64,000 nucleotides of DNA from Patescibacteria group bacterium (GTDB taxonomy: Bacteria > Patescibacteriota > Microgenomatia > UBA12405), in contig WARW01000003.1 in NCBI GenBank assembly GCA_013387215.1, forward strand, positions 10,227 to 74,226, in the 5' to 3' direction. Both the position numbers and the translations under genes were made by a program. Within the stretch, counting starts at the first letter, position 1, and each line of letters starts with the position of its first letter. This document shows positions 1-64,000 of this stretch, piece after piece. The notes beneath the pieces were generated by a model. The model had not been told where the DNA came from. It saw only the letters and a program-made list of their open reading frames with translations, and ran no database searches.

Positions 1-168
1 ATTTTTGTTGACAATCCTCATCCGTTTTCAGAAATCATAAATTATGAATTTATTGCCGAAGAAGTAATCAGGACTATGGTGGGAAGTATCGGATTGGTTT
101 TAGCAGTGCCAGTAACCACTTTTTTAGCTGCATTAATGTTTAGACAAATTAAAAATAAAAATAAGTGA
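1..168 (+). CDS. 3' end of a membrane protein gene entering from upstream (possibly YibE/F family); partial
   Basis: Frame 1 is open from base 1 to TGA at 166-168. The tail ...EEVIRTMVGSIGLVLAVPVTTFLAALMFRQIKNKNK is a terminal TM helix plus basic end. The family guess is from memory only. Confidence 0.35.
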   Translation: MFVDNPHPFSEIINYEFIAEEVIRTMVGSIGLVLAVPVTTFLAALMFRQIKNKNK

Positions 169-1388
169 AACTAAAAATACTAATAATTGTTTTTTTCATA
201 GTTTCTTTTCTTTTTTTAAGACTTTATCAAATAGATAGGCGGGTAAACTTTTCAATGGATCAGGGTTTGTTTGCTTTAAGAAGCCTACAAATTTTTCAGA
301 ACAAAGAATTAACTTTAATTGGTCCTCCGGCTTCGCCAATAGTCCATACACATCAGTTTTTTCAGGGGCCATTAATTTATTATTCAATGATTTTTATTTT
401 AGGGATATCAAAGTGGAATCCTTTAATATCTTCCTATGTTTTAGTAGGATTAAACCTTATAAGCCTTTGGTTTTTATTCGCTGCTATTAAAACACTGTTT
501 GGAAAAAAGATTGCAGAACTGAGTTTAGTTGTTTATATATTTTTACCAGCATCAATAAATTTTTCTAATTTTTTATGGAACCCAAATTTTCTTTTGATTT
601 TGTTGCCCGTATTTTTATGGTTTTTGAGTAAGTCGATTAAATCTAATAAAATAAAATGGTTTTTAGGTGCAGGTGTAATGGCGGGCATTTGTTTACAATT
701 TCATTTTCAATTCACATTAATATTATTTTTAACTTTAATATTTTTTATTTATAAAAAAATAAAATGGCATGAAATTATTGTCTTTTTGATAGGGATTATT
801 GCTGGCTACTCACCTCTTTTGGTTTTTGATTTGAGAAACAATTTTTATAATATCAAAACAATTTTTGAATGGCTAAGGTTTGGTGGCGACGAAAAATTTA
901 ATTTTCATATTTACTATTTTCTGGCATTTATTCCGCTAATTAGTATAGTTGCAGGAATGATTCTGAATAAATTGAATAATAAATTTATTCAATATGGATT
1001 AATATTAATTCTTATAATCTATTCTTTTTTTACTAAATATACTGAAACTGAAGCCTTTGGAATGCCAAAAGATTGGAGTTATTCAGAATTAGAAAAAACA
1101 AGTAAAATCGTTGAACAAATGGGGACCAATTTTAATGTGGTCAATTTATTGTCAGGCGATACTAGATTTTATTCTTTAAGATATCTTTTAACTAAGGACC
1201 AAAAAAATCCCCGCAATGTGGACTCTTATCAATCGGCTGACGAATTATTTGTGGTTTCGTATGACATGGAAGAAAAGACTTTGAATAATCCAGTGTGGGA
1301 AATTAGCAGTTTTGGAAAAGCGGAAATAAAAAATAAGTGGGAATTAAACAAAAAAGTAAATTTATACGAATTAGTTAAGTCAAAATGA
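165..1388 (+). CDS. Polytopic membrane protein, GT-C fold glycosyltransferase-like (ArnT/PMT-like)
   Basis: 407-aa ORF with a GTG start overlapping the upstream stop. About 9-10 hydrophobic helices are followed by a soluble C-terminal domain. There is an acidic first-loop motif (SMDQGLF). Confidence 0.5.
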   Translation: MKLKILIIVFFIVSFLFLRLYQIDRRVNFSMDQGLFALRSLQIFQNKELTLIGPPASPIVHTHQFFQGPLIYYSMIFILGISKWNPLISSYVLVGLNLISLWFLFAAIKTLFGKKIAELSLVVYIFLPASINFSNFLWNPNFLLILLPVFLWFLSKSIKSNKIKWFLGAGVMAGICLQFHFQFTLILFLTLIFFIYKKIKWHEIIVFLIGIIAGYSPLLVFDLRNNFYNIKTIFEWLRFGGDEKFNFHIYYFLAFIPLISIVAGMILNKLNNKFIQYGLILILIIYSFFTKYTETEAFGMPKDWSYSELEKTSKIVEQMGTNFNVVNLLSGDTRFYSLRYLLTKDQKNPRNVDSYQSADELFVVSYDMEEKTLNNPVWEISSFGKAEIKNKWELNKKVNLYELVKSK

Positions 1389-1401
1389 AGTTTGATAAAA
1401 T

Positions 1402-1782
1402 ATGGGCATGAATAAAAATGATAAATATACATGTCCCTGCTGTGGTTATAAAGTATTTAACGAACAACCAGGATCATTTGAAATTTGTCCAATTTGTTAT
1501 TGGGAAGATGAAGCAAAACAACTAAGATATCCTAAGGAAACTGGAGCCAATAGAATCAGTTTGATTAAAGCGCAGGAAAATTACGAAAAACACGGCGTGA
1601 GCGATTTAAATTTAAAAATGCTGGTTCGTGAAGCAGATGAAAATGAGGAAAAAGATCCAAACTGGCGAAAGTTAGATTTAAAAAAAGATAAAATTGCTGA
1701 AAAAAGAGACAAGGTAAATATATATCCACACGATTTGACCAGGCTTTATTATTGGGAAGAAAATTATTTAGTTGAAGAATAA
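1402..1782 (+). CDS. Cysteine-rich CPCC-domain protein
   Basis: N-terminus CPCCGYKVFNEQPGSFEICPICYWEDE matches the CPCC small-domain pattern. The 3' end overlaps the convergent rnhB by 19 nt. Confidence 0.7.
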   Translation: MGMNKNDKYTCPCCGYKVFNEQPGSFEICPICYWEDEAKQLRYPKETGANRISLIKAQENYEKHGVSDLNLKMLVREADENEEKDPNWRKLDLKKDKIAEKRDKVNIYPHDLTRLYYWEENYLVEE

Positions 1783-2399
1783 TTTTTTACAGGTTTATAG
1801 GAAAAGCGATGAATCGGGCAAGGACCGAGTTTTTCTAGACCTTGCTGATGTGATTTGGTGCCATAACCCTTATTATTGACGAAATCATAACCAGGATAAA
1901 GCTTGTCGAATTCAGTCATTTCTTGATCTCTCATGACTTTGGCACAAATAGAAGCAGCGGCCACAGAAAAACAGTTTAAATCGGCTTTAATAACACTTTT
2001 GTAAGGACAATTTATGTCAAGTTTCATATTGCCGTCAATTAAAACAAAATCATAACGATTTTCAAAAAAAGTAATAGCCTTTTCAATTGAACTAATGATT
2101 GCTTGCTGAATACCCAGAGTGTCGATTTCTTTGGAACTGGAAGAAATTACTTTGAAAGGAAAATTACGCTTTTTGATTTCTTGAAAAGCAGACTCTCTTT
2201 TGGAAGGCAAAAGACATTTGGAGTCTTTAATATTTTTTTGAAAAAATTCCAAATCAAAATTATTAGTGTCCAACAGAAATGCACCAACAGCTACTGATCC
2301 AGCCCAAGGACCGCGACCAACTTCATCAATGCCTAGAATAAAGCGGCAATTTTGAGGGATTAAAGATTTTTCATAATTAAAGTCAGGAGTGTTTTTCAT
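1764..2399 (-). CDS. rnhB: Ribonuclease HII
   Basis: Motifs GIDEVGRGPWAGSVAVGAF, LIDGN and ASICAKVMRD. The start was moved to the internal ATG (MKNTPDF, 2399) because the 2462 start would overlap the divergent pepF. Confidence 0.9.
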   Translation of the reverse strand: MKNTPDFNYEKSLIPQNCRFILGIDEVGRGPWAGSVAVGAFLLDTNNFDLEFFQKNIKDSKCLLPSKRESAFQEIKKRNFPFKVISSSSKEIDTLGIQQAIISSIEKAITFFENRYDFVLIDGNMKLDINCPYKSVIKADLNCFSVAAASICAKVMRDQEMTEFDKLYPGYDFVNNKGYGTKSHQQGLEKLGPCPIHRFSYKPVKNYSSTK

Positions 2400-2430
2400 G
2401 GGAAATATTAGGTAAATTGTATAATAGAGT

Positions 2431-4206
2431 ATGAATATTTTAAAGTGGAACCTGGACGACATATTATCTGTTGAAAAATTTGATGAATTTTTTTGGGAAA
2501 TTCAAAATGATATTGGTTATTATCCACAACTAATTAAAAAACTAGACCCTCGAATGGAAGAGGAATTGTTTAAAGAGATAATAGATTTTGATGAAAATTT
2601 GAGCGAGAAAATTTCCAGATTGAGTTATCTGCCTCACTTAATGGAAACTACCAACCAAAAAGACCAGAAGGCTCAAATTTTAAAATCAAAAGCAGACCAA
2701 ATAATTGTTAGCTATGAGGAAGTTTCAAGAAAATTATTTCACTGGCTTAAGGGAAAAAAGGTTAACGAATTAGAGATTTTGGACAATAAAAATGCAGAAA
2801 GACTATTTGAATCGATTCCTGATTTGGAATTTCAACTTAAACATAATCGTGAAGCATCAAAATACGCTTTAAACGAATCTGAAGAAAACATAATTAGCAA
2901 TAAAAATATTAGCGGAATATTTGCAGTCAAAGATTTACGAAGACAAATATCAACTGGTTTTAGATATAAATTAAAGATTAAAAATCAAAAAACAAGAATA
3001 ATTAAAACACAAGCCGAATTAACAAATTTAGCGCACAGCTCTAAACCAGAAGAAAGAAAAGCGGCCTACTTAAGCTTGTTTAAAGAGTATGAAAAAAATT
3101 TAGATAAATTTTTTATAATTTATCAAGCAGTGGTTAAAGATTGGAATTATGAAGCAAAACTTAGAGGTTATGAAAGCGCCATCAGCATTAGAAATTTTAA
3201 TAATCATATTTCTAATGAAGTAATTGAGATGTTATTAAAAACCTGCAGTGAAAATAAATATGTTTTTCAAAAATATTTTAGATATAAAGCAAAAGAAATG
3301 GGGGTTGAGAAATTAAATCGTTTTGATATTTATGCTCCATTTAAGGCTAGGACTTATAAACACATAGAATTTAATAAAGCAAAAGAGTTGGTTTTAGAAA
3401 CATTTAAAGAATTTTCACCCAGTTTTTACAATCAGGCCAAAAAAATATTTGACGATAAACATATTGATTCCCACCCGAATCCAGAAAAAAGAAGCGGTGC
3501 ATTTTGTGCAACAATCAGTCCTAAAATAACTCCTTACATAATGATGAATTTTACAGGTGAAAAAAATGATTTATATACATTAGCTCATGAACTAGGACAC
3601 GGTATTCACAGTTTATTGGCAAATAATCATTATTATTCAAGTCAGCAGGCTACCCTACCTCTGGCTGAAACCGCTTCCACTTTATCGGAATTAATTTTGT
3701 TTGAAAAAACTTATAAAAATGAACACGATTCTAAAGTTAAAAAAACAATGCTGATTGACCAGATAGCAAGTTCTTATGCAAGCATATTGAGACAAAATTA
3801 TTTTGTGCTATTTGAAATTGAAGCCCATAAATTGATTAATTCAGGGTGCAATTCCAGCCAATTGTCGGAATTGTGGCTAAATACATTAAAGGAGCAGTTT
3901 GGGGATAGTGTAGAGGTGGATAGGGTTTTTAAAAATGAATGGGCTTATATCCCCCATATCTTTGATACACCATTTTATTGCTACAGCTATAATTTTGGAG
4001 AACTATTAAGTTATGCTTTGTATAGTAGATATAAAAAGGAAGGTTTAAGTTTTGTTTCTAAAATTGAAACGATATTGAAAAGCGGAGGTTCAGAGGATCC
4101 CGAAAAAATATTAATGAATGCTGGAATAAATATTAAGGATAAAAACTTTTGGCAGAGTAGTTTTGAGATAATAAATGAATGGCAATCTACATTAGAGAAA
4201 TTGTAA
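2431..4206 (+). CDS. pepF: Oligoendopeptidase F (M3B metallopeptidase)
   Basis: 591 aa, with the zinc motif HELGHGIHS followed by a downstream Glu (LAETAS). Length and layout are typical of PepF. Confidence 0.85.
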   Translation: MNILKWNLDDILSVEKFDEFFWEIQNDIGYYPQLIKKLDPRMEEELFKEIIDFDENLSEKISRLSYLPHLMETTNQKDQKAQILKSKADQIIVSYEEVSRKLFHWLKGKKVNELEILDNKNAERLFESIPDLEFQLKHNREASKYALNESEENIISNKNISGIFAVKDLRRQISTGFRYKLKIKNQKTRIIKTQAELTNLAHSSKPEERKAAYLSLFKEYEKNLDKFFIIYQAVVKDWNYEAKLRGYESAISIRNFNNHISNEVIEMLLKTCSENKYVFQKYFRYKAKEMGVEKLNRFDIYAPFKARTYKHIEFNKAKELVLETFKEFSPSFYNQAKKIFDDKHIDSHPNPEKRSGAFCATISPKITPYIMMNFTGEKNDLYTLAHELGHGIHSLLANNHYYSSQQATLPLAETASTLSELILFEKTYKNEHDSKVKKTMLIDQIASSYASILRQNYFVLFEIEAHKLINSGCNSSQLSELWLNTLKEQFGDSVEVDRVFKNEWAYIPHIFDTPFYCYSYNFGELLSYALYSRYKKEGLSFVSKIETILKSGGSEDPEKILMNAGINIKDKNFWQSSFEIINEWQSTLEKL

Positions 4207-4211
4207 TTAAG

Positions 4212-4234
4212 TGATATAATTTACATGTAAATTA
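4212..4234 (+). promoter_or_regulatory. Extended -10 (TGATATAAT, 4212-4220) overlapping a perfect 18-bp palindrome TAATTTACATGTAAATTA (4217-4234)
   Basis: Read directly. The palindrome equals its own reverse complement. It lies about 100 nt upstream of the small peptide ORF. Confidence 0.35.
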
Positions 4235-4337
4235 AGGGTAATGTTTGTTTATTTCAAACATGAAGTTCATTTTTTATTCATAATTATATTTTTTAATTAA
4301 TTGTTAATAATTAAAAAAATTAAGGTGGTGATAATAA

Positions 4338-4454
4338 ATGAAAAAATTAATGGAAGAAATATTAACAGATAAAAGTGCCCGAAACATGGCTCAAACAGAT
4401 GCTTTATCACTTGCTGTTGAAGAAGTTGGCGATCCATGGCAAAGTATTGCTTAA
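4338..4454 (+). CDS. Small peptide (38 aa), candidate ComX-like pheromone precursor
   Basis: ATG at 4338 is preceded by AAGGTGGTGA (4322-4331), and the stop is TAA at 4452-4454. Translation: MKKLMEEILTDKSARNMAQTDALSLAVEEVGDPWQSIA. It is not in the ORF track because it is under 60 aa. It sits 31 nt upstream of the kinase gene. Confidence 0.55.
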   Translation: MKKLMEEILTDKSARNMAQTDALSLAVEEVGDPWQSIA

Positions 4455-4485
4455 TAATTAAATTAAAACCTAGAAATTAAAACTA

Positions 4486-5961
4486 ATGCTAAAAACAATC
4501 ATAAACAAATTAATTTCTAGGTTTAATAATTACTTATTTAATTTTTCCCGGATAAGTGATGAAGATTTGAGGCGAAAGGCTAAGATTTTTAATATAATCA
4601 CTTTCTCTATTTTTTTATTGACTTTATATTCTCTTGCGACTTGGATATTTGGTTATTGTTTTATTGATAGATCTTCTGACAGAAATTTTAGCCACATAAT
4701 TCCAATTTTAGTACTTACACTATTGCCAATTATATTGTTAAAAGTTTCCTTATTAGGAAAACCAAGATTAGCAGCTTGGATATTAATATCATTACTATTA
4801 TTGGCTACATTAAGAACTTCTTTAATTTATGGTGTAAATGTACCAATGGCAACTGTAAGTTATGCGCTAATAATTTTTATGAGCGGAATCTTGGTTGGGC
4901 CATTAAGTGCTTTTTTATTAACAATAATAATTTTTGGTTGCTTGTTAAGCATTTTCTTTTCCCACACGTGGCATTTTATTGAGGTATATTCTGATTGGAA
5001 GAATAAATCTTCTGATATATCGGATATTCTGATATTGAATGTTATATATTTGGTCATTGCAATAGTGTCATGGTTATCGAGCCGAGAAGTTAACAAATCA
5101 CTTAAAAATGCTAATTTATCAGAACAGAAAGCTTTAATGTTGGCTGACAAATTACAAAAACAAAATGATGATCTGGAAAAAATAGTAGAAGAAAGAACAC
5201 AAGAACTTAGGGAACATCAATTAAAACAGCTGATGGAAATAAATACGTTGGCTGAATTTGGAAAAATATCAGCAGGATTATTACATGATTTGAAGAATCC
5301 ATTAACGGTAATTTCAATGAATTTAGACAGTATTAATGATTACGTTAAAGACAAAAATATTTTAAGTCAATCGGAATGGAAAAAATTAATCAACAATTCT
5401 TTATTAGCTTCCAGAACAGTGGAATCAATGGTCAGAACTTCGCAAAAGCAATTAATTAATGAAGATACTAAAGTATTATTTGATTTAAAAAAGGAAATTA
5501 AAAATACTTTAATACTTTTGAATACAAGAGCAAATAAGTTTGGGATAGAAATAAAATTTGTATGTAAAGAATCAATAAACATATTCGGTTGTCCAACAAA
5601 ACTGTCTAGAGTTTTAGCCAACCTAGTTGTAAATAGTATAGATGCTTTGAGGGATGCAAAAAGAGATTTTCCAAAAATAACTATTGAAGTTCAGAAAAAT
5701 AAAACTTCAATAGAAATTATGATTAAAGATAATGGCTGCGGTATTAAAGACGAAGACAAGAAAAATATTTTTCAAGCATTATTTAGTACAAAAAAAGAAA
5801 TGAATAATTCTGGTTTAGGCCTATTTATCAGTAAAACTATTTTGGATAGTTGTTTTAAAGGTACTATTAGTTTTAAAAGTACCTGGGGTGAAGGAAGTGA
5901 ATTTTTAATCGATATTCCGGTTTTAAAACAAAATGGAGCAAAAACTAAACAAAGTAATTGA
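4486..5961 (+). CDS. Sensor histidine kinase with a 6-TM N-terminal sensor region
   Basis: About six hydrophobic helices lie in aa 30-200, followed by a coiled coil. H-box SAGLLHDLKNPLT, N-box NLVVNSIDAL, G1 DNGCGI, G2 GLGLFIS. Confidence 0.9.
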   Translation: MLKTIINKLISRFNNYLFNFSRISDEDLRRKAKIFNIITFSIFLLTLYSLATWIFGYCFIDRSSDRNFSHIIPILVLTLLPIILLKVSLLGKPRLAAWILISLLLLATLRTSLIYGVNVPMATVSYALIIFMSGILVGPLSAFLLTIIIFGCLLSIFFSHTWHFIEVYSDWKNKSSDISDILILNVIYLVIAIVSWLSSREVNKSLKNANLSEQKALMLADKLQKQNDDLEKIVEERTQELREHQLKQLMEINTLAEFGKISAGLLHDLKNPLTVISMNLDSINDYVKDKNILSQSEWKKLINNSLLASRTVESMVRTSQKQLINEDTKVLFDLKKEIKNTLILLNTRANKFGIEIKFVCKESINIFGCPTKLSRVLANLVVNSIDALRDAKRDFPKITIEVQKNKTSIEIMIKDNGCGIKDEDKKNIFQALFSTKKEMNNSGLGLFISKTILDSCFKGTISFKSTWGEGSEFLIDIPVLKQNGAKTKQSN

Positions 5962-7807
5962 TAAAGGAATTGCCTTTTTAACTGATGAATTAGAAAAGAA
6001 TGTATATTTTGGATTTGAAAGCATATTTCCAATGATTTTGGTTTTTGATTGTCTTAATGAAATTGACAATAAAGGCAGCTACTTGATTAAAGCGAAAATT
6101 AAAAAAGTTTTATTGAAAGAGAAAAATGAATTATGGTCTTTTAATTATTGGAAAAGAAAATCGATAAAAAACAAAATAGAACCATATCCTGAGGATCTTG
6201 ATGATACATGTTTAGCACTTAGTGCTTTATATAGATTTGATAAAAAAGTTTTCAAGGGCAATGATCTTGCAAAAATAATTAATCTTTTAATATTGGCGGA
6301 AGAAAAGATAGGCGGCCCATATCGTACTTGGATATTGGCTAAAGAAAAGTCGGAAAAATGGAGTGATATCGATATTGCAGTTAATAGCAACATTGGATAT
6401 TTTTTAAAATTACAAAAAATTAAGTTAAAGAACTTAACTGAATTAATTGAAAATGGAATCATTAAAGACAAAATATATTCCCCTTTTTATAAAGGTGAGC
6501 TGCCCGTAATTTATTTTATTTCCCGTTTTTATAATGGGAAATTAAAAAATATTTTGAAAGAAAAACTTATCAATAAGGCAAATACTAGCGATTCGGCCTT
6601 AGATTTAGCTTTGATAATAAGCAGTTTAATCAGACTCGGTTATAAAAATATAAAAGAAGACTGGGTTAAGAAAATATGTACAAAACAATCCAAATCAGGA
6701 AATTGGATAGGTGAAGATTTTTATTTTTATGTAGACAAATTAAAACAAACTAATTTTATTGGTACTGAAAGCATTAGTACGGCTTTTATTTTGGAAGCTT
6801 TAACTTTATATATAAATCAAAAACTCAAATTTAAAGATCCATTGTTTTTAGAGATTAATGAGTTTAAAAAAGAAACAGTTTTCAGGCTAGAAAAAGTTTT
6901 TGAAAAGCATCCCGATAAATTAAAAAAGGAAATATTAACATTTATCAAAAACTTAGCTTCGAGCAGTGAATCAGAAATGATAATTGCGACGCCATTAATT
7001 GTTTTAAATTCTATCGATACGGAATTAAAGATCAAAATAACAAAAGATTTTATTGTCAAATTAGGACAAATTAATTTATTGGGATGGTGTGCATATACGA
7101 TTTACGACGATATTATGGACAGTGATTCTTCAGGAAAAATGATTCCAATGGCAAATATAATTTGCAGGGAGATGGAATCAATACTAGGCAGTCTTCCAAT
7201 AAACAAGGAAACAGGTTTTTTTAATTTTTCCAAATTTTTATTGCAAAAAATGGAAATAAGTAATTGGTTTGAACAGAATTATTTATGTCTTAACTCTAGC
7301 AATAATACAATCGATGAGTTTGATTATAAAAAGTTAGCCGATAAGTCTTTAGGACATGCATTGAGCTCAGTAGCAATTTTATGTTATTTGAAACAATCAG
7401 TAAGGTCTTTAGAGGTCCGTTATTTAATGAATTATTTTAGATATTTTATTGTTGCTAAACAGATGAATGATGACGTTCATGATTGGTTAGAAGATTTAGA
7501 AAAAGGCCAAATAAACAGTGCGAGTTATGGATTAATAAAATTTTTAGAAAAAAACAATAAAAGTATTTATAAAGAAATCATGAATAAAGAAAATTTAAAA
7601 TTAATTTTTTGGCAAAATATTGTTCCTGATTATTGTAATAAAATAATATATTTTTCAAATAAAGCGAAAAGAGCATTAAACCAATCCAGTTTAATTATCA
7701 ACAAACTATATTTATTGAATTTAAATAATAAGAATGTAGAATTATGTAGAATTGCATTAAAAGAAAGAAAAAATACATTAGACTTTATAAAAAATTACTA
7801 CAAATGA
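5933..7807 (+). CDS. Two-domain isoprenoid-enzyme-like protein: N-terminal terpene-cyclase/prenyltransferase-repeat-like domain plus C-terminal polyprenyl-synthase/ComQ-like domain
   Basis: DLDDT at aa 88-92 (nt 6194-6208) and a QW-type motif QSKSGNW at aa 252-258 (6686-6706). Two DDxxD motifs: DDIMD aa 392-396 (7106-7120) and DDVHD aa 513-517 (7469-7483), 121 aa apart. It overlaps the kinase gene by 29 nt and the regulator gene by ATGA. Confidence 0.5.
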   Translation: MEQKLNKVIDKGIAFLTDELEKNVYFGFESIFPMILVFDCLNEIDNKGSYLIKAKIKKVLLKEKNELWSFNYWKRKSIKNKIEPYPEDLDDTCLALSALYRFDKKVFKGNDLAKIINLLILAEEKIGGPYRTWILAKEKSEKWSDIDIAVNSNIGYFLKLQKIKLKNLTELIENGIIKDKIYSPFYKGELPVIYFISRFYNGKLKNILKEKLINKANTSDSALDLALIISSLIRLGYKNIKEDWVKKICTKQSKSGNWIGEDFYFYVDKLKQTNFIGTESISTAFILEALTLYINQKLKFKDPLFLEINEFKKETVFRLEKVFEKHPDKLKKEILTFIKNLASSSESEMIIATPLIVLNSIDTELKIKITKDFIVKLGQINLLGWCAYTIYDDIMDSDSSGKMIPMANIICREMESILGSLPINKETGFFNFSKFLLQKMEISNWFEQNYLCLNSSNNTIDEFDYKKLADKSLGHALSSVAILCYLKQSVRSLEVRYLMNYFRYFIVAKQMNDDVHDWLEDLEKGQINSASYGLIKFLEKNNKSIYKEIMNKENLKLIFWQNIVPDYCNKIIYFSNKAKRALNQSSLIINKLYLLNLNNKNVELCRIALKERKNTLDFIKNYYK

Positions 7808-8484
7808 ATATACTATATATAGAAGACGATAAACAATTAGCCAAAACTATCCAACAAAAACTGATTTCTCATTACAATGTTGATATCTCTCCAACTGGTA
7901 AAAAAGGCATCATTTTAGCCGAGAATAAAGAATATGATCTTTTTATAATTGACTACTATCTGCCAGATCAAAACGGAATTCAAGTTTGTAAAAAAATTAG
8001 AGAGGTTGATACCAAAACACCAATTTTGGTTTTTACTACTAACGATACTAAAAAAGATGTGGTTGAAGCGCTTGATGCAGGAGCTGATGATTATTTGACA
8101 AAACCATTTTCTTATCAAGAGTTAGAAGCCAGAATCAGAGCACTTGTAAGAAGAAACAGTCGTAAGCAGCCAACCAAGCAGATAAATGTTGGCAAATTGA
8201 CTATTAAATTGGATGATCAATATATTGTTTTAAACAAACAATATATTAAATTGCCGAGGCAAGAATATATGCTTTTAAAATATTTGACCACAAATAAAGG
8301 AAAATTGGTTTCACGAGAGGAACTCTATGAACATGTATGGGGTAGAGATGATTACTATAATTCAAACACAATAGACGTCCACATAAGGCGTTTGAGAAAA
8401 AGATTAAAAGAACTTGTTGGAGAAAACTGCATTAAGTCGGTTTATGGAAGTGGATATAAAATATATAATTTTCAAGAAGAATAA
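7804..8484 (+). CDS. OmpR-family response regulator (receiver plus winged helix)
   Basis: Receiver motifs (DLFIIDYYLPDQNG, the T of VFTTND, and KPF). C-terminal trans_reg_C pattern (TIDVHIRRLRKRL, GYK). Confidence 0.9.
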   Translation: MNILYIEDDKQLAKTIQQKLISHYNVDISPTGKKGIILAENKEYDLFIIDYYLPDQNGIQVCKKIREVDTKTPILVFTTNDTKKDVVEALDAGADDYLTKPFSYQELEARIRALVRRNSRKQPTKQINVGKLTIKLDDQYIVLNKQYIKLPRQEYMLLKYLTTNKGKLVSREELYEHVWGRDDYYNSNTIDVHIRRLRKRLKELVGENCIKSVYGSGYKIYNFQEE

Positions 8485-8614
8485 GTGGTTAAAAAAAATA
8501 TACTGACTTGAATTATGAACAAGTATCTTTTATGTTATTTTATACATGTTATGATGATATAATTGTTTATTCCAATACAAATAATATTTAATGTTTCTTT
8601 AAAAGAACAAAATA

Positions 8615-9262
8615 ATGAACGAAAAAATCAAAAAACAACTCACGGCATTTTTTAACAAATATAAACTTATAAAGTATAAAAAGGGTCAAATTCTTTTTAA
8701 ACCAGGTGAGAGAATTAATGGTATTTTATTTGATAAAAGTGGTTACGTAAGAGTCTACACTATCTCAAAAGAAGGAAAGGAAATTACACTACCAATGTTA
8801 AAACCTTTATTTTTCTGTTCTTTAGTCGATGCTTTATTGGGCAAAGAAAACAAATATTACATTGAAGCTATTAGCCCAGTGGAATTATGGCTGGCTCCAG
8901 AAAACGAATTTATGGATTTTATCAAACAAGATCCAGATCTTTACGATAAAATGACCAAATCTATGTTGAATGATTTTATGGATTTAACTAATAATGTTCA
9001 ACAGCTTATTTTTGGGGATGCATACACAAAGATTGCCAGTTTAATATATTCGATGTCAGAAAAATTTGGAGAAATGAAAGGCAAAGAAACCGTCATCGGA
9101 TTTAATACTCCCCACAGAATGTTGGCTAGCATGACTGGGTTAACCAGAGAAACAGTGACTCTACAAATCTTAAAATTACAAAAGGAAGGCTTTTTGTATA
9201 ATAAAGGCCGAAGAATTGTAATTAAAGATATGGAAAAACTCAAAGAAATTGCTCAGGTCTAA
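8615..9262 (+). CDS. Crp/Fnr-family transcriptional regulator
   Basis: N-terminal cNMP-binding-like beta-roll, C-terminal HTH (RMLASMTGLTRETVTLQILKLQKEGFL), 215 aa. Confidence 0.8.
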   Translation: MNEKIKKQLTAFFNKYKLIKYKKGQILFKPGERINGILFDKSGYVRVYTISKEGKEITLPMLKPLFFCSLVDALLGKENKYYIEAISPVELWLAPENEFMDFIKQDPDLYDKMTKSMLNDFMDLTNNVQQLIFGDAYTKIASLIYSMSEKFGEMKGKETVIGFNTPHRMLASMTGLTRETVTLQILKLQKEGFLYNKGRRIVIKDMEKLKEIAQV

Positions 9263-9283
9263 TTTTTGGTCTATAATTTGTTT

Positions 9284-9700
9284 ATGACTAGTTCAAGTAG
9301 GATTTACAGATCTAAAAATGAGTACATAATTGCCGGTGTTTGCGGAGGTTTGGCGGAACATTTTAATATTGATCCAACCATAGTTAGGATAATTTTTATC
9401 CTCTTAACTTTAGGTGGCGGGAGCGGAATATTAATATATATAATTCTGTGGTTGGTTTTACCTATGGAAGGAAAAAATGAGCCGGATGATTTGAAAGATA
9501 GAGTTAAAGAAATTTCAGAAGAGTTTAAGAATAATTATTCAAATAGAGAAAAGAGAGGTAACTTTTTGGGAATTATAATATTGTTGATTGGCGTAGTTGC
9601 TTTGTTGGACCAGATTCAACCAGCAATAATCAGATGGGATATTTTTTGGCCAGCCGTTTTGATTATGACAGGGTTGTTTTTGATATTTAGAAAAAGATAA
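9284..9700 (+). CDS. PspC-domain membrane protein
   Basis: YRSKNEYIIAGVCGGLAEHFNIDPTIVRIIFILLTL followed by TM helices. The ATG at 9284 is preferred over the track's TTG at 9266. Confidence 0.8.
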   Translation: MTSSSRIYRSKNEYIIAGVCGGLAEHFNIDPTIVRIIFILLTLGGGSGILIYIILWLVLPMEGKNEPDDLKDRVKEISEEFKNNYSNREKRGNFLGIIILLIGVVALLDQIQPAIIRWDIFWPAVLIMTGLFLIFRKR

Positions 9701-9892
9701 TAGCTAAAAGCAAGAGGTTTCTTCGTTGGTTTTTAAACACGGCTTGCTTGGTTCACATTTGTTATTTTTCCGAGATTAAAGGGATTATTTCCTTTTACTT
9801 CTTTCTTACATAATTCTAATTTGCTACTTAATTCTTATCAGTAACATTGGAAGTAGTTTTTGGTGGAGTTTAATTGTTTTTTGTTTTCTGAA

Positions 9893-10279
9893 ATGATTAA
9901 AAGGATCCTAATAATAATTTCAATAATTGTACTTTATCTAATTCCTAAAAACATTAAATATGATAAAAAAACAAACCCTTCATTGGTAAATAATTCGCAA
10001 GTGATTGTTAGCCAAACCCCCTTAATAAGCAGCAGAGGTATCAAAATAAAAAATATAAATGCCCCTGAGATAATTGGTGTTAACGGAAAAGAAAATTTCT
10101 ATCCAGACCACAGCCTACCTATTAATATAAACAATATCCTATTGATTGGCTCTGCCATATTTATTAGTTCAGGAATTGGTCTTTTAGAAATAGACAATAT
10201 GGTGGCGAGAGTGAGAAATCTTGTTAATAAAATTAACTTTAACGGCTCTTTAGTTAAATTCATTAATAGAATATTATGA
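9893..10279 (+). CDS. Small membrane-anchored hypothetical protein, first gene of the cellulose-synthase-like operon
   Basis: ATG at 9893 (MIKRILIIISIIVLYLIP...) and an ATGA overlap with the next gene. No recognisable domain. Confidence 0.45.
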   Translation: MIKRILIIISIIVLYLIPKNIKYDKKTNPSLVNNSQVIVSQTPLISSRGIKIKNINAPEIIGVNGKENFYPDHSLPININNILLIGSAIFISSGIGLLEIDNMVARVRNLVNKINFNGSLVKFINRIL

Positions 10280-11463
10280 ACAAAAGAATTTTGGGCTATT
10301 TATTTATAGTATTAGGGATTGCAGTTTTTGGATATGTTTTGTATGTTAATAGCCAATACATTGATTTAACTCGGCCGTTTTCGTCATATACTTTGTTGAT
10401 TTCTTCATGGGAAAAATATAAACAAGAATTTATAAATAAAGACGGCAGAGTAATTGATTATTCCCAAAGCGGAATTACAACATCTGAAGGCCAAAGTTAC
10501 GCCATGCTTAGATCAGTATATATTGATGACAAAGGCGCTTTTGACCAAGTTTGGAATTGGAGCAAAATAAATCTTAAAAGACCAACTGATAATCTTTTTG
10601 GGTGGAAATGGGGTTTAACCAGTGATAATAAATATGGGTTTTTAGAAAATGGAGGAAGTAATTCAGCTGCCGATGCAGATACCGATATCGCTTTGGCACT
10701 AATATTTGCGGGAAAGCGCTGGAAAAATGATGAATATATAAACCAATCAAAAACAATCTTAAAGGATATTTGGGATAAAGAAACTGGAGTGGCTGCTGGA
10801 AAAAGATATCTGATTGCCGGGAACTGGGCAACTGATGGAAATATGCTAATTATTAATCCTTCATATTTTGAGCCATACGCCTGGAGAATTTTTGCCACAG
10901 TCGACAAAGATCATGACTGGAATAGTTTAATCGGCCCGGCTTATGCTTTATTGACAGATTCAGGAAAAAGTAATCTGGATAAAAATTCATCGGTGGGACT
11001 GCCTCCAGATTGGGTAGAAATTGATAAAACAACAGGTGTTTTAAAGGCACCAAGTTTTGCCAATTTAACCACAAATTATAGTTTTGATGCTATGAGAATT
11101 CCCTGGAAAATTGGATTGGATTATCAATGGAACAAAAATCAGGAGGCTTACAATTACCTGGCTCAATCATTTAAAAAAATATCGGAAATATATGCGACTG
11201 ATGGTAAGCTGCCAACATCACTGTCTCACGATGGACAAATAGTTCAAGATCAAGAAAATCCAACCATGTACGCAACTGCAATTGGTTATTTTATGTTGGC
11301 TGACCCCATAGCAGCAAAAAAAATATATCAAGAGAAAATCCTCAACTTATATTCCAACGACCAAAACATGTTCAACAGCAATCTTCCCTACTATGAACAA
11401 AACTGGTTATGGTTTGGTTCGGCAATTTACAACCACGAAATAAATAGTTTAAGCAATCAATGA
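10276..11463 (+). CDS. Glycoside hydrolase family 8 endoglucanase (BcsZ-like), membrane anchored
   Basis: SEGQSYAML catalytic-Glu region and a near match to the GH8 signature AADADTDIALALIFAGKRW. N-terminal TM anchor. Confidence 0.8.
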   Translation: MNKRILGYLFIVLGIAVFGYVLYVNSQYIDLTRPFSSYTLLISSWEKYKQEFINKDGRVIDYSQSGITTSEGQSYAMLRSVYIDDKGAFDQVWNWSKINLKRPTDNLFGWKWGLTSDNKYGFLENGGSNSAADADTDIALALIFAGKRWKNDEYINQSKTILKDIWDKETGVAAGKRYLIAGNWATDGNMLIINPSYFEPYAWRIFATVDKDHDWNSLIGPAYALLTDSGKSNLDKNSSVGLPPDWVEIDKTTGVLKAPSFANLTTNYSFDAMRIPWKIGLDYQWNKNQEAYNYLAQSFKKISEIYATDGKLPTSLSHDGQIVQDQENPTMYATAIGYFMLADPIAAKKIYQEKILNLYSNDQNMFNSNLPYYEQNWLWFGSAIYNHEINSLSNQ

Positions 11464-13010
11464 AATTTAATATAAACAAAGGCCTCCTAGAAAGAGGAAA
11501 AATTGATAAGTCGTTAATAGGGCTTAATTTGGCCATGACTGCTTTTTATTTTTCTTGGTGGCTGACACCGTCGCATATAGATAATAAGTTTTTATATTTT
11601 CTATTGTTTATAGGGGAAATTTATCATATTTTTATGGCCTTAACTTTTTGGCACACAATTGCTCCGGGGCAATTAAAAATTAAAAAAGTGAATAGATCTA
11701 AAAAATTCTTGCCTACAGTAGACATATTTATAACAGTAGCAGGAGAACCAGTAGAAATAGTAAAACAGACAATAAACAAAGTTTTGAACATGAACTATCC
11801 AAAATCTTTTATATATATATTGAATGATAGTTTAGTGGCTAAAAAAGAAAATTGGAGAGAGTATGAATATTTAGCTGAAGAAATGGGGGTTTTTTGCATA
11901 ACCAGAACCGTGTCTGGAGGTGCAAAAGCCGGCAATATTAATCATGCCTTAAAAATAACCACAGGCAAATTAATTGCCATCTTTGATGCCGATATGCAAC
12001 CAAGACCGAATTTTTTATCCAGATTAATACCCTATTTTAGAAACAAAAAGGTTGGTTTTGTGCAAACTCCTCAATATTATAAAAACTGGCAAAATAATTT
12101 GGTTAGCAGCGGCGCATGGGCCCAACAAGAGTTTTTTTTCGGCCCAATAATGAAAGGGAAAGAAAAAAGTAATTCGGCTTTTATTTGCGGAACAAATTTT
12201 TTGATAAGACGAACTGCTTTATTGGAAGCTGGCGGAATGCAGGAGAATAATATTGCAGAGGATTTTTTAACATCACTGTTTGTTCATAATAATGGCTGGC
12301 TGTCTTATTATGTAAACGAAGTGTTGAGTGAGGGTCTGGCTCCAGAAGATATGTTGTCATACTTTAAACAACAACTAAGATGGGCCAGAGGGTCATTGGA
12401 AATCGTATTTACTAGAAATAATCCTCTTTTCAAAAAAAGATTGAGTTGGCACCAAAGGATTGAATATTTATCATCATCTTTGTATTACTTTAATGGAATT
12501 ATAGTTCTAATCGATATTGTAATGCCATTGTTGTTTTTATTTTTTGGAATACGACCAGTAGCAGCTAGCTCCACCTCGTTTGCACTTTTCTTTGTACCTT
12601 TTATATTTTTAAATTTATATTCACTAAGAATGGCTTCTGCCGACAGAATATCCTTTCAAGCATTATCATTCACTCAGTCGTCTTGGACACTCCAAATTTT
12701 GGCTCTAAAATCAATTCTTTTAAAACAAAAAATGAAGTTTGAAGTTACTTCAAAAAGGGCTCTGACTGGAAACTACATAAACTTAGCTTATCCTCATATT
12801 ACTTATATTGTTTTAGCATTTATGGGATCGATCACAGCTGTGCTTAGAGAAGGAATTAACCCATCAGTAATAACAAACATTGCCTGGGTATTAGTAAATA
12901 CAATATTATTTATTCCATTTATTATGGCAGCTTATAAGGCTGAAGGTGTTCCACGACCCAAACTGGAAATCGATCTGGCAACTGAAAATGAAAGAAAACA
13001 TGTCAAATAA
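11460..13010 (+). CDS. Family-2 processive beta-glycosyltransferase, cellulose-synthase-like (BcsA-like core, no PilZ domain)
   Basis: DADMQP, QTPQ, FICGTNFLIRR, AED (TED-like) and QQLRW (QxxRW). TM helices lie before and after the GT domain. The protein ends about 200 aa after QxxRW with no RxxxR/DxSxxG PilZ motifs. Confidence 0.8.
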   Translation: MKFNINKGLLERGKIDKSLIGLNLAMTAFYFSWWLTPSHIDNKFLYFLLFIGEIYHIFMALTFWHTIAPGQLKIKKVNRSKKFLPTVDIFITVAGEPVEIVKQTINKVLNMNYPKSFIYILNDSLVAKKENWREYEYLAEEMGVFCITRTVSGGAKAGNINHALKITTGKLIAIFDADMQPRPNFLSRLIPYFRNKKVGFVQTPQYYKNWQNNLVSSGAWAQQEFFFGPIMKGKEKSNSAFICGTNFLIRRTALLEAGGMQENNIAEDFLTSLFVHNNGWLSYYVNEVLSEGLAPEDMLSYFKQQLRWARGSLEIVFTRNNPLFKKRLSWHQRIEYLSSSLYYFNGIIVLIDIVMPLLFLFFGIRPVAASSTSFALFFVPFIFLNLYSLRMASADRISFQALSFTQSSWTLQILALKSILLKQKMKFEVTSKRALTGNYINLAYPHITYIVLAFMGSITAVLREGINPSVITNIAWVLVNTILFIPFIMAAYKAEGVPRPKLEIDLATENERKHVK

Positions 13011-14448
13011 ATTACTAGTGCTGATAGTTCTGGTGACATCCCTAATCAGCATTTATTTTCTTTTTACACAATCGATTCGTTTAGATGAGGCTCAATCGAT
13101 ATGGATGTTTACTAAATCGATTCCCGGGATGCTCAAACTTACTTCTCAAGATGTAAATTTACCGCTTTACGGAATAATTATGCATTTCTGGCTGCAGATA
13201 TTAGGAATAAATATTGTTAGAGCCAGATTATTATCTTTGATATTCTTTTTAATAACATTACCAGTTCTGTACCAACTAATAAAAGAATCGAGCGATAGTG
13301 ATCATGCAATTTTAACAGTAGCATTTTTTGCTTTTTCTCCTTTTATTTTGTGGTACACCAGTGAAGCCCGAACTTATACGTTGTTTATATTAATTGCTTG
13401 TTTACAACAATTATATTTTTTACGATTAATCAGAAGTGGTGGAAATAACGGAAAATTTGGTTATTTTATTGGTACTGCACTTGGATTTTATACACATTAT
13501 TTTTTTATTTTCCTTTTAATTGCCCAAATAGTTTTTGTACTGAGTTTAAGAATAGTTAAAGGTAAAAATAAAAATAGGTTAATTAAACGTCACCTAATTT
13601 TAGATTTTGGAGGTTTATTGGTTTTTATTCCTTGGATTTATTATATTTTTAGGACCGGAGGAGCGGTTAACACACAGCCATTAATTCCTATTCCAAACAG
13701 CTATAGCGTGGTGCAGACTTTTGTTAATTTTGTGGTGGGATTTCAATCTCAATCAATTCAAGCAGTCTTAATTTCTCTTTGGCCACTTTCGACTGTAATT
13801 TTATTTTTAATGTTTACACATAGGAAACAAAAATTGGTTAAAAATGTCGAATACTTTTTTTTAGTCACTTTTTTACCGATTATTTTAGTGTTTTTAATAT
13901 CTTTTATAAAACCCATTTTTTTATCTAGATATTTAATTTTAGTGACACCAACATTATTTTTTATAATTGCATGGATAATTTTGAGTAATTCTAAAAAAAT
14001 ATCTTTTTATTTATCGGTATTAATTTTGCTTTTGATGTTTAGTTTTTTAATGTTTCAGAACATTTCGGCAGCAACTCCAAGTAAAGAAAACTATAGTGAA
14101 GTTAGCCAATATTTGAACCAATATACAACACCAGAAGATATTGTGGCAATTACTGCTCCATTTACTATTTATCCAATTGAATACCAATACCAAGGTGAAG
14201 CTAAATTAGTAACAATTCCTAATTGGGATAAATATGTTGAAGGACCAATCCCCCAATATAATTCTGATAATCTAGTTAAACAAATTAATGACTATAAAAC
14301 TCAATATAATCGTTTGTTTGTGGTTTTTTCGTATGATCAGGGATATGAAAATGATATAAAAAATTATCTGGACACACATTATGCCATCATGGGAATGGGA
14401 AAGTTTTCGGACAGTATTGAAATGAGAATCTACAAATTGAGATACTAG
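12988..14448 (+). CDS. GT-C fold glycosyltransferase (GT39/GT83, ArnT/PMT-like)
   Basis: First-loop motif RLDEAQSIW, more than 10 TM helices and a soluble C-terminal domain. The start is uncertain (ATG at 12946, 12988 or 13000). Confidence 0.65.
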   Translation: MKENMSNKLLVLIVLVTSLISIYFLFTQSIRLDEAQSIWMFTKSIPGMLKLTSQDVNLPLYGIIMHFWLQILGINIVRARLLSLIFFLITLPVLYQLIKESSDSDHAILTVAFFAFSPFILWYTSEARTYTLFILIACLQQLYFLRLIRSGGNNGKFGYFIGTALGFYTHYFFIFLLIAQIVFVLSLRIVKGKNKNRLIKRHLILDFGGLLVFIPWIYYIFRTGGAVNTQPLIPIPNSYSVVQTFVNFVVGFQSQSIQAVLISLWPLSTVILFLMFTHRKQKLVKNVEYFFLVTFLPIILVFLISFIKPIFLSRYLILVTPTLFFIIAWIILSNSKKISFYLSVLILLLMFSFLMFQNISAATPSKENYSEVSQYLNQYTTPEDIVAITAPFTIYPIEYQYQGEAKLVTIPNWDKYVEGPIPQYNSDNLVKQINDYKTQYNRLFVVFSYDQGYENDIKNYLDTHYAIMGMGKFSDSIEMRIYKLRY

Positions 14449-14997
14449 CTATTCCCGACAACAATCAAGAATCTTACCAATAACACCACTAACCTTACCC
14501 ATAAAATCTGTTTTATCGGCTTTTAAAGGTTTGTCTGATTTTGATAAAACTGGAGTATCGTTTTTGGTTTCTGATTTAAAGTCGTCAGATTTAAGCATGC
14601 CAAGATTTAGGCCCCAAAAAAGATTGTAGAGGTTATATGATTTTTTGAAAAATTCTTCCGAAGCTTTAATATCGCCCTTGGTTTGAGCTTTGGTACCAAC
14701 CTCCATAAGTCTCATGGAAGCAGCTAAAAGATGTTTACTAATACACCAGACTTCACCCTCATAATCTTTAATAATCATTTTCAAAAGCCCTTTGCGCATA
14801 TCGCGAACTTCATTAAGAAGATCATAATATTTTGTTTTGCCTGTTTTTCCGCCAGAGAAGAAAAGATGTTCTTCAATGGAAATAAGGTTCATGATGGCAA
14901 TAGATAGGTCTTCATCGGAAGACAAATCCAAAGTTTCACCTTTTTCCATTTTTTTAACTTTGTTTAAAAATTGATTAATATCTTCATTATTGGTCAT
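14449..14997 (-). CDS. Hypothetical protein (last gene of the copper locus), C-terminal CC
   Basis: 182-aa ORF co-directional with copA and 17 nt downstream of the preceding gene. No recognised motif. Its stop codon abuts the stop of the convergent gene (TAGCTA). Confidence 0.5.
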   Translation of the reverse strand: MTNNEDINQFLNKVKKMEKGETLDLSSDEDLSIAIMNLISIEEHLFFSGGKTGKTKYYDLLNEVRDMRKGLLKMIIKDYEGEVWCISKHLLAASMRLMEVGTKAQTKGDIKASEEFFKKSYNLYNLFWGLNLGMLKSDDFKSETKNDTPVLSKSDKPLKADKTDFMGKVSGVIGKILDCCRE

Positions 14998-15014
14998 AGT
15001 TGATTGTACCCTAT

Positions 15015-15470
15015 TTAAAGGTTAAAAATAAGTTTAAAAGCAAGAGTGCTTAGGATTAATAAACTTAGCGGAAAAACAACCCGCTGATAATAAAAAAGAA
15101 CCTTACCGTGGTTGCGTTTTTTGGTGTAAAGATTAATAAAGTTTCCTAAGATTACTGCCACAAGACCTAGAGTTTCACCAAGAACAATTTTATCGATTCC
15201 CAAAATCGAATCCTTTCCACTGATTTGATTAGTAAAACTAAAATAGAACAATGTTAGTCCATATAATATTAAAGATAAAATTATGGGATTTCTTAAAATT
15301 CTATTTTTAAATTTAGAGGCCAAATAGAAAGCGATAACAGTATTAAGACCGCCGATCCAGATATTAATTAAAAGCGAATCAATGCCTAATTTTTCAGCTA
15401 AAATCATACCACCACCAACTGTAACTATACAAACTGGACATTGAGCATAAACTTCTTTGACTAAGAACAT
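15015..15470 (-). CDS. Small polytopic membrane protein with an N-terminal CPVC motif
   Basis: An internal ATG (MFLVKEVYAQCPVCIV...) avoids overlap with copA. It has four to five TM helices. Confidence 0.55.
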   Translation of the reverse strand: MFLVKEVYAQCPVCIVTVGGGMILAEKLGIDSLLINIWIGGLNTVIAFYLASKFKNRILRNPIILSLILYGLTLFYFSFTNQISGKDSILGIDKIVLGETLGLVAVILGNFINLYTKKRNHGKVLFYYQRVVFPLSLLILSTLAFKLIFNL

Positions 15471-15489
15471 AATAGTATATTTTAACTTA

Positions 15490-18400
15490 TTATTTTTGAT
15501 TGAACTTGTAATAATTGTCAGCAAACTGACGAGGCACAAAATGCATCATATCGAGGCTGGTTAAGTTCTTTTTGGGAAGTCCGGTAATAATAATATTACT
15601 GCCAAAAAAATTGTTTATAGTGTCAAACTTTTTTTGAAAAAGCTTTTCTTTTATCATCATTCGAGCCTCATCGTAGCCAACATAAGTGGATAAATATTTA
15701 GTGCCAGCTACTTCATAATTTGTTTTAAGCGGATCGATAATTGATAATAATTGCTGCGGAATATTGGTTTGGTCATACAAATATATTAGTTTCAAATCGC
15801 CAAGAGCAGTTTCGGTAACTAATATATCACTTTTAGCGGTTAGATTGGCAAAAGATTTTTGATTAAAGATGTGATATTCATCGATCAAAGTTCCAGTTGG
15901 GGCAAGAATACCAACAATTTTAATTTTTGGCAGTCCAAAAAAGTTGGGTATTTCAGAACCAACACCTTTAATTAGGCCTTCTTCAATCATCATACTGGCC
16001 TCTTTAGATCCTAAAATAACATTATTTTCTCCTGATAAATCAAAGTTGCCTGCAGATAATTTTAAAGAGGATGGCAGATTGTCGACTCCTAAAATTAATT
16101 TAGGATTATTTTTGACAAAACCAATTTTTGAAGGATTATTTTTTAAAAGCTCATTTATTTCGGTTTTTATGGATGGCCGAGATTGGATATAGGCAACTAG
16201 ACCAGAATTGGATTGGGCATCAGCTCCCATTTTTGAAGAAAAGCTGGCAAATTCAATAAAAATAAGTAAAAAGAATGAAATCATCACAAAAGGAGCCAAT
16301 TTTGATATCCAATTAAACTTCCCTGGTTTGAAAAATTTTAAGGTTAAAGAGTTAGCCACCACTGAAACCGAAGATAAAGCCATGGCCAGACCTGCAAGTT
16401 CAGGTTTAAGAATTAAACCAATCCCCATCAAAGCACGAGCAGCGATGGGAATTCCCAGAATATTATAAAAGAGAGCAAAGAACATATTTTGACGAATTTT
16501 ACCTACGGTTTGGCGAGAAAGATCTATGGCTGTCAGAACTCCATTTAAATCATTACTGATAATGACAATACTACCTGATTCCATGGCGATATCAGCACCA
16601 CTACCCATAGCAATACCAAGATCAGATTGAGTTAAAGCAGGGGCATCGTTGATACCATCGCCAACCATAGCCACTTTAAAACCAGAATCTTGAAGTTTTT
16701 TGACTTCCTCCGCTTTGTTTTGAGGTAAAACTTCAGCTAATACATTGGTAATACCAAGCTGTTTGGCAATTGCGTCAGCAGTACGGTGATTATCACCAGT
16801 GATCATATATACAGCAATGCCCATTTTTTTAAGTTTGGAAACAACAGCAACTGAAGTTTCTTTAAGTTGATCGGCTACAGCAATTAATCCTAAAACTTTT
16901 TCTTTATTGGCGATAAGCATGGCAGTTTTACCATCATTCTCAAGCCTCTCCATATCATAAGAAGAAGTTAAGGGAATTTGATTCGCTTCCAATAGTTTAC
17001 GATTACCAACATAATAGGTTTGACCATTGACTACTGCTTTAACACCAGACCCAGGGATGGCCTGAAAATCTTCAATCGCATAGTTGATTGCCCCACAAGA
17101 TTGGCTATAACGAACAATCGATTCAGCCAAAGGATGTTCAGATTTTTGTTCGATTGAGTATAGAATTGAAAGAATTGTCTGATCACCTGGAAGATAGTTA
17201 ATAAAATCAGTTACTTCAGGTTTACCTTTAGTGAGAGTGCCAGTTTTATCAAAGACAATAGCTTCCAAATTTTGGGCCATTTCCAGCGGTTCGCCACCTT
17301 TAATTAAAACTCCATATTCAGCACCTTTACCAGTTCCAACCATAATAGAGGTAGGAGTGGCCAAACCAAGAGCACAAGGACATGCAATAACGATAACTGC
17401 CACAAAAGCTAATAAGGCGAAAGTTAAAGAAGACCCAAGCAAAAAGTACCAAATTACAAAAGTAAGGACGGCGATACTAATTACAGCTGGTACAAAAATT
17501 GAGGAAATCTTATCGGCAAAACCTTGAATTGGAGCTTTTGAACCTTGAGCATCTTCAATTAATTTGACGATTTGAGACAAAGCAGTGTCGGCACCAATTT
17601 TAGTGGTTTTAAACTCAAAAGAACCAGTCTTATTGATTGAAGCGGTATAAACTTTTGATCCAATTTGTTTTTCAACTGGTAATGATTCGCCAGTTAGAAT
17701 AGATTCATCAACAGCCGAGTAACCAGAAACTACTTCCCCATCCACAGGAATTCTTTCGCCAGGGCGAACAACAACAGTGTCGCCTACCATTACCTGTTCA
17801 ACAGGAATATCCACTGGTTGGCCATTTTTTAGAATACGAGCAGTTTTTGGGGCCAACCCCATTAATTTTTCAATAGCCTCAGAGGTCTTTCCTTTAGCTT
17901 TAGCTTCGAGCCATTTACCTAATGATACAAAAGTGATTAAGAAGGCGGCGACCTCAAAATAAAGATTGGGGATTTTGGAACCATTTAAGCCAATAAATGA
18001 ACCAGTTTCACTAAAATAATTAAAAAATTCAAATATGCTGTAAAAATAGGCTGTACTTGTGCCTATAGCAACTAAAGAATCCATGGAAAAAGTACGCATT
18101 TTTAAGGCTGACCAAAACCCAGCAAAAAAATTAGAACCAACGTAAAAAAGAACCGGAGTGGCTAATAATAAAGAGATCAATCCGGCGTATGGCATGACGA
18201 TGCTTTTAAATGGAACAGTATTGGTAAAATCGTAGACCATGAATAGAATCATGGGGATGCTTAGGATTAAACCGGTGAAGAATTTTGAAAACCAATATTT
18301 TATTTCCTGTTTTCTTTTTTCGTGCTGATTTTCTGTTTTTTCGTTAGGAAGCGAGGCTTTATAACCAGCTGCTTCAATGCTTTTAATCAAATCATCGATT

Positions 18401-18582
18401 TTGGCTGAACTAGGACTGTATACAACTCTGGCTTTTTCAGTGGCAAAATTAACATTAACCTCATTAACACCATTAACTTTTTTTAAAGACCGCTCGATAA
18501 GACCAGCGCAGCTGCTACAATGCATGCCAGTAATATCCAAATTTACGGCAATATTTTTTGTAGATGGGTTTTGATTTTCCAT
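15490..18582 (-). CDS. copA: Copper-translocating P1B-type ATPase with an extra TM helix and a ~270-aa C-terminal extracytoplasmic extension
   Basis: [22 protein letters not shown] ([12 protein letters not shown]), DKTGTLT and GDGINDAP. The canonical end is ...[11 protein letters not shown], followed by the helix [20 protein letters not shown] and about 270 more residues (1030 aa total). Confidence 0.9.
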
Positions 18583-18584
18583 AT

Positions 18585-18803
18585 TTATAGAAGCTGGGCT
18601 GTATAGCCAGAATTTTTTATAATTTTTATTAAATCTTCTGAATTAAGTTTGTCAGAATCAAATTCAACAGTAACTAGTTTTGTTTCTAAATTAGCATCAA
18701 CAGAAATAACACCATTAGTATCTTCTAAGTCCATTTGAATTAATTTTGGACAGGAAGGACAATGCATGTCGGAAACTTTAAATGTATTTTTTTGATTAGT
18801 CAT
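18585..18803 (-). CDS. copZ: Copper chaperone (HMA domain)
   Basis: 72 aa, [14 protein letters not shown] (MxCxxC). Confidence 0.85.
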
Positions 18804-18811
18804 GTTGGTTT

Positions 18812-19222
18812 TTAATTAATAACTTCAAAAGTACCCGTGTACATGCCCATGGTGCAACTGAAACGATAGGTTCCAGGTGCAACTGGAGTAAATTCTTTTG
18901 TAACTTGAGAGTTAGGGATAAGATCAATTCGGTCTGAGAAAAGCCCGTGAGAAACAATACTTCCAGCGCAGCCAGCATTGCCAGATGAAGTAATTTGCCA
19001 AACCACTGGTATGTTGGCTTTAATTTTAAAATTGTTTGGAGAATAACCAGCAGCCGAAGCAGTCATCTTAACAATTTGTTTACCATCTACAACTTGAACT
19101 AAGTCAGGGCCAGAAGCTGCATTGGAAACAGAGGGGTGTTTTTGGCTAAATATGAAAAAACCAAAAACAACGATTAAAACTATCGAACCTAAAACATAAA
19201 ATAGATTAGAAATATTTTTCAT
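18812..19222 (-). CDS. Membrane-anchored cupredoxin-like domain protein
   Basis: N-terminal TM anchor, then a domain paralogous to the C-terminus of the upstream gene (GCAGSIV ... FSCTMGMYTGTFEV). Start moved to ATG at 19222. Confidence 0.65.
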   Translation of the reverse strand: MKNISNLFYVLGSIVLIVVFGFFIFSQKHPSVSNAASGPDLVQVVDGKQIVKMTASAAGYSPNNFKIKANIPVVWQITSSGNAGCAGSIVSHGLFSDRIDLIPNSQVTKEFTPVAPGTYRFSCTMGMYTGTFEVIN

Positions 19223-19230
19223 AGTTTTTA

Positions 19231-20694
19231 TTAATGATGACAACCACAACCTTTTGCACCAGATTCAATAATAGTTGGGGCTGCTCCAACAGAGTTGATA
19301 TTGCCTGATTTATCAAGCACTTCAAAAGTGCCCGTAACCATGCCCATCCAACAACTAAACCGATAAATTCCAGGAGTGTTGACAGTAAATTCTTTAACAC
19401 TGGTGGTTCCTGGAACTAAATCAATTTGACCGGAAAATAGTTGGCGGGAGATGATGGCATTAGTGCAACCACTAGTGCCCGTATCCTCTATTTCCCATTT
19501 AACAGGTATTCCAGCGCGAACTTTAAGTTTATTTGGAGCATATCCAGCAGATGAAGCTTTAATATGGATGATTTGCTTACCATCAATAATTGGAGGTAAG
19601 TCAGTGGCAATATTTTGAGATATGGTTTTAGGGGAAGTTAGAGATTCCAGATTAGAAACGCCTAAAACTGCCAATTGGGCATTTATATTAAAAAAGGCGA
19701 AGAATAAAACCAGAATTCCGGCAATTATAGAAAACTGCTGAGAAAATTTTGGATTAGAAAAAAGTTTAATACTGGTTAAGCCAATTGTGAGCAGGCCTGG
19801 TAGGGTGCCAATAGCAAATAAGCCCATGATTAAGGCACCTTGTATTGGATTACCAGAAGCTAATGCCAGTGCTTGGACTGTAATAGTAAAACCGCAAGGC
19901 AAGAAAAAGGTTAAAGCTCCCATAATTACCGGAGCAAATTTGCCAGTAAAATTAGACTCGTCTGAAAATCGGCGGGTTAAAGATTTGGGTAATTGAAGAC
20001 GAAATTTTTGCAGAGCTTTTATGCCAAGCATTTGTAAACCCAGAAGAATCATTAAGACAGATACAGCGATCACTAGGCTGGCTGAAAAAAGCGGCGTCAA
20101 TCTGAAGAAATTACCAATTTGGCCCAGAATGGCGCCAAAAGCAAGATAAGATAAAACCCGACCAGTATTAAACAAAAAGTGCGGTTGTAGTTTTTTGACG
20201 GTGGAATCGGAATTTGAATAAAGATTGTTCCATTGTTGAGACAAAGATAAAATAATACCGCCAACAAGAGCCGCGCAACTGGAAAAACCAGCGAGCAGAC
20301 CGAAAAGGAAAAACACAGGTAGAGAACTTTGTGCATTAACTGATATTAAAGAGGAAAATCCAGATTTACCTAATAAAATAAAAACTAAAATAAATAAAAG
20401 GCTAAAAAATAATGAAGAAAAAACATTGAGACGTTTTTTTTCTATTGGGCAAGAAACAGCTTTGGTGTTTTGTTTAGAAAATGGCTTGAGTGAAAACCGA
20501 TAGTTATCTTTTAAAAAGATATCGTTTAAATCTTTTAAAGATATTTTTATATTTCTTTTTGTTTCAAGAGATAAAGTTGACTTAGCTAAGGAAACCTCGG
20601 CTTTAACAACTCCTTGCTGCTTTAAAAGTTTCTTTTCGATTAGAATTTCACAAGAAGGACAATGCAGGCCAGAAATATAAAATAATTGTTTCAT
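19231..20694 (-). CDS. Triple fusion: HMA domain, CcdA/DsbD-like polytopic membrane domain and cupredoxin-like domain with a GCGCHH tail
   Basis: GLHCPSCEILIEKKL, then 6-7 TM helices containing FFLPCGFT, then the C-terminal domain GCTNAII ... FSCWMGMVTGTFEV, ending ...GAKGCGCHH. Start taken at ATG 20694 (MKQLFYISG). Confidence 0.7.
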   Translation of the reverse strand: MKQLFYISGLHCPSCEILIEKKLLKQQGVVKAEVSLAKSTLSLETKRNIKISLKDLNDIFLKDNYRFSLKPFSKQNTKAVSCPIEKKRLNVFSSLFFSLLFILVFILLGKSGFSSLISVNAQSSLPVFFLFGLLAGFSSCAALVGGIILSLSQQWNNLYSNSDSTVKKLQPHFLFNTGRVLSYLAFGAILGQIGNFFRLTPLFSASLVIAVSVLMILLGLQMLGIKALQKFRLQLPKSLTRRFSDESNFTGKFAPVIMGALTFFLPCGFTITVQALALASGNPIQGALIMGLFAIGTLPGLLTIGLTSIKLFSNPKFSQQFSIIAGILVLFFAFFNINAQLAVLGVSNLESLTSPKTISQNIATDLPPIIDGKQIIHIKASSAGYAPNKLKVRAGIPVKWEIEDTGTSGCTNAIISRQLFSGQIDLVPGTTSVKEFTVNTPGIYRFSCWMGMVTGTFEVLDKSGNINSVGAAPTIIESGAKGCGCHH

Positions 20695-20710
20695 ACTACG
20701 TAGTGTAGTA
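20694..20710. promoter_or_regulatory. 17-nt dyad-containing motif TACTACGTAGTGTAGTA abutting the start codon of the HMA-CcdA-cupredoxin gene
   Basis: 15 of 17 nt are identical to the motif at 21986-22002. It contains the perfect palindrome ACTACGTAGT and occupies the 23-nt gap after the BlaR1-like gene. Confidence 0.45.
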
Positions 20711-20717
20711 GATGTTT

Positions 20718-21626
20718 TCATTCTTTGCAATGGTCTGATAAAGAGATGTTTTGGTGAGAGAATAAAACTTCGACACATTTGACCAAATGGTTGCATTGAT
20801 AGAAAATTGTAGATTTACCAATAAAGGTAGTAGTAAACAAAATGAGAACCAATAAAAATGAATTTAGGGTAAAGAAGTTTTTGAAATTAGGCTTCTTTTT
20901 ATCAACTAAAACCGAAACGCGTTCATGAAATTCAGAAAAATTATTGAGATAAAAATTATTTCTTGTGTCAGGTTCTTCTATTTTTAACAGAGCAGAAACC
21001 AATGGTGTTTTTGATTTCAATTGAGTTTGGGCATAATTATCACAATTTATTTCTACCAATGCAGAATAATTTTTGAATATCCAGACTTTCTTTGGGAAAG
21101 AAGGTAAAAAGTGGTTGATTAAATCAACAATAAAATCTTTTAAAGGGTCAAAATTAAATTGATGTTTTTGTTCATGAAAAATAATCGCTTCCAATTCTTT
21201 TGGATTAACGGTTTTAATTAATTTTTCCGATATATAGATTTGAGGATTTAAAAAACCTGAAGTAAAGGCAATGACTTCTTTAATTTTGATCAAGTTATAC
21301 TGATTTTGTCTTTTTGATTTAAGGTTGTTTAAAAATTTTTTAGTTAAAAATATTTTATTAAAAGAATAATCGAGAGATTTAAAGAAGCGAAGTAAAAGAA
21401 TAAATAATATTATTCCGGATAAAACATTTATATAAAATGTCGAAGAAATAATTAAGGGAATTAAATTTTGATGATTATTTTTTAGGGCATCTATTAAAAA
21501 TATCAACTGCATCGAAAATCCAGAGAATATCTTTAAAAAGGCGAGTGATAAAAAGGATATGTAAAGAATTCCTAAAGTTAGGATGAATAAAAAAGCTAGA
21601 TTTCTTTGAAAACTGATTTTAGTCAT
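20718..21626 (-). CDS. BlaR1/MecR1-type M56 membrane metallopeptidase (signal-transducer-like)
   Basis: Polytopic N-terminus, HExxH (FHEQKHQ), and an 8-nt overlap with the upstream BlaI/CopY-type repressor gene. Confidence 0.7.
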   Translation of the reverse strand: MTKISFQRNLAFLFILTLGILYISFLSLAFLKIFSGFSMQLIFLIDALKNNHQNLIPLIISSTFYINVLSGIILFILLLRFFKSLDYSFNKIFLTKKFLNNLKSKRQNQYNLIKIKEVIAFTSGFLNPQIYISEKLIKTVNPKELEAIIFHEQKHQFNFDPLKDFIVDLINHFLPSFPKKVWIFKNYSALVEINCDNYAQTQLKSKTPLVSALLKIEEPDTRNNFYLNNFSEFHERVSVLVDKKKPNFKNFFTLNSFLLVLILFTTTFIGKSTIFYQCNHLVKCVEVLFSHQNISLSDHCKE

Positions 21627-21984
21627 TATTTTTCAAATATTCTTTTAATAACTCAATATCATTTTTATTGTTTTTAATAGTATCGACAAATTGGGAAATA
21701 GCCAACTTACCATATGAACCGACCAAATTGCCGTAAATTCCAGACAGATTAGATTCGATAAACTGATCTTTATTTAAAATGGGAGTATAAAAATAAACTT
21801 TACCTTCTAGTTTTCTTTTGACTATTTTTTTATCTGACATTCGCTTGAGAACAGTCATAATTGTGGTGTAGGCCTGATCCCCTTTTAGACTCACTAGAAC
21901 TTCGGCAGGTTTTAAAGGACGGTTGGACTGCCAAAGGATATCCATTATCTTCTGTTCTAATTCACCAAGCATTTGGGTTTTCAT
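21619..21984 (-). CDS. BlaI/MecI/CopY-family winged-helix repressor
   Basis: 121 aa. LGELEQKIMDILW ... YTTIMTVLKRMSDKKIVKR pattern, typical of the Penicillinase_R family. Confidence 0.8.
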   Translation of the reverse strand: MKTQMLGELEQKIMDILWQSNRPLKPAEVLVSLKGDQAYTTIMTVLKRMSDKKIVKRKLEGKVYFYTPILNKDQFIESNLSGIYGNLVGSYGKLAISQFVDTIKNNKNDIELLKEYLKNND

Positions 21985-21985
21985 A

Positions 21986-22002
21986 TACTACTTAGTGTAG
22001 CA
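21986..22002. promoter_or_regulatory. 17-nt motif TACTACTTAGTGTAGCA immediately upstream of the repressor start codon (candidate operator)
   Basis: Outer dyad CTAC-N5-GTAG. It is a near-identical copy of the motif at 20694-20710. Confidence 0.45.
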
Positions 22003-22031
22003 TATTTTTAAAACTCCATGTTTATCAGTGA

Positions 22032-23420
22032 TTATTGCTTACATTGACCATTGTAGACTGGTGAACAACCAAGTTGGCTGTCGGTTCGCTGGCCAGAAGT
22101 GTCGTCAATATGTTTACGAAGCACTTGTTCTAGCTCATACCCTTTTTGAGGAATGGTGGAGATTAAATTGTTTTGCTCTTTAGGATCGTCATTTAGGTTA
22201 TAAAGCTCTTTGTTGCCGTTTTCTAAAGTTAAAATAAATTTCCAGCCATCTGGAGTCTGATAGGACCTTTTAAATGTATAAAGTCGATAATCAGTTTCAC
22301 TAAATACACTGTGGGCGACAGATTTACCATCAAAAACCGGAGTAAGATCAGCACCTTTTGTCTGTTCAGGAACAGGGTTTTTTATTCCCAATAAATCAAG
22401 CGCAGTTGGAACTATATCGAGAGTGCTTACTAGTTCATTAATTCTTTGGCCTTTGGTTTGGCCTGGTTTGTGAATAGCAAACAAAACATCAACTAGTTCA
22501 CCATAAAGAGTGTGGCCATGATCAAAACGATTATGTTCGTAGAATTCAGTGCCATGATCACTCATAACGATAATAATTGTATTATCCAAAAGTTTCATGT
22601 TGTTGATCTGATCCATAAAGTTTTTGAATTCAGCATCGGTACGATTAATCTTTTCATCATAAATAGCCCGCCAAAAAGCCACATCTTCGGGTGATAGATT
22701 TAAACTTTTACCAGCTAAACCGTCTTCACGAAGTTGACCTTGTTCGGTTGGACTGCCAGTATATTTGCCGTTATATGGCTTTGAAACATAGCGATAATCA
22801 AAACCACCGGCTGGTGCATGCTGCCCGTGAACATCATAGCCATGAAGGAAAAGGAAAAACTGCTTGTTTTTATTCTGCTTTAACCAGTCAACTGCTCTTG
22901 GTATGCTGCCATCGAAACCACCGAAGGTGCCAGTGGGTTCATAATAAGTATCAAAACCTTGACTAAAACCAAACTGCGGCCCAACTCCAGCATCGCCAGT
23001 AAAACCGCCAGTAACAAAACCTTGTTTTTTAAGAATTTCAGCAAGGGTCATGGCATTCGGAGAAAGTTTTTTTAAATTAGAAATAGTTCCCTTTTGGGCT
23101 TTCATATCGTAATCACTAAATTTGTTGACAACTTTATGTTCGGATGGATACATAGAAGTAAAGACAGACATGTGGGTTGGCACTGTCCAAGATGACGGAC
23201 TGACAGTATTGGTAAATAAAGTTGACTTATCAATAAAAGAATCTAAATTGGGAGTCGTGTTCAAAGAATAGCCATATTCATGCAAATGCTTGGCCTGCAA
23301 GCCATCGATCGAAACAAGAATAAGATTATATTTTTTATGAAATAGTTTTGGAGAAATCTTTATTGCAGCAACGGTTAGTAAGCTTAGAACAATGACACCA
23401 ATAAGAAATTTAATTTTCAT
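22032..23420 (-). CDS. Sulfatase-fold (alkaline-phosphatase superfamily) ectoenzyme, Thr-nucleophile type, divergent seventh paralogue
   Basis: N-terminal anchor, SIDGLQAKHL, TVPTHMSVFTSMYP (Thr at the position of the sulfatase Cys/Ser) and SDHGTEFYEH. Confidence 0.75.
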   Translation of the reverse strand: MKIKFLIGVIVLSLLTVAAIKISPKLFHKKYNLILVSIDGLQAKHLHEYGYSLNTTPNLDSFIDKSTLFTNTVSPSSWTVPTHMSVFTSMYPSEHKVVNKFSDYDMKAQKGTISNLKKLSPNAMTLAEILKKQGFVTGGFTGDAGVGPQFGFSQGFDTYYEPTGTFGGFDGSIPRAVDWLKQNKNKQFFLFLHGYDVHGQHAPAGGFDYRYVSKPYNGKYTGSPTEQGQLREDGLAGKSLNLSPEDVAFWRAIYDEKINRTDAEFKNFMDQINNMKLLDNTIIIVMSDHGTEFYEHNRFDHGHTLYGELVDVLFAIHKPGQTKGQRINELVSTLDIVPTALDLLGIKNPVPEQTKGADLTPVFDGKSVAHSVFSETDYRLYTFKRSYQTPDGWKFILTLENGNKELYNLNDDPKEQNNLISTIPQKGYELEQVLRKHIDDTSGQRTDSQLGCSPVYNGQCKQ

Positions 23421-23493
23421 ATCAAGTAAATCAAATTATATAAATGATATAAGTGTTATATTAAATTTATCTTTTAAAAGCAATAGACCGTAA

Positions 23494-25023
23494 ATGCGAT
23501 TGGGTAAAAAAATATTTATATTTGGTTTGCTGGGATTGATGATAATTGGGAGCGGTTTTTTGATTATTAAAAAAGTATCAAAAAAAACCTGCGATAAATG
23601 CAACATAATGCTTATCGATGTTGATATTTTGAGAGCAGATGAACTTCCCTGCTATGGATATCCCCGAAACACAATGCCAAACATTTGTGAATTTGCCAAA
23701 AAATCAGTAAGTTTTAAAGATAATTATTCGACTTCATATTGGACACTACCAAGTATTTTTTCAGTAATTACTTCACTATATCCAACTTTTCATCAAATGC
23801 AGGTTAATTATATGTTTGCACTGTCGTCTAGAATTCCGACTTTAGCAGAAACTTTACATAAGCAAGGATATAAGACTGTTTATGTGGGACAAAAAGACGA
23901 TTTAATGTCTAGTTATAATGGCGGTTTCCGCGGTTATGATTTAGTAACTCAAGAACCAATTGAAAAAGTAATTGATGAACTTTCAAAAAGTTCTCAACCA
24001 TGGTTTATACATAGGTATATCAGTGAATTGCATATGCCCTATTTATTGCCAGATAATTTAAAACCTGTGGAAGATTTGCCGGTTCCAAAAAATTTACCAA
24101 CTACTTATTACACTTTCGATTTATTTTTTAATAAATATTTAAAAGAACATTACAAAGAAATATTTAAACAGAAAGCAATCGATGAATATAGAGCAATTAT
24201 TTTAGGACCAGATAAGGCAGATGATATTAGTGTGACCAATCTTTTTGATAAATTGAGAGCTGACGATAAAACCATAAATGAATATTTATTAGATGCCTGG
24301 AGACCGAGATTAGATTTTTATTTAAAATCGTTTGACGGAAAAAATCCCCAAGATGTGGCTTATTTAAGAATGATGTATGACACTAAACTAAAATATCTTG
24401 ATGAAAAACTAAAACCTCTTTTACAAAGACTAGACTCGAGTTCATTGTCAAAAAACACTATTACAGTGATTATGTCGGATCATGGTGAAGCATTTGGCGA
24501 GCACGGAACGTTTTCACATGAGGATAATCATTTCACTGAACTATTTTACACTCCTTTAATAATCAGGGCTCCTCAATTTGAAGCAAAACAAGTTGAACAA
24601 ACCACAAATATAGTGGATATATTTCCGACTATTTTAGATTTAACAGGTGAGAAAAAAATTGATATGCATCAAGGGCAATCATTAGTACCTTATATGAATG
24701 GCCAAACTAAAAACGATACTACATTCAGCTTGAGCCAATCAATAGAAGGAACGCTTTTACAAAATAAGAATTGGCTGTACTTTTTACCAAACAGCGCTAA
24801 AGATATGAATGAATCAGAACTCTATAATAAAACCATCGACCCCCTGGAAAAAGTGAATGTGACTGGACAGAATCAAGATTTAGTTAAAACACTTTTTAAA
24901 AAAGCTGATTTATTCCGCTCATACGGAGGGATTGATTATGAAAAAGAAGAAATACCGTTGCCAAACCGGATGAAGTTGGACCCAGATAAAATAGAACGCC
25001 TTAAAAAAGAAGGATATTTTTAA
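23494..25023 (+). CDS. Sulfatase-fold ectoenzyme paralogue 1 (Thr-nucleophile type)
   Basis: TM anchor, CDKCNIMLIDVDILRADELPCYGY...PNIC, SYWTLPSIFSVITSLYPTFH, SDHGEAFGEHG and the tail ERLKKEGYF. Confidence 0.8.
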   Translation: MRLGKKIFIFGLLGLMIIGSGFLIIKKVSKKTCDKCNIMLIDVDILRADELPCYGYPRNTMPNICEFAKKSVSFKDNYSTSYWTLPSIFSVITSLYPTFHQMQVNYMFALSSRIPTLAETLHKQGYKTVYVGQKDDLMSSYNGGFRGYDLVTQEPIEKVIDELSKSSQPWFIHRYISELHMPYLLPDNLKPVEDLPVPKNLPTTYYTFDLFFNKYLKEHYKEIFKQKAIDEYRAIILGPDKADDISVTNLFDKLRADDKTINEYLLDAWRPRLDFYLKSFDGKNPQDVAYLRMMYDTKLKYLDEKLKPLLQRLDSSSLSKNTITVIMSDHGEAFGEHGTFSHEDNHFTELFYTPLIIRAPQFEAKQVEQTTNIVDIFPTILDLTGEKKIDMHQGQSLVPYMNGQTKNDTTFSLSQSIEGTLLQNKNWLYFLPNSAKDMNESELYNKTIDPLEKVNVTGQNQDLVKTLFKKADLFRSYGGIDYEKEEIPLPNRMKLDPDKIERLKKEGYF

Positions 25024-25068
25024 TAGGTGGTATATTAAACTGATAATTAAAAGTAATAGGCTGTTTTA

Positions 25069-26613
25069 ATGCTCAAAAGAAAATATCAAAAAATTATAAT
25101 CGGAGCGGGATTTATTTTGTTGATTATATTTGGGCTAATAGGACTTTTTAAACGAACAAACAAATTGCCATTTAAAGCCTGTACCAACTGCAACATTATA
25201 TTAATTGATATTGATATTTTAAGAGCTGATGAATTGCCTTGCTACGGATATTCCCGAAATACCACCCCAAACATTTGTAATTTTGCGAAAAAGGGTATGA
25301 TTTTTAATGACAACTATTCTCCATCCTATTGGACTATGCCTAGTATGTTTTCCACAATAACGTCTCTTTATCCAACTTTCCACCGAATCCAAATGAATTA
25401 CACTGAAGCTTTGTCGCCTAAAATTCCAACCCTTGCAGAAACTTTACACAAACAAGGCTACCGAACAATCTATATTGGCCCGGAAGACGACATGTTAAAA
25501 CACAATAATGGCGGCTTACGCGGTTATGATTTAGTGACTCAAGAACCGATTGAAAAAGTGGTAAGCGAATTGTCGAAAAGTTCTCAACCATGGTTTGTGC
25601 ATTACTATAATAGTGATTTGCATGCCCCATATTTATTTAATGAAAAACCTCAATTGATTGATAATCTTCCCGCCCCTAAAAATTTTCCAATTACTTATTT
25701 AGATTTCAGTATTCTTCTAAATAAATATTTAAAAGAACATTACAAAGAAATATTCAAACAGAAAGCTATCGATGAATATAGAGCAATTATTTTAGGACCA
25801 GATAAAGCAGATGATATTAGTGTAACTACTCTTTTTAACAATATTAGAGGCGATAAGAAAATAATGAATGATTATTTATTTGATGCCTGGGTGCCAATAT
25901 TAAACACTTATCTTGGTTCTTTTGATAAAAATAATGCCGATAATGTGGCATATTTACGCATGATATATGATACTAAACTTAAGATAATAGACGATAAGTT
26001 GGGAGCGCTTTTTCAAGAGTTGGATTCAGAAGCACTATCTAAAAACACCATAACAGCAATTTCGTCAGACCACGGAGAAGCGTTTGGAGAACATGGAACT
26101 TTTTCACATGAGGTTAACCATTTCACTGAACTATATTACACACCTTTAATAATCAAGGCTCCACAATTTTCAGGAAAAATAATTAATGAAACCAGCAGCA
26201 ACATTGATATTTTCCCGACTTTTTTAGACTTAACCGGCAGCGAAAAAATTAATAATCAGCAAGGCAAATCACTAGTTTCTTATATGAATAATGAAAATAA
26301 AAGTTTAGAGGGCTTTAGTGTCAGTGAATGTTCGGAAGGAATATTGCTGCAAAATAAAAAATGGTTGTATTTTTTATCAAATGAGGTTTCAGAATTTAAT
26401 AAATCGGAACTTTACGACAGGAAAAATGATCCATTAGAAAAAAATAATGTGGTTGGAAAGAATCCAGAATTAGCTAGATCACTTTACCGACAGGCTGATT
26501 TGTTCCGATCCTATGGCAAAATTGAATATAAAAAAGAAGAGATACCAATTAGTGAGCAAATTAAGTTGGATCCAGAAAAGATCGAACGTCTTAAAAAAGA
26601 AGGCTATTTTTAA
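25069..26613 (+). CDS. Sulfatase-fold ectoenzyme paralogue 2
   Basis: Same motif set as paralogue 1 (CTNCNI, SYWTMPS, SDHGEAFGEHG, ERLKKEGYF). Confidence 0.8.
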   Translation: MLKRKYQKIIIGAGFILLIIFGLIGLFKRTNKLPFKACTNCNIILIDIDILRADELPCYGYSRNTTPNICNFAKKGMIFNDNYSPSYWTMPSMFSTITSLYPTFHRIQMNYTEALSPKIPTLAETLHKQGYRTIYIGPEDDMLKHNNGGLRGYDLVTQEPIEKVVSELSKSSQPWFVHYYNSDLHAPYLFNEKPQLIDNLPAPKNFPITYLDFSILLNKYLKEHYKEIFKQKAIDEYRAIILGPDKADDISVTTLFNNIRGDKKIMNDYLFDAWVPILNTYLGSFDKNNADNVAYLRMIYDTKLKIIDDKLGALFQELDSEALSKNTITAISSDHGEAFGEHGTFSHEVNHFTELYYTPLIIKAPQFSGKIINETSSNIDIFPTFLDLTGSEKINNQQGKSLVSYMNNENKSLEGFSVSECSEGILLQNKKWLYFLSNEVSEFNKSELYDRKNDPLEKNNVVGKNPELARSLYRQADLFRSYGKIEYKKEEIPISEQIKLDPEKIERLKKEGYF

Positions 26614-26654
26614 TTAGGTTAATATATAAATAATATATTGAATAAATAAATTAC

Positions 26655-28196
26655 ATGAAGATTCTTTTTTTTAGAGAAAAAAAATACCGCAAGATTATTG
26701 TGTTAGTTGGTATAGCATTAATAATTGGGTTAGTACTTGCATGGAAAAGATTGCCTGAAAAAAAGTGTGAACACTGCAATATTGTAATGGTAGATATTGA
26801 TGTCTTAAGAGCTGATGAGTTGCCTTGTTATGGATATTCCCGAAACACCACTCCCAATATTTGCCAGTTTGCCAAAAAGGCGACTATTTTTAAAGATAAT
26901 TATTCGACTTCATATTGGACTTTACCTAGTATGTTTTCAACAATTACCTCTATGCTACCCACCTTTCATAAGGTGAGAACTGAATTTATCAACAAACTGT
27001 CCCCTGATACAAAAACACTAGCCGAAGTTTTACATAGCCAGGGATATCGAACAGTATATATTGGCGACGGCCAGAATCCTGCTTTATTAACCAAAGATAA
27101 CGGAGGCTTGAGAGGTTACGATATTGTGACAAAAGAACCGATCGAAAAAGTAATTGCAGATCTTTCAAAAAGCTCACAGCCATGGTTTATCCACTATTAT
27201 TTAGTTGATTTACATATGCCTTATTTATTACCAGAAAATGTGAAACCAATGGAAGATCTGCCAGCTCCAAAAAATTTGCCAATAAACCAAACCGATTTTG
27301 ACCGCATGTTAAATACCTATTTAAAAAAGCACTATAAACAAATATTTAATGAAAAAGCGATTGGAAAATACGGCTCGGTTATTTTAGCTCCAGATAAAGC
27401 AGATGATACCAGTGTGACTAAACTTTTCAACGATTTAAGATGGACTAGTAAAAGCATGACTGAATATTTTATTGACAGCTGGAAGCCTATTTTTAATTCA
27501 TATATGGATTCATTTGATAAGAATAATCCCAATGATGTGGCATATATTAGAATGATGTACGATACAAAATTAAAACTGGCTGACGAGCAACTACAATCTC
27601 TTTTTATAAAATTAGAGACAAAACCATTTTCTGAAAATACGATCTCGATAATTATGTCAGATCATGGAGAAGCGTTTGGAGAACATGGAACTTTTTCCCA
27701 TGACAATAATAGTTATACGGAACTTTATCACACGCCGTTAATAATTCGGGCACCTGGACTGCCTGCTAAAATTGTGGACCAAACTTCAAGCAACCTAGAT
27801 ATTTTTCCAACAGTTTTAGACTTAAATGAAATAAAAAAATTAGACAGTTTTCAGGGAAAATCATTAGTGGACAGTGTCAATAAAAAAACAGAAACTAAAT
27901 CATTTAGTCTAAGCGAATATTCTGATGGTGTAATTTTACAAAACCATGACTGGCTGTATTTCTTACCATTTTGGGTTGATAAGTTTGAAAACTCAATGTT
28001 GTTTGATAGAAATAAAGATCCTAAGGAAAAAAATAATGCAGCAAAACAGAATTTAGAGTTAACTCACTTTCTTTATAAACAAGCTGATTTATTGAGATCT
28101 TATAATGGAATTATTTATAAGCCAGAGGAAATTCCAAGCGATATTAAATTAAATCCTGAAAAAATAGAGCGTCTTAAAAAAGAAGGCTATTTTTAA
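26655..28196 (+). CDS. Sulfatase-fold ectoenzyme paralogue 3
   Basis: CEHCNI, SYWTLPS, SDHGEAFGEHG, ERLKKEGYF. Confidence 0.8.
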   Translation: MKILFFREKKYRKIIVLVGIALIIGLVLAWKRLPEKKCEHCNIVMVDIDVLRADELPCYGYSRNTTPNICQFAKKATIFKDNYSTSYWTLPSMFSTITSMLPTFHKVRTEFINKLSPDTKTLAEVLHSQGYRTVYIGDGQNPALLTKDNGGLRGYDIVTKEPIEKVIADLSKSSQPWFIHYYLVDLHMPYLLPENVKPMEDLPAPKNLPINQTDFDRMLNTYLKKHYKQIFNEKAIGKYGSVILAPDKADDTSVTKLFNDLRWTSKSMTEYFIDSWKPIFNSYMDSFDKNNPNDVAYIRMMYDTKLKLADEQLQSLFIKLETKPFSENTISIIMSDHGEAFGEHGTFSHDNNSYTELYHTPLIIRAPGLPAKIVDQTSSNLDIFPTVLDLNEIKKLDSFQGKSLVDSVNKKTETKSFSLSEYSDGVILQNHDWLYFLPFWVDKFENSMLFDRNKDPKEKNNAAKQNLELTHFLYKQADLLRSYNGIIYKPEEIPSDIKLNPEKIERLKKEGYF

Positions 28197-28209
28197 ATAA
28201 ATTTGAAAG

Positions 28210-29727
28210 ATGGATAAAAAAATAAGAAATGTTTTATTGGTTTTGTTAATTTTTGTCGTGGGAACGGCAGTATTTGCATTAATAAAGACTAGGACAAAGA
28301 AAACCTGTGATCATTGCAATATTGTGATAATGGATATTGATATTTTAAGAGCTGATGAATTGCCCTGTTACGGATATTCCAGAAATACGACCCCAAATAT
28401 TTGCCAGTTTGCCAAAAAGGCAACTGTTTTTAAGGATAATTATTCAACTTCTGTTTTAACACTACCAGATATGTTTTCGATAATTACATCTCTTTATCCA
28501 ACTTTTCACCATGTGAACACAGCAACAATCGATAAACTTTCAGCAAACATCCCTACTTTGACTGAGATATTGAAAAAAGAAGGCTACAGGACAGTTTTTA
28601 TTGGAGATAGTGAATATTCTGGAACAATAAATAATCAAAACAATGGGCTAAGAGGCTTTGATATGGTGACACAAGAACCGATTGAAAAGGTAATGGAAGA
28701 ATTATCAAAAAGTTCTCAACCATGGTTTATATATTATTACTCAGGCGACTTACATATGCCTTATTTACTGCCGAAAAACACAAAACCGATGGAAAATATG
28801 CCGGCTCCAAAAAACTTACCGATAAACCAAACTGATTTTGATAAACGGTTAAATATTTATTTAAAAAATCACTACAAAGAGGTTTTTAATAAAAAAGCCA
28901 TTAAAGAATATTCTTCAATAATATTATCGCCAGATAAACCAGCAACTGAACTGTTTTATTCCTTAAAAAGTGACAATGAAAAGATGAAAGAATACTTAAT
29001 CGATGTGTGGAAACCTGAGTTTAACGTGTATATGGAATCATTTGATCAAAATAATTCTTCAGAGGTAAGTTATGTCCGAATGATTTATGATACAAAGTTA
29101 AATTTAGTTGATAATAAACTTGAAAAGGTGCTTAAAAAACTGGACACAAAAGAATCAATAAAAAATACGATTACTTTAATTTCATCAAACCACGGAGAAA
29201 GCTTTGGAGAACATGGAAATTTTTCCCATAATTTTAGTCCTCACTCAGAACTTTATTACACTCCATTAATAATTAAAGCGCCACAACTTAAGGCAAAACA
29301 AATCCAAAATACTTCAAGTAATATGGATATCCTACCCACAATTTTGGATTTAACTGGAATAAAAAAGTTAGACAGTTTTCAAGGAAACTCATTGATCGCT
29401 AGTATTAATCAAAAAGAAAACTTAGAAAATTTTGCCATGAGTGAATATTGGGGAAATATAATTTTACAAAATAAAAAATGGCTATATTTTTTACCAGCAG
29501 AAGCTAAATACATTGAGCAATCAATGCTTTTTAATAAAGAGAATGATAAAGATGAAAATACCAATGTGTCGATGCAAAATACAGAACTAGTAAAGATGCT
29601 TTACAAAAGGGCGGATTTGCTACGTTCTTATAGTGGAATTAATTATAAAATAGAAACTATTCCTACTAATGAAATAAAAATAGATCCTGAAAAAATTAAG
29701 AGGATTCAAAAAGAAGGATATTTTTAA
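28210..29727 (+). CDS. Sulfatase-fold ectoenzyme paralogue 4 (variant metal-ligand motif SNHGE)
   Basis: CDHCNI, SVLTLPD, SSNHGESFGEHG (Asn where the other copies have Asp) and KRIQKEGYF. Confidence 0.75.
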   Translation: MDKKIRNVLLVLLIFVVGTAVFALIKTRTKKTCDHCNIVIMDIDILRADELPCYGYSRNTTPNICQFAKKATVFKDNYSTSVLTLPDMFSIITSLYPTFHHVNTATIDKLSANIPTLTEILKKEGYRTVFIGDSEYSGTINNQNNGLRGFDMVTQEPIEKVMEELSKSSQPWFIYYYSGDLHMPYLLPKNTKPMENMPAPKNLPINQTDFDKRLNIYLKNHYKEVFNKKAIKEYSSIILSPDKPATELFYSLKSDNEKMKEYLIDVWKPEFNVYMESFDQNNSSEVSYVRMIYDTKLNLVDNKLEKVLKKLDTKESIKNTITLISSNHGESFGEHGNFSHNFSPHSELYYTPLIIKAPQLKAKQIQNTSSNMDILPTILDLTGIKKLDSFQGNSLIASINQKENLENFAMSEYWGNIILQNKKWLYFLPAEAKYIEQSMLFNKENDKDENTNVSMQNTELVKMLYKRADLLRSYSGINYKIETIPTNEIKIDPEKIKRIQKEGYF

Positions 29728-31292
29728 TGAAAGGCTTTTTAAGTAGAAAAAAACTTTTGTTGCTAGCATTATTGATTTTATTGTCGATAGTAATTGGTTT
29801 TGGATCGTGGACTTTTTATAAAAAAACAGAAAATAAGTCCGAAAAAAAGTGCGAGAATTGCAACATAATGCTTATTGATATTGATATTTTAAGAGGTGAT
29901 GAATTATCCTGTTTGGGATATTCCCGAAATACCACCCCAAACATTTGTGAATTTGCCAAAAATGGAGCTGTTTTTAAGGATAATTATTCGACTTCATATT
30001 GGACTCTTCCAAGTATATTTTCAACCATGACTTCTTTGTATCCGACTTTTCATGGGATGCAAAATGCAGGCAAGGATATTCTCTCTCCAAACATTACAAC
30101 TTTGGCTGAGGTGTTACATAAAAAAGGATATATGACGGTTATGGTAAACGGAAATAAAGATACAATGCAAATGCTGTTTGGCGATAATGAGGGTTTGAGA
30201 GGCTTTGAAATGGTTACAGCTGATCCGGTTGAAAAAGTTATAGATGACTTATCAAAAGACAATAGACCTTGGTTTATTTATTACTATAACTCAGAGCTGC
30301 ACTTTCCATATTTATTGCCAGAAAACACAAAACCGATGGAAGATTTGCCAGCTCCAAAAAATTTACCAATAAACCAAACTGATTTTGATACTTTACTAAA
30401 TAAATATTTAAAGACTCATTATACAGAAATATTTAAGCCAAAGATAATTGATAAGTACGGTTCGATTATTTTAGGGTCAAATAAAGAAGATGATATGGGT
30501 ATGGTGAAAATGTTTAATACTTTAAAAGCGGATCCTTCAAAAGTAAGCGAATATTTTATTAATGACTGGAATGCAAATTACCAAACTTACATGGAGTCGT
30601 TTGATCAAAATAATCCATCTGACGTTAAATATGTGCGAATGCTTTACGATACAAAATTAAAATTACTTGATAATAAAATGGGAAGTGTTTTACAAAAATT
30701 AAATTCGAAACAGCTTTCAGAAAATACAATCACAGTTATTACTTCAGACCATGGAGAAAATTTTGGAGAACATGGTTTTTTTACCCATATTGCCGATTTT
30801 CATTCCGAAGTGTTTTATATTCCATTAATTATTAAATCACCCAACATTTTACCGACAACAATCGAGCAAACAACAAGTAATATTGACATATTCCCTACTC
30901 TTTTAGATTTAACTGGCATCAATAGCCCGGGCGGACTACAAGGGATTTCTTTAGTTCCGTATATTAATAATCAGCACACAGAAAAACAATCATTTGCTAT
31001 GAGTGAATATTGGGGAAATGTGATTTTAGAGAATCATGATTGGCTGTATTTTTTACCTAAAGATGAGCAAGGTGTAGTCAAACCCACGTTCTATGACAGA
31101 ATTAAAGATCCGGCAGAAAAAGAAAATGTCATAGATAAATATCCTGAGATGGTAAATTCCCTTTATAAACAAGCCAGCCTGCTTCGCTCTTATAATGTTT
31201 TCTATGAAAATAAACCAATAGTAAAACCTGATGTAATCAAAAACATTGATAAAGTAAAATTAGATCGATTAAGGAAAGAAGGTTATTTTTAA
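29727..31292 (+). CDS. Sulfatase-fold ectoenzyme paralogue 5
   Basis: CENCNI, SYWTLPS, SDHGENFGEHG, DRLRKEGYF. Its start codon overlaps the stop of paralogue 4 (TAATG). Confidence 0.8.
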   Translation: MKGFLSRKKLLLLALLILLSIVIGFGSWTFYKKTENKSEKKCENCNIMLIDIDILRGDELSCLGYSRNTTPNICEFAKNGAVFKDNYSTSYWTLPSIFSTMTSLYPTFHGMQNAGKDILSPNITTLAEVLHKKGYMTVMVNGNKDTMQMLFGDNEGLRGFEMVTADPVEKVIDDLSKDNRPWFIYYYNSELHFPYLLPENTKPMEDLPAPKNLPINQTDFDTLLNKYLKTHYTEIFKPKIIDKYGSIILGSNKEDDMGMVKMFNTLKADPSKVSEYFINDWNANYQTYMESFDQNNPSDVKYVRMLYDTKLKLLDNKMGSVLQKLNSKQLSENTITVITSDHGENFGEHGFFTHIADFHSEVFYIPLIIKSPNILPTTIEQTTSNIDIFPTLLDLTGINSPGGLQGISLVPYINNQHTEKQSFAMSEYWGNVILENHDWLYFLPKDEQGVVKPTFYDRIKDPAEKENVIDKYPEMVNSLYKQASLLRSYNVFYENKPIVKPDVIKNIDKVKLDRLRKEGYF

Positions 31293-31298
31293 AAACAG

Positions 31299-32831
31299 AT
31301 GAAAAAAAAGATAAGTTTATTATTAATTGGATTAATGGTTTTTTTTACAATCGCTGCTTTTTTAATAAAAAAAGAAGTTATTAATAAACCTAAAATCTGC
31401 AAGCATTGCAATATCATGCTTATTGATGTGGATGTATTGAGAGGAGATGAATTGCCCTGCTATGGATATTCCCGAAACACCACCCCAAACATTTGTGAAT
31501 TTGCCAAAAATGGAGCTGTTTTTAAGGATAATTATTCGAACTCAATAATGACGCTGCCAAGTATGTTTTCCACTATCACTTCGCTTTATTTAACTTTTCA
31601 TAAAGTAGAAGTAAGTTTTGCTGATAGACTTTCGATAAAAATACCAACTTTAGCAGAGACATTACAAAAAGAAGGATATAGAACTGTATTTATAGGCAAA
31701 AGCGATGACCCTTCCACACTAAACCAAGAAAATGGAGGTTTACGAGGTTATGATTTAGTGACTCAAGATTCAATCGATAAGGTTGTGGACGATTTATCAA
31801 AAAGTTCTCAACCTTGGTTTGTGCACTACTATAATTCAGATTTACATATGCCCTATTTATTGTATGATGGCATGAAACCAATGGAAAATTTGCCAGCTCC
31901 GAAAAATATGCCAATCAGTTATTCGGATTTCGATAAACTGTTAAATACTTATTTAAAAAAACATTCAACTGAAATATTTAATAAAAAAGCAATTGAGGAA
32001 TATTCATCAACAATATTGGCACCAGATAAAGAAAACGATGTGAGCGTGACCCAGCTTTTTTATACCCTTCGCAATGATCCTAATAAAATGAAAAAATATT
32101 TAATTGATGGCTGGAAACCGATTTTTGATTCTTATATGGGATCGTTTGATAAAAATAATGAAAAAGATTTGGCTTATTTAAGGATGATGTATGATTCTAA
32201 TCTTAATTTGGTGGACAAAAAGTTGGAGCCAGTTTTGAATAAATTAAAATCAAAATTATTAGCAAAAAACACTATAAGTATATTTATGTCAGACCATGGC
32301 GAAGCTTTTGGTGAACACGGAACTTTTACTCACGACTACAACCATCACACAGAGCTATTTTATACACCATTAATAATTAAAAGTCCTAGTTTTTCAGGAA
32401 AAGTGATTGACCAAACTACAAGTAATATCGATATTTTTCCAACTATTCTCGAACTTGCAGGAATTAGAGACCCAGGTGTTTTACAAGGACAATCGTTGGT
32501 TCCGCATATGAAGGGAGTGGCCGAAAATTCAAGACCATTTGCCATAAGTGAATATTACAATGGCACGGTTTTACAAAACCATAACTGGTTTTATTATTTA
32601 CTGAACAGTGAAAATATTGAAAATTCGATACTTTATGACAAAATAAATGATCCTTTGGAAAAGGATAATGTATCTTTAAAACATCCAGACTTAACAATGA
32701 ATCTTTTCAAACAAGCAGATATTTTGCGTGTATATAATAGAAATTATAATAAGGAAGAGATTCTAAGATCCGAAAAGACTGGATTAGATCAGACAAAAAT
32801 AAAAAGGATTCAAAAAGAAGGATATTTTTAA
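31299..32831 (+). CDS. Sulfatase-fold ectoenzyme paralogue 6
   Basis: CKHCNI, SIMTLPS, SDHGEAFGEHG, KRIQKEGYF. Confidence 0.8.
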   Translation: MKKKISLLLIGLMVFFTIAAFLIKKEVINKPKICKHCNIMLIDVDVLRGDELPCYGYSRNTTPNICEFAKNGAVFKDNYSNSIMTLPSMFSTITSLYLTFHKVEVSFADRLSIKIPTLAETLQKEGYRTVFIGKSDDPSTLNQENGGLRGYDLVTQDSIDKVVDDLSKSSQPWFVHYYNSDLHMPYLLYDGMKPMENLPAPKNMPISYSDFDKLLNTYLKKHSTEIFNKKAIEEYSSTILAPDKENDVSVTQLFYTLRNDPNKMKKYLIDGWKPIFDSYMGSFDKNNEKDLAYLRMMYDSNLNLVDKKLEPVLNKLKSKLLAKNTISIFMSDHGEAFGEHGTFTHDYNHHTELFYTPLIIKSPSFSGKVIDQTTSNIDIFPTILELAGIRDPGVLQGQSLVPHMKGVAENSRPFAISEYYNGTVLQNHNWFYYLLNSENIENSILYDKINDPLEKDNVSLKHPDLTMNLFKQADILRVYNRNYNKEEILRSEKTGLDQTKIKRIQKEGYF

Positions 32832-32838
32832 AAAATAA

Positions 32839-34227
32839 ATGAAAAAAAATTATTTTTATATAGTTTTGGCAATTTTTAGCGGATTAATGATGTTCCCCCA
32901 ATTGATGATTAAGTACCCTTCTTTAATTGATGATGGAGTTAATTTTTTAACAGTAAAAAACAATAATTTTTTTCAAATATTTTGGCACCAACTATTTATT
33001 GATGAAAGAACAAGACCATTACAACTGATTTTTAGAAAAATACTTTTTGAAATTTGGGGATTTAATATATCGGGGAATTTTTTGGCTTACACCTTATTAC
33101 TTTTTGGAGTTGGGGTTATGGTTTGGAAAATTTTGGAAGGCATATTTAATGACAATAAAATAAAATGGTTAAGCCTTTTACTGTTTACTTTACCAGGAGT
33201 TTATGCGAATTTTTATCGTTTAGGCACAGATGAAACTATACAATTATTTTCAATTTTGGTAGTTATTGCCTTAGTAATCAGAAAGAAGTGGAAATGGGGC
33301 ATGATTGTGATGTTAATAAGTTTATTAACGAAGGAAACTTCTATTTTATTTTTGATGGCTCTTTTAGTGTTTTATTTGGTAAACAAACGAAAAAAAGAAG
33401 CGGTTTGGGGTGTGATTGGAGCTGGATTATTTATTTTTTTAGTCTGTTTTAAATATCAGTTTTATGAATCGGCAACATATATCCGAACTGGAGAATTATC
33501 TTGGAAACATATAATGTATAGTTTTACCTCTCACCCAGTCTTGGCAATACTGGTGATTGTTTTGCCAATTTTACTTTGGATAAAAAGAAAGGCTTTGGGA
33601 GAAAGAAATGCCTTATTAATGGCCTTATTAATTAGCAGTTGTATTGGAGAAATTGTAATTTGGGATGTAAGACAGGAATACTACTGGTTAATAATAGAAG
33701 TATTAATCTCGATTGGAATTGCGATGGCTCTTAGTCAAATAAAATATTGGCCGTTAATGCTGGTAATGTTGGCGTACTTAAATTTTAATAACACCATGTA
33801 TGAGATTAAGTATTGGCACGGAAAATATCTGAAAGACGAAGTCTTGGTTGAATATTTACTCAACAAAAATTGGAAAAATACAAATGTTTATATAGACGAT
33901 AATGATTTTGAAGAAAACGATAAGATACGCTATTATATTAGTTCCTGGAACACTGGGGCAAAAAGTATTTATCCAGATACTGATATTTGGCTAGTAAATC
34001 AAACTAAAAAAGATAGAAATTATTTTATCGAAACAGCCAAAAATTCAATTAAGCTATTTAACGAAAATAAAACCAATAGCGTTTTGATTTCAAATAATGA
34101 AGAAGATTTATATAAAATGGGAAAAGAACTTTCAGTTGATTTTCAGCAAGCAGCTAGAAAAATATGCGGAAAGTCATGGTTGCTTTCTAATCCCGATTGT
34201 TTTTTGATTATTGAAAAGAATCAATAA
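32839..34227 (+). CDS. Polytopic membrane protein, GT-C glycosyltransferase-like
   Basis: 462 aa with more than 10 TM helices, an acidic first loop (LIDDGVNFL) and a soluble C-terminal domain. It starts 7 nt after the sulfatase-like array. Confidence 0.45.
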   Translation: MKKNYFYIVLAIFSGLMMFPQLMIKYPSLIDDGVNFLTVKNNNFFQIFWHQLFIDERTRPLQLIFRKILFEIWGFNISGNFLAYTLLLFGVGVMVWKILEGIFNDNKIKWLSLLLFTLPGVYANFYRLGTDETIQLFSILVVIALVIRKKWKWGMIVMLISLLTKETSILFLMALLVFYLVNKRKKEAVWGVIGAGLFIFLVCFKYQFYESATYIRTGELSWKHIMYSFTSHPVLAILVIVLPILLWIKRKALGERNALLMALLISSCIGEIVIWDVRQEYYWLIIEVLISIGIAMALSQIKYWPLMLVMLAYLNFNNTMYEIKYWHGKYLKDEVLVEYLLNKNWKNTNVYIDDNDFEENDKIRYYISSWNTGAKSIYPDTDIWLVNQTKKDRNYFIETAKNSIKLFNENKTNSVLISNNEEDLYKMGKELSVDFQQAARKICGKSWLLSNPDCFLIIEKNQ

Positions 34228-34236
34228 TAATTCGAT

Positions 34237-34704
34237 TTACTTGATTGCTTTTTCGCGATGACAGACCAAATTCTGTTGGTGCTTCTTTTCTAAATAATCA
34301 GGAATAGATTGGGCAGTTTTTTGATAATAGCTATAGATGGCTTCAGTGAGAGCGTCAGCGGCTAAAAGGGAACAATGAATTTTGACAACCGGAAGATTGT
34401 CGAGAGCTTTGATAACATCTTGATTACCAATTTTTAGAGCATCTTCAAGAGTCTTGTTTTTAGCCAAATCAGTGACCACACTACTGGTAGCAATAGCAGC
34501 AGCGCAACCAAGGGTCTCGAATTTAACATCTTCAATAAATTCTTTGCCTTCCGAATTTTTAGAAATTTTTAAATATAGTTTCATAACATCACCGCAAGTC
34601 AGATTGCCAACCTCGCCAACTGCGTCCGCATTGCTAATAGAGCCAAAATTATGGGGATTTCGAAAATGTTCTAAAACTTTTGGAGAGTAAGATAAATTGG
34701 TCAT
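34237..34704 (-). CDS. iscU: Fe-S cluster assembly scaffold (IscU/NifU N-terminal type)
   Basis: GNLTCGDVMKLYL, LGCAAAIATSS and KIHCSLLAADAL supply the three conserved Cys. Confidence 0.85.
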   Translation of the reverse strand: MTNLSYSPKVLEHFRNPHNFGSISNADAVGEVGNLTCGDVMKLYLKISKNSEGKEFIEDVKFETLGCAAAIATSSVVTDLAKNKTLEDALKIGNQDVIKALDNLPVVKIHCSLLAADALTEAIYSYYQKTAQSIPDYLEKKHQQNLVCHREKAIK

Positions 34705-35864
34705 AGTTTAAATGGAGATAAAATTCTAAATTTATTAATAACTTGAGGAATGACTTCTAGAAGATAATCGATCTCTTCTTCCGTAGTCCAGCGACCAATA
34801 CTAAAACGAAGTGAACCGTGAGCCTGGTGGGCTTTTAAACCGGTAGCTAATAGAACATGGCTTGGCTCCAAAGAGTTAGAGGAACAAGCAGAACCAGTTG
34901 AGCAAGCAATACCGGCAAAATCGAGCTGAAGCATCAAGGACTCCCCTTCAACTTTTGAGAATGAAATATTAATATTATTTGAAAGCCTTTGAGTTGGATG
35001 GCCGTTTAGATAGCTGCCTTCAATAGAAGTTAAAATACTATTAATTAATTTATCGCGAAGTTTAGTCAATCTTTCTGTTTCTTGGGGCATTTCTTCAATA
35101 CAAAGTTCAGCTGCCTTGGCAAAGCCAGCAATTAAGGGCACGTTTACAGTGGAGGAACGAAGGCCATATTCGTGACCACCACCATGTAGAAGCGGTTCAA
35201 TTTTAGTGCCTGATTTTATATAAAGAAGAGCTACTCCTTTGGGACCATAAATTTTGTGTGAAGAAGCGGTTAATAAATCTAAATTCATTTTTTGAACATC
35301 AATTGGGGTTTTTCCAAAACTCTGGGAAGCGTCAGTGTGAAAATAGACTTTATTTTCTTTACAAATTTTACCGATGGCTTCCAAGTCCTGAATAGTACCA
35401 ATTTCATTGTTGCCATGAATTATGGAAACTAAAATTGTATCGGGGCGAATAGATAATTTTAGAGCTTCAAGATCGATCAAACCAAATTTATCGACTGGCA
35501 CTTTAGTAATTTCAAAACCCATTTTTTTAAGCCAATTAGAGCTTTCAACAATACAATCGTGTTCAATTGAAGAAATAATAATATGCTTGCCTTTTTTTTG
35601 ATTGGCAAAAGCAATACCCTTTAAAACAGTGTTGTTAGATTCGGTTGCAGAACCAGTAAAAATTATTTCTTGAGGCTTAGAATTAAGAATTTTAGCAAAA
35701 GTATTTCGACTTTCTTCCACAATTTCTGAAGCTTTCTGGCCAAAGGAATGAAGCGACATGGTGTTGCCACAAAAATCGAATTCAAATAATGGCAACATGG
35801 TCTTTAACACCCGAGGGTCTAAAGGAGTTGAAGCAGCATAGTCGAAATAGATTTGTTTATTCAT
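34701..35864 (-). CDS. iscS: Cysteine desulfurase (NifS/IscS class)
   Basis: PLP lysine motif SSHKIYGPKG, active-site loop STGSACSS, 387 aa. Confidence 0.9.
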   Translation of the reverse strand: MNKQIYFDYAASTPLDPRVLKTMLPLFEFDFCGNTMSLHSFGQKASEIVEESRNTFAKILNSKPQEIIFTGSATESNNTVLKGIAFANQKKGKHIIISSIEHDCIVESSNWLKKMGFEITKVPVDKFGLIDLEALKLSIRPDTILVSIIHGNNEIGTIQDLEAIGKICKENKVYFHTDASQSFGKTPIDVQKMNLDLLTASSHKIYGPKGVALLYIKSGTKIEPLLHGGGHEYGLRSSTVNVPLIAGFAKAAELCIEEMPQETERLTKLRDKLINSILTSIEGSYLNGHPTQRLSNNINISFSKVEGESLMLQLDFAGIACSTGSACSSNSLEPSHVLLATGLKAHQAHGSLRFSIGRWTTEEEIDYLLEVIPQVINKFRILSPFKL

Positions 35865-36258
35865 TTTCAGAAACTAAACTTAATAACGAAATAGAATTTA
35901 AAGTGGCAATAAAACCGTCTTGAATTTTCTTCCACATTCTTTGGGTTAAACATTTTTGACTGTCGGGACAATTAAAATGACCATCAACACATTTAACAGG
36001 GGTAAATTTGCCTTCTAACGATTGCATGATTTCGCCAACGGTAATATTTTTTGGTTCACGGCTTAAAGTGTAGCCACCAAGTACTCCCCTTTTAACAGTG
36101 AGTAAGCCGTCTTTTTTAAGTTTAGAAAATATTTTTTCTAGGTATTCAAAAGGAATTTTTTCCACATCAGATATTTCTTTGGTTGAGCAACATTTGTTGT
36201 GCAAAGCTAAATAAGCCATTGCTTTGAGCCCATAACGGGAACGGGTTGATATTTTCAT
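35857..36258 (-). CDS. iscR: Rrf2-family regulator with a three-Cys cluster (IscR-like)
   Basis: MKISTRSRYGLKAMAYLA HTH N-terminus and the CVDGHFNCPDSQKC Cys triad. It lies upstream of iscS-iscU. Confidence 0.8.
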   Translation of the reverse strand: MKISTRSRYGLKAMAYLALHNKCCSTKEISDVEKIPFEYLEKIFSKLKKDGLLTVKRGVLGGYTLSREPKNITVGEIMQSLEGKFTPVKCVDGHFNCPDSQKCLTQRMWKKIQDGFIATLNSISLLSLVSENE

Positions 36259-36264
36259 AAAACT

Positions 36265-36279
36265 GGACTAATTTAGTCC
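36265..36279. promoter_or_regulatory. Perfect 7-1-7 dyad GGACTAA-T-TTAGTCC, 6 nt upstream of the Rrf2 start codon (candidate IscR operator)
   Basis: Read directly. It fills most of the 25-nt gap between the HAD gene stop and the iscR start. Confidence 0.45.
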
Positions 36280-36283
36280 GATT

Positions 36284-36910
36284 TTATATAGAAACGGAAA
36301 GCTTGTCAACAAGATAGTTGTCGATGATTGGTTTAAATTCGAGATAGTTTTTAAAAATTATTCCATTAATTCCCAGTTTTTGAGCAGCCTCAACATTTTC
36401 AGGCTTGTCATCAATAAATATAATTTCCTCTGGTTTATAATCTCCGTACTGAAAAATATTTTGATAAATTTCTGGATTTGGTTTTCGTTGATGAACAGCC
36501 CAAGATAAGATAGAGTAATCAAAATAGGGTTCGATATATTTTTTAAAATAATTGCCAATAAAGTTTTCGGTGTTAGAAAGGCAAGCAACTTTAAGACCTG
36601 ATTCTTGGATGGTTTTGATTAAATCAAGCATGTTTTTATCAAGGTATGAATTGAAAAGGTCGGCGTTACCAAAAATGTCGTCTATTTTTTTCATGAAATC
36701 TTTGGGGTCAACACTGGGGGCCAAAACCTTAAACCAATCTTCGATCTGGGTTTGTCCAGTTTCAAAACCAAGATAGACTTTTTCGTATTCATTTCGAAAA
36801 TCATTAAAAGAAATGTCAGCTAAAATCGACCAAGATAAAAATAATTGATCGAATAAAGGGCGAAATTCCCAAATAACATTACCAATATCAAAAACATAAA
36901 ATTTGATCAT
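36284..36910 (-). CDS. HAD-superfamily hydrolase (subfamily IA-like)
   Basis: Motif I FDIGNV, motif II LSN, motif IV IFIDDKPENV. Confidence 0.75.
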   Translation of the reverse strand: MIKFYVFDIGNVIWEFRPLFDQLFLSWSILADISFNDFRNEYEKVYLGFETGQTQIEDWFKVLAPSVDPKDFMKKIDDIFGNADLFNSYLDKNMLDLIKTIQESGLKVACLSNTENFIGNYFKKYIEPYFDYSILSWAVHQRKPNPEIYQNIFQYGDYKPEEIIFIDDKPENVEAAQKLGINGIIFKNYLEFKPIIDNYLVDKLSVSI

Positions 36911-36953
36911 GGGAAAATTTTAAACTAGAGCCAGGAAAAAGTATAATACTTGT

Positions 36954-37496
36954 ATGACAGATGAAGAGATTGTTAAGTCGATTCAAGACGGAAATAAAGA
37001 AAACTACGAACTAATTGTTGAGAGATATGAAAAGAAATTGTTTTTTTATATCAAAAAAATGATCAATCAGCCGGCGGAAGAAGTTGAGGATGTGCTACAA
37101 GAGGTGTTTATTAATTCATATATAAATATTCAAAGCTTCGACACTAAAAAAAAGTTTTCGAGCTGGATTTATAGAATTGCCCATAATAAAAGTGTTGATT
37201 ATATTAAAAAGGTTAAATTGAAAATCAAAATATGTGAAGATGACGATTTGTTTGAAGAAAACAATAAATTAATTGAAGACGTTTTGGTTGAAGAAGAAAA
37301 TAAAACTCAAGTGTTTAGATCAATTAATCTTTTGGAAGAAAAATACAAAGAAGTAGTTCTTTTGTATTATTATGAAAATAAAAGTTATGAAGAAATTTCG
37401 GAAATATTAAGAATACCAACAAATAATGTTGGGGTAATGCTTTTTAGAGCCAAAGAAAAATTAAAAGTTTTTTTAAAAAATTATGAAAAAAACTAA
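36954..37496 (+). CDS. ECF-type RNA polymerase sigma factor
   Basis: Region 2 (FSSWIYRIAHNKSVDYIKK) and region 4 HTH (YEEISEILRIPTNNVGVMLFRAKEKLK). Confidence 0.85.
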   Translation: MTDEEIVKSIQDGNKENYELIVERYEKKLFFYIKKMINQPAEEVEDVLQEVFINSYINIQSFDTKKKFSSWIYRIAHNKSVDYIKKVKLKIKICEDDDLFEENNKLIEDVLVEEENKTQVFRSINLLEEKYKEVVLLYYYENKSYEEISEILRIPTNNVGVMLFRAKEKLKVFLKNYEKN

Positions 37497-37914
37497 ATTA
37501 GAAAAACAAATAATGGAAAAAATTGAAAACAAAGAAATAAAAATGAAATCAAAATGGTGGTTTTTTGCTAAAACCACAAGTTTAAGAGGAATAATTTTGC
37601 TCAATATATTACTCTGTTCAATAATATTGTCAGCTACTGTTTATCTAGTAAGTTTAAAAACTCCACTGGAACTCTTTTCATACGGAAATATTGGCATGGA
37701 AATATTTTTTAATGATTTCCCATATATTTGGCTTATTAGTGCTGTTGTATTAATAATAAGCGGAACAATCTTACTATCGAAAGTGGGAGATAACTATCGA
37801 AAAACAACAAAAACAGTATTGGCTATAAATATTGTTTTTATAATTATCGCAACTTTGATTTTTGGATTACTAAAAAACTCTTTTAACTTAGAAAGTTGGC
37901 TCGGTAGATTTTAA
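37483..37914 (+). CDS. Membrane protein overlapping the sigma factor gene (possible anti-sigma factor)
   Basis: 14-nt overlap with the ECF sigma gene and four TM helices. No recognisable anti-sigma zinc motif. Confidence 0.35.
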   Translation: MKKTKLEKQIMEKIENKEIKMKSKWWFFAKTTSLRGIILLNILLCSIILSATVYLVSLKTPLELFSYGNIGMEIFFNDFPYIWLISAVVLIISGTILLSKVGDNYRKTTKTVLAINIVFIIIATLIFGLLKNSFNLESWLGRF

Positions 37915-38163
37915 TTCTTTATCCAATTGATCAAATTGAAAATTTAAGATAGTTTCATTTGTGCCATCAAGATCTTTCATTAGCTGTTCATCAGTTTCTT
38001 TTATAGTTTGAATGTTGTTTTCTTGATTAATTTTTTCGAGTTTAGTGTCTATTTTATTATCGATTTTGTTTAATATTTTTAATTCTGTTTTATCTTTAAA
38101 GGAACAAGCAGAAAGAAAAATTGTAGAAAAAGCCAAAACCGGAATAATAATTTTGTATTTCAT
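37888..38163 (-). CDS. Small lipoprotein
   Basis: MKYKIIIPVLAFSTIFLSAC has signal-peptide features plus a lipobox (LSAC). Start moved to ATG 38163, which clears the terminator upstream. Confidence 0.55.
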   Translation of the reverse strand: MKYKIIIPVLAFSTIFLSACSFKDKTELKILNKIDNKIDTKLEKINQENNIQTIKETDEQLMKDLDGTNETILNFQFDQLDKELKSTEPTF

Positions 38164-38175
38164 TAAATATGATAA

Positions 38176-38208
38176 CAAAAAACTGCCACTAGTTTAAACT
38201 AGCGGCAG
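38176..38208 (-). terminator. Rho-independent terminator after the Ala-rich secreted protein gene
   Basis: The minus-strand RNA CUGCCGCUAGU-UUAA-ACUAGUGGCAG forms an 11-bp stem with one G-U pair, followed by UUUUUUG. Confidence 0.8.
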
Positions 38209-38226
38209 TTAACTATTGACTAATAA

Positions 38227-38835
38227 TTAAGCTTTTACAATAAGTCTTAATGAATCAGTTAAAATCTTTCGAAGAGAATTAAGATCGGTTCTGACTAAAG
38301 TAGCAGGGGCCTTTAATTCAGCAGCCAATGTTTTTGGAGTGGCTGTGGTAGATAATTCATTGAATTTTGCTGTAAAAGCAGCTAAATCTTTTTGATAAGT
38401 TGCTTCGGCGGCGGTAAATTCTGCTAATTTTGCAGTAGCAGCTGTAACATTTTTACCTTGAGATTGTTTTTCGTTTAGTCTGGCGGTTATTTTAGCTTGG
38501 GTTTGAACCAAAACATTATGCCTATTATTAAATTCCTTTAACATAGCAGAATAAATTGCATCAATTCTTTTTTTCTGCATGGCTAATACTTGTTCTTTTC
38601 TAGCTGCTTTTTCGGCATTGGCCTGAACTTTTAAAGCTTGTCTGTCTTGGACAGCAGTGGTTTTTATTTCCTTTATTTCGGCTTGACCAGTTTTTCTAAC
38701 ATCTTTAAGTTCCTGTCTCATTTCTTTTCTAATTCCAGTTGGGGTGGCACTAACAGTGTCAGCAGCAAAAGATGGAGTGGCTAAAACTAAAAACATTAAA
38801 CTAGTAAGCGAAAAAATGATTTTTTTATTGCACAT
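38227..38835 (-). CDS. Secreted Ala/Lys/Thr-rich coiled-coil-like protein
   Basis: Signal peptide MCNKKIIFSLTSLMFLVLATPSFA. The mature part is helical low-complexity sequence (AAELKAPATL..., AKLAEFTAAEATYQKDLAAF), and the gene looks more GC-rich than its neighbours. Confidence 0.6.
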   Translation of the reverse strand: MCNKKIIFSLTSLMFLVLATPSFAADTVSATPTGIRKEMRQELKDVRKTGQAEIKEIKTTAVQDRQALKVQANAEKAARKEQVLAMQKKRIDAIYSAMLKEFNNRHNVLVQTQAKITARLNEKQSQGKNVTAATAKLAEFTAAEATYQKDLAAFTAKFNELSTTATPKTLAAELKAPATLVRTDLNSLRKILTDSLRLIVKA

Positions 38836-38906
38836 ATTTTGAATTTAATAATTTATAACTTCAATAATTGATACGACAAGCTAATTAAAATATTACAAGC
38901 AATTTT

Positions 38907-39749
38907 TTATTTCTGACAATGCGGACAGTAAAAGGTGCCACGTCCACCAAGCTTAATTCTTTTAATAGGAGTTTTACAAATCAAACAAGGCTCTCCGTCA
39001 CGCTGATAAACCCGAAAATTAAATTGGTTTTGACCACTAGAACCATCAGGCCGAATATATTTATTATCTTTAGCTGTGGAACCTCCTGCTAAAATCGATT
39101 CTTTCATTATTTGGATTAAAAATTTACGAAGCTTGGTGGCTTTTTCTGAACTTATTTGATTGGATGGAGTCTGGGGATTAATTTTAGCTAAAAATAAGGC
39201 ATCGTTAGCATAAATATTACCAATACCGGCAAATTTAGATTGATCAAGCAAGACTGATTTAACTGGTCTTTTAGAGGTTTGGAGTTGTTGAAAAAAATAT
39301 TTGAGAGTAAAGTTTGAATCCAAAATATCACGCCCCAGGTTTTTTTGAGATTTTTCAAGATTCTCCGGGGTAAAAATTTTGACCCAGCCAAACTTGCGCT
39401 GATCATTAAAAAATAATTTGGACCCATTAGAAAAAGTGAAAACGAGTCTGGTTGATTTATTAGGTAAAATTGATTTGTCTTCTTTTGGGGTCGGGTGTCC
39501 AAAAATAAATTCTCCTAAAATAATTTGACCGGTCATTTTTAAATGAAATAGAAGGACTAAATTATTTTCCAAATGAATCGAAAGTTGTTTGCCAATGCGA
39601 GAGGTTTTAATGATTTTCTGGTTTTGGGCTAATTTAGGATCCCCAATAAAAGATTTGGGAGTGAGAATTTCAATATTGGAAATAGTTTTACCAAGAAGAT
39701 GACCGTCTAAAAACTGACGAACAACTTCAACTTCGGGAAGTTCTGGCAT
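38907..39749 (-). CDS. mutM: Formamidopyrimidine-DNA glycosylase
   Basis: N-terminal MPELPEVE and C-terminal zinc finger CLICKTPIKRIKLGGRGTFYCPHCQ. Confidence 0.9.
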   Translation of the reverse strand: MPELPEVEVVRQFLDGHLLGKTISNIEILTPKSFIGDPKLAQNQKIIKTSRIGKQLSIHLENNLVLLFHLKMTGQIILGEFIFGHPTPKEDKSILPNKSTRLVFTFSNGSKLFFNDQRKFGWVKIFTPENLEKSQKNLGRDILDSNFTLKYFFQQLQTSKRPVKSVLLDQSKFAGIGNIYANDALFLAKINPQTPSNQISSEKATKLRKFLIQIMKESILAGGSTAKDNKYIRPDGSSGQNQFNFRVYQRDGEPCLICKTPIKRIKLGGRGTFYCPHCQK

Positions 39750-39753
39750 ATCC

Positions 39754-40677
39754 CTATCTTATCAGATCATCCAGGTCAATATTGGTGACCGTTTCGCTTT
39801 TTCCAAGACGATAAAGAGCAACTCGAGTATCAGCTAATTTGTCTTTTAAAAGGCTTAAAGAATTTAAAAATATCTGAGTGGAACCTAGATAGCCAATGAT
39901 AAGGATTAATCCAGAAATATTTTTAGTCCCCTGATTGACTTCAAAAATCAAATAAAGCAGAGCGGCAGAATAAAAACAAATAGAAATATTTTGAAGTGTG
40001 AACCATTCAATAAAATTCCAACTACAAATTTTTTGATGAACCCGGTTATATTGTTTTTCTTCAAGATCGATGTCGTTAGTGCCTTGAAGCCGAGCATAAT
40101 AAGCTTCGACTTTGGCATTTTGAAGATTTTTTAAGTAAATATAGCGCTGGGTGGTGTAGACATCGACGAAAAAGTACACAACAATATAGACTATTTCAAA
40201 AATAAAGATTTTAAAATCTAAGAAAAATAAAATTAAAGGTGTAGCGATTAAAGAGACCACACTGTCGACTCCAGGCTGACGAATTAGTTCAAGCGTCAAA
40301 CGAACAGCTTCAGAAAAGTTTCTGATAGCCTGGATGGCTTCAAAACGAGCTGATTTGTTTTTTAATTCAAGATCGGGAATTAAAAAATTATGAACTTCAA
40401 ATTGAATGCCACTAATAAGATATTCCAGTTTATTAATAGACAGAAGACGGGTGAAATTTTCCAAAAGATAAATAATAAAAATTAGGGCAACTAGATATAA
40501 AACCGTAGAAAAATTAGATTTATTCTCGACAAGAGCGATGATCTGTGAAAATAAATAGATGGAAAAAATGGGAAAAAGAGCTGAGATAAAGCGAATAAAA
40601 AACCAAAAGAAAAAAGAACCTTTATGACTGATGAATTTTAAAATAAATTTTATTATATTTCGAGTTTCCGGAGTCAT
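39754..40677 (-). CDS. ABC-exporter-type transmembrane domain protein without a nucleotide-binding domain
   Basis: 307 aa with a six-helix type-I exporter TMD layout. It ends where an NBD would begin, and the next gene downstream is mutM. Confidence 0.45.
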   Translation of the reverse strand: MTPETRNIIKFILKFISHKGSFFFWFFIRFISALFPIFSIYLFSQIIALVENKSNFSTVLYLVALIFIIYLLENFTRLLSINKLEYLISGIQFEVHNFLIPDLELKNKSARFEAIQAIRNFSEAVRLTLELIRQPGVDSVVSLIATPLILFFLDFKIFIFEIVYIVVYFFVDVYTTQRYIYLKNLQNAKVEAYYARLQGTNDIDLEEKQYNRVHQKICSWNFIEWFTLQNISICFYSAALLYLIFEVNQGTKNISGLILIIGYLGSTQIFLNSLSLLKDKLADTRVALYRLGKSETVTNIDLDDLIR

Positions 40678-40728
40678 TATTTAAATGATACTAAAAAACA
40701 GGTGTAGAAGTAAAAACTAGATGATAAA

Positions 40729-41688
40729 ATGGGAAATATGCCAGAGACAAAAGAAATTTTTGACACAATTATTGTGGGATCAGGTCCAGCCGGATTAACA
40801 GCTGCAATTTACAATATTAGAGCAGCTTTAAAAACCGTGGTAATTGCGGGAAATCAGCCAGGCGGACAATTAACCATTACCACTTATGTTGATAATTATC
40901 CTGGTTTTCCAACCGGAATCGGCGGAGTTAAATTGATGATGGATATGCAGGCTCAGGTGAAAAATTTAGGCGGTGAAATTCGCCAAGGATTAGTAAAAGA
41001 AATTCAAAAGAAAGACGGTGTGTTTGAAGTATGTTTTAATGATGAGTCAATTCTTAAAGCCAAATCGGTGATTGTGACAACCGGCGCCAGCGCTAAATGG
41101 TTGGGACTTCCAAACGAAAAAGAATTAGTAGGTAGAGGTGTCAGCGGATGTGCAACTTGTGATGGAATGTTTTTTAAAGATAAAATTGTGGCGGTGGTTG
41201 GCGGTGGAGACACGGCTTGCGAAGATGCAGTGTTTTTAACAAGATTTGCCAATAAAGTTATTTTGATTCATCGACGAGACAAATTCCGAGCTGCACCAAT
41301 GGAGCAAAGCAAAGTGTTTGAAAATAATAAAATTGAAACTTTATGGAATACTGAAGTTGAAGAGATTATAGGAAAAGATAAACTAGAAGCCATTAAAATA
41401 ATTAATAATCAAACCAAAGAAGAAAAAGAAATTCAAATTAATGGACTATTTATGGCTATAGGCCATGATCCGGCTACTCAATTTATTAAAGATTTGGTTG
41501 AATTAAAAGAAACTGGGCAAGTTGTTGTGGGTAAAAATCAAAACTATCCAACCATGACTAACGTTGAAGGTTTATTTGCAGCTGGTGATTGTGCTGATGA
41601 TGTTTACAGACAAGCAATAGTGGCAGCGGGAAATGGCTGCAAAGCAGCCATTGATGCTCAACATTGGCTGGAAAATCAAGAAGCTTAA
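40729..41688 (+). CDS. trxB: Thioredoxin-disulfide reductase
   Basis: GSGPAG FAD motif, redox centre CATCDG, NADPH motif GGGDTACEDA, C-terminal GDC. Confidence 0.9.
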   Translation: MGNMPETKEIFDTIIVGSGPAGLTAAIYNIRAALKTVVIAGNQPGGQLTITTYVDNYPGFPTGIGGVKLMMDMQAQVKNLGGEIRQGLVKEIQKKDGVFEVCFNDESILKAKSVIVTTGASAKWLGLPNEKELVGRGVSGCATCDGMFFKDKIVAVVGGGDTACEDAVFLTRFANKVILIHRRDKFRAAPMEQSKVFENNKIETLWNTEVEEIIGKDKLEAIKIINNQTKEEKEIQINGLFMAIGHDPATQFIKDLVELKETGQVVVGKNQNYPTMTNVEGLFAAGDCADDVYRQAIVAAGNGCKAAIDAQHWLENQEA

Positions 41689-42893
41689 ATCAATTTTTTG
41701 ATTGATTTAATAAAGTTGTCTTTAGAAAAACAATCGGCTCGATTAATACAATTTTGAGATATTTTTTGAGAATCTTTTGGAGTTTTAGTAAGTTTTTCCA
41801 ATTCTTGGATTGCCCTAGCACAAGATTCCGGAGTTAATTTATCAAATAAAACTCCGGTTTTACCATCAATAACAGTTTCAGCAGTTCCACCACTTTTAAA
41901 ACCAACAACAGGACAACCAAAAGACATGGCCTCTACCGGAACCATGCCAAAATCTTCATTGTCGGAACAAAACAGAAAAGCTTTGGCTTGGAAATATAGT
42001 TTTTCTTTTTGTTCTTGATTTACTTCACCTAAAAATTCAATGGTGGGGCCAGAGATATTTTTGAGTTCATCCATAAACCCAGCAAAATCACGGCCAAATA
42101 TTTTTAATTTAAGATTCAATTGGTTGCAGGCTTTAATGGCAACATCATAACGCTTAGCTCTAGCTAGTCTGCCGCCTGCTAAAAAGTATGACTCAGATAA
42201 AATTTGGCGGTGCTCGCTACCTTCGGGCTCGACTTCGTTTCGCGTTCGCTGTGCTCCTGAAATTTTATTCTTCGTATTAACGAGCTTCGCCATTTTTGGA
42301 ATTTCTATAGGAGGATTTATAACTATACTGTTTTTACGGTAAAATTTTTCAATGCGGGCGGCAGTGGTTTGAGAATTGGCAATAAATTGATCGACGTTTT
42401 GGGCAAATCTAAAATCTAAAAATCTTAAAAAGTGATTTAAGAATTGAACTATAAAATAAATAAATTTGTTTTTGGTTAAAACTCTGGCAGTGGGCAGACC
42501 ATATAAATAACGAGGCGGAGTGTGGCAATAACAAATTAATTTAGCTTGTTTTTTGTTTAAAGCATTTGGAAAATAGGCACCAGTGGCGGAACTGATAATC
42601 AAGTCGTAATCAGAAAAATCAAAAGAATAAAAAGCTAGCGGCGAAAATAAACGAAGCGGACTGATTATTTTTCTGGCAAAAGGTATAAATTTAAAAAAGC
42701 TTTGATGAATACGACCCGCCCATTTTTTTTGAAGACGATTTTGATGAGGACCTAGAAATTTTGGGCAATAAAGTGAAGTGTAAATCGGAGCATCGGGAAA
42801 AATATCGGAAAAAGTTTCTAGAACTGACTCGGCTCCCCCAAATTCTTTTATATAATCATGAACTAGGGCTATTTTGAGTTTAGTTTGGGTCAT
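41685..42893 (-). CDS. Family-4 glycosyltransferase carrying an in-frame repeat-element segment
   Basis: GT-B C-terminal motif EDFGMVPVEAMSFGCPVV and LAGGRLARAKRYD. The inter-domain segment KISGAQRTRNEVEPEGSEHRQIL is encoded by the GC-core palindromic element. Confidence 0.8.
   Translation of the reverse strand: MTQTKLKIALVHDYIKEFGGAESVLETFSDIFPDAPIYTSLYCPKFLGPHQNRLQKKWAGRIHQSFFKFIPFARKIISPLRLFSPLAFYSFDFSDYDLIISSATGAYFPNALNKKQAKLICYCHTPPRYLYGLPTARVLTKNKFIYFIVQFLNHFLRFLDFRFAQNVDQFIANSQTTAARIEKFYRKNSIVINPPIEIPKMAKLVNTKNKISGAQRTRNEVEPEGSEHRQILSESYFLAGGRLARAKRYDVAIKACNQLNLKLKIFGRDFAGFMDELKNISGPTIEFLGEVNQEQKEKLYFQAKAFLFCSDNEDFGMVPVEAMSFGCPVVGFKSGGTAETVIDGKTGVLFDKLTPESCARAIQELEKLTKTPKDSQKISQNCINRADCFSKDNFIKSIKKLI
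42198..42267. repeat. Palindromic GC-core element, intragenic copy (G)
   Basis: AT-rich inverted arms AAAATTT/AAATTTT flank GGCGGTGCTCGCTACCTTCGGGCTCGACTTCGTTTCGCGTTCGCTGTGCTCC. It shares GTGCTCG..CCTTCG with copy A, and CGTTTCGC..GTGCTCC with copy C. Confidence 0.55.
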
Positions 42894-42896
42894 AAA

Positions 42897-43847
42897 TTAA
42901 AATAAACTGGTTTGGTTGGGGTCTTCATTTTTTTTGCTTGGTTTGACAATATTATTGTTTTTTTCAAGACGTGCAATTAATGATTTAAAATTATAAGACT
43001 TAAAAACAGCAATTAAGTTTTGCACACAAGTATCACACCATTTAGCATCTGATAATTTAAACTTAAGTGGAATATTATAAACCAAAGTAGCTAGTTTTTG
43101 CGAAAGGTAGGCGTTTTCTTTACCAGAAATTAATTTTTCTTTAAGGCTTGGCTTAATGTTGTCTATATTTTTATAAATATTATCGAGATTTTGATATTCG
43201 GTCAGAAGATCAATAGCAGCTTTAGGGCCGATTCCAGCAACACCTGGATAATTATCCGACATATCACCCATTAAGGCTTTAAGATCAACAACTTGAGTCG
43301 GAAGCACTCCAAGTTTTTCTTTGACTCCTTCGGAATTGATGGTTTTTGTTTCCGAAAGACCACGAATAGGCATAAACAATTCAACTTTTGGCCCAACTAA
43401 CTGCATAATATCTTTATCGCCAGTAATAATGGTGACATTGTCAATAATTCTTTTTTTAGCACCAGTTTGGCTGACTTTTATTTTATTTAAGGCTTTTTTA
43501 GTAATGGTGGCAATTAAATCATCGGCTTCAAAACCACCAATGGCAAAATTAGGGATTTTGGCCTCCTCAAGACTTGATTGAAGCTTCGGAAATTGGCTGA
43601 TCAAATCCATGTCGGCAGGTTTACGTTTCGCACGATAACCAATAAATTCCTCATTGCGAAAATTAGGACCAGGCGAATCGAGACAAACAATTAAATAGTC
43701 CGGTTTTAAGGTGTTAACTGCTGTTAAGATCATGGAATAAAATCCATATAAAGCATTAACCGGCTCGCCGTTTACAGTTAAGGGCGGAATAGAATGATAG
43801 GCACGATGGATGATTGCATGACCATCAACAATGATAAGTTTGGACAT
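42897..43847 (-). CDS. Standalone 5'-3' exonuclease (Pol I N-terminal domain / FEN-like)
   Basis: LIIVDGHAIIHRAYH, an acidic cluster (GFEADDLIAT, ITGDKDIMQL) and a helix-hairpin-helix (PGVAGIGPKAAIDLL). There is no polymerase domain. Confidence 0.85.
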   Translation of the reverse strand: MSKLIIVDGHAIIHRAYHSIPPLTVNGEPVNALYGFYSMILTAVNTLKPDYLIVCLDSPGPNFRNEEFIGYRAKRKPADMDLISQFPKLQSSLEEAKIPNFAIGGFEADDLIATITKKALNKIKVSQTGAKKRIIDNVTIITGDKDIMQLVGPKVELFMPIRGLSETKTINSEGVKEKLGVLPTQVVDLKALMGDMSDNYPGVAGIGPKAAIDLLTEYQNLDNIYKNIDNIKPSLKEKLISGKENAYLSQKLATLVYNIPLKFKLSDAKWCDTCVQNLIAVFKSYNFKSLIARLEKNNNIVKPSKKNEDPNQTSLF

Positions 43848-43876
43848 AAGTTAGTTTAGCAGGTAAAATTTAGGTA

Positions 43877-44782
43877 ATGGAACAACACGCGATTCCACAG
43901 CAGATTTCGTCCTACGAATTTAAATTAGTGGGAGAAATGACGCTAAAACAGTTTATTAAGGCAGCGGCGGGAATTATCCTGGCACTATTAATTAACGCAA
44001 CCAAATTAATTATTATTGTTAAGTGGCCTTTAATGGCAGTTTGCGCTGGAGGCGGATTACTTTTAGCTTTTGTTCCTTTTGAAGACAGACCGCTGGAAAC
44101 CTGGGCAGTAGCTTTTATTAAATCGATTTATTCCCCGACTGTTTATATTTATAAAAAAAGAGCAAGTAAAAATTGGCTAGAAATTGATTTGAATAATATT
44201 ACAGATACAGATGGTGCTGAAACAAACGATGACGAAGAAGTACTAGTGGTTAAAGATAAAACTAAAGTAAGAGAATTTATTCAATCACTGCCTTCAGTTA
44301 AAAGAGAAGTAAAAGAAGAAGTTGAAGAAGTAAAAGAAGTGAAAAAAGTACAAGTACCAGTGAGCAATCCTCAAGTGCAAACCCAAACAGAGGTGGTTAA
44401 AAATATACAAAAGACTGAGGATTGGCATGATCAAAAAACTAATTTGAATTTAAAAACCGAAAAACTCGAAGCGACAGGAAAGGCAAATTTTGGAGCAATA
44501 CCAATGCCTGATATTCCAGAAGTTCCAAATATAGTGGTAGGAATGGCGATGGATAGCAATGGTAAAATTGTGGACGGAGTGATTATTGAAATCCAAGATG
44601 AACATGGTAATCCTTCAAGAGTATTAAAAACCAATTCTTTAGGACAATTTAAAACTTCAACTCCATTAGCTAATGGAAGATATTTATTAGTTTGTGAAAA
44701 AGAAAATTTCAGTTTTGATAGGGTCAATATTGATGTTAAGGGTGAGATTATTAAACCGATAAGGATTATTGCCAATAATTAA
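43877..44782 (+). CDS. PrgI-like T4SS membrane protein with a C-terminal carboxypeptidase-regulatory-like beta domain
   Basis: N-terminus IPQQISSYEFKLVGEMTLKQFIKAAAGIILALLI plus a second TM helix. C-terminus GKIVDGVIIEIQDEHGNPSRVLKTNSLGQFKTSTPLANGRYLLVCEKENF. Confidence 0.55.
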   Translation: MEQHAIPQQISSYEFKLVGEMTLKQFIKAAAGIILALLINATKLIIIVKWPLMAVCAGGGLLLAFVPFEDRPLETWAVAFIKSIYSPTVYIYKKRASKNWLEIDLNNITDTDGAETNDDEEVLVVKDKTKVREFIQSLPSVKREVKEEVEEVKEVKKVQVPVSNPQVQTQTEVVKNIQKTEDWHDQKTNLNLKTEKLEATGKANFGAIPMPDIPEVPNIVVGMAMDSNGKIVDGVIIEIQDEHGNPSRVLKTNSLGQFKTSTPLANGRYLLVCEKENFSFDRVNIDVKGEIIKPIRIIANN

Positions 44783-44816
44783 TATATGATTAAAATATTA
44801 GTTATAAAAAAATAGT

Positions 44817-45524
44817 ATGGCTACCGATCCACTTAAAATTGCCATTAAAGGTACAACTCAAGACCATTTGCCCATCGAAGATGTGGTTGATGGAGTGGTG
44901 ATTTTGAAAGACGGATCATGTGCGATGGTAATGCAGATATCTTCCGTCAATTTTGATTTGTTATCAGAAAAGGAACAATCGGCTTTGGTTTTTGCTTATG
45001 GCGGAATTTTAAATTCTTTGAACTTTCCAATTCAAATAATTATCAGATCAAACGCTAAAGATGTGTCGGTTTATCTTAATAATTTGAAAGACGCCGAAGA
45101 AAAACAAAGCAATTCTCTTTTGAAACAAAGAATTCAACTATACCGAAAGTTTGTTGAAGAAACGGTTAAAAAAAATGATGTGTTATCAAAATCTTTTTAT
45201 GTGGTGGCTCATTTTTCTGCGTTGGAACTGGGAATAAAAAATGCCGGCAAGCAAACATTGAGCACTATTCTGCCTCCTTTAGGAAAATCGCGTTCAACAG
45301 AATTACCATTTTCCAAAGATTATATTCTAGATAAAGCAAAAGCTAGTTTGGAACCGAAAAGAGATCATTTAATGAGATTGTTTTCCCGATTAGGATTGGA
45401 AATTAAACAATTAAACACCAAAGAATTAATCGAACTGTATTATAAAATTTATAATGAAGAAACGGCTGTAAATCAGAAACTGCAAACACTGAATTACAAT
45501 GCACCAATTGTTACCACTAAATAA
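44817..45524 (+). CDS. T4SS-associated hypothetical protein, possibly related to the VirB4 N-terminal domain
   Basis: 235 aa. LPIEDVVDGVVILKDGSCAMVMQISSVNFDLLSEKEQ... resembles, by eye, the layout of the N-terminus of the following ATPase. Confidence 0.4.
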   Translation: MATDPLKIAIKGTTQDHLPIEDVVDGVVILKDGSCAMVMQISSVNFDLLSEKEQSALVFAYGGILNSLNFPIQIIIRSNAKDVSVYLNNLKDAEEKQSNSLLKQRIQLYRKFVEETVKKNDVLSKSFYVVAHFSALELGIKNAGKQTLSTILPPLGKSRSTELPFSKDYILDKAKASLEPKRDHLMRLFSRLGLEIKQLNTKELIELYYKIYNEETAVNQKLQTLNYNAPIVTTK

Positions 45525-45525
45525 A

Positions 45526-48213
45526 ATGAGTATTTTAGATAAATTAATTAAAAAACCGGCAGCTGCACCAAGTACTACTCCAAGTACAACCCAAACTGAT
45601 CCCGTTGAAGAGACCAAACCTTTTACTGAAGGATTAGTGTCGACAAAAGATATTATTGCCCCATCTGCCTTAGAAGTTGATTTTAATCATTTAAGAATTG
45701 ATAATAAATATTACCGAACTTTGTTTGTGGCTGGATATCCAAGATTTGTGGGTATTAATTGGTTGTCGTCTTTGATTAACTTTGATGCTTCTTTGAATAT
45801 TGCTATGTATGTTTATCCAACAGACGGCAAGGCAATTTTGGATGATTTGAGGCGAAAAGTAACGGAAATGGAGGCAGAAATCAGCACTGACATTCAAAGA
45901 GGTAGAGTGGTTAATCCAGCAACACAGGCTAAACTTGAAGATGCATTAAATTTGCAAGCAGATTTAGTAAAAGGTGAAGAAAGATTTTTTCAATTTGGAC
46001 TTTATATTACGATTACTTCAGATTCAAAAGAAGAATTAAACAGAATCAATAAAAATTTGGAAGCAGCTTTGGGATCACTTTTAATTGTGAGCAAAAAAGC
46101 TACTTTGCAAATGGAAGAAGGATTTGTGACCACTCTCCCCGCTTGCGACGATAAACTGCAAATTACCCGAAACATGGATACGACTTCACTAGCCACTACT
46201 TTTCCATTTGTGTCTTCTGATTTATCAGATGATAAAGGAATAATGTATGGAATTAATGCCCACAACGGGTCTTTAGTTATCTTCGACCGATTCTCGATGC
46301 AAAACTACAATTCAGTAGTATTTGCAACTGCCGGTGCCGGAAAGTCTTACATGATAAAACTTGAGGCATTAAGATCTTTAATGCTTGGTTCAGAAATAAT
46401 TGTAATTGATCCAGAAAACGAATATAGAGATTTGTGTGAAGCAGTTGGCGGACAATATATTGCCTTTGGATATGGTGAAGTTTCAAAAATTAATCCTTTT
46501 GATTTATCTTTGGTAGAAGAAGATGGTGAAAATGCTTTAAACAGCAAAGTTTTAAGTCTTCATAAACTTTTCAAAGTGATGATTGGAGCTATGGATCCAA
46601 TTGAAGAATCTATCCTAGATAAGGCAATTATGGAAGCTTATAAAGCTAAGGGAGTGACACCAGATCCAGAAACACAAAAGAGAGAACCCCCGTTGATTGA
46701 AGATTTATATAAAGCATTAATCGGGATGGAAGAACAAAAAGCCCAAAGTTTGGCTGCCCGATTTGAAAAATTTATTAAAGGTTCGTTTGCTGGAATATTT
46801 AATCAAAAGACAACAGTTAATTTGACTAATCCGTTTGTGGTTTTTGGAATTAAAAATCTTGAAGATGCTTTAAGACCAGTAGCTATGCAAATTATTTTGG
46901 ATTACATTTGGACAGTAGTTAAAGCAACTTTAAAAAGAAGAATCTTAGTGGTCGATGAAGCTTGGTATTTGATGCAATATGATGATTCAGCAGAGTTTTT
47001 AAGAGGAATAGTAAAAAGAGGCCGAAAATATTATTTAGGAGTAACAACAATTACCCAAGATGTGGATGATTTTTTGAAAACTAGTTATGGAAAGGAAATT
47101 GTGACTAACAGTGCTATCCAAATTCTTTTAAAACAACATAGTGCGGCAATTGATCAAATCGGTGAAGTTTTTTATTTATCGGAAGGAGAAAAACAATTAT
47201 TATTAAGCGCAGATAAAGGTGAAGGAATATTTTTTGCCGGTCAAAATCATGTGGCTATTCGAGTTATCTCTTCCGATGACGAACATCAATTAATTACTTC
47301 CAACCCAGAAGAGGTTTTAAAAATTAAAAAAACCCAAGCACAAGCTCAAGATTTACCCAAGCCTCCAGTGTTTCCTCCAATAAAAGAAAGTCCTGTGGTT
47401 AATGCTCAGCCAATCAATAATCCAACTCCGATAAATAAACCAATAATTGAAACTAAACCGGAAATTCCTATGACTCCTCCAACATTAGTTGTTGAAAAGG
47501 TAGTGGAAATTAAAATGCCAGAAATTAAGACTCAAGAGACAAATAATGTCAATCCAAGCCCGGTAATAAATAATCCGACACCAGTAAGTCCAACTGTTTT
47601 ACAAACTCCAGCAAGCAATTCTGGGAATCGACCAGAAGTGGTAGTTTTAGATTTACAACAAAGAATTAATGAACTTGAGGAAAAAGAAAAAATAGAATTA
47701 AAAGAACATCAAGAAAAAGAAGAACAAATTAAGCAGGCAAACCAAACACCGGTGTTTACAAAAGAAGGTGAATTGCCAAAGTATCAAGATATATTTAAAA
47801 CACCAAATCCAGTTCAAACAAACCAACTTCCTCCTCTGCCAAAATTAGACCAACCAGTAAATAATAATGTGATTTTAAAAACGGAAACAATTGGAAACTC
47901 AACAAATAATTCTCAATCAAATAATTTGGAAAACAAAAAACCAATCTTTTTGAATCAAGTTGAACAAAAAATTCCGCAGCCACCACAACTGGCCAAAAAA
48001 ATTGTGCCAGAATTTGTGGCGCCAACTCAAAAAACTCCAAGCCAATCTCCTACTCCGACAAGTGAAATAAAACTGCCACCAGTAAAAGCAGCTTCGATTA
48101 ATCCAATACAAACTCCGATTGCAAAAGTAGAAACTCCTAGCACTAATACAGACAAACCTAAAGAAGAGAAAAAACTGAATTATGATGATATTTTTGGTGA
48201 CGGGATTGTGTAA
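45526..48213 (+). CDS. virB4: VirB4/TrbE/PrgJ-type T4SS ATPase with a ~290-aa Pro/Gln/Asn-rich C-terminal tail
   Basis: Walker A ATAGAGKSY (46323-46349), Walker B RILVVDEAW and the N-terminal YYRTLFVAGYPRFV pattern. The start is ATG 45526, 1 nt after the upstream stop. Confidence 0.85.
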   Translation: MSILDKLIKKPAAAPSTTPSTTQTDPVEETKPFTEGLVSTKDIIAPSALEVDFNHLRIDNKYYRTLFVAGYPRFVGINWLSSLINFDASLNIAMYVYPTDGKAILDDLRRKVTEMEAEISTDIQRGRVVNPATQAKLEDALNLQADLVKGEERFFQFGLYITITSDSKEELNRINKNLEAALGSLLIVSKKATLQMEEGFVTTLPACDDKLQITRNMDTTSLATTFPFVSSDLSDDKGIMYGINAHNGSLVIFDRFSMQNYNSVVFATAGAGKSYMIKLEALRSLMLGSEIIVIDPENEYRDLCEAVGGQYIAFGYGEVSKINPFDLSLVEEDGENALNSKVLSLHKLFKVMIGAMDPIEESILDKAIMEAYKAKGVTPDPETQKREPPLIEDLYKALIGMEEQKAQSLAARFEKFIKGSFAGIFNQKTTVNLTNPFVVFGIKNLEDALRPVAMQIILDYIWTVVKATLKRRILVVDEAWYLMQYDDSAEFLRGIVKRGRKYYLGVTTITQDVDDFLKTSYGKEIVTNSAIQILLKQHSAAIDQIGEVFYLSEGEKQLLLSADKGEGIFFAGQNHVAIRVISSDDEHQLITSNPEEVLKIKKTQAQAQDLPKPPVFPPIKESPVVNAQPINNPTPINKPIIETKPEIPMTPPTLVVEKVVEIKMPEIKTQETNNVNPSPVINNPTPVSPTVLQTPASNSGNRPEVVVLDLQQRINELEEKEKIELKEHQEKEEQIKQANQTPVFTKEGELPKYQDIFKTPNPVQTNQLPPLPKLDQPVNNNVILKTETIGNSTNNSQSNNLENKKPIFLNQVEQKIPQPPQLAKKIVPEFVAPTQKTPSQSPTPTSEIKLPPVKAASINPIQTPIAKVETPSTNTDKPKEEKKLNYDDIFGDGIV

Positions 48214-48247
48214 GTTTTAGGTCTGAATGATTGATATAATTTGTATA

Positions 48248-48281
48248 AACAGTGCCTTGTTAATATCTAACACTGTTTTTT
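48248..48281 (+). terminator. Rho-independent terminator after the VirB4-like gene
   Basis: AAACAGTG-15 nt-CACTGTTT followed by TTT. The stem is AT-rich and the loop is long, so the call is moderate. Confidence 0.5.
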
Positions 48282-48316
48282 ACGCTTTTGTAAATTTTAT
48301 TTATATCTTGTAATAA

Positions 48317-51300
48317 ATGCCAGATCTAGCGACTGCTCAGAAAAATCCGATTGAGAAAAAAATAGACTACTTAAATGCGAGTGAAATTTCGACTCCTGAA
48401 GAAGCTATTGAGGTATTAAGAGAACTAAGAAATATTGGTGGAAAATTAATTAAAGGAAGTGTTCTTGAAAAAAGTATTGAGAATTATTTAGGCGAACTTG
48501 AGGTTTATGATGTGCCAAGCGTTATTGAAGCATTGAAAGACTTTGAGACAAAGACGGATGATAATTTTGATAAAGCGGCAGTTCCAGTCGCAAAAATTGA
48601 TGAATTAGTAGACGAATATGAAGAATATCTAGAAAAAGGATTTGACAGTGAAGAGGCTGCAGATAAAATTTATAAAGAAAATAAGGGATTAATTTCAAGA
48701 AAAACTATTGATAGTTTTGTTCAAAGACAACGAGAAATTTTTGAAAACAATTTAAAGAAAGTAAATGAAACTAAAAAACCTTTAACTCAGGAAAAATTAA
48801 TCGATTTAAATAAATACCGACAAGAAAGTGAAGCGACAACTCAAAACATAAAGACAGGTTTTAATGAAAAAGATAATAATTCCGAAAATAATGTAATTGA
48901 TTTAGGGAAATATAAGCAAAATACGATTGATGATTTTTATGATTTAAAACCAGACGTAAAAGAAAATAAAAAATATGATTTAAAACCAGAAAATAAAGCG
49001 AAAAAAGTTATTGATTTGGACTCATATATTCAAGGAAAAGAAGAGGTTGAAGATATAACTACTAATACTGATGCAGGAAAATATGAATCAAATAAAAATA
49101 AAGTAGAAGAACAAGTTGAAATAATCAGTAAAGAACAATTTAAATTTGAGAATAAAGTTGAAGAAGAATTATTAAAGTATCAAAAACAAGACATAAAATC
49201 AGACAGCAGTGTTGATGAAAAAGTAAAAGAAGAATTAAAAAAAGTATCAAGAGATATTTCAAAACAAACATTCGAATCTGTAGTTTTAAACGAAAAAGAT
49301 GTGGATATAGAAACAGTTGATAGAGTTGTAGAAAAGATAAGCGATGAATTGCCTTACTCCATAATTAAACCAGAAGAAAAAGAAACATTTAAAGCTAATT
49401 TAAAAGAAGAAATTGAAGTCGTTACCGCTAATATTGCCGTTGAAGCAAAAACTGAGGAAATTAGCCAGAAAATAATTTTAGAATTAAAGAAAGACGAAAG
49501 AACCGAGGAATTAATTAAGAGAAACAGCGACGTTGTTGAAAATAAAATCGAGACAGCAGTTAAGAATGTAATTTTAGGCGAAGAGGTTGTTACTAAAACA
49601 GAGCAAATAAATGACTTAAATTCCGAAATTATTAGGATTCTAAAAGAAGAAGATGTGAGCGACTTTAAACACGAAGCTCCAGTAAATAAAACCGCCATAA
49701 AAACAATCGATTTAGAATTAAATAAATGGGTAGAAACAAATAGAGAAACGGTTCAAGATTTTAGAGGCGATCATCTTGAAAAAATAATTGATCTTCAAAT
49801 CCAAAAAGAAAATCCATATTTAAGCGAAGAACAAAAAGTCCAAGTCCAAAAATATAAACAATTAATCAGAGAAATATATTATTCCGACAGCACACTTGAA
49901 AAATATAAAAATGATGCCGTAAATAATGCCTCTAAAACTAATAGTCCAGGACAAATAAATCAAGCTTGGACCGATTTAAAAGGAATAACAAATTTACTTA
50001 AAAAAAAGCCTGGGGATGTTAAAGATATTTTTAAAAGATATGATGACATTAAAAAGGGACTTGGCAATATTAATTTACCTTTTGATATTAAAGAATGCCG
50101 ATCTTTTGAGAATATTGCAAATGTTTTAACTAATCCCCAAATTAACGTTTTATTTGGAAAAGCGCAAAAATACATTACTTATCTAGAAAAATTAGATAGC
50201 TTTTCAGGAGGACTTTTGGGAAAAGCCGGAATGAAGGGGGCTAATTATATTATAGAGAGAATTGGCAACCAGGCAGTAAAGGCTTTTGCAGAAAATTCAT
50301 TAAAAATAATTGCAGAAAAAGGTTTACAGGAAGGTTTTGGAATTGTATTGAGAGGAATTTTAAGTGGTGGTGTGCAAGCTGGTGCTAGCGCAGCCGCCAG
50401 CGGAGCTGCAGTAGCAGGTGGAGCAGCGGCAACAGGAGTAGCAGTAGTCGGAGGGGCGGCTTTATCAGCAACAGGAGTTGGAGCAATTGTAGTAGCGGCA
50501 GCGACAGTTTTAGGAGTAGTAAAAAAAGTTGTTAATAAAATAAAAGATGGGATTTTAAAATCTTTAGGGATTGAGTCTGGTTTATTTGGAGCTAAACAGT
50601 TTTTTCAGGATAATTTTGGTAAAGGTTTAGGTGGAATATTAGGTAAAGGAGTAGAGTTAGTAGAATTATTAGTAGTAGGAACCATTGCTTTGGTTGCAGC
50701 TGTTTCAGCAGCAGCAGTCGGCCCAATAATAATTGCCTTTTTTGTGGGATTATTTGGATATCAAATGCTTCAAGGACACACTGTTTCCAGTTTAGTTCCA
50801 CCAACCACACTCCAAGACAGCACAGATATAAATGAGGAAGGCGGACAAGTTTTTGATCCAGGCAGTGTTCATAGTTTAAATTTAAGTTTTAATGTGCCAG
50901 TGGTAGGCGCTGAGTTTACTCGAGCGGATTTAGTGAATGTGGCCCAATCATTATTGGGATTACCTTATTTTTGGGGCGGAAAATATCCTCATAAAGGAGC
51001 AAACCCTAGCTGGGGGCAATTAAAAACAGTAACTGCTGATAAGAGTTGGTCAACCGGACTCCAAATTCCATCAGGATTAGATTGTTCTGGATTCGTTGAT
51101 TGGGCTTATTTTCAATTAACAGGCAGACAAATTTCAAACGGCGGCGGATCGGCAGATATCTGCAATTTAGCGGCACCAGTGGCTAGAGCAAGCTTAAAAG
51201 CTGGAGATGTGGGTTGTATGGATGGCCATGTAGCATTGTGTATTGGAACTGATCCGACAGATGGAGAGCCATTATTTATCCAAGCTGTTGGTCAAAGATA

Positions 51301-51430
51301 TAGAGATAATTCAAAAGGGTTGGTGGCTGGTCAAGTTTTGATATTAAAAGAAGGGATAGAATATAATGGTTATGTAGGACCTACTTTTACTAGTTACGGA
51401 CGACCAAATGTTACTTTTAAGGATAATTGA
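48317..51430 (+). CDS. Large T4SS protein: acidic repeat-containing N-terminal region, Gly/Ala-rich polytopic segment and C-terminal NlpC/P60 peptidoglycan hydrolase
   Basis: 1037 aa with TM-rich aa ~660-800 (GGVQAGASAAASGAAVAGGAAATGVAVVGG...). NlpC/P60 motifs are GLPYFWGGKYP, GLDCSGFVDWAY (Cys codon 51084-51086) and GHVALCIG. Confidence 0.75.
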   Translation: MPDLATAQKNPIEKKIDYLNASEISTPEEAIEVLRELRNIGGKLIKGSVLEKSIENYLGELEVYDVPSVIEALKDFETKTDDNFDKAAVPVAKIDELVDEYEEYLEKGFDSEEAADKIYKENKGLISRKTIDSFVQRQREIFENNLKKVNETKKPLTQEKLIDLNKYRQESEATTQNIKTGFNEKDNNSENNVIDLGKYKQNTIDDFYDLKPDVKENKKYDLKPENKAKKVIDLDSYIQGKEEVEDITTNTDAGKYESNKNKVEEQVEIISKEQFKFENKVEEELLKYQKQDIKSDSSVDEKVKEELKKVSRDISKQTFESVVLNEKDVDIETVDRVVEKISDELPYSIIKPEEKETFKANLKEEIEVVTANIAVEAKTEEISQKIILELKKDERTEELIKRNSDVVENKIETAVKNVILGEEVVTKTEQINDLNSEIIRILKEEDVSDFKHEAPVNKTAIKTIDLELNKWVETNRETVQDFRGDHLEKIIDLQIQKENPYLSEEQKVQVQKYKQLIREIYYSDSTLEKYKNDAVNNASKTNSPGQINQAWTDLKGITNLLKKKPGDVKDIFKRYDDIKKGLGNINLPFDIKECRSFENIANVLTNPQINVLFGKAQKYITYLEKLDSFSGGLLGKAGMKGANYIIERIGNQAVKAFAENSLKIIAEKGLQEGFGIVLRGILSGGVQAGASAAASGAAVAGGAAATGVAVVGGAALSATGVGAIVVAAATVLGVVKKVVNKIKDGILKSLGIESGLFGAKQFFQDNFGKGLGGILGKGVELVELLVVGTIALVAAVSAAAVGPIIIAFFVGLFGYQMLQGHTVSSLVPPTTLQDSTDINEEGGQVFDPGSVHSLNLSFNVPVVGAEFTRADLVNVAQSLLGLPYFWGGKYPHKGANPSWGQLKTVTADKSWSTGLQIPSGLDCSGFVDWAYFQLTGRQISNGGGSADICNLAAPVARASLKAGDVGCMDGHVALCIGTDPTDGEPLFIQAVGQRYRDNSKGLVAGQVLILKEGIEYNGYVGPTFTSYGRPNVTFKDN

Positions 51431-51869
51431 TCAAATAATTGAATTTGTTAAAAAGCATAAAATAATTTCTGGAATTTTGGGAGTTTTACTATTTTTTTTA
51501 TTACTCCAATTAAACAACCCTAAAACCCAAACAAAAACCAAAACTGAAAATCAAAATAAAATTGATCAAAATAATAGTTCAGAAACAGTTAATTTAAAAG
51601 ACCACCTTCTCCCCACTTTATCAACTGCAAAAACAACCCCTGAGCCATTTGATATTACCAACAGTGATCCCCAATATCCTTTAGAACAATTTTTGCCATA
51701 TGAAGGTAAAGGATTTACGGTGGAAAAATATTTAGCGCCATTAGTATTGGAAGTGAAGGTAAAAAATAAAGCTGATATTTCAAATATTGAACCGTTATTA
51801 AAAGCATGGTTAAAAGATAAAGAGCTAATTAAGGGCGAAAATAAAATCACTTGGAAATACGGTGAATAG
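51408..51869 (+). CDS. Membrane-anchored hypothetical protein
   Basis: 153 aa with an N-terminal TM helix (ISGILGVLLFFLLLQL). It overlaps the upstream gene by 23 nt. Confidence 0.45.
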   Translation: MLLLRIIDQIIEFVKKHKIISGILGVLLFFLLLQLNNPKTQTKTKTENQNKIDQNNSSETVNLKDHLLPTLSTAKTTPEPFDITNSDPQYPLEQFLPYEGKGFTVEKYLAPLVLEVKVKNKADISNIEPLLKAWLKDKELIKGENKITWKYGE

Positions 51870-51897
51870 TTTTTGGGAAATATAATATAATTTTAAT

Positions 51898-52326
51898 ATG
51901 AATCTTTTTCAGTTCGTAAAGAAATATCAATTGATTTTAATTTTAAGTTTTATAGCAATAAGTTTGTTTATAATTAAATCGGTTTACGGATATAAAGATT
52001 CTGGAGTGAAACCAGAAATTTCTATCTCGCCTACTCCATCGGCTTCAGCTGAAATTTCACCAACAAATATCCCAACAATTCCTGTTTCCAGCTCAAGTTC
52101 TAAATTAAAAACTTCTATTATTAAAGAAGTATCAAAAAGTGCAACAAATAAGTTAAAATTACCCTACTCTTCAAAAAATTTTATTGTTCAAGAATTTGAT
52201 TCGGTTAATACTTTTAAAGTAAAACTATTGAATCCTGATAAGGCAGTTGTTATACAGGAAATAATAAAATGGCTGGAGAAGAATGGATTAAATCCAGTAG
52301 ATTACCAAGTAGTTTTTGTTAATTAA
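51898..52326 (+). CDS. Membrane-anchored hypothetical protein with a Ser/Pro/Thr linker
   Basis: 142 aa with an N-terminal TM helix and a layout similar to the preceding gene. Confidence 0.45.
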   Translation: MNLFQFVKKYQLILILSFIAISLFIIKSVYGYKDSGVKPEISISPTPSASAEISPTNIPTIPVSSSSSKLKTSIIKEVSKSATNKLKLPYSSKNFIVQEFDSVNTFKVKLLNPDKAVVIQEIIKWLEKNGLNPVDYQVVFVN

Positions 52327-53441
52327 TCTTGCAAACGGACAGGCATGATGATGTGGGTGAATTGAGGATCAGATTGGTCATGAAAACAGCCAGGAGTTAA
52401 TGGTTCATTTAATTCAATTAAAATTTCTTGGCTTTTACAAACATTTAGGAAATCAGATAAGAATTTATAATTAAAAGCAATTTCTAAAGTTTCCCCTTCT
52501 ATCTTAGATTCAATTGAAGCTTTGTTTTGACCAACTTGAGGAGCATTGGCGGTAATATCGATGGAATTAGTTTTAATATTTAATTTAATAACATTAGCTG
52601 ATTCTTTAGCAAAAACTGAAGCAATTTTGACTGCTTGAGTAAATTCATCTTTATTTAAAAATAATTTAGTAGTGAAAGATTCAGGAATAATTCTTTTATA
52701 TTCCGGATAATCCCCTTCAATAAGACGGGAAACCAACTCTACGTCGTCTAGAACGAATACAACTTGGTGACCATCAGGTGTTAGCCCTATTTTTATTTTC
52801 TTGGCGTTTTTAGCAAGTTTAGTGACTTCGATTAAACTTTTTGCCGGAATTAAGAAAGTAATTTGGTCAGAATTTAAATTTATTGGATTGACGAGTTTAA
52901 TACTTTTAAAAGAAAGTCTAAAACCATCGGTGGCAGCTAAGGTTAAATTATCTTCAGAAAATTGACAAAGAATAGCAGTTAAAGCTGGTCGAGTGTCATC
53001 GGTGGCAGCGGCAAAGGCTAGTTGGGTAATAGCTTGATTTAAAATAGACAAATCGATTTCAAAGGAAGTGTTTGGATCGATACTTGGAAATTCAGGAAAA
53101 TCAGCAGCACTAACAGTGGTAAAACTTGATTCAGATTTAGCAGAAGAAAGAGTAAGTAAATTATTCTCATTTAAAGTGAGGTCGACTTTACCTGAGGAGA
53201 GATAAGAAACAAATTCTGTAATCTCTTTGGCTGGGATAGTTATACTTCCCTCTTCTTCAATTTTGGCACCAATCCAATAATTAATACTCAACTCTAAATT
53301 AGTAGCTGAGAGTTTAAGACGACCATTATCAGTAGATAAGAGAATGTTATTAAGAATAGGTAGTTGTGACTTAGAAGAAACGAACCGAGACACATTACTT
53401 AGGGCAGTTGTAAGATTCTCTTGTAGAAGGGAAAGCTTCAT
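52323..53441 (-). CDS. dnaN: DNA polymerase III beta sliding clamp
   Basis: 372 aa, three-domain clamp pattern (MKLSLLQENL..., ILNNILL, ATDGFRLS), located downstream of dnaA. Confidence 0.9.
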   Translation of the reverse strand: MKLSLLQENLTTALSNVSRFVSSKSQLPILNNILLSTDNGRLKLSATNLELSINYWIGAKIEEEGSITIPAKEITEFVSYLSSGKVDLTLNENNLLTLSSAKSESSFTTVSAADFPEFPSIDPNTSFEIDLSILNQAITQLAFAAATDDTRPALTAILCQFSEDNLTLAATDGFRLSFKSIKLVNPINLNSDQITFLIPAKSLIEVTKLAKNAKKIKIGLTPDGHQVVFVLDDVELVSRLIEGDYPEYKRIIPESFTTKLFLNKDEFTQAVKIASVFAKESANVIKLNIKTNSIDITANAPQVGQNKASIESKIEGETLEIAFNYKFLSDFLNVCKSQEILIELNEPLTPGCFHDQSDPQFTHIIMPVRLQD

Positions 53442-53755
53442 TGGCTTTATGTTATCAACAAATTAACAAAGTTTAAAGCTCTTAATAAAATTAAATATTT
53501 ATATCAAGAATAGTAGTAGGTATTAGTAGGGAGAGTGAATAAGTGGAGTATTTTTTAATTTGACCGAAAATTTGGCAATTTTTAAATAAAATAGTGGTGG
53601 AAAGTATTAAAATGGTTGTAGTAGTGGTGAAAAAAGATGTTTTTATCTTATAAGGTAAACTTGAGTTTGGGTAAGTTTCGGGGGAAAAGACAAAATTAAA
53701 ATGTGGATAAGTTTGTGGATAAGTGGAATCCAAGTGTGGAAAACTTCAGACAGGG
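53442..53755. other. oriC: Candidate oriC segment (dnaA-dnaN spacer) with a DnaA-box cluster and an AT-rich stretch
   Basis: Two perfect boxes and one near-perfect box at 53702-53743, TTATCAACA at 53452-53460 and an AT-rich tract at about 53461-53515. Confidence 0.7.
53702..53743. promoter_or_regulatory. DnaA boxes: TGTGGATAA (53702-53710), TGTGGATAA (53714-53722), TGTGGAAAA (53735-53743)
   Basis: The first two are the exact reverse complement of the consensus TTATCCACA. All three have the same orientation. Confidence 0.8.
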
Positions 53756-55117
53756 TTAGAAAGCACTTTTAATTTGGTTGATAAGTTGTCTGAGTTGTGG
53801 ATTAGTGGAAAAATCAGTGCTGACTTTGTCACGGGCGTGCATAATACTGGTATGGTCGCGGCCACCAAGCAAATGCCCTACTTCTTCAAGGGGTAAATTT
53901 ATTTCTGTTAATAAAAGATAAGCAGTGATATGGCGGGCGGAAACTAATTCTTTTTTACGGCTTTTTCCGCAAAGATCACTAGTTTTTATATTAAAATGTT
54001 TAGCACAGATAGAAATTATATGGCGAGGAGAAACCTTTTCAGAGCTGACAGAAAAAATCGAACTAGAATTAGGATTAGTTTGAGGGTGTAAATAATTTTC
54101 AATAAAATCCACATCAATCATACTGACTCGTTGGGCCATGGATTGAACAACAACCTCTTGGAGTTTACCTTCAATTTCACGAATATTTGCAGGGATATTA
54201 TTAGCAAGAACTTGAACGGCTTCAGGAGTTATTTGAACGCCTTTTTCTTCGACTTTTTGATTAATAATAGCGACCCGCATTTCATAGTCAGGAAGCTGAA
54301 TATCGACGGTTAATCCCCCCATAAACCGGGAAACTAAACGATCTTCAAGGCGATCGATTTCACTAGGCTTGCGGTCGGAAGTTAAAATTACCTGTTTTCC
54401 GGCCATATGAAGAGCATTGAAAGTGTGGAAAAATTCTTCTTGAATATATTCTTTGCCAGCAATAAATTGAATATCATCAACTAAAATACAATCAAGTTTT
54501 CGATATTTATCTTTAAACTGATTCATGTTTTTAGATTTGAGAGCGCTTATCAGTTCATTACTAAAGGTTTCGGCGGGAAAATACTTAATTTTCATGTCAG
54601 GAGAATGCTTTAGAAGTTCATGGCCAATAGCCTGCATTAAATGGGTTTTACCAACACCGACTCCACCCCAAATAAAGAATGGGTTGTAAGAAAGACCAGG
54701 ATTTTTAACAATACCTTGAGCGGCAGCATAGGCAAAATTATTACTATTGCCGACAATTAAGGTTTCAAAAGTATATTTAGGATGAAGACAAGAGAAATCG
54801 ATAGTGTTTTTTTGAGGAGAAAAGGAGAAAAGCGGGGCGGAAGTGCTGTCTACTATAGAATCCCCTTTTGGGGCTTCCTGGATAATAAAATTTAAAACAT
54901 TACTGGATTTAGTTTGGTTATCAAGGGCACTTTTAAAAAGATCGTAATAGCGTTTATGATTAATATCAACTAAATAAGAATTAGGACAAGCAATAATAGC
55001 AATATTATTTTCAATACTGATTAATTGAGTTTTGGCAACAAAAGTTTGGAAGACAGCGGGAGCTAGAACTATTTTAAGTTCCTCTTGTGTGTTTTTCCAA
55101 ATTCTTATCAAATCCAT
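53756..55117 (-). CDS. dnaA: Chromosomal replication initiator DnaA
   Basis: Walker A GGVGVGKTHLMQAIG, Walker B ILVDDIQF and the C-terminal DNA-binding domain (ARHITAYLL, DHTSIMHA). Confidence 0.95.
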   Translation of the reverse strand: MDLIRIWKNTQEELKIVLAPAVFQTFVAKTQLISIENNIAIIACPNSYLVDINHKRYYDLFKSALDNQTKSSNVLNFIIQEAPKGDSIVDSTSAPLFSFSPQKNTIDFSCLHPKYTFETLIVGNSNNFAYAAAQGIVKNPGLSYNPFFIWGGVGVGKTHLMQAIGHELLKHSPDMKIKYFPAETFSNELISALKSKNMNQFKDKYRKLDCILVDDIQFIAGKEYIQEEFFHTFNALHMAGKQVILTSDRKPSEIDRLEDRLVSRFMGGLTVDIQLPDYEMRVAIINQKVEEKGVQITPEAVQVLANNIPANIREIEGKLQEVVVQSMAQRVSMIDVDFIENYLHPQTNPNSSSIFSVSSEKVSPRHIISICAKHFNIKTSDLCGKSRKKELVSARHITAYLLLTEINLPLEEVGHLLGGRDHTSIMHARDKVSTDFSTNPQLRQLINQIKSAF

Positions 55118-55196
55118 AATTATTTTTGTTTTATAAAGGCATTAATATGCCTATTTTTAGGCAGGAAATAAATTAACTTCGGGGCAGAGATTTAAG

Positions 55197-55228
55197 TTAT
55201 CCACATTATAATAAAGTAGTTTTCCACA
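55197..55228. promoter_or_regulatory. DnaA boxes upstream of dnaA: TTATCCACA (55197-55205) and TTTTCCACA (55220-55228)
   Basis: One perfect consensus box and one single-mismatch box in the dnaA/rpmH divergent spacer. Confidence 0.75.
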
Positions 55229-55323
55229 AAAGAAAAGATGTCAGTTTAGGGATATTAAAGTCATTTTAATACAAATTCAGATTAATTACAAAAGTGGCGG
55301 TTGTTTATGATAAAATACTTTCT

Positions 55324-55461
55324 ATGTCTAAGCAAACTTTTCAACCAAAAACTAAAAAAAGAACCAGAGTTCACGGATTTTTAAAAAGAATGATGTCTCA
55401 TGACGGCCGAAACGTTTTAAAAAGAAGAAGAGCTAAAGGTAGAGCAAAACTAACGGTATAA
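55324..55461 (+). CDS. rpmH: 50S ribosomal protein L34
   Basis: A 45-aa ORF not in the track: [45 protein letters not shown]. It occupies the canonical position before rnpA. Confidence 0.95.
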
Positions 55462-55468
55462 TTAGTGA

Positions 55469-55810
55469 ATGCTAAAGAAAATTAACCGGATTAAAAGCAA
55501 AAAAGATTTCGGGGAGATTAAAAATCGAGGGGTAATGTATCATTCCCCTCTTTTTAGTTTTGTATATATAAAATCAGAATTAAACGATCTAACTCATACT
55601 CAATTCGGTTTTATAATTTCTAAAAAGATTTCCAAAAAAGCTGTAGATAGAAATAGAATTAAAAGATTATTATCCTCCAGCCTGCAAGATAACTTAGAAA
55701 AATTTAAAAATAATTTAAAGGGAGTATTTTTAGTAAAGAGAGTGATTTTAGAAAAAGACCAAACGGAAATTAATCAGGAAATTGAAAAACTAGCAGATAG
55801 AATACAATGA
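55469..55810 (+). CDS. rnpA: Ribonuclease P protein component
   Basis: 113 aa and basic, with the KKAVDRNRIKRLL (RNR) motif. It follows rpmH. Confidence 0.9.
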   Translation: MLKKINRIKSKKDFGEIKNRGVMYHSPLFSFVYIKSELNDLTHTQFGFIISKKISKKAVDRNRIKRLLSSSLQDNLEKFKNNLKGVFLVKRVILEKDQTEINQEIEKLADRIQ

Positions 55811-56010
55811 AAAAAATAGTTTTAAAAATACTTGTCTTTTATAAAAAATACCTGTCTTACGGGTATAATTGTAGATTTATCCCAACATGTTCGGAATATA
55901 CATATGAAGCCGTGGAAAAATATGGTGTAATTAAAGGAATGGGTTTAGGAATAAGAAGAATATTAAAATGTCACCCATGGGGTAAAAAAGGAATAGATTT
56001 GTTAAAATAG
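55807..56010 (+). CDS. yidD: Membrane protein insertion efficiency factor YidD
   Basis: CRFIPTCSEYTYEAVEKYG and an ATGA overlap with rnpA. Confidence 0.9.
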   Translation: MKKIVLKILVFYKKYLSYGYNCRFIPTCSEYTYEAVEKYGVIKGMGLGIRRILKCHPWGKKGIDLLK

Positions 56011-56016
56011 TAACTT

Positions 56017-56796
56017 ATGAATATTTTTATTGCACCGTTTGTGAACGCCCTATTTGGAGCCTACTATTTAGTAGGAAACTTAGGTTGGGCAATTATTTTG
56101 GTAACCATTTTAATTAAATTAATTTTGATTCCATTGGTTATTCCCAGTTTAAAAACCGCTCAAAAACAACGATTATTACAGCCAAAATTAAGTAAATTAA
56201 AAGAAAAATACGGCAATGATAAACAAGCTATGGCTAAGGCGCAAATGGATTTGTATAAGCAGGAAGGAATCAATCCAATGGCCGGATGTTTGCCCCAAAT
56301 ACTTCAAATCGCCGTATTACTTTTATTCTTCTCTGCTTTCAATATGGTGACTCAATATTCTGAGGGTAAAGGCAGTATGGATAATATTAATAATAATTTA
56401 ATTCAGAATTTTAAGATCAATCATGATTTTAAATTTGATGTGAACTTTTTTGGTTCGAATTTAACTCAAGTGCCTTCAAAGATTTTTTCACAAGGAATTA
56501 GTTTGAGTTTAGTTTTACCTTTAATCCTTTTATTGGGATCAGGTTTATTGCAATTTTGGAGTGCTAAATTAATGATGCCAGCTCCAAAAGCTGATGAAAA
56601 AATTGCTAAAGCAACTGCTGATAAAGAGGATGATATGATGGCGGCAATGAGAACCCAATCAACCTATCTTATGCCTTTAATGACAATTATTATTGGCTGG
56701 AATTTTTCATTAGGTTTATTGCTGTATTGGTTTGTTAATTCAGCGGCAATGATCGGTCAACAATTAATCTTTAATAAATTTTCAAAAAATAAATAG
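56017..56796 (+). CDS. yidC: Membrane insertase YidC (short form)
   Basis: KLILIPL, QPKLSKLKEKY, GINPMAGCLPQILQIAVLL and the C-terminal LLLYWFVNS. Confidence 0.9.
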   Translation: MNIFIAPFVNALFGAYYLVGNLGWAIILVTILIKLILIPLVIPSLKTAQKQRLLQPKLSKLKEKYGNDKQAMAKAQMDLYKQEGINPMAGCLPQILQIAVLLLFFSAFNMVTQYSEGKGSMDNINNNLIQNFKINHDFKFDVNFFGSNLTQVPSKIFSQGISLSLVLPLILLLGSGLLQFWSAKLMMPAPKADEKIAKATADKEDDMMAAMRTQSTYLMPLMTIIIGWNFSLGLLLYWFVNSAAMIGQQLIFNKFSKNK

Positions 56797-56841
56797 TAAT
56801 ATTGGGGATTAAAACTCAATAATGCATGGTAAAATAGCCCT

Positions 56842-57312
56842 ATGGATAACAAAGAAAGAAATGAAAAAATCTTAAAGATCGCTTGTGATCTTTTGGAAAA
56901 AATGAATTTTGAAGTAGAAAAAGCCTTCGTTGAGGATGTGGAAGGAGAGGAAGATCAAGTTTGGGTGGGAGTAACTGTGAAAAATCCAGGCGGTTTGATT
57001 GGATTTAGAGGCCGAAATTTAGCATCAATTCAAATTTTAATGTCGATGATTGTTAAGACTCAAGTCGATGAAAAGATCAGAGTGCTTTTGGATGTAAATA
57101 ATTATCGCGGTGAACAAAAAGTCAGATTAGAAAATATGGTAAAAAGTTTAGCTGAAAAAGTAATCCAAACCGGAATACCTGTCAGTTTAACTAATATGAG
57201 TTCGTATGAAAGAAGAATTTGCCATATGGCAGCTTCAAATATTGAAGAAATAGTGTCGGAGTCTGAGGGTGAAGGTGAAGAAAGACACGTAGTAATAAAA
57301 CTAAAGGCATAA
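56842..57312 (+). CDS. jag: Jag/KhpB-type RNA-binding protein (KH plus R3H)
   Basis: GLIGFRGRNLASIQ (KH-like) and SSYERRICHMA (R3H), in the canonical position after yidC. Confidence 0.8.
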   Translation: MDNKERNEKILKIACDLLEKMNFEVEKAFVEDVEGEEDQVWVGVTVKNPGGLIGFRGRNLASIQILMSMIVKTQVDEKIRVLLDVNNYRGEQKVRLENMVKSLAEKVIQTGIPVSLTNMSSYERRICHMAASNIEEIVSESEGEGEERHVVIKLKA

Positions 57313-57334
57313 AATATTTATGCTAAGATAGGGC

Positions 57335-58552
57335 GTGGTTGAAATTCGGCAAAAAATAAGCAGTTGGCTGCTTTTCATATTTTTATTTTTAATTCCAACT
57401 CAATTAGGAAAACATTTTTGGCCGGATTGGAGTTATATTTTGGGAATCAGAATCGATTTTTTATCCCCTACTTTGTATTTTTTAGATTTAATTTGGATTG
57501 GATTATTTTTAATTAATTTCAGTTTTGAAAAAATTAAAAGAATTTTAAAATGGGAATATTTTTTATTGACCCTATTTGTGGGAATTAATCTATTAGTAGC
57601 GGAAAATAAGGGCGTGGCTGTTTACCGGTGGCTTATTATTTTACAAATTATTTGGACTATAAATTTTTTAAAAAGCCAAAAAAATGAAGTTAAAAAATAT
57701 CTTTTTAAAATTATTCCAGTTTGGATTATCGGTGAAAGTATTTTAGGTTTGAGCCAGATGGTTTCTGGTGGAAGTTTAGATGGTATTTGGTATTTTTTAG
57801 GAGAAAGAAATTTTAATATTAATACAGTTGGGATTGCCCAAATGTCAATATTTGGGAAAGGAATTTTGAGAGCTTATGGAACTTTTTCCCACCCAAATAG
57901 TCTAGCGGGATTTGTTTTGTTAAGTTTGGTTTTATGGATTAGATTTAAAAGCAAAATAAAAAATAAGGTGTGGTGGTGGACAGTTTGTTGGTTTGGAATT
58001 TTAGGAATTATTATTAGCGGCAGCCGATTAATATGGTTTTTAGCTTTGATTTTGGGATATTATTTTTGCTGGCAAAAGATAAAAAATAAAAAGAAAGCCG
58101 TTGGTATAACTTTAATAAGTTTAGGGGTTTTAATGATGCTAAGCGCTGTAATTATTAATAAATATCCTTTAAATAATTTGATTGGAGGCTGGGATAAAGA
58201 AAGTTTTAGTAAAAGATGGGATTTGAATGTGGCGGCTTTTAAAATGATTCGTGGTTCGTTGTGGACTGGAGAAGGATTAGGAAACTTTATTGTTGAATTA
58301 CCTAGGTACGAAAAGAACAATTCTTTGTTGCAGCCGGTTCATAATATTTTATTGTTGATAGTTAGTGAAACTGGACTCTTAGGTTTAGGACTTTTAGGAT
58401 TAAGCTTAATTAATTTTTATAAAAATAAAGTTGGGAAAATTTCCGATAAATTGATTTTAATTTTGATTTTAATAAGTGGAATGTGGGACCATTATTGGAT
58501 TACCCTGCCCCAAAATTGGTGGCTTTTAACCGTGGTGTTGGGAATAATATAA
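57335..58552 (+). CDS. O-antigen ligase-like (Wzy_C) polytopic membrane protein
   Basis: More than 10 TM helices, SGSRLIWFLAL and QPVHNILLLIVSETGLLGL motifs, GTG start. Confidence 0.7.
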   Translation: MVEIRQKISSWLLFIFLFLIPTQLGKHFWPDWSYILGIRIDFLSPTLYFLDLIWIGLFLINFSFEKIKRILKWEYFLLTLFVGINLLVAENKGVAVYRWLIILQIIWTINFLKSQKNEVKKYLFKIIPVWIIGESILGLSQMVSGGSLDGIWYFLGERNFNINTVGIAQMSIFGKGILRAYGTFSHPNSLAGFVLLSLVLWIRFKSKIKNKVWWWTVCWFGILGIIISGSRLIWFLALILGYYFCWQKIKNKKKAVGITLISLGVLMMLSAVIINKYPLNNLIGGWDKESFSKRWDLNVAAFKMIRGSLWTGEGLGNFIVELPRYEKNNSLLQPVHNILLLIVSETGLLGLGLLGLSLINFYKNKVGKISDKLILILILISGMWDHYWITLPQNWWLLTVVLGII

Positions 58553-58587
58553 ATAAAAAGTCAGGATAGGAATGGTAAAATTGATGG

Positions 58588-59805
58588 ATGTTAAAGAAAC
58601 CGATTATTAATACGGCAGTACAAGTGTTTGGTAAAGGAATTACTGTTTTAATTAGCTTGGTAACAACCGGTATTTTGACCAGAAAATTAGGACCGGATGT
58701 TTACGGCAGTTATACATTAGTAACTTCGGTGTTTATTATTCTTGATTCTTTGGCGGATTTCGGCACAAAAATTATTGGTGTCAGAGAAGCATCTTTGAAA
58801 ACTGGCAAAGAAAGAGAAAATATTTTTATTCAAGCAACCTGGCTGAGATTAATGACTTCAACAATTGCCTTTTTAGTTGGACTTTTGGTGATATTTTTAT
58901 GGAATGGATTTGCGGAAATTAGAATTGAATCGTTAGTTTCTTTATCGATGATTTGGTTCACTTCAATTGCGGGGAGCTTAGAAATCGTGTTTCAAACGAA
59001 ATTGAGAATGGATTTGAAAGTATTAATTGATATCGTATTCCCCTCTTTATTTTTGATTGCCCTTTTAAGTTGGAATAAACCAATTACTTTATTGTGGGTG
59101 TTTGGAGTTTATTTGCTAGCCAGAATCATTAGTTTAGTGTTTGGAATCGGATTGGTACGAGAAGTGTTTAATTTGGAAGCAATTAGATCAATAAACTGGG
59201 TATTTTTGAAAAAATTTTTGAAAGAATCTTGGCCAATGGGAATGTATTTAATCGTATTTGCCGGTTATGACCGGGCTATCGATTCCCTATTGATTCAAAA
59301 ATATATCGGCATTAAAGAAGTCGCTTTTTACGGTTTGGCTTATAAAATCTATTCTAATTTAATCCAACCGGCTTATTTTTTTGTGAATAGTATTTTTCCT
59401 TTGATGTCTTCTGAAACCACAGAAAGAAGAAAATTGTTTAAATCTTCAACTTTACTAATCGTTTTAGGTTTGATTTTACTCATTCCAACAGTTTATTTAC
59501 TCTCCCCTTTTATTATTAACGTGCTTGGAGGCGCTAGTTTTGCACCATCTATTCCGGTTTTAAGGGTGCTTTTAATTGCTTTGGCTTTCTCATATATCGG
59601 CCACTTGGTTGGATTTACTTTGATTGCTAAAGGCGGGCAAAAAGATATTTTGATTTTTAGCTTAATTTCGTTAACAGTGAATATTGCTGCAAACCTATGG
59701 GCGGTTCCCCGCTATGGAATGATGGGTGCAGCGGTGGTGACAGGCATAACTGAAGCTACTAATTGTATTTTGATGAGTTGGAGACTTTGGAAAAAGGCTA
59801 GGTAG
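58588..59805 (+). CDS. Polysaccharide flippase (Wzx/MOP superfamily)
   Basis: 405 aa with about 12 TM helices and an N-terminal VFGKGITVLISLVTTGILTRKLGPDVYG pattern. Confidence 0.7.
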   Translation: MLKKPIINTAVQVFGKGITVLISLVTTGILTRKLGPDVYGSYTLVTSVFIILDSLADFGTKIIGVREASLKTGKERENIFIQATWLRLMTSTIAFLVGLLVIFLWNGFAEIRIESLVSLSMIWFTSIAGSLEIVFQTKLRMDLKVLIDIVFPSLFLIALLSWNKPITLLWVFGVYLLARIISLVFGIGLVREVFNLEAIRSINWVFLKKFLKESWPMGMYLIVFAGYDRAIDSLLIQKYIGIKEVAFYGLAYKIYSNLIQPAYFFVNSIFPLMSSETTERRKLFKSSTLLIVLGLILLIPTVYLLSPFIINVLGGASFAPSIPVLRVLLIALAFSYIGHLVGFTLIAKGGQKDILIFSLISLTVNIAANLWAVPRYGMMGAAVVTGITEATNCILMSWRLWKKAR

Positions 59806-59813
59806 TGTTTTAT

Positions 59814-59892
59814 ATTTAGCTTTGTAATTTGCAGTGCTCGAGCCTTCGTAATATCCACTCAGATACTGCGCGCTTAAATAACAAAGCTAAAT
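59814..59892. repeat. Palindromic GC-core element copy A
   Basis: Arms ATTTAGCTTTGT / ACAAAGCTAAAT (12 bp, perfect) flank the core AATTTGCAGTGCTCGAGCCTTCGTAATATCCACTCAGATACTGCGCGCTTAAATA. Confidence 0.6.
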
Positions 59893-59904
59893 TTATTCCA
59901 TTTT

Positions 59905-59978
59905 TTTTAGATCGTGATTTGCGGTACTCACGCGTTCACTTTGTTCACATGATTCCGTTCCTAAATCACGACCTAAAA
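59905..59978. repeat. Palindromic GC-core element copy B
   Basis: Arms TTTTAGATCGTGATTT / AAATCACGACCTAAAA (15 of 16 complementary) flank the core GCGGTACTCACGCGTTCACTTTGTTCACATGATTCCGTTCCT. Confidence 0.6.
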
Positions 59979-60318
59979 TAATATACATTTGATATATTCC
60001 CCTAGCTAAAATAATGACGTTTTTACAACGTGAAAACCCCTAAAATCAGTACTGTGCTGACATTTTTTTGATAGAAAATTTTTTCTTTTCAAGATTCCCC
60101 TCTCGGAACCAGGTTCGATTTTGAAAAATACCATCTGAACTCGTTTGTATTTACATTAAAAATACTTACATATATCTATAATCACGTCATTACATTTTTT
60201 CACGTTACTCCTTATAATTAATTAGCTTGGTTATGACTATTTTTGGCAAGTAATAACCGCATAATAACCGATTTATTACCGTAAGAAAATAGTAAACATT
60301 TAAACTAAAATAAGTAGT

Positions 60319-63300
60319 ATGAACTCCGATTTACCAAACGCTTTAATTATTGGAATCGGACATTTTGCTGCTAAAAAACTAGCCGAAGAAATTGTAAGTA
60401 AAGACATTAACGTGGTAGGAGTGGGGGAATATGTGGATGGGTTGAATGAGATTAAGAATTTCAATTATTTTGCTAATTTAGAGGAAGTAGAGGGTAATTT
60501 TAATTATGTTTTTGATTTTAACGGGGATCTTGGAGCTTGGAATAATTTAGTGGAAGAAAGTGAAAAAATAACCATAATTTGCATTAATAACCAGTTGAAG
60601 TCAGAGCAATTGCAAGGCCAGTTGAAAAACAATAAGTTGAATTGGCGATTGGTGGAAGCTAATGGAGTATATGGGCCGGGGATGGATGATAATGAAGAAA
60701 GCAAAGATACTGGATTTTTAGTGGCGGCTTTTAAACAAGCAGTACTTAATAAAAATTTATTGCTGCCACCAGTAGAGGATAGATTTAGGTTGTTGTGTGT
60801 GGAAGATTTGGTAGATGCAGTTTTAAGAGCAAGTTTTTTGTCCGGAACTGAAGAAGAAATTTATACGTTAGCGGGAAGTGAAATTAATTCAGAAATATTA
60901 GCCGGCGTTTTGATAAACGAGGCTAAGATGACAAGGTATAAGGTGATGCAAAAAAAGATGGAACTTTTGGAATGGGATGAAAAGAAAATTTTGGAAACTC
61001 AAAAGAAACTGAGATGGCAGGCAAGGATTGATTTTAATGATGGAGTTAAAGAAACGTTGCAATATTTTTTTGTAAAAATAGATGAAGAAAGTAGAAGAAA
61101 ACCTGAGAAAAAAGAAGTGAAGAAAACAGTAATTTTGCCGGAAGTTGAAGAAAAAAGAGAAAGCCCTAAAAAATCATTTGAAGTAATTGTGGAAGAAAAA
61201 ATTGAAGAAGAACCGGTAAAAATAATTGAAGAGGAAGAAGTAAAAGAGGTGGAAAAGCCAATAGAAAAGGAAATAATTAAGAAAGAAGAAAAAAAAGAGG
61301 AACACCCAACTCATATTTTTAAACCATTGTCGTTTGAAGAAAAAAAAGAAGAAGAAGCAGTTTTGGTTGAAGAAATGGACGATTTTAGTCAATTTGTGGT
61401 AAAGAATTCAAACATGAGACAGGCAAGAAGCGAGCCGGTTGAGGAAAGTAAACCAGAAGAGAAAAAACCAGAAATAATAGAAGAAAAAAGAACGGAAAAG
61501 AAGAATAGAAGACCAAGCTTAAAAATAAAAATAAATAAGAAAGCCTTAATTTTTGCGATTGTTTCAGTATTAATTGTGGTTTTAGCCGTGCCAGTCGGTT
61601 GGGGAATCTCGACTTATAAGGCTTGGAAAAGCATAAATGAAATATCAGTTTTGACTAAAAATAAAAAGTATACTGAAGCTGAAAATTTGGGAAATAAGCA
61701 TTTGATTAAACTGAGAACGATTGATGGAAAAATTGACGATTGGGGATTAAATCAATTTGCGGGAATGCGGCATTATCAAACTGTTATTAAAGCGGAAGAA
61801 GAAGCATTGGGACTAGAAAGCAAATTGGTTGAATTGGCCCAATCGGGAGATGAAATAAATGATGCGATTTTTAAAAACAAAGCCATAGATTGGGATAAGG
61901 AATTAAATTCAGTTTCGGGAAATTTAGATGATGTTTCAAGCAAAATCGGAGTGCTTCAAGCCAGACTGAGTGGAGATTGGGAGTGGCTGCCAATGAGATG
62001 GAGAAGCGGACTGCAGAAGAAAATTGCTGACCTGAATCAAGGCAAAAAATATATTGAGTTATCTTCAAAAGCAATAAAAATTGCTCCGGACTTTTTGGGT
62101 TTAGATGGAAAGAAACGAGAATATTTAGTTTTGCTTCAAAATGAAACAGAAATAAGACCTGGCGGCGGATTTATTGGCTCATATGGGCTTTTGAGTTTCG
62201 AGAAGGGAAAGCTTTTAAATTTTGAAATCAAAGATGTTTATGAGGCTGACGGCCAGCTGAATGGACATGTGGAACCACCAGAAGAAATCAAAAATTATTT
62301 GGGAGAAGCCAACTATTATATGAGAGATGCAAATTGGAATGCTAATTTTCCAGATGCAGCAGTTGATTTACAATGGTTTTTAGACAAGGAAACTGGCAAA
62401 AAAGTAGATGGGGTGATTGGAATTAACTTGGGAGTGGCAAGAGCAGTTCTTGGGGCTGTTGGAGAGGTATTTGTCCCTGATTTTAAAGAAAGGATTAATA
62501 AAGATAATTTGTATGAACAAGCAGAATTTTATGCCGAAACAAAATTTTTCCCAGGATCAACTCAAAAGGCAAGCTTTTTGGGAGGTTTAGGAAAACAATT
62601 ATTTGATAATATTCAAAACCTAAAAGCTGATCAGAAATTAAGTTTAGTGGAAGCCTTAATCGACTCTTTGCAAAAAAATAATATGCAGATTGCACTTAAT
62701 AATAAAAATTCTGCCAATGTTTTGGCGGATTTGAATTGGAATGGAGCCATATATCAGGGAAAATGCGGAGTGGAGGGTTGCATTAGTGATTATCTGTATG
62801 TGGTTGAAGCTAATTTGGGAGTAAATAAAGCCAACTACTTTTTGTATCGAACCATGGAAGAAACAGTTGATTTTTCCAACCAATCTTTAAGCCGAGTATT
62901 AAAAATCAATTATGAAAATACGGCTAAAAATGCTAATTGGCCAGGCGGTGACTATAAAAACTATATGAGAATTTATTTGCCAAGCAATGTCAATTTGTCA
63001 CAAGTAAGTTTGATTGATACCAATAATCCAACATCTAAAAAAACATATTCTGATGGGGAGTTGAAAATAAGAGAAATTAATGGAAAAAAAGAAATTGGTT
63101 TTCTGATGACAGTGCCAGTTTCGACCAAAAGAACTGTGGAAGTCAGATATTCAACCGGAATTGATTTGAGTAAAATGAATAAAATTTCTTATGTTAATTA
63201 TTTTCAAAAACAATCAGGTTTTGGAGATACAGGTTTGGTTACTTTAATTTCATATCCACCAGAATGGCAGGCAGTTCAAGTGCAACCTACTGCTAGTTTA

Positions 63301-63372
63301 GTGGGAGGAAAACTATTGTTTAATTCTAAATTGGATCAGGATATTAAGATGGGGATTGAGTTGGACAAATAA
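60319..63372 (+). CDS. Fusion protein: Rossmann/epimerase-like N-domain, Glu/Lys-rich linker, TM helix and extracytoplasmic DUF4012 domain
   Basis: IIGIGHFAAKKL (GxGxxA) and YGPGMDD, then an about 150-aa E/K-rich region, the TM helix ALIFAIVSVLIVVLAVPVGWGI, and the DUF4012-like EYLVLLQNETEIRPGGGFIGSYGLL. Confidence 0.7.
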   Translation: MNSDLPNALIIGIGHFAAKKLAEEIVSKDINVVGVGEYVDGLNEIKNFNYFANLEEVEGNFNYVFDFNGDLGAWNNLVEESEKITIICINNQLKSEQLQGQLKNNKLNWRLVEANGVYGPGMDDNEESKDTGFLVAAFKQAVLNKNLLLPPVEDRFRLLCVEDLVDAVLRASFLSGTEEEIYTLAGSEINSEILAGVLINEAKMTRYKVMQKKMELLEWDEKKILETQKKLRWQARIDFNDGVKETLQYFFVKIDEESRRKPEKKEVKKTVILPEVEEKRESPKKSFEVIVEEKIEEEPVKIIEEEEVKEVEKPIEKEIIKKEEKKEEHPTHIFKPLSFEEKKEEEAVLVEEMDDFSQFVVKNSNMRQARSEPVEESKPEEKKPEIIEEKRTEKKNRRPSLKIKINKKALIFAIVSVLIVVLAVPVGWGISTYKAWKSINEISVLTKNKKYTEAENLGNKHLIKLRTIDGKIDDWGLNQFAGMRHYQTVIKAEEEALGLESKLVELAQSGDEINDAIFKNKAIDWDKELNSVSGNLDDVSSKIGVLQARLSGDWEWLPMRWRSGLQKKIADLNQGKKYIELSSKAIKIAPDFLGLDGKKREYLVLLQNETEIRPGGGFIGSYGLLSFEKGKLLNFEIKDVYEADGQLNGHVEPPEEIKNYLGEANYYMRDANWNANFPDAAVDLQWFLDKETGKKVDGVIGINLGVARAVLGAVGEVFVPDFKERINKDNLYEQAEFYAETKFFPGSTQKASFLGGLGKQLFDNIQNLKADQKLSLVEALIDSLQKNNMQIALNNKNSANVLADLNWNGAIYQGKCGVEGCISDYLYVVEANLGVNKANYFLYRTMEETVDFSNQSLSRVLKINYENTAKNANWPGGDYKNYMRIYLPSNVNLSQVSLIDTNNPTSKKTYSDGELKIREINGKKEIGFLMTVPVSTKRTVEVRYSTGIDLSKMNKISYVNYFQKQSGFGDTGLVTLISYPPEWQAVQVQPTASLVGGKLLFNSKLDQDIKMGIELDK

Positions 63373-63382
63373 ATTTTGTTTC

Positions 63383-63478
63383 GTTTTGAGATTTCCGGTG
63401 TCCTCTAAAAGGACTCGCTTCGCAGCGCTCACGCGTTTCGCTTCGCTCACATGATTGTGCTCCGTAGAATCTCAAAAC
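63383..63478. repeat. Palindromic GC-core element copy C
   Basis: Arms GTTTTGAGATT / AATCTCAAAAC (11 bp, perfect). The core shares CTCACGCGTT and TCACATGATT blocks with copy B. It lies 10 nt after the DUF4012 gene stop. Confidence 0.6.
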
Positions 63479-63545
63479 TTCACTTTATATCGTGCTAAAA
63501 ATTTCTTTTGCTTCGCCAGCATTATTTGATTGATAAAATAGGGAT

Positions 63546-63839
63546 ATGAAAATGAAAAAAGTGGTGGAGAATTTTAGATGTGAAAATTGCGGTTTTGAAA
63601 TGAAAGGCGATGGCTGTACTGATCATTGCTCACAGTGTTTATGGGGAAAACATGTGGATGAAGCAGTGCCTGGCGATAGGTTAAGCGGTTGCAAAGGTTT
63701 GATGGAGCCGATTAGAACCAGCTATCAAAATGATAATTTTAGAATTTATTACAAGTGCACTAAGTGTAATCATGATTTTTGGGTTAGGGAAGGCAAGGAT
63801 GATAATAGAGATAAATTAATTGAATTGAGTGGTAATTAA
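63546..63839 (+). CDS. RNHCP-domain zinc-ribbon protein
   Basis: FRCENCGFE ... CTDHCSQCLWGKHVD ... GDRLSGCKGLMEP ... CTKCNH, a Cys pattern typical of the RNHCP family. Confidence 0.65.
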   Translation: MKMKKVVENFRCENCGFEMKGDGCTDHCSQCLWGKHVDEAVPGDRLSGCKGLMEPIRTSYQNDNFRIYYKCTKCNHDFWVREGKDDNRDKLIELSGN

Positions 63840-63844
63840 TTAAC

Positions 63845-63933
63845 AAGTAAATAAATTTTTGCTACGAATTTTTTTCTCCCTCAATGCGTTACCGCGTTGA
63901 AACTCGTAAAAAATTGTAGCCTTAAATTTACTT
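63845..63933. repeat. Palindromic GC-core element copy D (more divergent)
   Basis: Imperfect long arms AAGTAAAT..GCTACGAATTTTTT / AAAAAATTGTAGC..AAATTTACTT surround the core CTCCCTCAATGCGTTACCGCGTTGAAACTCG. It lies 5 nt after the RNHCP gene stop. Confidence 0.45.
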
Positions 63934-64000
63934 CGAGAATAGAATTAATTGCGGAATAAAATCGGTTAATATACGGTAATATTTTTATCAGTTAGCTATA

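Follow-up and report, generated by a model that had tools for sequence, protein, structure and literature searches.

The 64,000-nucleotide window analysed here, from a contig of a Patescibacteria group bacterium, contains a 10.8-kb region with seven genes for sulfatase-like proteins that bear a threonine where sulfatases have the precursor of formylglycine, and it raises the question of what chemistry these proteins perform and how the seven are related. In our view, to which as a whole we assign a probability of about 0.55, they are metalloenzymes of the alkaline-phosphatase superfamily that are anchored by their N termini, face outward from the cytoplasm and act by phosphoryl transfer to the threonine, and the two types that they form, A and B, cooperate.

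All seven open reading frames were recovered exactly where an earlier note on this DNA had put them (Table 1), each is a PF00884 gene, and a six-frame HMM scan found no other family members in the window. The A gene is transcribed divergently from the six B genes, whose successive spacers are 45, 41, 13, -1 and 6 nt, B4 and B5 having in common the one base with which the B4 stop codon ends and B5 begins. The intergenic region from which the two transcription units diverge has equivalents of 17-95 bp in 11 related loci, and in several of these inverted TATAGT/ACTATA boxes lie 6-13 nt from both start codons; a generic promoter scan returned sites no more numerous than in shuffled sequence, so that these regions are best described as presumed promoters.

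Table 1. Features of the A/B locus (positions in the window)
Feature	Position	Strand	Length	Remarks
Type A enzyme	22032-23420	minus	462 aa	short, slow-evolving; N-terminal hydrophobic helix and sulfatase-fold ectodomain
A nucleophile Thr79	23184-23186			codon; within SWTVPTH
A motif SDHGTEFYEHNRFDHG	22557-22559			codon of Asp288, at which the motif begins
A/B1 intergenic region	23421-23493		73 bp	divergent; presumed back-to-back promoters
B1	23494-25023	plus	509 aa	Thr84 (23743-23745); SDHGEAFGEHGTFSH; full catalytic set
B2	25069-26613	plus	514 aa	Thr89 (25333-25335); full catalytic set
B3	26655-28196	plus	513 aa	Thr89 (26919-26921); full catalytic set
B4	28210-29727	plus	505 aa	Thr84 (28459-28461) within VLTLPD
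B4 metal-ligand Asp to Asn	29188-29190			SNHGE
B5	29727-31292	plus	521 aa	Thr93 (30003-30005); full catalytic set
B6	31299-32831	plus	510 aa	Thr85 (31551-31553) within IMTLPS; full catalytic set
Polytopic membrane protein	32839-34227	plus		weakly GT-C/PMT_2-like; starts 7 nt past B6

Sequence profile analysis recovered all seven proteins with PF00884 at 121-127 bits (cut-off 25), with additional matches to SGSH_C, and the two-domain sulfatase fold is present. Their nearest neighbors by both sequence and fold are the S1 sulfatases, to which they are overall closer than to any characterised Thr enzyme; the NCBIfam equivalogs for choline sulfatase, arylsulfatase and PehA are nevertheless reached at best with 88-119 bits, below their cut-offs of 433-900. 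The Pfam Phosphodiest model (PF01663, cut-off 23) is matched by A at 57.6 bits and by B1, B2 and B5 at 26-34 bits, but PF00884 gives much better scores over that region, so that the seven are not strict members of the Phosphodiest family.

The active site has lost each of the residues specific to sulfate, the cationic ones that bind it included. As the earlier note had supposed, a HMMER alignment to the wild-type choline sulfatase 6fny (SSPL-C-APAR) places Thr in the formylglycine Cys column in all seven proteins, with the Pro retained and the Arg lost beside it (I/M in the B copies, H in A). Alignments further show that the second Asp of the DD pair is replaced by I/G, that a gap or Q-KD takes the place of the GKxH loop, and that the C-terminal Lys column is occupied by another residue, with a His nearby. 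In the S1 sulfatases and phosphonate monoester hydrolases (BT3177 7p24, choline sulfatase 6fny, SpPMH 4upk), by contrast, all these elements are present and the nucleophile is a formylglycine derived from Cys or Ser. With both the Cys/Ser and the accessory residues gone, the window proteins cannot be formylglycine sulfatases, as had been claimed; A and B thus possess the two-domain S1-sulfatase fold without sulfatase chemistry. The motifs listed along with that claim apply to the six tandem copies (IDVDILRADE, WT[LM]P[SD] and S[DN]HGExFGEHG) but not to the divergent copy, which has SIDGLQAKH, WTVPT and SDHGTEFYEH in their place.

The proposed match to Thr-nucleophile enzymes was supported by alignments to MCR-1 (represented by MCR-1.5 from a plasmid record) and ENPP1. 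MCR-1 D465/H466/E468/H478 correspond to B1 D329/H330/E332/H342, SDHGESLGENGVYLHG of MCR-1 being in register with SDHGEAFGEHGTFSHE of B1, and to D288/H289/-/H301 of A, while E246/T285 correspond to D39/T79 of A; an H-x4-H pair common to MCR-1 and A (LHQMGNHGP vs LHGYDVHGQ) was recognized by eye. EptA/MCR-1 and LtaS, the Thr clade of PF00884, have in common with the window enzymes the Thr nucleophile, an acidic first ligand and the Asp-His pair, and the likeness extends to a Glu after Asp-His, a His 12-13 residues further on and an extracytoplasmic catalytic domain, such as is also predicted here. A likeness to the NPP family (PF01663) is seen in A only and is confined to its N-terminal half, where LVSIDGLQAKHL...WTVPTHMSVFTSMYPSEH parallels LFSLDGFRAEYL...KTFPNHYSIVTGLYPESH of ENPP1 and the nucleophile Thr of the human enzyme (KTFPNH) aligns with T79. 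NPPs are secreted or anchored hydrolases, and A lends itself to the same reading.

The residues of this Thr/metal constellation occur in 66-68 of 68 B homologs (Asp44 and His330 in all, Thr and His180 in 67, His342 in 66) and in 114-118 of 118 A homologs, nine catalytic positions of the A family being constant in all 118. H193, D196, H198 and H301, invariant in the A family, are candidates for an NPP-type second Zn site (Asp/His/His), the active-site geometry and the number of metals being read here from alignments. Literature searches returned nothing on the A/B clade, including the biochemistry of any member; the module is uncharacterised, while the occurrence of Thr within PF00884 in general is already known.

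The description of the locus as a family of seven with one more distant copy is correct in number, but the seven are not uniform: one slow-evolving A stands beside six fast-evolving B genes. The distant copy does diverge from the tandem six, yet rather than a mere paralog it is the ortholog of an enzyme strongly conserved in different phyla, with the tandem genes as variable partners. Its identity is 46-72% over a range that takes in Patescibacteria, Geobacterales, Nitrospirae, Planctomycetota and DPANN archaea, and its active site is invariant there. When A and B are compared on the same contigs, A is 68-77% identical to its orthologs, whereas the best B-B match reaches 43-54%. The window B copies are monophyletic in a neighbor-joining tree drawn without bootstrap and share 62-71% of their nucleotides (0.44-0.53 at third positions), a divergence which, to judge from these figures, is old; B1 and B2, with 66% protein and 71% nucleotide identity, also resemble each other in their 5' regions. 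The six B genes thus appear to be a lineage-specific tandem expansion of the partner of A. Variability among B proteins peaks at B1 residues 101-110, 131-140, 251-270, 401-420 and 431-450, the first of these stretches matching the NPP Asn loop and the second the GKxH loop of sulfatases. That the core is kept while loops resembling substrate contacts vary most is consistent with diversified substrate specificity.

Contextual analysis indicates that this pairing of a conserved A with a variable B is found repeatedly, in several phyla of bacteria as well as in some archaea. Against the six B copies beside A in the window, the counts in six related Microgenomates genomes are 1, 1, 1, 2, 2 and 5. 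In a second sample of 80 loci, retrieved through A alone, one or two B-like genes adjoin A at 41 loci and a B-like gene is cut by the contig end at two more, while at one (L035, Geobacteraceae) A and B are fused, the B part lacking a signal peptide of its own. The partnership is not universal, because in Planctomycetota A is mostly without a B partner and is preceded instead by a gene with an FGE domain.

In the mechanism that we favor, the first Asp, the Thr and the Asp-His pair would hold a divalent metal that activates the Thr hydroxyl. This hydroxyl would attack a phosphate ester to form a covalent phospho-Thr intermediate, to be resolved by water or, less likely, by an acceptor hydroxyl. 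The outcome would be extracellular hydrolysis of phosphate mono- or diesters. A would be an enzyme of ancient origin whose active site has hardly changed, and the B proteins its partners, whose differing loops might diversify substrate specificity. Given that the genes adjoin and are fused in one instance, A and B are likely to cooperate, either as a complex or in successive steps on one class of substrate.

The single N-terminal anchor that had been noted for each protein was found in all seven as a hydrophobic segment of 17-20 residues, which AF2 models as helical over residues 4-25 of B1 and 2-21 of A. It is the only such segment before the catalytic domain, which begins near residue 32-46 of proteins of 462-521 aa, and a polytopic N-terminal membrane domain of about five helices is absent from all seven. 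Because positive charges flank the helix on both sides, topology was deduced from homology and from the signal peptides of orthologs, the Geobacter A proteins being soluble and Tat-exported with a twin-arginine signal (RREFLKR); these point to an extracytoplasmic location of the A and B ectodomains.

The kinship with EptA and LtaS raises the alternative of transferases that, together with neighboring glycosyltransferases, would take glycerol phosphate, phosphoethanolamine or phosphocholine off a donor, whether lipid or soluble, and place it on a surface glycopolymer. We regard this as unlikely: LtaS and EptA have a five-helix lipid-binding membrane domain as against one anchor helix here, the EptA, LtaS, OpgB and MCR models of NCBIfam score 15-37 bits against cut-offs of 400-1250, and an enzyme that is soluble in Geobacter accords poorly with it. 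The glycosyltransferases lend it little. Their supposed bracketing of the array applies to the downstream side only, where the polytopic gene after B6 reaches 26.0 bits with PMT_2, just under the cut-off of 26.1, and 48 bits with the NCBIfam AZOBR_p60025 family (cut-off 150). On the left lie a BlaI/CopY-type repressor and an M48/M56 peptidase, with the nearest upstream PMT_2 gene 7.6 kb away. Six related loci do not share the arrangement; no PMT_2 gene adjoins the module in loci L001-L008, and the product of the polytopic gene has no similarity to that of the gene downstream of B in L003. With three PMT_2 genes in 64 kb such adjacency could be chance. The polytopic gene is probably co-transcribed with the B array, but, its association not being conserved, it is a neighbor rather than a proven part of the module. 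Hydrolysis therefore appears more likely than transfer from a lipid donor, given the single helix and the missing polytopic domain.

Somewhat more doubtful still is the proposal that only A works and that the B proteins are non- or weakly catalytic partners with binding, targeting or regulatory roles, akin to the sulfatase-fold domain of YejM/PbgA, the array being a repertoire of subunits. The Asp of the Asp-His pair is another residue in 16 of the 68 B-family members, including B4, whose metal-ligand replacement makes its active site the most deviant of the array; every Geobacter and Nitrospirae partner has I/M/V/S at this position, and some have lost the first Asp as well. Such replacements suggest that at least some B partners may be non-catalytic. 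However, every catalytic residue is kept in five of the six window copies, whereas YejM/PbgA/LapC is a protein of five transmembrane helices that regulates LPS in diderm bacteria, and the near-constancy of Thr, Asp44, His180, His330 and His342 across the B family is hard to explain without catalysis.

It is very improbable that the proteins are genuine sulfatases, as database names such as arylsulfatase A-like, choline-sulfatase and arylsulfatase K would have it, even in a version where Thr is oxidized to a keto analogue of formylglycine. The overall closeness to S1 sulfatases speaks for it, as do an FGE-domain gene directly 5' of A in 26 Planctomycetota loci and sulfotransferase and FGE-domain genes near the Geobacter loci. 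Yet the C/S-x-P-x-R motif is lost together with the accessory residues, the FGE-domain neighbors are not FGE equivalogs (their best NCBIfam matches are GldK/PvdO, far under cut-off), and no FGE-domain gene is present among the window ORFs scanned. Moreover, the authors of SulfAtlas hold that Thr cannot yield formylglycine and advise against the name sulfatase for PF00884 proteins with a Thr (PMC5066984). Finally, although the contig (77,210 bp) is from a metagenome-type assembly and tandem repeats are a recognised assembly hazard, collapse or expansion of a repeat by the assembler is a negligible prospect, as each copy is an intact ORF of distinct sequence, DNA identity is as low as given above, exact matches between copies extend over 61 nt at most, and independent assemblies contain comparable arrays, of 2 and 5 copies.

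A bolder reading, which we put forward only tentatively and at well below even odds, is that A and B form obligate hetero-oligomers, with A as the invariant catalytic core and the B proteins as interchangeable, fast-evolving specificity or targeting subunits whose metal site is fully degenerate in some phyla. If so, the six-gene array would let one surface enzyme reach six phosphoester-bearing targets, of its own envelope or that of a host, and would amount to a form of organization new to the alkaline-phosphatase superfamily.

Thus, on this evidence the database names arylsulfatase, choline sulfatase and arylsulfatase K are wrong for a clade spanning many phyla. About half the residues of A are common to the Patescibacteria genome and to Geobacter, Planctomycetota and DPANN archaea, a conservation across phyla that implies an important function. 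The source bacterium is small and probably symbiotic or host-dependent, and for an ultrasmall bacterium seven surface enzymes in about 11 kb are a visible investment in extracellular phosphoester chemistry, for which nutrient scavenging or envelope remodelling are plausible uses. The fusion that occurs in nature, the degenerate active sites of some partners and the tandem expansions that arose repeatedly in separate lineages make A and B a tractable case for the evolution of an enzyme-pseudoenzyme or enzyme-specificity-subunit pair in the alkaline-phosphatase superfamily.

The seven open reading frames that the earlier note had assigned to one sulfatase-fold family were all recovered at their proposed positions, with spacers of 45, 41, 13, -1 and 6 nt within the tandem run, and are of two kinds: a short, slowly evolving gene (A) and six longer, fast-evolving tandem genes (B1-B6). 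Each of the encoded proteins matches the Pfam domain PF00884 with 121-127 bits (cut-off 25) as well as the C-terminal sulfatase subdomain SGSH_C, and a six-frame HMM scan of the 64-kb window gave these seven family members and no others. The tandem B copies share 52-66% identity at the protein level and 62-71% at the DNA level, their third-position identity of 0.44-0.53 is near saturation, and the longest exact word common to them is 61 nt. This divergence, together with the shortness of the shared words, excludes an assembly artefact as the origin of the array, which is old and real. Both B1 and B2 are preceded by the element GTATATTAAA...TTAAAAGyAATAGrCyGT, and the 5' untranslated region therefore belonged to the duplication unit.

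By ancestry both A and the B proteins are sulfatase-like and not LtaS-, EptA- or NPP-like. Against the S1 sulfatases in the PDB the B-family profile scores 150-190 bits and the A-family profile up to 122 bits; the NCBIfam models for choline sulfatase, arylsulfatase and PehA give 88-119 bits (cut-offs 433-900), and those for EptA, MCR, LtaS and OpgB 15-37 bits (cut-offs 400-1250). The AF2 models have a pLDDT of 92.9 for B1 and 82 for A. The B proteins carry a helical insert of ~50-80 residues (located between residues ~185 and ~285 of B1) that is absent from A and is also found in the S1_11 sulfatase 7p24.

In the HMMER alignment of B1 with the wild-type choline sulfatase 6fny, the segment TSYW-T-LPSI pairs with SSPL-C-APAR, such that the Thr falls on the Cys column, the Pro is retained and the Arg is replaced by Ile. 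Thr79 of A shares its alignment column with the nucleophile Thr in KTFPNH of human ENPP1 and with MCR-1 T285. B1 and MCR-1 align ambiguously in the region of the nucleophile, and the assignment of the B Thr is based on the sulfatase alignment combined with that between A and B. These correspondences bear out the proposed location of the Thr at the nucleophile position. In alignments to sulfatases, the second Asp of the DD pair, the Lys and His of the GKxH loop (where a gap is seen) and the C-terminal sulfatase Lys are all absent from both the A and B types. For comparison with the phosphoethanolamine transferase-type site, the MCR-1.5 sequence was taken from a plasmid record, the published catalytic residues were located in it, and it was aligned to the family HMM; D329, H330, E332 and H342 of B1 are in register with D465, H466, E468 and H478 of MCR-1, as are D288, H289 and H301 of A, which has no counterpart of E468. 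The H-x4-H pair also appears by eye to be alike in A (LHGYDVHGQ) and MCR-1 (LHQMGNHGP). The loss of the sulfatase residues and the match to the catalytic residues of MCR-1 and ENPP1 support the earlier reading that these proteins are not formylglycine (FGly) sulfatases and have a Thr-type phosphoryl-transfer site instead. The Enterococcus Mn-dependent arylsulfatase (NCBIfam Mn_arylsulf, 40-59 bits) was rejected as a precedent for such a Thr, because it uses Cys61/FGly.

A and the B proteins are hence read as probable extracytoplasmic metal-dependent phosphoryl-transfer enzymes, which would operate via a covalent phospho-Thr intermediate; we infer catalysis, as well as the identity and number of the metals, from sequence comparison. 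They are more likely to be phosphodiester or phosphomonoester hydrolases than lipid-donor transferases, since both lack the polytopic donor-binding domain that is present in LtaS and EptA.

Six other Microgenomates genomes share the linkage of A to B genes, at seven loci that include a pair of near-duplicate contigs; in them an A gene encoding 459-473 aa divergently adjoins B copies of 500-550 aa, which number 1, 1, 1, 2, 2 and 5 per genome, and the genes flanking this A/B module vary. A is much more conserved than B: the window A shows 68-77% identity to the A proteins of these genomes, as against 43-54% for the best B-B match on the same contigs, and cultivated Geobacter proteins are 54% identical to it. 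With one genome scanned per species, 334 stretches encoding A relatives were confirmed; the best 80 show 46-72% identity and are spread over Patescibacteria, Geobacterales, Nitrospirae, Planctomycetota, Omnitrophota, Elusimicrobia and Aenigmatarchaeota. Nine residues of A that are catalytic or near-catalytic do not vary among its homologs (118/118). In 41 of these 80 loci, which were found via A alone, A has one or two B-like PF00884 genes beside it, and in two more a B-like gene is truncated by the contig end; nearly all of the partnerless loci are Planctomycetota-type. In a further one of the 80, from a Geobacteraceae MAG, A and a B2-type partner form a single 1010-aa ORF, joined by the short linker AATPGF. 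The partner half has no signal peptide of its own, and the ORF is hence a true fusion rather than the product of a frameshift. A and its partners may thus, we infer, interact physically.

The Geobacterales and Nitrospirae loci (L009, L010, L022-L054) have a conserved operon, in which an MBL-fold gene (RNase Z/GntH-like) comes first and is followed by A, which carries a Tat signal, B1 and B2. Many of these loci have upstream two B12-radical-SAM genes, a methyltransferase, two sulfotransferases and an ADI/DDAH-like gene, and downstream multihaem cytochromes and genes with the domain of the formylglycine-generating enzyme (FGE). A gene of ~375 aa with an FGE-sulfatase domain (PF03781, 154 bits) also adjoins A in 26 Planctomycetota-type loci (L042, L047, L055, L057, L058, L061, L064-L067, L069, L071-L073, L075-L077, L079, L082-L087, L089, L090); in 25 of these it immediately precedes A in the same orientation. 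As NCBIfam returned only weak GldK/PvdO/EgtB-type matches, far below cut-off, these neighbors are unlikely to be true FGEs and are not read as FGly makers.

In a neighbor-joining tree (no bootstrap) the six B copies of the window form one group, and the five L001 copies and the L004 and L008 pairs, all from related Microgenomates loci, are placed elsewhere, indicating that the B expansions are independent and lineage-specific. Remote Thr-type relatives occur as two to four genes per contig stretch, mostly adjacent, in 22 of 80 metagenome loci (L098-L168); tandem duplication hence seems to be a general habit of the clade and not a peculiarity of the window. The B-profile scan that yielded these loci recovered mostly remote relatives of 24-33% identity and is not a measure of how B copy numbers are distributed in the Microgenomates. 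Conservation among the six window paralogs is highest in the catalytic motifs, and variability peaks at B1 residues 101-110, 131-140, 251-270, 401-420 and 431-450. In sulfatase alignments the first two peaks coincide with the phosphate-contacting Asn of NPPs and the GKxH substrate loop of sulfatases. Such variable loops would fit a diversified substrate specificity.

Across 68 sequences of the Microgenomates B family, the Thr is retained in 67, Asp44 in 68, His180 in 67, His330 in 68 and His342 in 66, and the Asp of the Asp-His pair in 52; B4 of the window has Asn in its place. At this position Geobacterales and Nitrospirae partners always have I, M, V or S, their B2-type members have in addition replaced the first Asp with Gln, and the Collierbacteria- and Saccharibacteria-type partners have Glu. 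The partner lineage thus spans a range from fully equipped (five of the six window copies) to clearly degenerate. This range recalls YejM/PbgA, a sulfatase-fold Thr protein that is mainly a partner or sensor. The B family is further typified by four near-invariant Cys residues (67-68 of 68; a CxxC directly after the anchor helix, C53 and C65 in B1 numbering) and a C-terminal KEGYF end (66-67 of 68), neither of which was found in A or in the Geobacter partners.

Each of the seven copies starts with a charged stretch and a hydrophobic segment of 17-20 residues, modeled as a helix by AF2, and no obvious cleavage site or lipobox is seen in their N-termini. The Geobacter A orthologs possess a twin-arginine signal and their partners Sec-type signals. 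The N-terminal helix and these export signals make an anchored, outward-facing ectodomain likely. Several of the divergent A-B spacers, which measure 17-95 bp in the window and in the related loci L001, L003, L004, L007 and L012, contain TATAGT/ACTATA boxes in inverted orientation, 6-13 nt away from each of the two start codons, suggestive of back-to-back promoters with leaderless or very short-leader mRNAs. A promoter and terminator consensus scan of 21.5-34.8 kb returned no more sites than shuffled sequence and is uninformative on operon structure.

Though its view of the chemistry stood, the earlier note's use of a bracket of GT-C glycosyltransferases as functional evidence did not. The right neighbor of the module scores 26.0 bits against PMT_2 (cut-off 26.1). 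On the left, the module is bordered by a BlaI/CopY-type repressor, an M48/M56 peptidase and the copper-ATPase cluster, and the first PMT_2 gene upstream lies at a distance of 7.6 kb. As the window holds three PMT_2 genes, and none flanks the module in the six related Microgenomates genomes, the link is not accepted. The right neighbor also shows no similarity to its positional counterpart in L003 and was rejected as a conserved part of the module. Envelope-polysaccharide genes often lie within a few kb of the module in related loci; such genes are frequent in these genomes, and hence the association is only suggestive.

The window is AT-rich (G+C 26-38%), with its closest protein homologs in Candidatus Shapirobacteria and other Microgenomates, and tRNA and Rfam scans found no RNA genes in it. 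It resembles a Patescibacteria genome, and to judge by these homologs its source is probably a Shapirobacteria-like member of the Microgenomates. The presence of dnaN and dnaA implies that a replication origin is probably nearby.

Coordinates of the genes and spacers discussed (window positions, except for the last line)
Feature	Position	Strand	Content
PMT_2 gene	165-1388		GT-C genes common in this genome
Carbohydrate-related genes	10276-14448		Consecutive GH8 glycoside hydrolase, cellulose-synthase-like GT2, PMT_2 GT-C gene
Copper-handling cluster	15490-21984	-	1030-aa heavy-metal P-type ATPase with long C-terminal extension; two proteins with similar cupredoxin-like C-terminal domains, one DsbD/CcdA-like by eye; M48/M56 BlaR1-like peptidase; BlaI/CopY-type repressor
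A	22032-23420	-	462 aa
A-B1 spacer	23421-23493		
Region upstream of B1	23450-23493		
B1-B6	23494-32831	+	B1 nucleophile-position Thr84
Region upstream of B2	25024-25068		
Right neighbor	32839-34227		Polytopic protein
T4SS-like cluster	43877-55117		PrgI-like, VirB4/TraG P-loop ATPase, 1037-aa NlpC/P60; then dnaN, dnaA
A-B fusion (L035, JACABD010000003.1)	8914-11946		

The presence of Thr in a "sulfatase" is not new in itself, as many Thr-bearing PF00884 non-sulfatases have already been described; the SulfAtlas authors found Thr in 30 of the 59 Pfam PF00884 seed sequences and advise against the name sulfatase for such proteins (PMC5066984). No study of the present clade was found in the literature searched. 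A probably represents its ancient core enzyme and the B proteins the partners of A, which are multiplied and diversified in the window. The clade is not categorically new, but a widely conserved, uncharacterised variant within the alkaline-phosphatase superfamily whose two-component organisation, variable in copy number, is unusual.

Follow-up and report, generated by a model that had tools for sequence, protein, structure and literature searches.

The window, by which we mean the whole 64,000-nucleotide stretch of DNA that was analysed, contains on its minus strand a glycosyltransferase gene, and a palindromic element, here called copy G of repeat family 1, lies in frame within this gene. The features at this locus are as follows.

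41685-42893, minus strand: host gene, a GT4-family glycosyltransferase of GT-B fold, 402 aa (ORF list, Pfam, AlphaFold and Foldseek)
42187-42277, minus strand: copy G, family-1 palindromic element inside the GT4 gene (covariance model R1, 81.2 bits; HMM, 32.1 bits)
42206-42259, minus strand: GC-rich core of copy G, type 1, 65% GC, reading CAGGAGCACAGCGAACGCG...GAGCCCGAAGGTAGCGAGCACCGCC on the gene strand
42197-42205: left AT-rich arm of copy G, ATAAAATTT, pairing with 42260-42268; the stem pairs covary across copies
42260-42268: right AT-rich arm of copy G, AAATTTTAT, pairing with 42197-42205

The window has an overall GC content of 32.4%, compared with 65% in the 54-nt core of copy G, which ranked among the sharpest local GC peaks in a scan of the window. 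The core is enclosed by AT-rich arms of 9-10 bp overall, in which 9 nt (ATAAAATTT and AAATTTTAT) are perfectly inverted, and the outer ends of the element (GCGAAG...RAGC on the gene strand) are conserved. The initial annotation had described a GC-rich segment of about 70 nt with AT-rich inverted arms; arms and core are indeed present, but the element is longer (42187-42277), and the extent of the covariance-model match corresponds to about 28 codons (residues ~207-234), in frame. As had been proposed, the minus-strand translation of the segment, K210-ISGAQRTRNEVEPEGSEHRQI-L232, is free of stop codons, and the open frame is kept without stops in every element-carrying GT4 orthologue. Pfam assigned residues 18-196 to Glyco_transf_4 and residues 234-376 to Glycos_transf_1, domain borders that place the element between the two Rossmann-like halves, where the annotation had located it. 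The AlphaFold model showed a confident GT-B fold (mean pLDDT 82.9, pTM 0.80), with Foldseek matches to MshA, HepE, BshA and PimA. Structure prediction, suggested earlier as a check for a surface loop, returned a low-confidence loop at residues 209-232, the sole internal stretch with pLDDT <50; this loop and the hypervariable linkers of the orthologues bear out the suggestion that the position tolerates insertions. For GT4, the host in which the fit was tested, the position of copy G in the interdomain linker is compatible with the modelled protein fold, and copy G is predicted to be read as a floppy, hydrophilic loop of 23-28 residues joining the two enzyme halves.

Comparison of the 120 closest GT4 orthologues (63-75% identical; those with names are annotated as Candidatus Shapirobacteria) revealed protein lengths from 367 to 421 aa, with the length variation confined to the interdomain linker. 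A rough peptide classification of the linkers distinguished a related insert in about 40 orthologues (...GAQRTR..EPEGSEH.., ..GAQSSEV.AEGREH.., ..SARNIRG..PKGVSTEK..), a different insert in about 26 (..SPLSKGE.., ..SLSREDVDLSTGG..) and short linkers in about 52. The insertion of copy G is not private to the window's genome but common to many orthologues, and the alignment proposed by the initial annotation identified its residues as an insertion in a hypervariable linker that is short in many of the proteins. The annotation had also raised the case of repeat-free orthologues with the same linker; the homologous linkers were found to carry the same repeat family. Since they are homologous because that family occupies the same site, the insertion is old. 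Linkers with family 1, with a second repeat family (family 2) and with no insert were interspersed in a crude neighbour-joining tree of GT4 built with the linker removed, and in one pair of genomes (L016, family 1; L036, family 2) the aligned flanks were about 90% identical by eye and the linkers unrelated. One orthologue (L014) retained just a 3' remnant of a family-1 copy, and in the MurB gene of another locus (L270) the 3' half of a type-1 copy was replaced by a complete type-2 copy. Family 2, with the consensus TCTCCCTTGTCAAGGGGAGATGTC-hairpin-GACAGAGGGGTTT, is itself dispersed: in other genomes the surroundings of GT4 hold dozens of copies, located in ORFs on both strands as well as in spacers; none was found in the window. 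Judged from these comparisons, the GT4 insertion is old, not recent, yet unstable, and the presence of unrelated repeats or nothing at the same linker marks it as a permissive landing site, used by different palindromic repeats and in need of no particular sequence.

The anatomy of family 1 was read from the DNA of 80 orthologous GT4 loci. An element is about 85-110 bp long: its GC-rich core and its stem, which is AT-rich and differs between copies, are combined with T5 and A5 tracts and conserved ends, in the gene-strand order GCGAAG, a variable 6-8-nt stem, T5, CAG, GCGCRCAR ... CCGAAGG..GYGAGCAC, CTG, A5, the complementary stem and RAGC. Three core types were recognized: type 1 in copy G and in L016, L025, L026 and L034, type 2 in L001, L002, L042 and copy A of the window, and type 3 in L004 and copies B and C of the window; the motif CCGAAGG...GYGAGCAC is invariant in the family. 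RNAalifold predicted an interrupted 22-bp helix with compensatory changes in 17 pairs and a conserved 3x2 internal loop (5' RCA / 3' GA). Standard pairs made up 95.7% of pair cells, compared with 72% in shuffles, a difference that leans toward structure as the alignment was fitted to the model, and 343 double-sided changes were counted in total, distributed over 18 of the 22 pairs. The 14 orthologous GT4 copies alone exhibited compensatory changes at 13 of 21 pairs. Family-1 copies thus share an imperfect palindrome with a long hairpin that is kept across them.

The initial annotation had pointed to sequence blocks shared with elements at 59.8 and 63.4 kb (copies A and C), which are present in the sequence; a further hairpin, at 59901-59981 (copy B), is a member as well. 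These intergenic copies are the following.

59811-59894, minus strand: copy A, type 2 core (covariance model, 66.3 bits; independent HMM, 17.4 bits, E 1.7e-4)
59901-59981, minus strand: copy B, type 3 core, directly after copy A (covariance model, 61.5 bits, as a member of the training set)
63374-63485, minus strand: copy C, divergent and longer type 3 core with an extra hairpin (covariance model, 17 bits, E 0.07, outside the training set)

Copy A begins 6 nt past the stop codon of a Polysacc_synt flippase gene (58588-59805, plus strand) and runs in the opposite direction, and copy C adjoins the stop codon of a DUF4012 gene (60319-63372, plus strand), directly downstream. Judged by gene order and ORF sizes, two other loci (L233 and L221) contain copies at the apparent site of copy A, and two (L221 and L266) contain copies right after an ORF of about the size of the DUF4012 gene, at the apparent site of copy C. 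Covariance model R1, built from 11 copies, recovered the four copies G, A, B and C in the window and nothing else that stood out. An independent HMM, built from eight copies that all came from other genomes and included no window sequence, scored copy G at 32.1 bits (E 4e-9) and copy A at 17.4 bits, compared with a top score of 6.7 bits in 100 Markov-1 simulated windows, so that the similarity exceeds a composition-matched null, on which the earlier proposal had been made to depend. Copy B, which resembles the GT4-linker copy of L004, belongs to the family by its covariance-model match and by the core it has in common with copy C; this 28-29-nt gapped core (AATCATGTGA.C.AAG.GAA(.)CGCGTGAG) occurred in 0 of 100 shuffles, for a pattern picked post hoc. 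A generic hairpin scan of the window (10-nt arms, at most one mismatch, loop of at least 50% GC) returned copies G, A, B and C and four further sites, which were judged unrelated by eye.

The family search that the annotation had called for revealed both intragenic and intergenic copies. In a metagenome scan with a two-part pattern, 121 matches were obtained, of which about 51 were chance matches on contigs of >55% GC and 70 were true elements on contigs of 33-52% GC; each of the 70 has its own AT-rich stem, and GT4 was the host of just 8. With the covariance model the count rose to 82 copies across 406 kb of metagenome loci, up to three of them on a single 3-kb contig, and clustering of the copies by their flanks yielded at least 22 sites. 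When the four window copies were added, 39 of 86 copies were located inside long ORFs, in frame, in at least six unrelated protein families. Hosts of intragenic copies include a TrwB-type T4SS coupling ATPase, MurB, a RimK-type ATP-grasp protein, a radical-SAM protein, a 953-aa membrane protein and a second GT1 glycosyltransferase. In the TrwB-type ATPase the element is a clean insertion of about 31 aa against four homologues, and in the second glycosyltransferase (L212) it lies immediately upstream of the Glycos_transf_1 domain, as in GT4. Intergenic copies typically occupy a short spacer in full, beginning 1-10 nt past a stop codon. Family 1 is thus a multi-copy dispersed repeat in this lineage, inserted in frame in unrelated genes, as had been anticipated by likening copy G to the palindromic elements of Rickettsia. 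In 1.3 Mb around GT4 from 80 genomes, family 1 was found in the GT4 linker alone (8 loci) and nowhere else, which suggests that the copy number per genome is probably modest. A scan of viral contigs with CCGAAGGNNGYGAGCAC gave chance matches in GC-rich phages only and no element, and the 8-mer GYGAGYAC was not over-represented in 1.37 Mb (40 observed vs about 77 in shuffles).

The orientation of copies was biased in opposite ways in genes and spacers. Inside ORFs the sense orientation prevailed (32:7 by copy; by site, six clusters were sense and the antisense copies fell in one further, mixed cluster), and in spacers most copies ran antisense to the genes beside them (29:6 by copy and 10:2 by site). 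Stop-codon content does not account for the sense bias in ORFs, as open frames are no fewer in the antisense orientation. Replication direction was rejected for family 1, since copy G lies to the left and copies A-C to the right of the dnaA/dnaN origin region, with all four on the minus strand. Nor do the intergenic copies behave as intrinsic terminators, because a T-run precedes and an A-run follows the core in both orientations. Flank-based pairing of filled and empty sites gave no clean pair, the apparent empty sites being alignment artefacts or diverged spacers, and no pair was clean enough to read a target-site duplication. No tRNA was found that would point to a tRNA-derived origin of family 1. 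The mobility of the family is what we infer from its distribution.

Analysis of reading frames and base pairs revealed that the nucleic-acid hairpin, and not the peptide, is conserved. Two GT4 orthologues (L001 and L002) share one type-2 core that is read in two different frames, giving ARNIRGALPKGVSTEK vs RAQHPRCNTEGREHGKK, with the frame restored by small indels in the arms, and across hosts all three frames are in use (17, 4 and 7 copies). The closest relative (L321; protein 75% identical) showed 85% nucleotide identity to the window in the element, and the third codon positions were 75% identical there vs 52-61% in the remaining gene; identical residues had identical codons at 18 of 22 positions in the element and at 159 of 274 elsewhere, the former being a small sample. 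The core of this relative has partly decayed towards AT (GAGCAC to AAACAT). The stems showed a strand asymmetry: in the GGAGCAC orientation, G·T outnumbered A·C by 82 to 14, and this held for copies in ORFs in sense (24:5), in ORFs in antisense (9:1) and in spacers (50:8). Because the bias is the same in all contexts, the need for one strand to fold is a property of the element and not of host transcription, and the strand-specific excess of G·T suggests that, during copying or maintenance, it is the GGAGCAC strand that folds, in the form of single-stranded DNA or RNA.

Taken together, these data make it probable that copy G belongs to a dispersed, non-autonomous family of palindromic repeats that inhabits the compact, AT-rich genomes of Candidatus Shapirobacteria and of related Microgenomates and persists only where it is harmless. 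A single-stranded form of one strand (GGAGCAC...) would fold during copying or maintenance, and the copying enzyme would be supplied in trans. Purifying selection would leave copies only at harmless places, namely short spacers just 3' of stop codons and, if length and frame fit, surface loops or interdomain linkers in genes, where a hydrophilic, disordered peptide would result. For GT4, an ancestor of a Shapirobacteria subclade probably gained a copy in the GT-B linker, and the gene has stayed open through the element since then; the linker went on changing, and in sister lineages the element has decayed, been deleted, or been swapped for the unrelated second repeat family. A host function for the element need not be assumed.

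The alternative that comes closest, which we nevertheless consider distinctly unlikely, is that the hairpin is a selected functional nucleic-acid module, such as a site in RNA or single-stranded DNA that a lineage-specific protein binds, a signal for RNA processing or stability, or a place where translation pauses between the two domains. The compensatory changes among orthologous GT4 copies, the conserved 3x2 internal loop with the invariant CCGAAGG...GYGAGCAC, the synonymous-site identity in the element, which exceeds that of the remaining gene, the non-random orientation and the occupation across species of what appear to be the same three sites (the GT4 linker and the 3' ends of the flippase and DUF4012 genes) all fit such a module. 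However, the linker is short and lacks the element in about 40% of the closest orthologues of GT4 and holds an unrelated repeat in others, the nearest relative (L321) shows decay of the core, the hosts are functionally unrelated with both orientations relative to transcription, and the asymmetry of G·T and A·C follows the element strand and not the transcribed strand. Rfam provided no match either: at the gathering threshold there were 0 matches in the window and seven related loci, and the E-value mode returned only sub-threshold look-alikes of miRNA precursors.

A reading at the protein level, in which selection acts on the 23-28 residues as a flexible linker or as an interaction peptide and the palindrome is incidental, appears highly improbable. 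The hydrophilic, predicted-disordered peptide does lie exactly at the interdomain hinge, and the frame ...EGSEH... leads among intragenic copies (17 of 28), but one nucleotide core is read in differing frames in orthologues and in other hosts, identical cores exist in spacers, where 45% have the ...EGSEH... frame closed, and the linker peptides of orthologues are unrelated to one another (family 1, family 2 or none). We give next to no credence to the idea that a GC-rich quasi-palindrome arose by chance in a hypervariable linker, or that the feature is an assembly artefact: short inverted repeats are abundant in the AT-rich window (292 pairs) and the 8-mer GYGAGYAC alone is not enriched, but the HMM and covariance-model E-values lie between 1e-4 and 1e-19, whereas the null never exceeded 6.7 bits, and dozens of independent assemblies yielded the same element.

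The dispersed, non-autonomous repeat that we favour can be compared with several known systems. Palindromic elements with in-frame insertion in genes were reportedly described in Rickettsia by Ogata et al. in 2000 (Science 290:347), and to our knowledge no transposase is known for them. The Rickettsia palindromic elements (RPEs) are palindromic repeats of about 150 bp, many of which lie in frame in unrelated genes at fold-compatible positions (PMC10969869). Family 1 resembles RPE-1 to RPE-10 in being a dispersed hairpin repeat (about 100-150 bp for RPEs) of a small AT-rich genome, a large share of whose copies are in frame in unrelated housekeeping genes and the remainder intergenic, with no known transposase for either. 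It differs in its occurrence in CPR/Patescibacteria, in its shorter length (85-110 bp) and apparently lower copy number, in having a variable, copy-specific stem with a conserved core and termini, and in the opposite orientation of copies in ORFs and spacers. Family 1 matches RPEs in behaviour and is classed here as working like them, in a different phylum, rather than as one of the Rickettsia sequence families.

Classical MITEs have terminal inverted repeats that match those of a parent IS, and target-site duplications. Family 1 is similar to MITEs and to ERIC/IRU repeats as a small, non-autonomous, imperfect palindrome, and a further likeness is that those repeats sit mainly between genes but now and then lie in frame within one; the termini of family 1 (GCGAAG...RAGC) are conserved but pair over just 2 bp. 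Intragenic copies have been described for ERIC repeats (PMC2759123), and REP/REPIN elements are mobilized by RAYT (Y1 HUH) transposases (PMC3116915, PMC3733652). With REP/REPIN elements family 1 has in common the hairpins, the accumulation at 3' ends of genes and, as REPs are acted on as single-stranded DNA, strand-specific constraints; REPs differ in being 20-40 nt long and extragenic, with a terminal GTAG or CGTC. Assignment of family 1 to REP/REPIN was rejected, since its elements are 85-110 nt long, about half are intragenic and they have no terminal tetranucleotide tag, GTAG being internal and present in type 1 cores only. The GC clusters of yeast mitochondria are GC-rich mobile palindromes of about 30-50 bp, some of which lie in frame in VAR1. 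They share with family 1 a GC-rich palindrome in a very AT-rich genome with some copies in frame in a coding gene, but belong to a eukaryote organelle, are shorter (about 30-50 bp) and are unrelated to family 1 in sequence.

Palindromic repeats that lie in frame within genes have so far been regarded mostly as a Rickettsia phenomenon. The results support the existence in CPR of a palindromic repeat family that is read through in frame, a behaviour hitherto known mainly from Rickettsia, and our literature search found no account of such elements in CPR or Patescibacteria, in line with the earlier remark that no such description for CPR-type genomes had been seen. That repeats of at least two unrelated families behave alike in streamlined CPR genomes suggests that selfish hairpin DNA generally ends up this way in genomes that are compact and AT-rich, where protein loops would be almost the only neutral places left. 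For annotation, such inserts lengthen and diversify CPR proteins and yield spurious "novel" linker sequences; for protein evolution, they would be a ready source of disordered linkers. The element may also help to find a hairpin-handling enzyme in an uncultured phylum.

A bolder extension, speculative and in our estimate unlikely, is that family 1 represents a new class of strand-specific structured CPR element, in which a dedicated protein would recognize the core (the 3x2 loop next to a C-G pair, CCGAAGG and GYGAGCAC) on single-stranded DNA or RNA, copy the element and keep its stem paired, even in essential genes such as murB, across species-level divergence. If so, the opposite orientation rules in ORFs and spacers would reflect that machinery or host use of the fold.

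Against the reading that we favour, copies persist at orthologous sites across species and their stems exhibited compensatory changes in situ, which is not obvious behaviour for pure junk. Such persistence and in-situ compensation would also be compatible with selection acting on the fold, or with a mechanism by which the palindrome corrects itself.

A second dispersed repeat (family 2; ~45–55 nt), unrelated to the palindromic family 1 and more abundant than it, occupies the same GT4 glycosyltransferase linker in about 12 species. Its consensus consists of TCTCCCTTGTCAAGGGGAGATGTC, a variable hairpin and then GACAGAGGGGTTT, and an Rfam search returned no family matching it. Many more copies were found than the following examples, taken from three of the loci around GT4 orthologues.

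Family-2 copies at example loci
L001: 4754–4800, 8952–8988, 9953–9994, 12568–12612, 14105–14146
L002: 5266–5317, 5520–5566
L013: 9946–9995, 10586–10631, 17092–17140

Outside the GT4 linker, family 2 was located in spacers and inside further ORFs on either strand, and no copy was found anywhere in the 64-kb window. The GT4-sense strand carried 68 of the 70 matches irrespective of the direction of the host gene, which hints at a replication-strand bias of this family.

Orientation of family 1 followed a rule in the metagenome loci (L201–L320) and the window copies: the GGAGCAC strand was usually the coding strand within ORFs, and was usually antisense to the adjoining genes in spacers. Neither stop codons nor replication direction account for this rule. 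One metagenome locus contained a composite copy in a MurB gene (L270, 2230–2360): only the 5′ half of a type-1 element is present, and after it comes an entire type-2 element that has arms of its own. Such a composite suggests that a resident copy was inserted into, or recombined with.

The more distant Microgenomates GT4 orthologues (L045–L080) contained other palindrome-like peptides in the linker, and the linker may thus have been colonised by still other repeat families.

Examples of palindrome-like linker peptides
L046: SFPRRRESRMEWIPGQARNDK
L069 and L073: ENFRAHNAG...GANVHSENF
L068, L071 and L076: LASSVQL...ELNA

Two further orthologues (L009 and L012) have short linkers that include a brief direct repeat, ATCTACGATC..ATCTACGATCGAC, translated as NNLRSNIYDRQN; theirs is again a different kind of GT4 linker sequence.

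Another long hairpin lies 3′ of a small ORF in the window (63852–63928). It shares the T-run, GC core and A-run layout of family 1 (GCTACGAATTTTTTT...AAAAAATTGTAGC); however, its core differs and it scored only 9.7 bits with the family-1 covariance model, so that it may belong to a further repeat family.

The 3′ end of the GT4 gene overlaps by 4 nt (41685–41688) that of a convergent thioredoxin-reductase-like gene (40729–41688, plus strand); the closest relative (L321) shows the same convergent layout, with a longer overlap. Elsewhere in the window, the following features probably mark the region 52323–56017 as the chromosomal replication origin.

Features of the putative origin region
52323–53441, minus strand, dnaN
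53756–55117, minus strand, dnaA
55117–56017, non-coding gap of 900 bp adjoining dnaA
beyond the gap, plus strand, yidC and jag

Seven successive plus-strand ORFs (23494–34227) are very alike in length (462–521 aa), and from these lengths they look like a tandem paralogue array.

Follow-up and report, generated by a model that had tools for sequence, protein, structure and literature searches.

Covarying hairpin repeats in an origin-proximal gene array of candidate-phylum Shapirobacteria

ERIC/IRU, BOX and SPRITE-type repeats from enterobacteria and pneumococci are MITE-like imperfect palindromes of ~100–130 nt that are co-transcribed and thought to affect mRNA stability, and BOX elements are built of modules, their ends constant and their interior variable (PMC3184786). 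The Shapirobacteria elements described here resemble these repeats in being intergenic, lying near gene 3′ ends and having no dedicated internal transposase (PMC3184786). However, they are confined to one origin-proximal array in one orientation, their arms covary instead of forming sequence-conserved terminal repeats, they are accompanied neither by TA or other target-site duplications nor by a terminator-like U-tract, and they share no sequence similarity with those repeats. REP/BIME elements are mobilised by RAYT (IS200/IS605-like Y1) transposases and recognised as single-stranded hairpins; like the present elements, they are extragenic stem-loops 3′ of genes without target-site duplication, mostly between same-direction genes and occasionally intragenic (PMC3733652). 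REPs, in contrast, are 20–40 nt long with a terminal GTAG/CGTC tag, abundant and dispersed genome-wide, and often arranged as head-to-head or tail-to-tail dimers, whereas the Shapirobacteria elements measure 85–105 nt, bear no such tag and are all head-to-tail. No RAYT was seen in the 64-kb window, which is the whole stretch of DNA analysed here. The Rickettsia palindromic elements, in the part of PMC3184786 that deals with them and cites Ogata et al. 2000, are palindromic repeats of ~105–146 nt in a reduced AT-rich genome, found between genes as well as in frame in protein genes, to whose products they add a surface peptide. Element F of the window and its orthologues likewise lie in frame, in the linker of a GT4 glycosyltransferase. 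The Rickettsia repeats, however, enter many genes, whereas the Shapirobacteria modules occupy one coding slot, have a core that is read in two frames, belong to another lineage and sequence, carry no CGTC tag and are clustered near the origin.

Short GC-rich palindromes in very AT-rich DNA also occur as the GC clusters, or double-hairpin elements, of yeast and fungal mitochondria, which are optional between strains, spread by gene conversion and sometimes lie in frame (var1). These are organellar, ~30–50 nt long and dispersed through spacers, and they lack the conserved long AT stem with its T-run and A-run. The RNase III hairpins of phage T7 mRNA form a homologous intercistronic set with an asymmetric internal loop, all sense in a co-directional array, and leave the upstream message with a stem that protects its 3′ end. 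Unlike them, the Shapirobacteria modules are longer, have a conserved GC-rich top, vary in occupancy between strains and include one copy antisense within coding sequence.

Elements A–D and F (Table 1) are members of a previously undescribed superfamily of hairpin repeats that occurs in many candidate-phylum Shapirobacteria. An earlier sequence-only reading of the window had described A–D as palindromes with GC-rich cores placed right after gene ends, and its coordinates and inverted arms were borne out by an arm search and by significant folds. The arms of A (59811–59830/59876–59895) are 20 nt long and 90% complementary around a perfect 12-bp core, those of B (59902–59920/59963–59981) 19 nt and 89%, and the perfect 11-nt arms of C (63383–63393/63468–63478) enclose a 74-nt core of 57% GC. 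Core GC reaches 0.50–0.57 vs ~0.32–0.35 in the genome. Compared with 200 dinucleotide shuffles, the RNA fold of A (−24 kcal/mol) had a z-score of −4.2, and B, C and D gave −4.5, −3.2 and −4.6, respectively; folded as DNA, A–D reached z=−3.2 to −4.1. The placement after stop codons also held (8, 10 and 5 nt for A, C and D): A occupies the flippase–DUF4012 spacer 5–8 nt 3′ of the flippase stop (59805), C begins 10 nt 3′ of the DUF4012 stop (63372), and D lies in the RNHCP–ftsH spacer 5 nt 3′ of the RNHCP stop (63839).

Table 1. Hairpin modules of the window (positions within the 64-kb stretch)
Element	Position	Strand	Description
A	59811..59896	+	type-I hairpin module, core = A/G hybrid
B	59901..59983	+	diverged type-I module, tandem, few nt 3′ of A
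C	63380..63481	+	rearranged type-I module, additional internal hairpins
D	63845..63933	+	type-II ("D-type") nested hairpin module
F	42187..42279	+	type-I module, F-type core

The copies share one design. An outer stem of ~6 bp, often lengthened by flanking TTAAT/ATTAA, is followed by a small asymmetric internal loop, with T(C/T)G on the left vs CT(G/T)C on the right, and by an inner AT stem that closes with an invariant run of 4–6 T paired to a run of 4–6 A on the 3′ side. Above it stand a GC stem of 5–6 bp and a conserved, GC-rich top of ~30 nt, which may bear a variable extra hairpin. Paired cells made up 89.4% of the alignment's stem positions vs 67.5% in shuffles and 41–55% with slid partners, 22 of the 26 stem pairs had changed on both sides, and the covariation score was 0.498 vs 0.149 in shuffles. 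No variation occurs in the T-run, the A-run or such core positions as GCUC, CCnUCG and CUCrGA, whereas the apical hairpin varies in length. The structure is thus under selection. Counts of G-U and A-C showed no strand asymmetry (52 vs 44) and therefore identify neither the folding strand nor whether RNA or DNA folds.

A covariance model (R2), seeded with 28 copies from other genomes plus A and leaving B outside the seed, was scanned over the window without filters. Its top four hits, all on the + strand, were A (69.9 bits, E=1.9e-14), F (34.7 bits, E=1e-5), B (27.5 bits, E=6e-4) and D (25.2 bits, E=2e-3), and the score of D under this type-I model comes via the stem design common to both families. 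Searches with nhmmer and two covariance models in 83 DUF4012-centred loci plus the window gave 55 + strand copies (49 distinct sequences), with covariance-model E-values down to 1e-14 to 1e-20; ~50 of them lie beyond the window, in 83 related metagenomic loci and in a single orientation. The same models found one copy in 1.28 Mb of other Microgenomates loci; the viral contigs searched held no copies, and the elements matched no Rfam family. Building a covariance model and looking for covariation had been proposed along with the first description, which allowed for chance hairpins if both came out empty; the further copies and the strong covariation instead support a genuine family of structured repeats. 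Chance hairpins of AT-rich DNA are refuted as an explanation: AT-rich genomes do abound in weak inverted repeats (213 pairs in the window), and two hairpins fold no better than shuffles, namely F as single-stranded DNA and a putative weaker fifth hairpin, E (60086–60133), but the fold z-scores of A–D are significant, the E-values are those given above, the ~50 homologous copies come from independent assemblies and the stems covary strongly. With a z-score of 0.05 for its RNA fold against 200 dinucleotide shuffles, E did not survive as a hairpin and is a conserved spacer motif outside the family.

Exact matches in the window confirmed the core sharing that had been noticed between B and C and between A and B. 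The motif CTCACGCGTT occurs exactly twice, in B and C, which are also the sole two exact matches of TCACATGATT and have CTCACGCGTT-N8/9-TCACATGATT in common; exact matches of ATTTGCRGTRCTC are confined to A and B. Local alignment linked B with C at z=10.2, and F with A and C at z=3.7 and 4.3, respectively. The core of B is similar to a variant in locus L131, GCTCGCGCGTTTCGG...CCTCACATGA. The proposal of one family comprising A–D stands for A, B and C, which are related and form type I together with F, whereas D represents a separate sequence family of the same architecture, type II. Type I comprises the core types G, A, F and H; for type II, an nhmmer profile added 11 D-type copies, every one on the + strand; their consensus is ..TTACGAATTTTTT-nnCTCAGTCAATG[hairpin]CGTTGAARTTCG-AAAAAATTGTAA... 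C was not found by R2 in the window scan because it is too heavily rearranged, and it is assigned to the family by its ties to B and F and by its slot, which the family fills in many genomes.

The slots are the spacers of a co-directional array that runs from oriC in the order rpmH-rnpA-yidD-yidC-jag-wzy-flippase-DUF4012-RNHCP-ftsH; they are limited to this ~14-kb array right of oriC, which begins in the dnaA–rpmH spacer where DnaA boxes sit, plus the one in-frame GT4 linker slot. Most copies begin 0–30 nt past the stop codon of a + strand gene. Sorted by flanking gene orientation, 37 copies are (+,+), 6 (−,+), 4 (+,−) and 1 (−,−), and among 63 (−,−) gaps sampled no minus-strand gene had a copy in its sense orientation. 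All array copies follow the sense orientation of the array, the copy at L098 11180 and the GT4 copies being antisense to local genes. Copies in the A and D slots precede conserved promoter-like blocks of the next gene. The A slot is also filled in L093, L087, L112, L097, L101, L160 and L117, and the C slot holds type-I copies in L089, L120, L121, L098, L146, L116, L135 and L136 and a type-II copy in L097; an orthologous copy of D lies at L081 14914–14995 and is absent from L082.

We tentatively favour reading the elements as RNA hairpin modules, co-transcribed with genes and propagated through duplication and gene conversion. Each module would be transcribed together with the upstream gene and act as RNA, its long, interrupted helix standing at the 3′ end of an mRNA or at the junction between two cistrons. 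Such a helix may be a signal for processing or stability, whether as an RNase III-type substrate or as a barrier to 3′ exonucleases, or alternatively a non-canonical termination signal, and the conserved top may be the binding site of a lineage-conserved trans-acting factor. Duplication and gene conversion would have multiplied and overwritten the copies, and would account for the mosaic cores.

Terminators or other 3′ structures had been among the functions first suggested, alongside mobile repeats and small RNAs, and the placement and sense orientation agree with this, but the run 3′ of the stem is A and not U, and the terminator scan misses the hairpins. Ordinary intrinsic terminators with an independent origin at each gene end are very improbable: although the hairpins stand directly 3′ of stop codons, have a GC-rich stem and lie at gene ends where the scan predicted no canonical terminator, a U-run before and an A-run after is the reverse of an intrinsic terminator, A–D are absent from the consensus terminator scan and one copy lies within coding sequence. 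Moreover, conservation of the cores from slot to slot and from species to species makes the copies homologues and not products of convergence. Integron attC sites closing gene cassettes would be an even more far-fetched identity. They share with the present elements an imperfect hairpin of ~60–140 nt conserved in structure over sequence, an unpaired central loop or spacer, a variable terminal structure, and the placement of one site after each successive gene in a single orientation; in contrast, neither the RYYYAAC/GTTRRRY (R″/R′) core sites nor an integrase in the window was found, and the flanks are not cassettes but syntenic housekeeping genes (rnpA, yidC, jag, ftsH) whose order is the same with or without a module. 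The elements are neither canonical terminators nor REPs nor integron attC sites.

Occupancy of the slots varies among syntenic relatives, and the comparison of presence and absence proposed at the outset found variably present copies. None of A–D is present in the close relative L082, only D is retained in L081, and the A slot of both contains decayed remnants. Near-identical copies occupy different slots of one genome (99% in L097, 95% in L098 and 91% in L136; range 89–99%), same-slot copies from different genomes are no more alike than different-slot copies (0.54 vs 0.53), and a single slot carries different core types by genome. Tandem copies were found as A/B in the window and in L089 and L143. 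The in-frame slot has also taken up unrelated hairpin types, such as the double hairpin of L170. The REP/MITE-like mobile repeat of the sequence-only reading is matched by the near-identical copies in different slots, the presence/absence variation and the in-frame copy, but not by the missing GTAG/CGTC tag, the covarying rather than sequence-conserved arms or the lack of genome-wide dispersal, and its check for target-site duplications found none.

A close rival, which we consider possible but on the unlikely side, is that the elements are selfish non-autonomous mobile DNA with no host function, whose effects on neighbours are incidental. An enzyme encoded elsewhere in the genome, either an HUH/Y1 transposase akin to those of REP/RAYT or IS200/IS605-PATE systems or a structure-specific recombinase, would recognise their structure and conserved core and move or copy them as hairpins of single-stranded DNA. 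Lack of target-site duplications, terminal inverted repeats that covary around a conserved core, and one absolute orientation regardless of local gene strand (two antisense slots included) would all fit such a process, as would the near-identical and tandem copies, the decayed remnants, the unrelated hairpin types in one slot and the in-frame slot reminiscent of Rickettsia palindromic elements (PMC3184786). However, the window encodes no transposase or integrase, no lone arms flank a gene in the loci examined, and the viral contigs lack copies. Core conservation is 90–95% between species in each of which the DUF4012 or GT4 protein shares only ~50–70% identity with its counterpart in the window. 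In dozens of species the elements keep to ~14 kb next to oriC instead of being dispersed, and their orientation is not mirrored across oriC, F lying ~11–13 kb left of the DnaA-box clusters in the same orientation as A–D.

The confinement was measured within ~±10 kb of two marker genes, plus the 64-kb window. Relative to the DUF4012 stop, every one of the 67 placements lies within −9 kb to +5 kb; the sampled flanks, 309 kb in total, held no copy, and element-bearing loci had 1 copy in 209 kb outside the array vs ~22 expected if evenly spread; types I and II keep within the same limits. A host DNA element tied to the replication origin, that is, a polar array of hairpin or cruciform sites on one side of oriC serving chromosome organisation, segregation, or priming and replisome loading, would suit the one-sided, singly oriented ~14-kb extent from the dnaA–rpmH spacer, the alike behaviour of two unrelated core families, the origin-proximal and syntenic position of the sole outlier slot (GT4), the structure retained even in copies antisense to coding genes and the invariant T-run and A-run. 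Nevertheless, we regard this origin role as improbable. Slot occupancy varies, and close relatives lack most copies, so that the array cannot be indispensable to replication; none of the known motifs for origins, parS or primosome sites is present, ATCCAC of the A-type core being only a 7/9 DnaA-box match that is absent from the other core types, and the confinement itself was sampled only over the span given above.

Returning to the RNA hairpin modules, a purely mRNA-sense function leaves the intact antisense hairpins of the GT4 slot unexplained. F lies in frame and antisense in the minus-strand GT4 glycosyltransferase gene (41685–42893), in the interdomain linker between Pfam Glyco_transf_4 (residues 18–196) and Glycos_transf_1 (residues 234–376), and its encoded residues 212–231 form a loop with pLDDT <50 in an otherwise confident GT-B model. 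The insert is variably present across 120 orthologues, with intact copies at the same position in seven other species (8 species in all). The hairpin is intact in these GT4 copies, in which 86% of cells are paired and both partners have changed in 18 of 26 pairs. L001 and L169, whose GT4 proteins are only ~68–69% identical to that of the window, carry in their GT4 genes G-type cores that are 41/43 nt identical yet read in two different frames, which places the constraint on nucleotides and not on protein. As an RNA module, the GT4 copy may be a tolerated by-product that is kept alike by conversion. The GT4 slot is origin-proximal too, and its synteny is conserved.

The four palindromic elements A–D described by the sequence-only reading were located at its positions behind the flippase, DUF4012 and RNHCP genes, and their folds far exceed those of dinucleotide shuffles both as RNA (z = −3.2 to −4.6) and as DNA (z = −3.2 to −4.1). 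The core motifs said to be shared among them were recovered exactly, as 10-mers and a 13-mer confined to these elements, and the alignment of B with C reached z = 10. The four window copies have diverged too far for a MAFFT alignment of them to be informative. A fifth relative, the element F, lies inside a GT4 glycosyltransferase gene. The weaker hairpin E, which had been proposed as a fifth member, folds no better than chance (z = 0.05) and was rejected; its segment instead includes a conserved spacer motif, GGTTCG(G)A, which recurs in the related metagenomic locus L081 and beside copies in L089 and L101 of the same type as A, B, C and F (type I).

The family is recognizable only through the copies of other genomes, and the entry point was the GT4 gene, in which the interdomain linker of 120 orthologues carries either no insert or inserts of ~25 aa with related peptides. 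The insert DNA of locus L001 is ~75% identical to the core of the intergenic element A. When 83 retrieved DUF4012-centred loci were searched with A, F and the L001 insert as queries, ~40 matches came up, every one of them on the DUF4012 strand. With covariance models based on 29 copies, a cut-off of E<0.01 gave 57 matches (49 distinct sequences) across the DUF4012 loci, the window and L001, and one match in 1.28 Mb of other Microgenomates, so the covariance-model check suggested earlier returned further copies together with covariation in the stems. In an unfiltered run on the window the top four matches were A, F, B and D; as B, D and F were outside the seed, this ranking is an independent confirmation. 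Element D represents a second family, distinct in sequence but identical in architecture; other loci yielded 11 more D-type copies, all with the same orientation and in the same region as type I. A GNRA loop on the minus strand of D was considered and dropped, since other D-type copies show different loop sequences. Querying a protein database of 5.8 billion sequences with the elements translated in the sense frame gave no matches, the query being too short for one of that size, and neither the G-type nor the A-type core turned up in viral contigs. CPR/Patescibacteria genomes are usually regarded as streamlined and repeat-poor, and full-text searches of one literature collection found no description of these or similar repeats in this group.

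The elements are 85–105 nt long with stems of ~25–30 bp. The common left side reads TTTGGC-T(C/T)G-ATAAYATTTTT followed by a GC stem of 5–6 bp, the common right side reads AAAAATRTTAT-CTGC-GCCAAA, and a conserved top of ~30 nt lies between the two. Core subtypes include the G core (ACCGTGCTCACGCCCTTCGGTAGTGCACCTCGGATGTTGCGCGCGG), the A core (TCGGGCTTGCAACCATCGTAATATCCACTCAGAGGCGTCGCCCTGC), the F core with an extra apical hairpin, and a further subtype, H. In the model-guided alignment, which is fitted to the structure, standard pairs occupy 89.4% of cells, compared with 67.5% in column shuffles and 41–55% with slid partners; 22 of the 26 pairs change on both sides, and the covariation score is 0.498 against 0.149 in shuffles and at most 0.105 with slid partners. 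RNAalifold on a plain MAFFT alignment already gives compensatory pairs, for instance U-G/G-C/A-U at one pair of the GC stem and U-A/G-C at one in the apical part. Several unpaired positions of the core do not vary, nor do the T-run and the A-run. G-U and A-C counts (52 versus 44) show no asymmetry, and such similar counts mean that the folding strand and the distinction between RNA and DNA are not readable from the sequence. A DnaA box or parS within the core was rejected, as only partial matches occurred in some subtypes.

The window (GC ~32%) encodes proteins closest to those of Candidatus Shapirobacteria of the CPR/Microgenomates group, and the chromosomal origin region lies near its end, with dnaN and dnaA on the minus strand and canonical DnaA boxes (TTATCCACA) flanking dnaA on both sides. 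The origin is followed by a co-directional array of rpmH, rnpA, yidD, yidC, jag/khpB, an O-antigen-ligase-like gene, a Wzx-type flippase, DUF4012 and RNHCP, after which ftsH is the next gene in syntenic relatives. Coordinates are collected below.

Coordinates of the hairpin elements and neighbouring features (window positions unless a locus is named)
Feature	Position	Strand	Remark
A	59811–59896	+	type I
B	59901–59983	+	type I
C	63380–63481	+	type I
D	63845–63933	+	type II
F	42187–42279	+	type I, inside GT4
E	60086–60133		rejected as member
GT4 gene	41685–42893	−	carries F
Wzx-type flippase	58588–59805		co-directional array
DUF4012 protein	60319–63372		1017 aa; co-directional array
RNHCP protein	63546–63839		small; co-directional array
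DnaA-box cluster	53702–53743	−	beside dnaA
DnaA-box cluster	55197–55228	+	other side of dnaA
rpmH ORF	~55326–55460		small; directly before rnpA
Block TTGATATATTCCCCTAGCTAAAATAA	59989–60015		between A slot and DUF4012
Motif CCGCATAATAACCGATTTATTACCG/TTGCGGAATAAAATCGGTTAATATACGGTAA	60255–60285	+	upstream of DUF4012
Motif CCGCATAATAACCGATTTATTACCG/TTGCGGAATAAAATCGGTTAATATACGGTAA	63941–63975	inverted	upstream of ftsH
Motif, L081	9935–9965; 15000–15030		
Motif, L082	9935–9965; 14955–14985		
Type IV secretion-like cluster	43877–51430		between GT4 and dnaN
Paralogous genes	22032–32831		one on −, six tandem on +

Most copies start 0–30 nt past the stop codon of a plus-strand gene, and classified by the orientation of the flanking genes they number 37 (+,+), 6 (−,+), 4 (+,−) and 1 (−,−). 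The recurrent slots are the dnaA–rpmH spacer and the positions after yidC, jag, wzy, the flippase (A and B), DUF4012 (C), RNHCP (D) and ftsH. Relative to the DUF4012 stop codon, all 67 placements fall between −9 and +5 kb, and the 309 kb of flanks that were sampled contained none. In the element-bearing loci a single copy, F, was found in 209 kb outside the array, where ~22 would be expected under even spread, and F is likewise the only one in the other 55 kb of the window. The GT4 slot is also origin-proximal and syntenic, ~10–12 kb away on the other side of dnaA. Copies in the opposite orientation were not found; F, antisense to GT4, and a copy at L098 11180, antisense between two minus-strand genes, both keep the common orientation. 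We tentatively favour, at somewhat short of even confidence, a reading in which the elements would be co-transcribed RNA hairpin modules that mark, within the origin-proximal array, the 3′ ends of mRNAs or the junctions between cistrons. It is suggested by the sense placement just past stop codons and upstream of the promoter-like blocks of the next gene, by the long interrupted helix with a conserved unpaired core and variable apical hairpin, and by the confinement to a single co-directional array of genes.

The sense placement after stops fits the earlier proposal of a 3′ transcript structure; the elements are not canonical terminators, and a scan found none at A–D. An intrinsic (Rho-independent) terminator does not fit, because the A-run follows the GC stem, the T-run precedes it and a U-tract is lacking. 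The RNase III-type intercistronic hairpin is an interrupted double-stranded RNA helix of at least ~20 bp in sense orientation; the elements likewise have a predicted helix of ~24–30 bp with an asymmetric internal loop and are placed in sense after stop codons. Rfam 15 gave no gathering-level match in the window, with sub-threshold miRNA-hairpin noise only, at A and B; canonical copies in L089, L097, L108 and L121 matched nothing in Rfam, and no tRNA or known RNA was found. The loci L089, L097, L098 and L108 stem from anaerobic digester, groundwater and activated-sludge samples.

The closest syntenic relatives, L081 and L082, encode DUF4012 proteins 70% and 62% identical to that of the window. 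Presence and absence do vary between relatives, a comparison that had been suggested: A, B and C are missing from both loci, and D is present in L081 and not in L082. The A slot of both retains degenerate remnants only. Between their DUF4012 and RNHCP genes, L081 (13082–14605) and L082 (13103–14650) contain an extra gene of 507–515 aa with no Pfam hit, which is missing from the window and most other Shapirobacteria loci. Element C as the scar of a deleted gene was dropped, since most other Shapirobacteria are without the extra gene and many have a module in the C slot. Copies 89–99% identical occupy different slots of one genome in L097, L098, L136, L096 and L108, copies from one slot in different genomes resemble each other no more than those from different slots do (0.54 versus 0.53), and different core types occupy one slot in different genomes. 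This turnover of slots and cores, together with the mosaic motifs of A, B, C and F, points to spread via duplication and gene conversion, or via repeated insertion into the same slots.

The main rival to RNA modules is a selfish element that would be handled in the form of a single-stranded DNA hairpin. No target-site duplication, for which a check had been suggested, flanks any of 41 copies, near-identical pairs within a genome among them, and this agrees with such an element, as do the structure-based conservation, the single absolute orientation kept even in antisense copies, the near-identical copies within genomes and the in-frame insertion of F; its confinement near oriC and the lack of mirroring across the origin would be left unexplained, and we consider it somewhat less likely than the RNA modules. 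Isolated arms flanking a gene or transposase were not found in 170 loci, and ORFs of at least 90 aa in the 64-kb window contain no Y1_Tnp, other transposase or integrase domain.

The comparison with known mobile repeats is mixed: the near-identical copies across slots and the presence/absence differences support in part the REP/MITE-like character proposed earlier, whereas the REP tag, conserved terminal inverted repeats and target-site duplications are missing. A REP is a short imperfect palindrome of 20–40 nt (PMC3733652). REP identity fails on the size of 85–105 nt, the lack of a constant tag and the lack of dispersal. REPs carry a GTAG/CGTC tag at one end of the stem-loop, whereas the feet here are TTTGGC...GCCAAA or variants, and GTAG and CGTC occur inside some cores only and are not constant. 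REPs are accompanied by a RAYT (Y1 transposase) gene in the genome. They also have many genome-dispersed copies, whereas all copies here, F apart, are confined around the DUF4012 stop. A classical MITE was rejected for want of sequence-conserved terminal repeats and target-site duplications; MITE terminal repeats are conserved as the transposase site, whereas the arms here differ and covary, with 20 of the 24 lower-stem and GC-stem pairs changing on both sides and only the T-run and A-run invariant. The elements are not integron attC sites, because the consensus feet and inner stems (TTTGGC-TTG-ATAAYATTTTT / AAAAATRTTAT-CTGC-GCCAAA) contain no RYYYAAC (R″) or GTTRRRY (R′) core site, the window is without an integrase, and the flanking genes (rnpA, yidC, jag, wzy, flippase, DUF4012, RNHCP and ftsH) are syntenic housekeeping genes in conserved order.

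Element F resembles a Rickettsia palindromic element (RPE), a palindromic repeat that sits in frame within a protein gene and leaves the fold intact, although the likeness is one of behaviour only and the host is a CPR bacterium. In eight species a module, intact or in decay, occupies the GT4 linker and without exception runs antisense to the gene, with covariance-model scores of 54–88 bits and of 20–35 bits for decayed F-type copies. The hairpin is retained in these modules, with 86% of cells paired compared with 67% in shuffles and 18 of the 26 pairs changing on both sides. F is in frame between the two GT-B domains, and an insert is present or absent across the 120 orthologues. The AlphaFold2 model of GT4 shows a confident GT-B fold (mean pLDDT 84.7) in which the module-encoded residues 212–231 form a predicted unstructured loop with pLDDT below 50. 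The G-type core is identical at 41 of 43 nt between the GT4 genes of L001 and L169, yet is read in different frames (FRAQHPRCNTEGREHG versus FSARNIRGAMPKGVST), the shift being taken up in the T-run and A-run, which indicates constraint or homogenization on the nucleotides and not on the peptide; it is a Rickettsia-style in-frame insertion in which the nucleotides are conserved.

In the same linker slot, L170 (~1625–1680) carries a third, unrelated double-hairpin insert, AATAAAACC-TCCCTGTCAAGGGAGG-ATGTCGATTTATCGACAGGT-GGGTTTTATT, and similar peptides (SLSREDVDLSTGG, ALSREGARRAEG) occur in many GT4 orthologues. The GT4 genes of L002–L005, without an insert, contain a 14-nt tandem direct repeat, ATCTACGATCKAAY twice (e.g., L003 10580–10625), whose reverse complement resembles the left arm of B, TTAGATCGTGAT, which may be chance. 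The related genome L005 has, at 5955–6020, another GC-rich, perfect-armed palindrome of 79% GC and a different sequence type, GTTCTCCCTTTGCC...GGGTCAAAGGGAGAAC.

The position of the array beside oriC also admits a host function at the DNA level, in which the elements would be a polar array of structure-specific sites anchored at the origin and not passengers. We regard this as improbable. In the corresponding scheme, fixed slots with an exchangeable GC-rich core would be read as single-stranded or extruded DNA by a conserved factor, and their role would lie in the handling of the chromosome near the origin (segregation, loading or priming, for example). If true, ultra-small CPR bacteria would possess a novel, lineage-specific type of cis element associated with the origin.

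The description of a structured repeat family with its slots, orientation and turnover is secure; the function of the modules is not. The analysis delivers a defined family, a working covariance model and strong covariation support, and three properties are unusual: the ~14-kb confinement beside the replication origin, the strict single orientation and the slot-wise core turnover. If the modules act as RNA, they would open a first way into studying how operons are processed or terminated in organisms whose canonical terminators are difficult to find; mobile single-stranded DNA elements would instead point to an unrecognized enzyme. Either way, they account for the length variation of a conserved glycosyltransferase, are useful strain markers, and should be masked in annotation, where they could otherwise be miscalled as small ORFs.

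Several further features of the region were recorded. The origin is bipartite, the boxes in the DnaA-box clusters on either side of dnaA being perfect or near-perfect, yet the cumulative GC skew of the window rises through the origin without a turn. The ~30-nt conserved motif CCGCATAATAACCGATTTATTACCG/TTGCGGAATAAAATCGGTTAATATACGGTAA, shared by the window, L081 and L082 in opposite orientations upstream of DUF4012 and ftsH, is a candidate operator or shared regulatory site. Six genomes carry the block TTGATATATTCCCCTAGCTAAAATAA in nearly invariant form, and its hexamer spacing misfits a standard sigma-70 promoter. The type IV secretion-like cluster encodes PrgI-like and TraC-like proteins, a VirB4/TraG P-loop ATPase and a 1037-aa NlpC/P60 protein, and its synteny is kept in L001, L003, L004 and L164. 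The run of ~7 paralogous genes encodes proteins of ~460–520 aa; the three that were scanned (22032–23420, 23494–25023 and 25069–26613) belong to the sulfatase family, the other four being judged by size alone.
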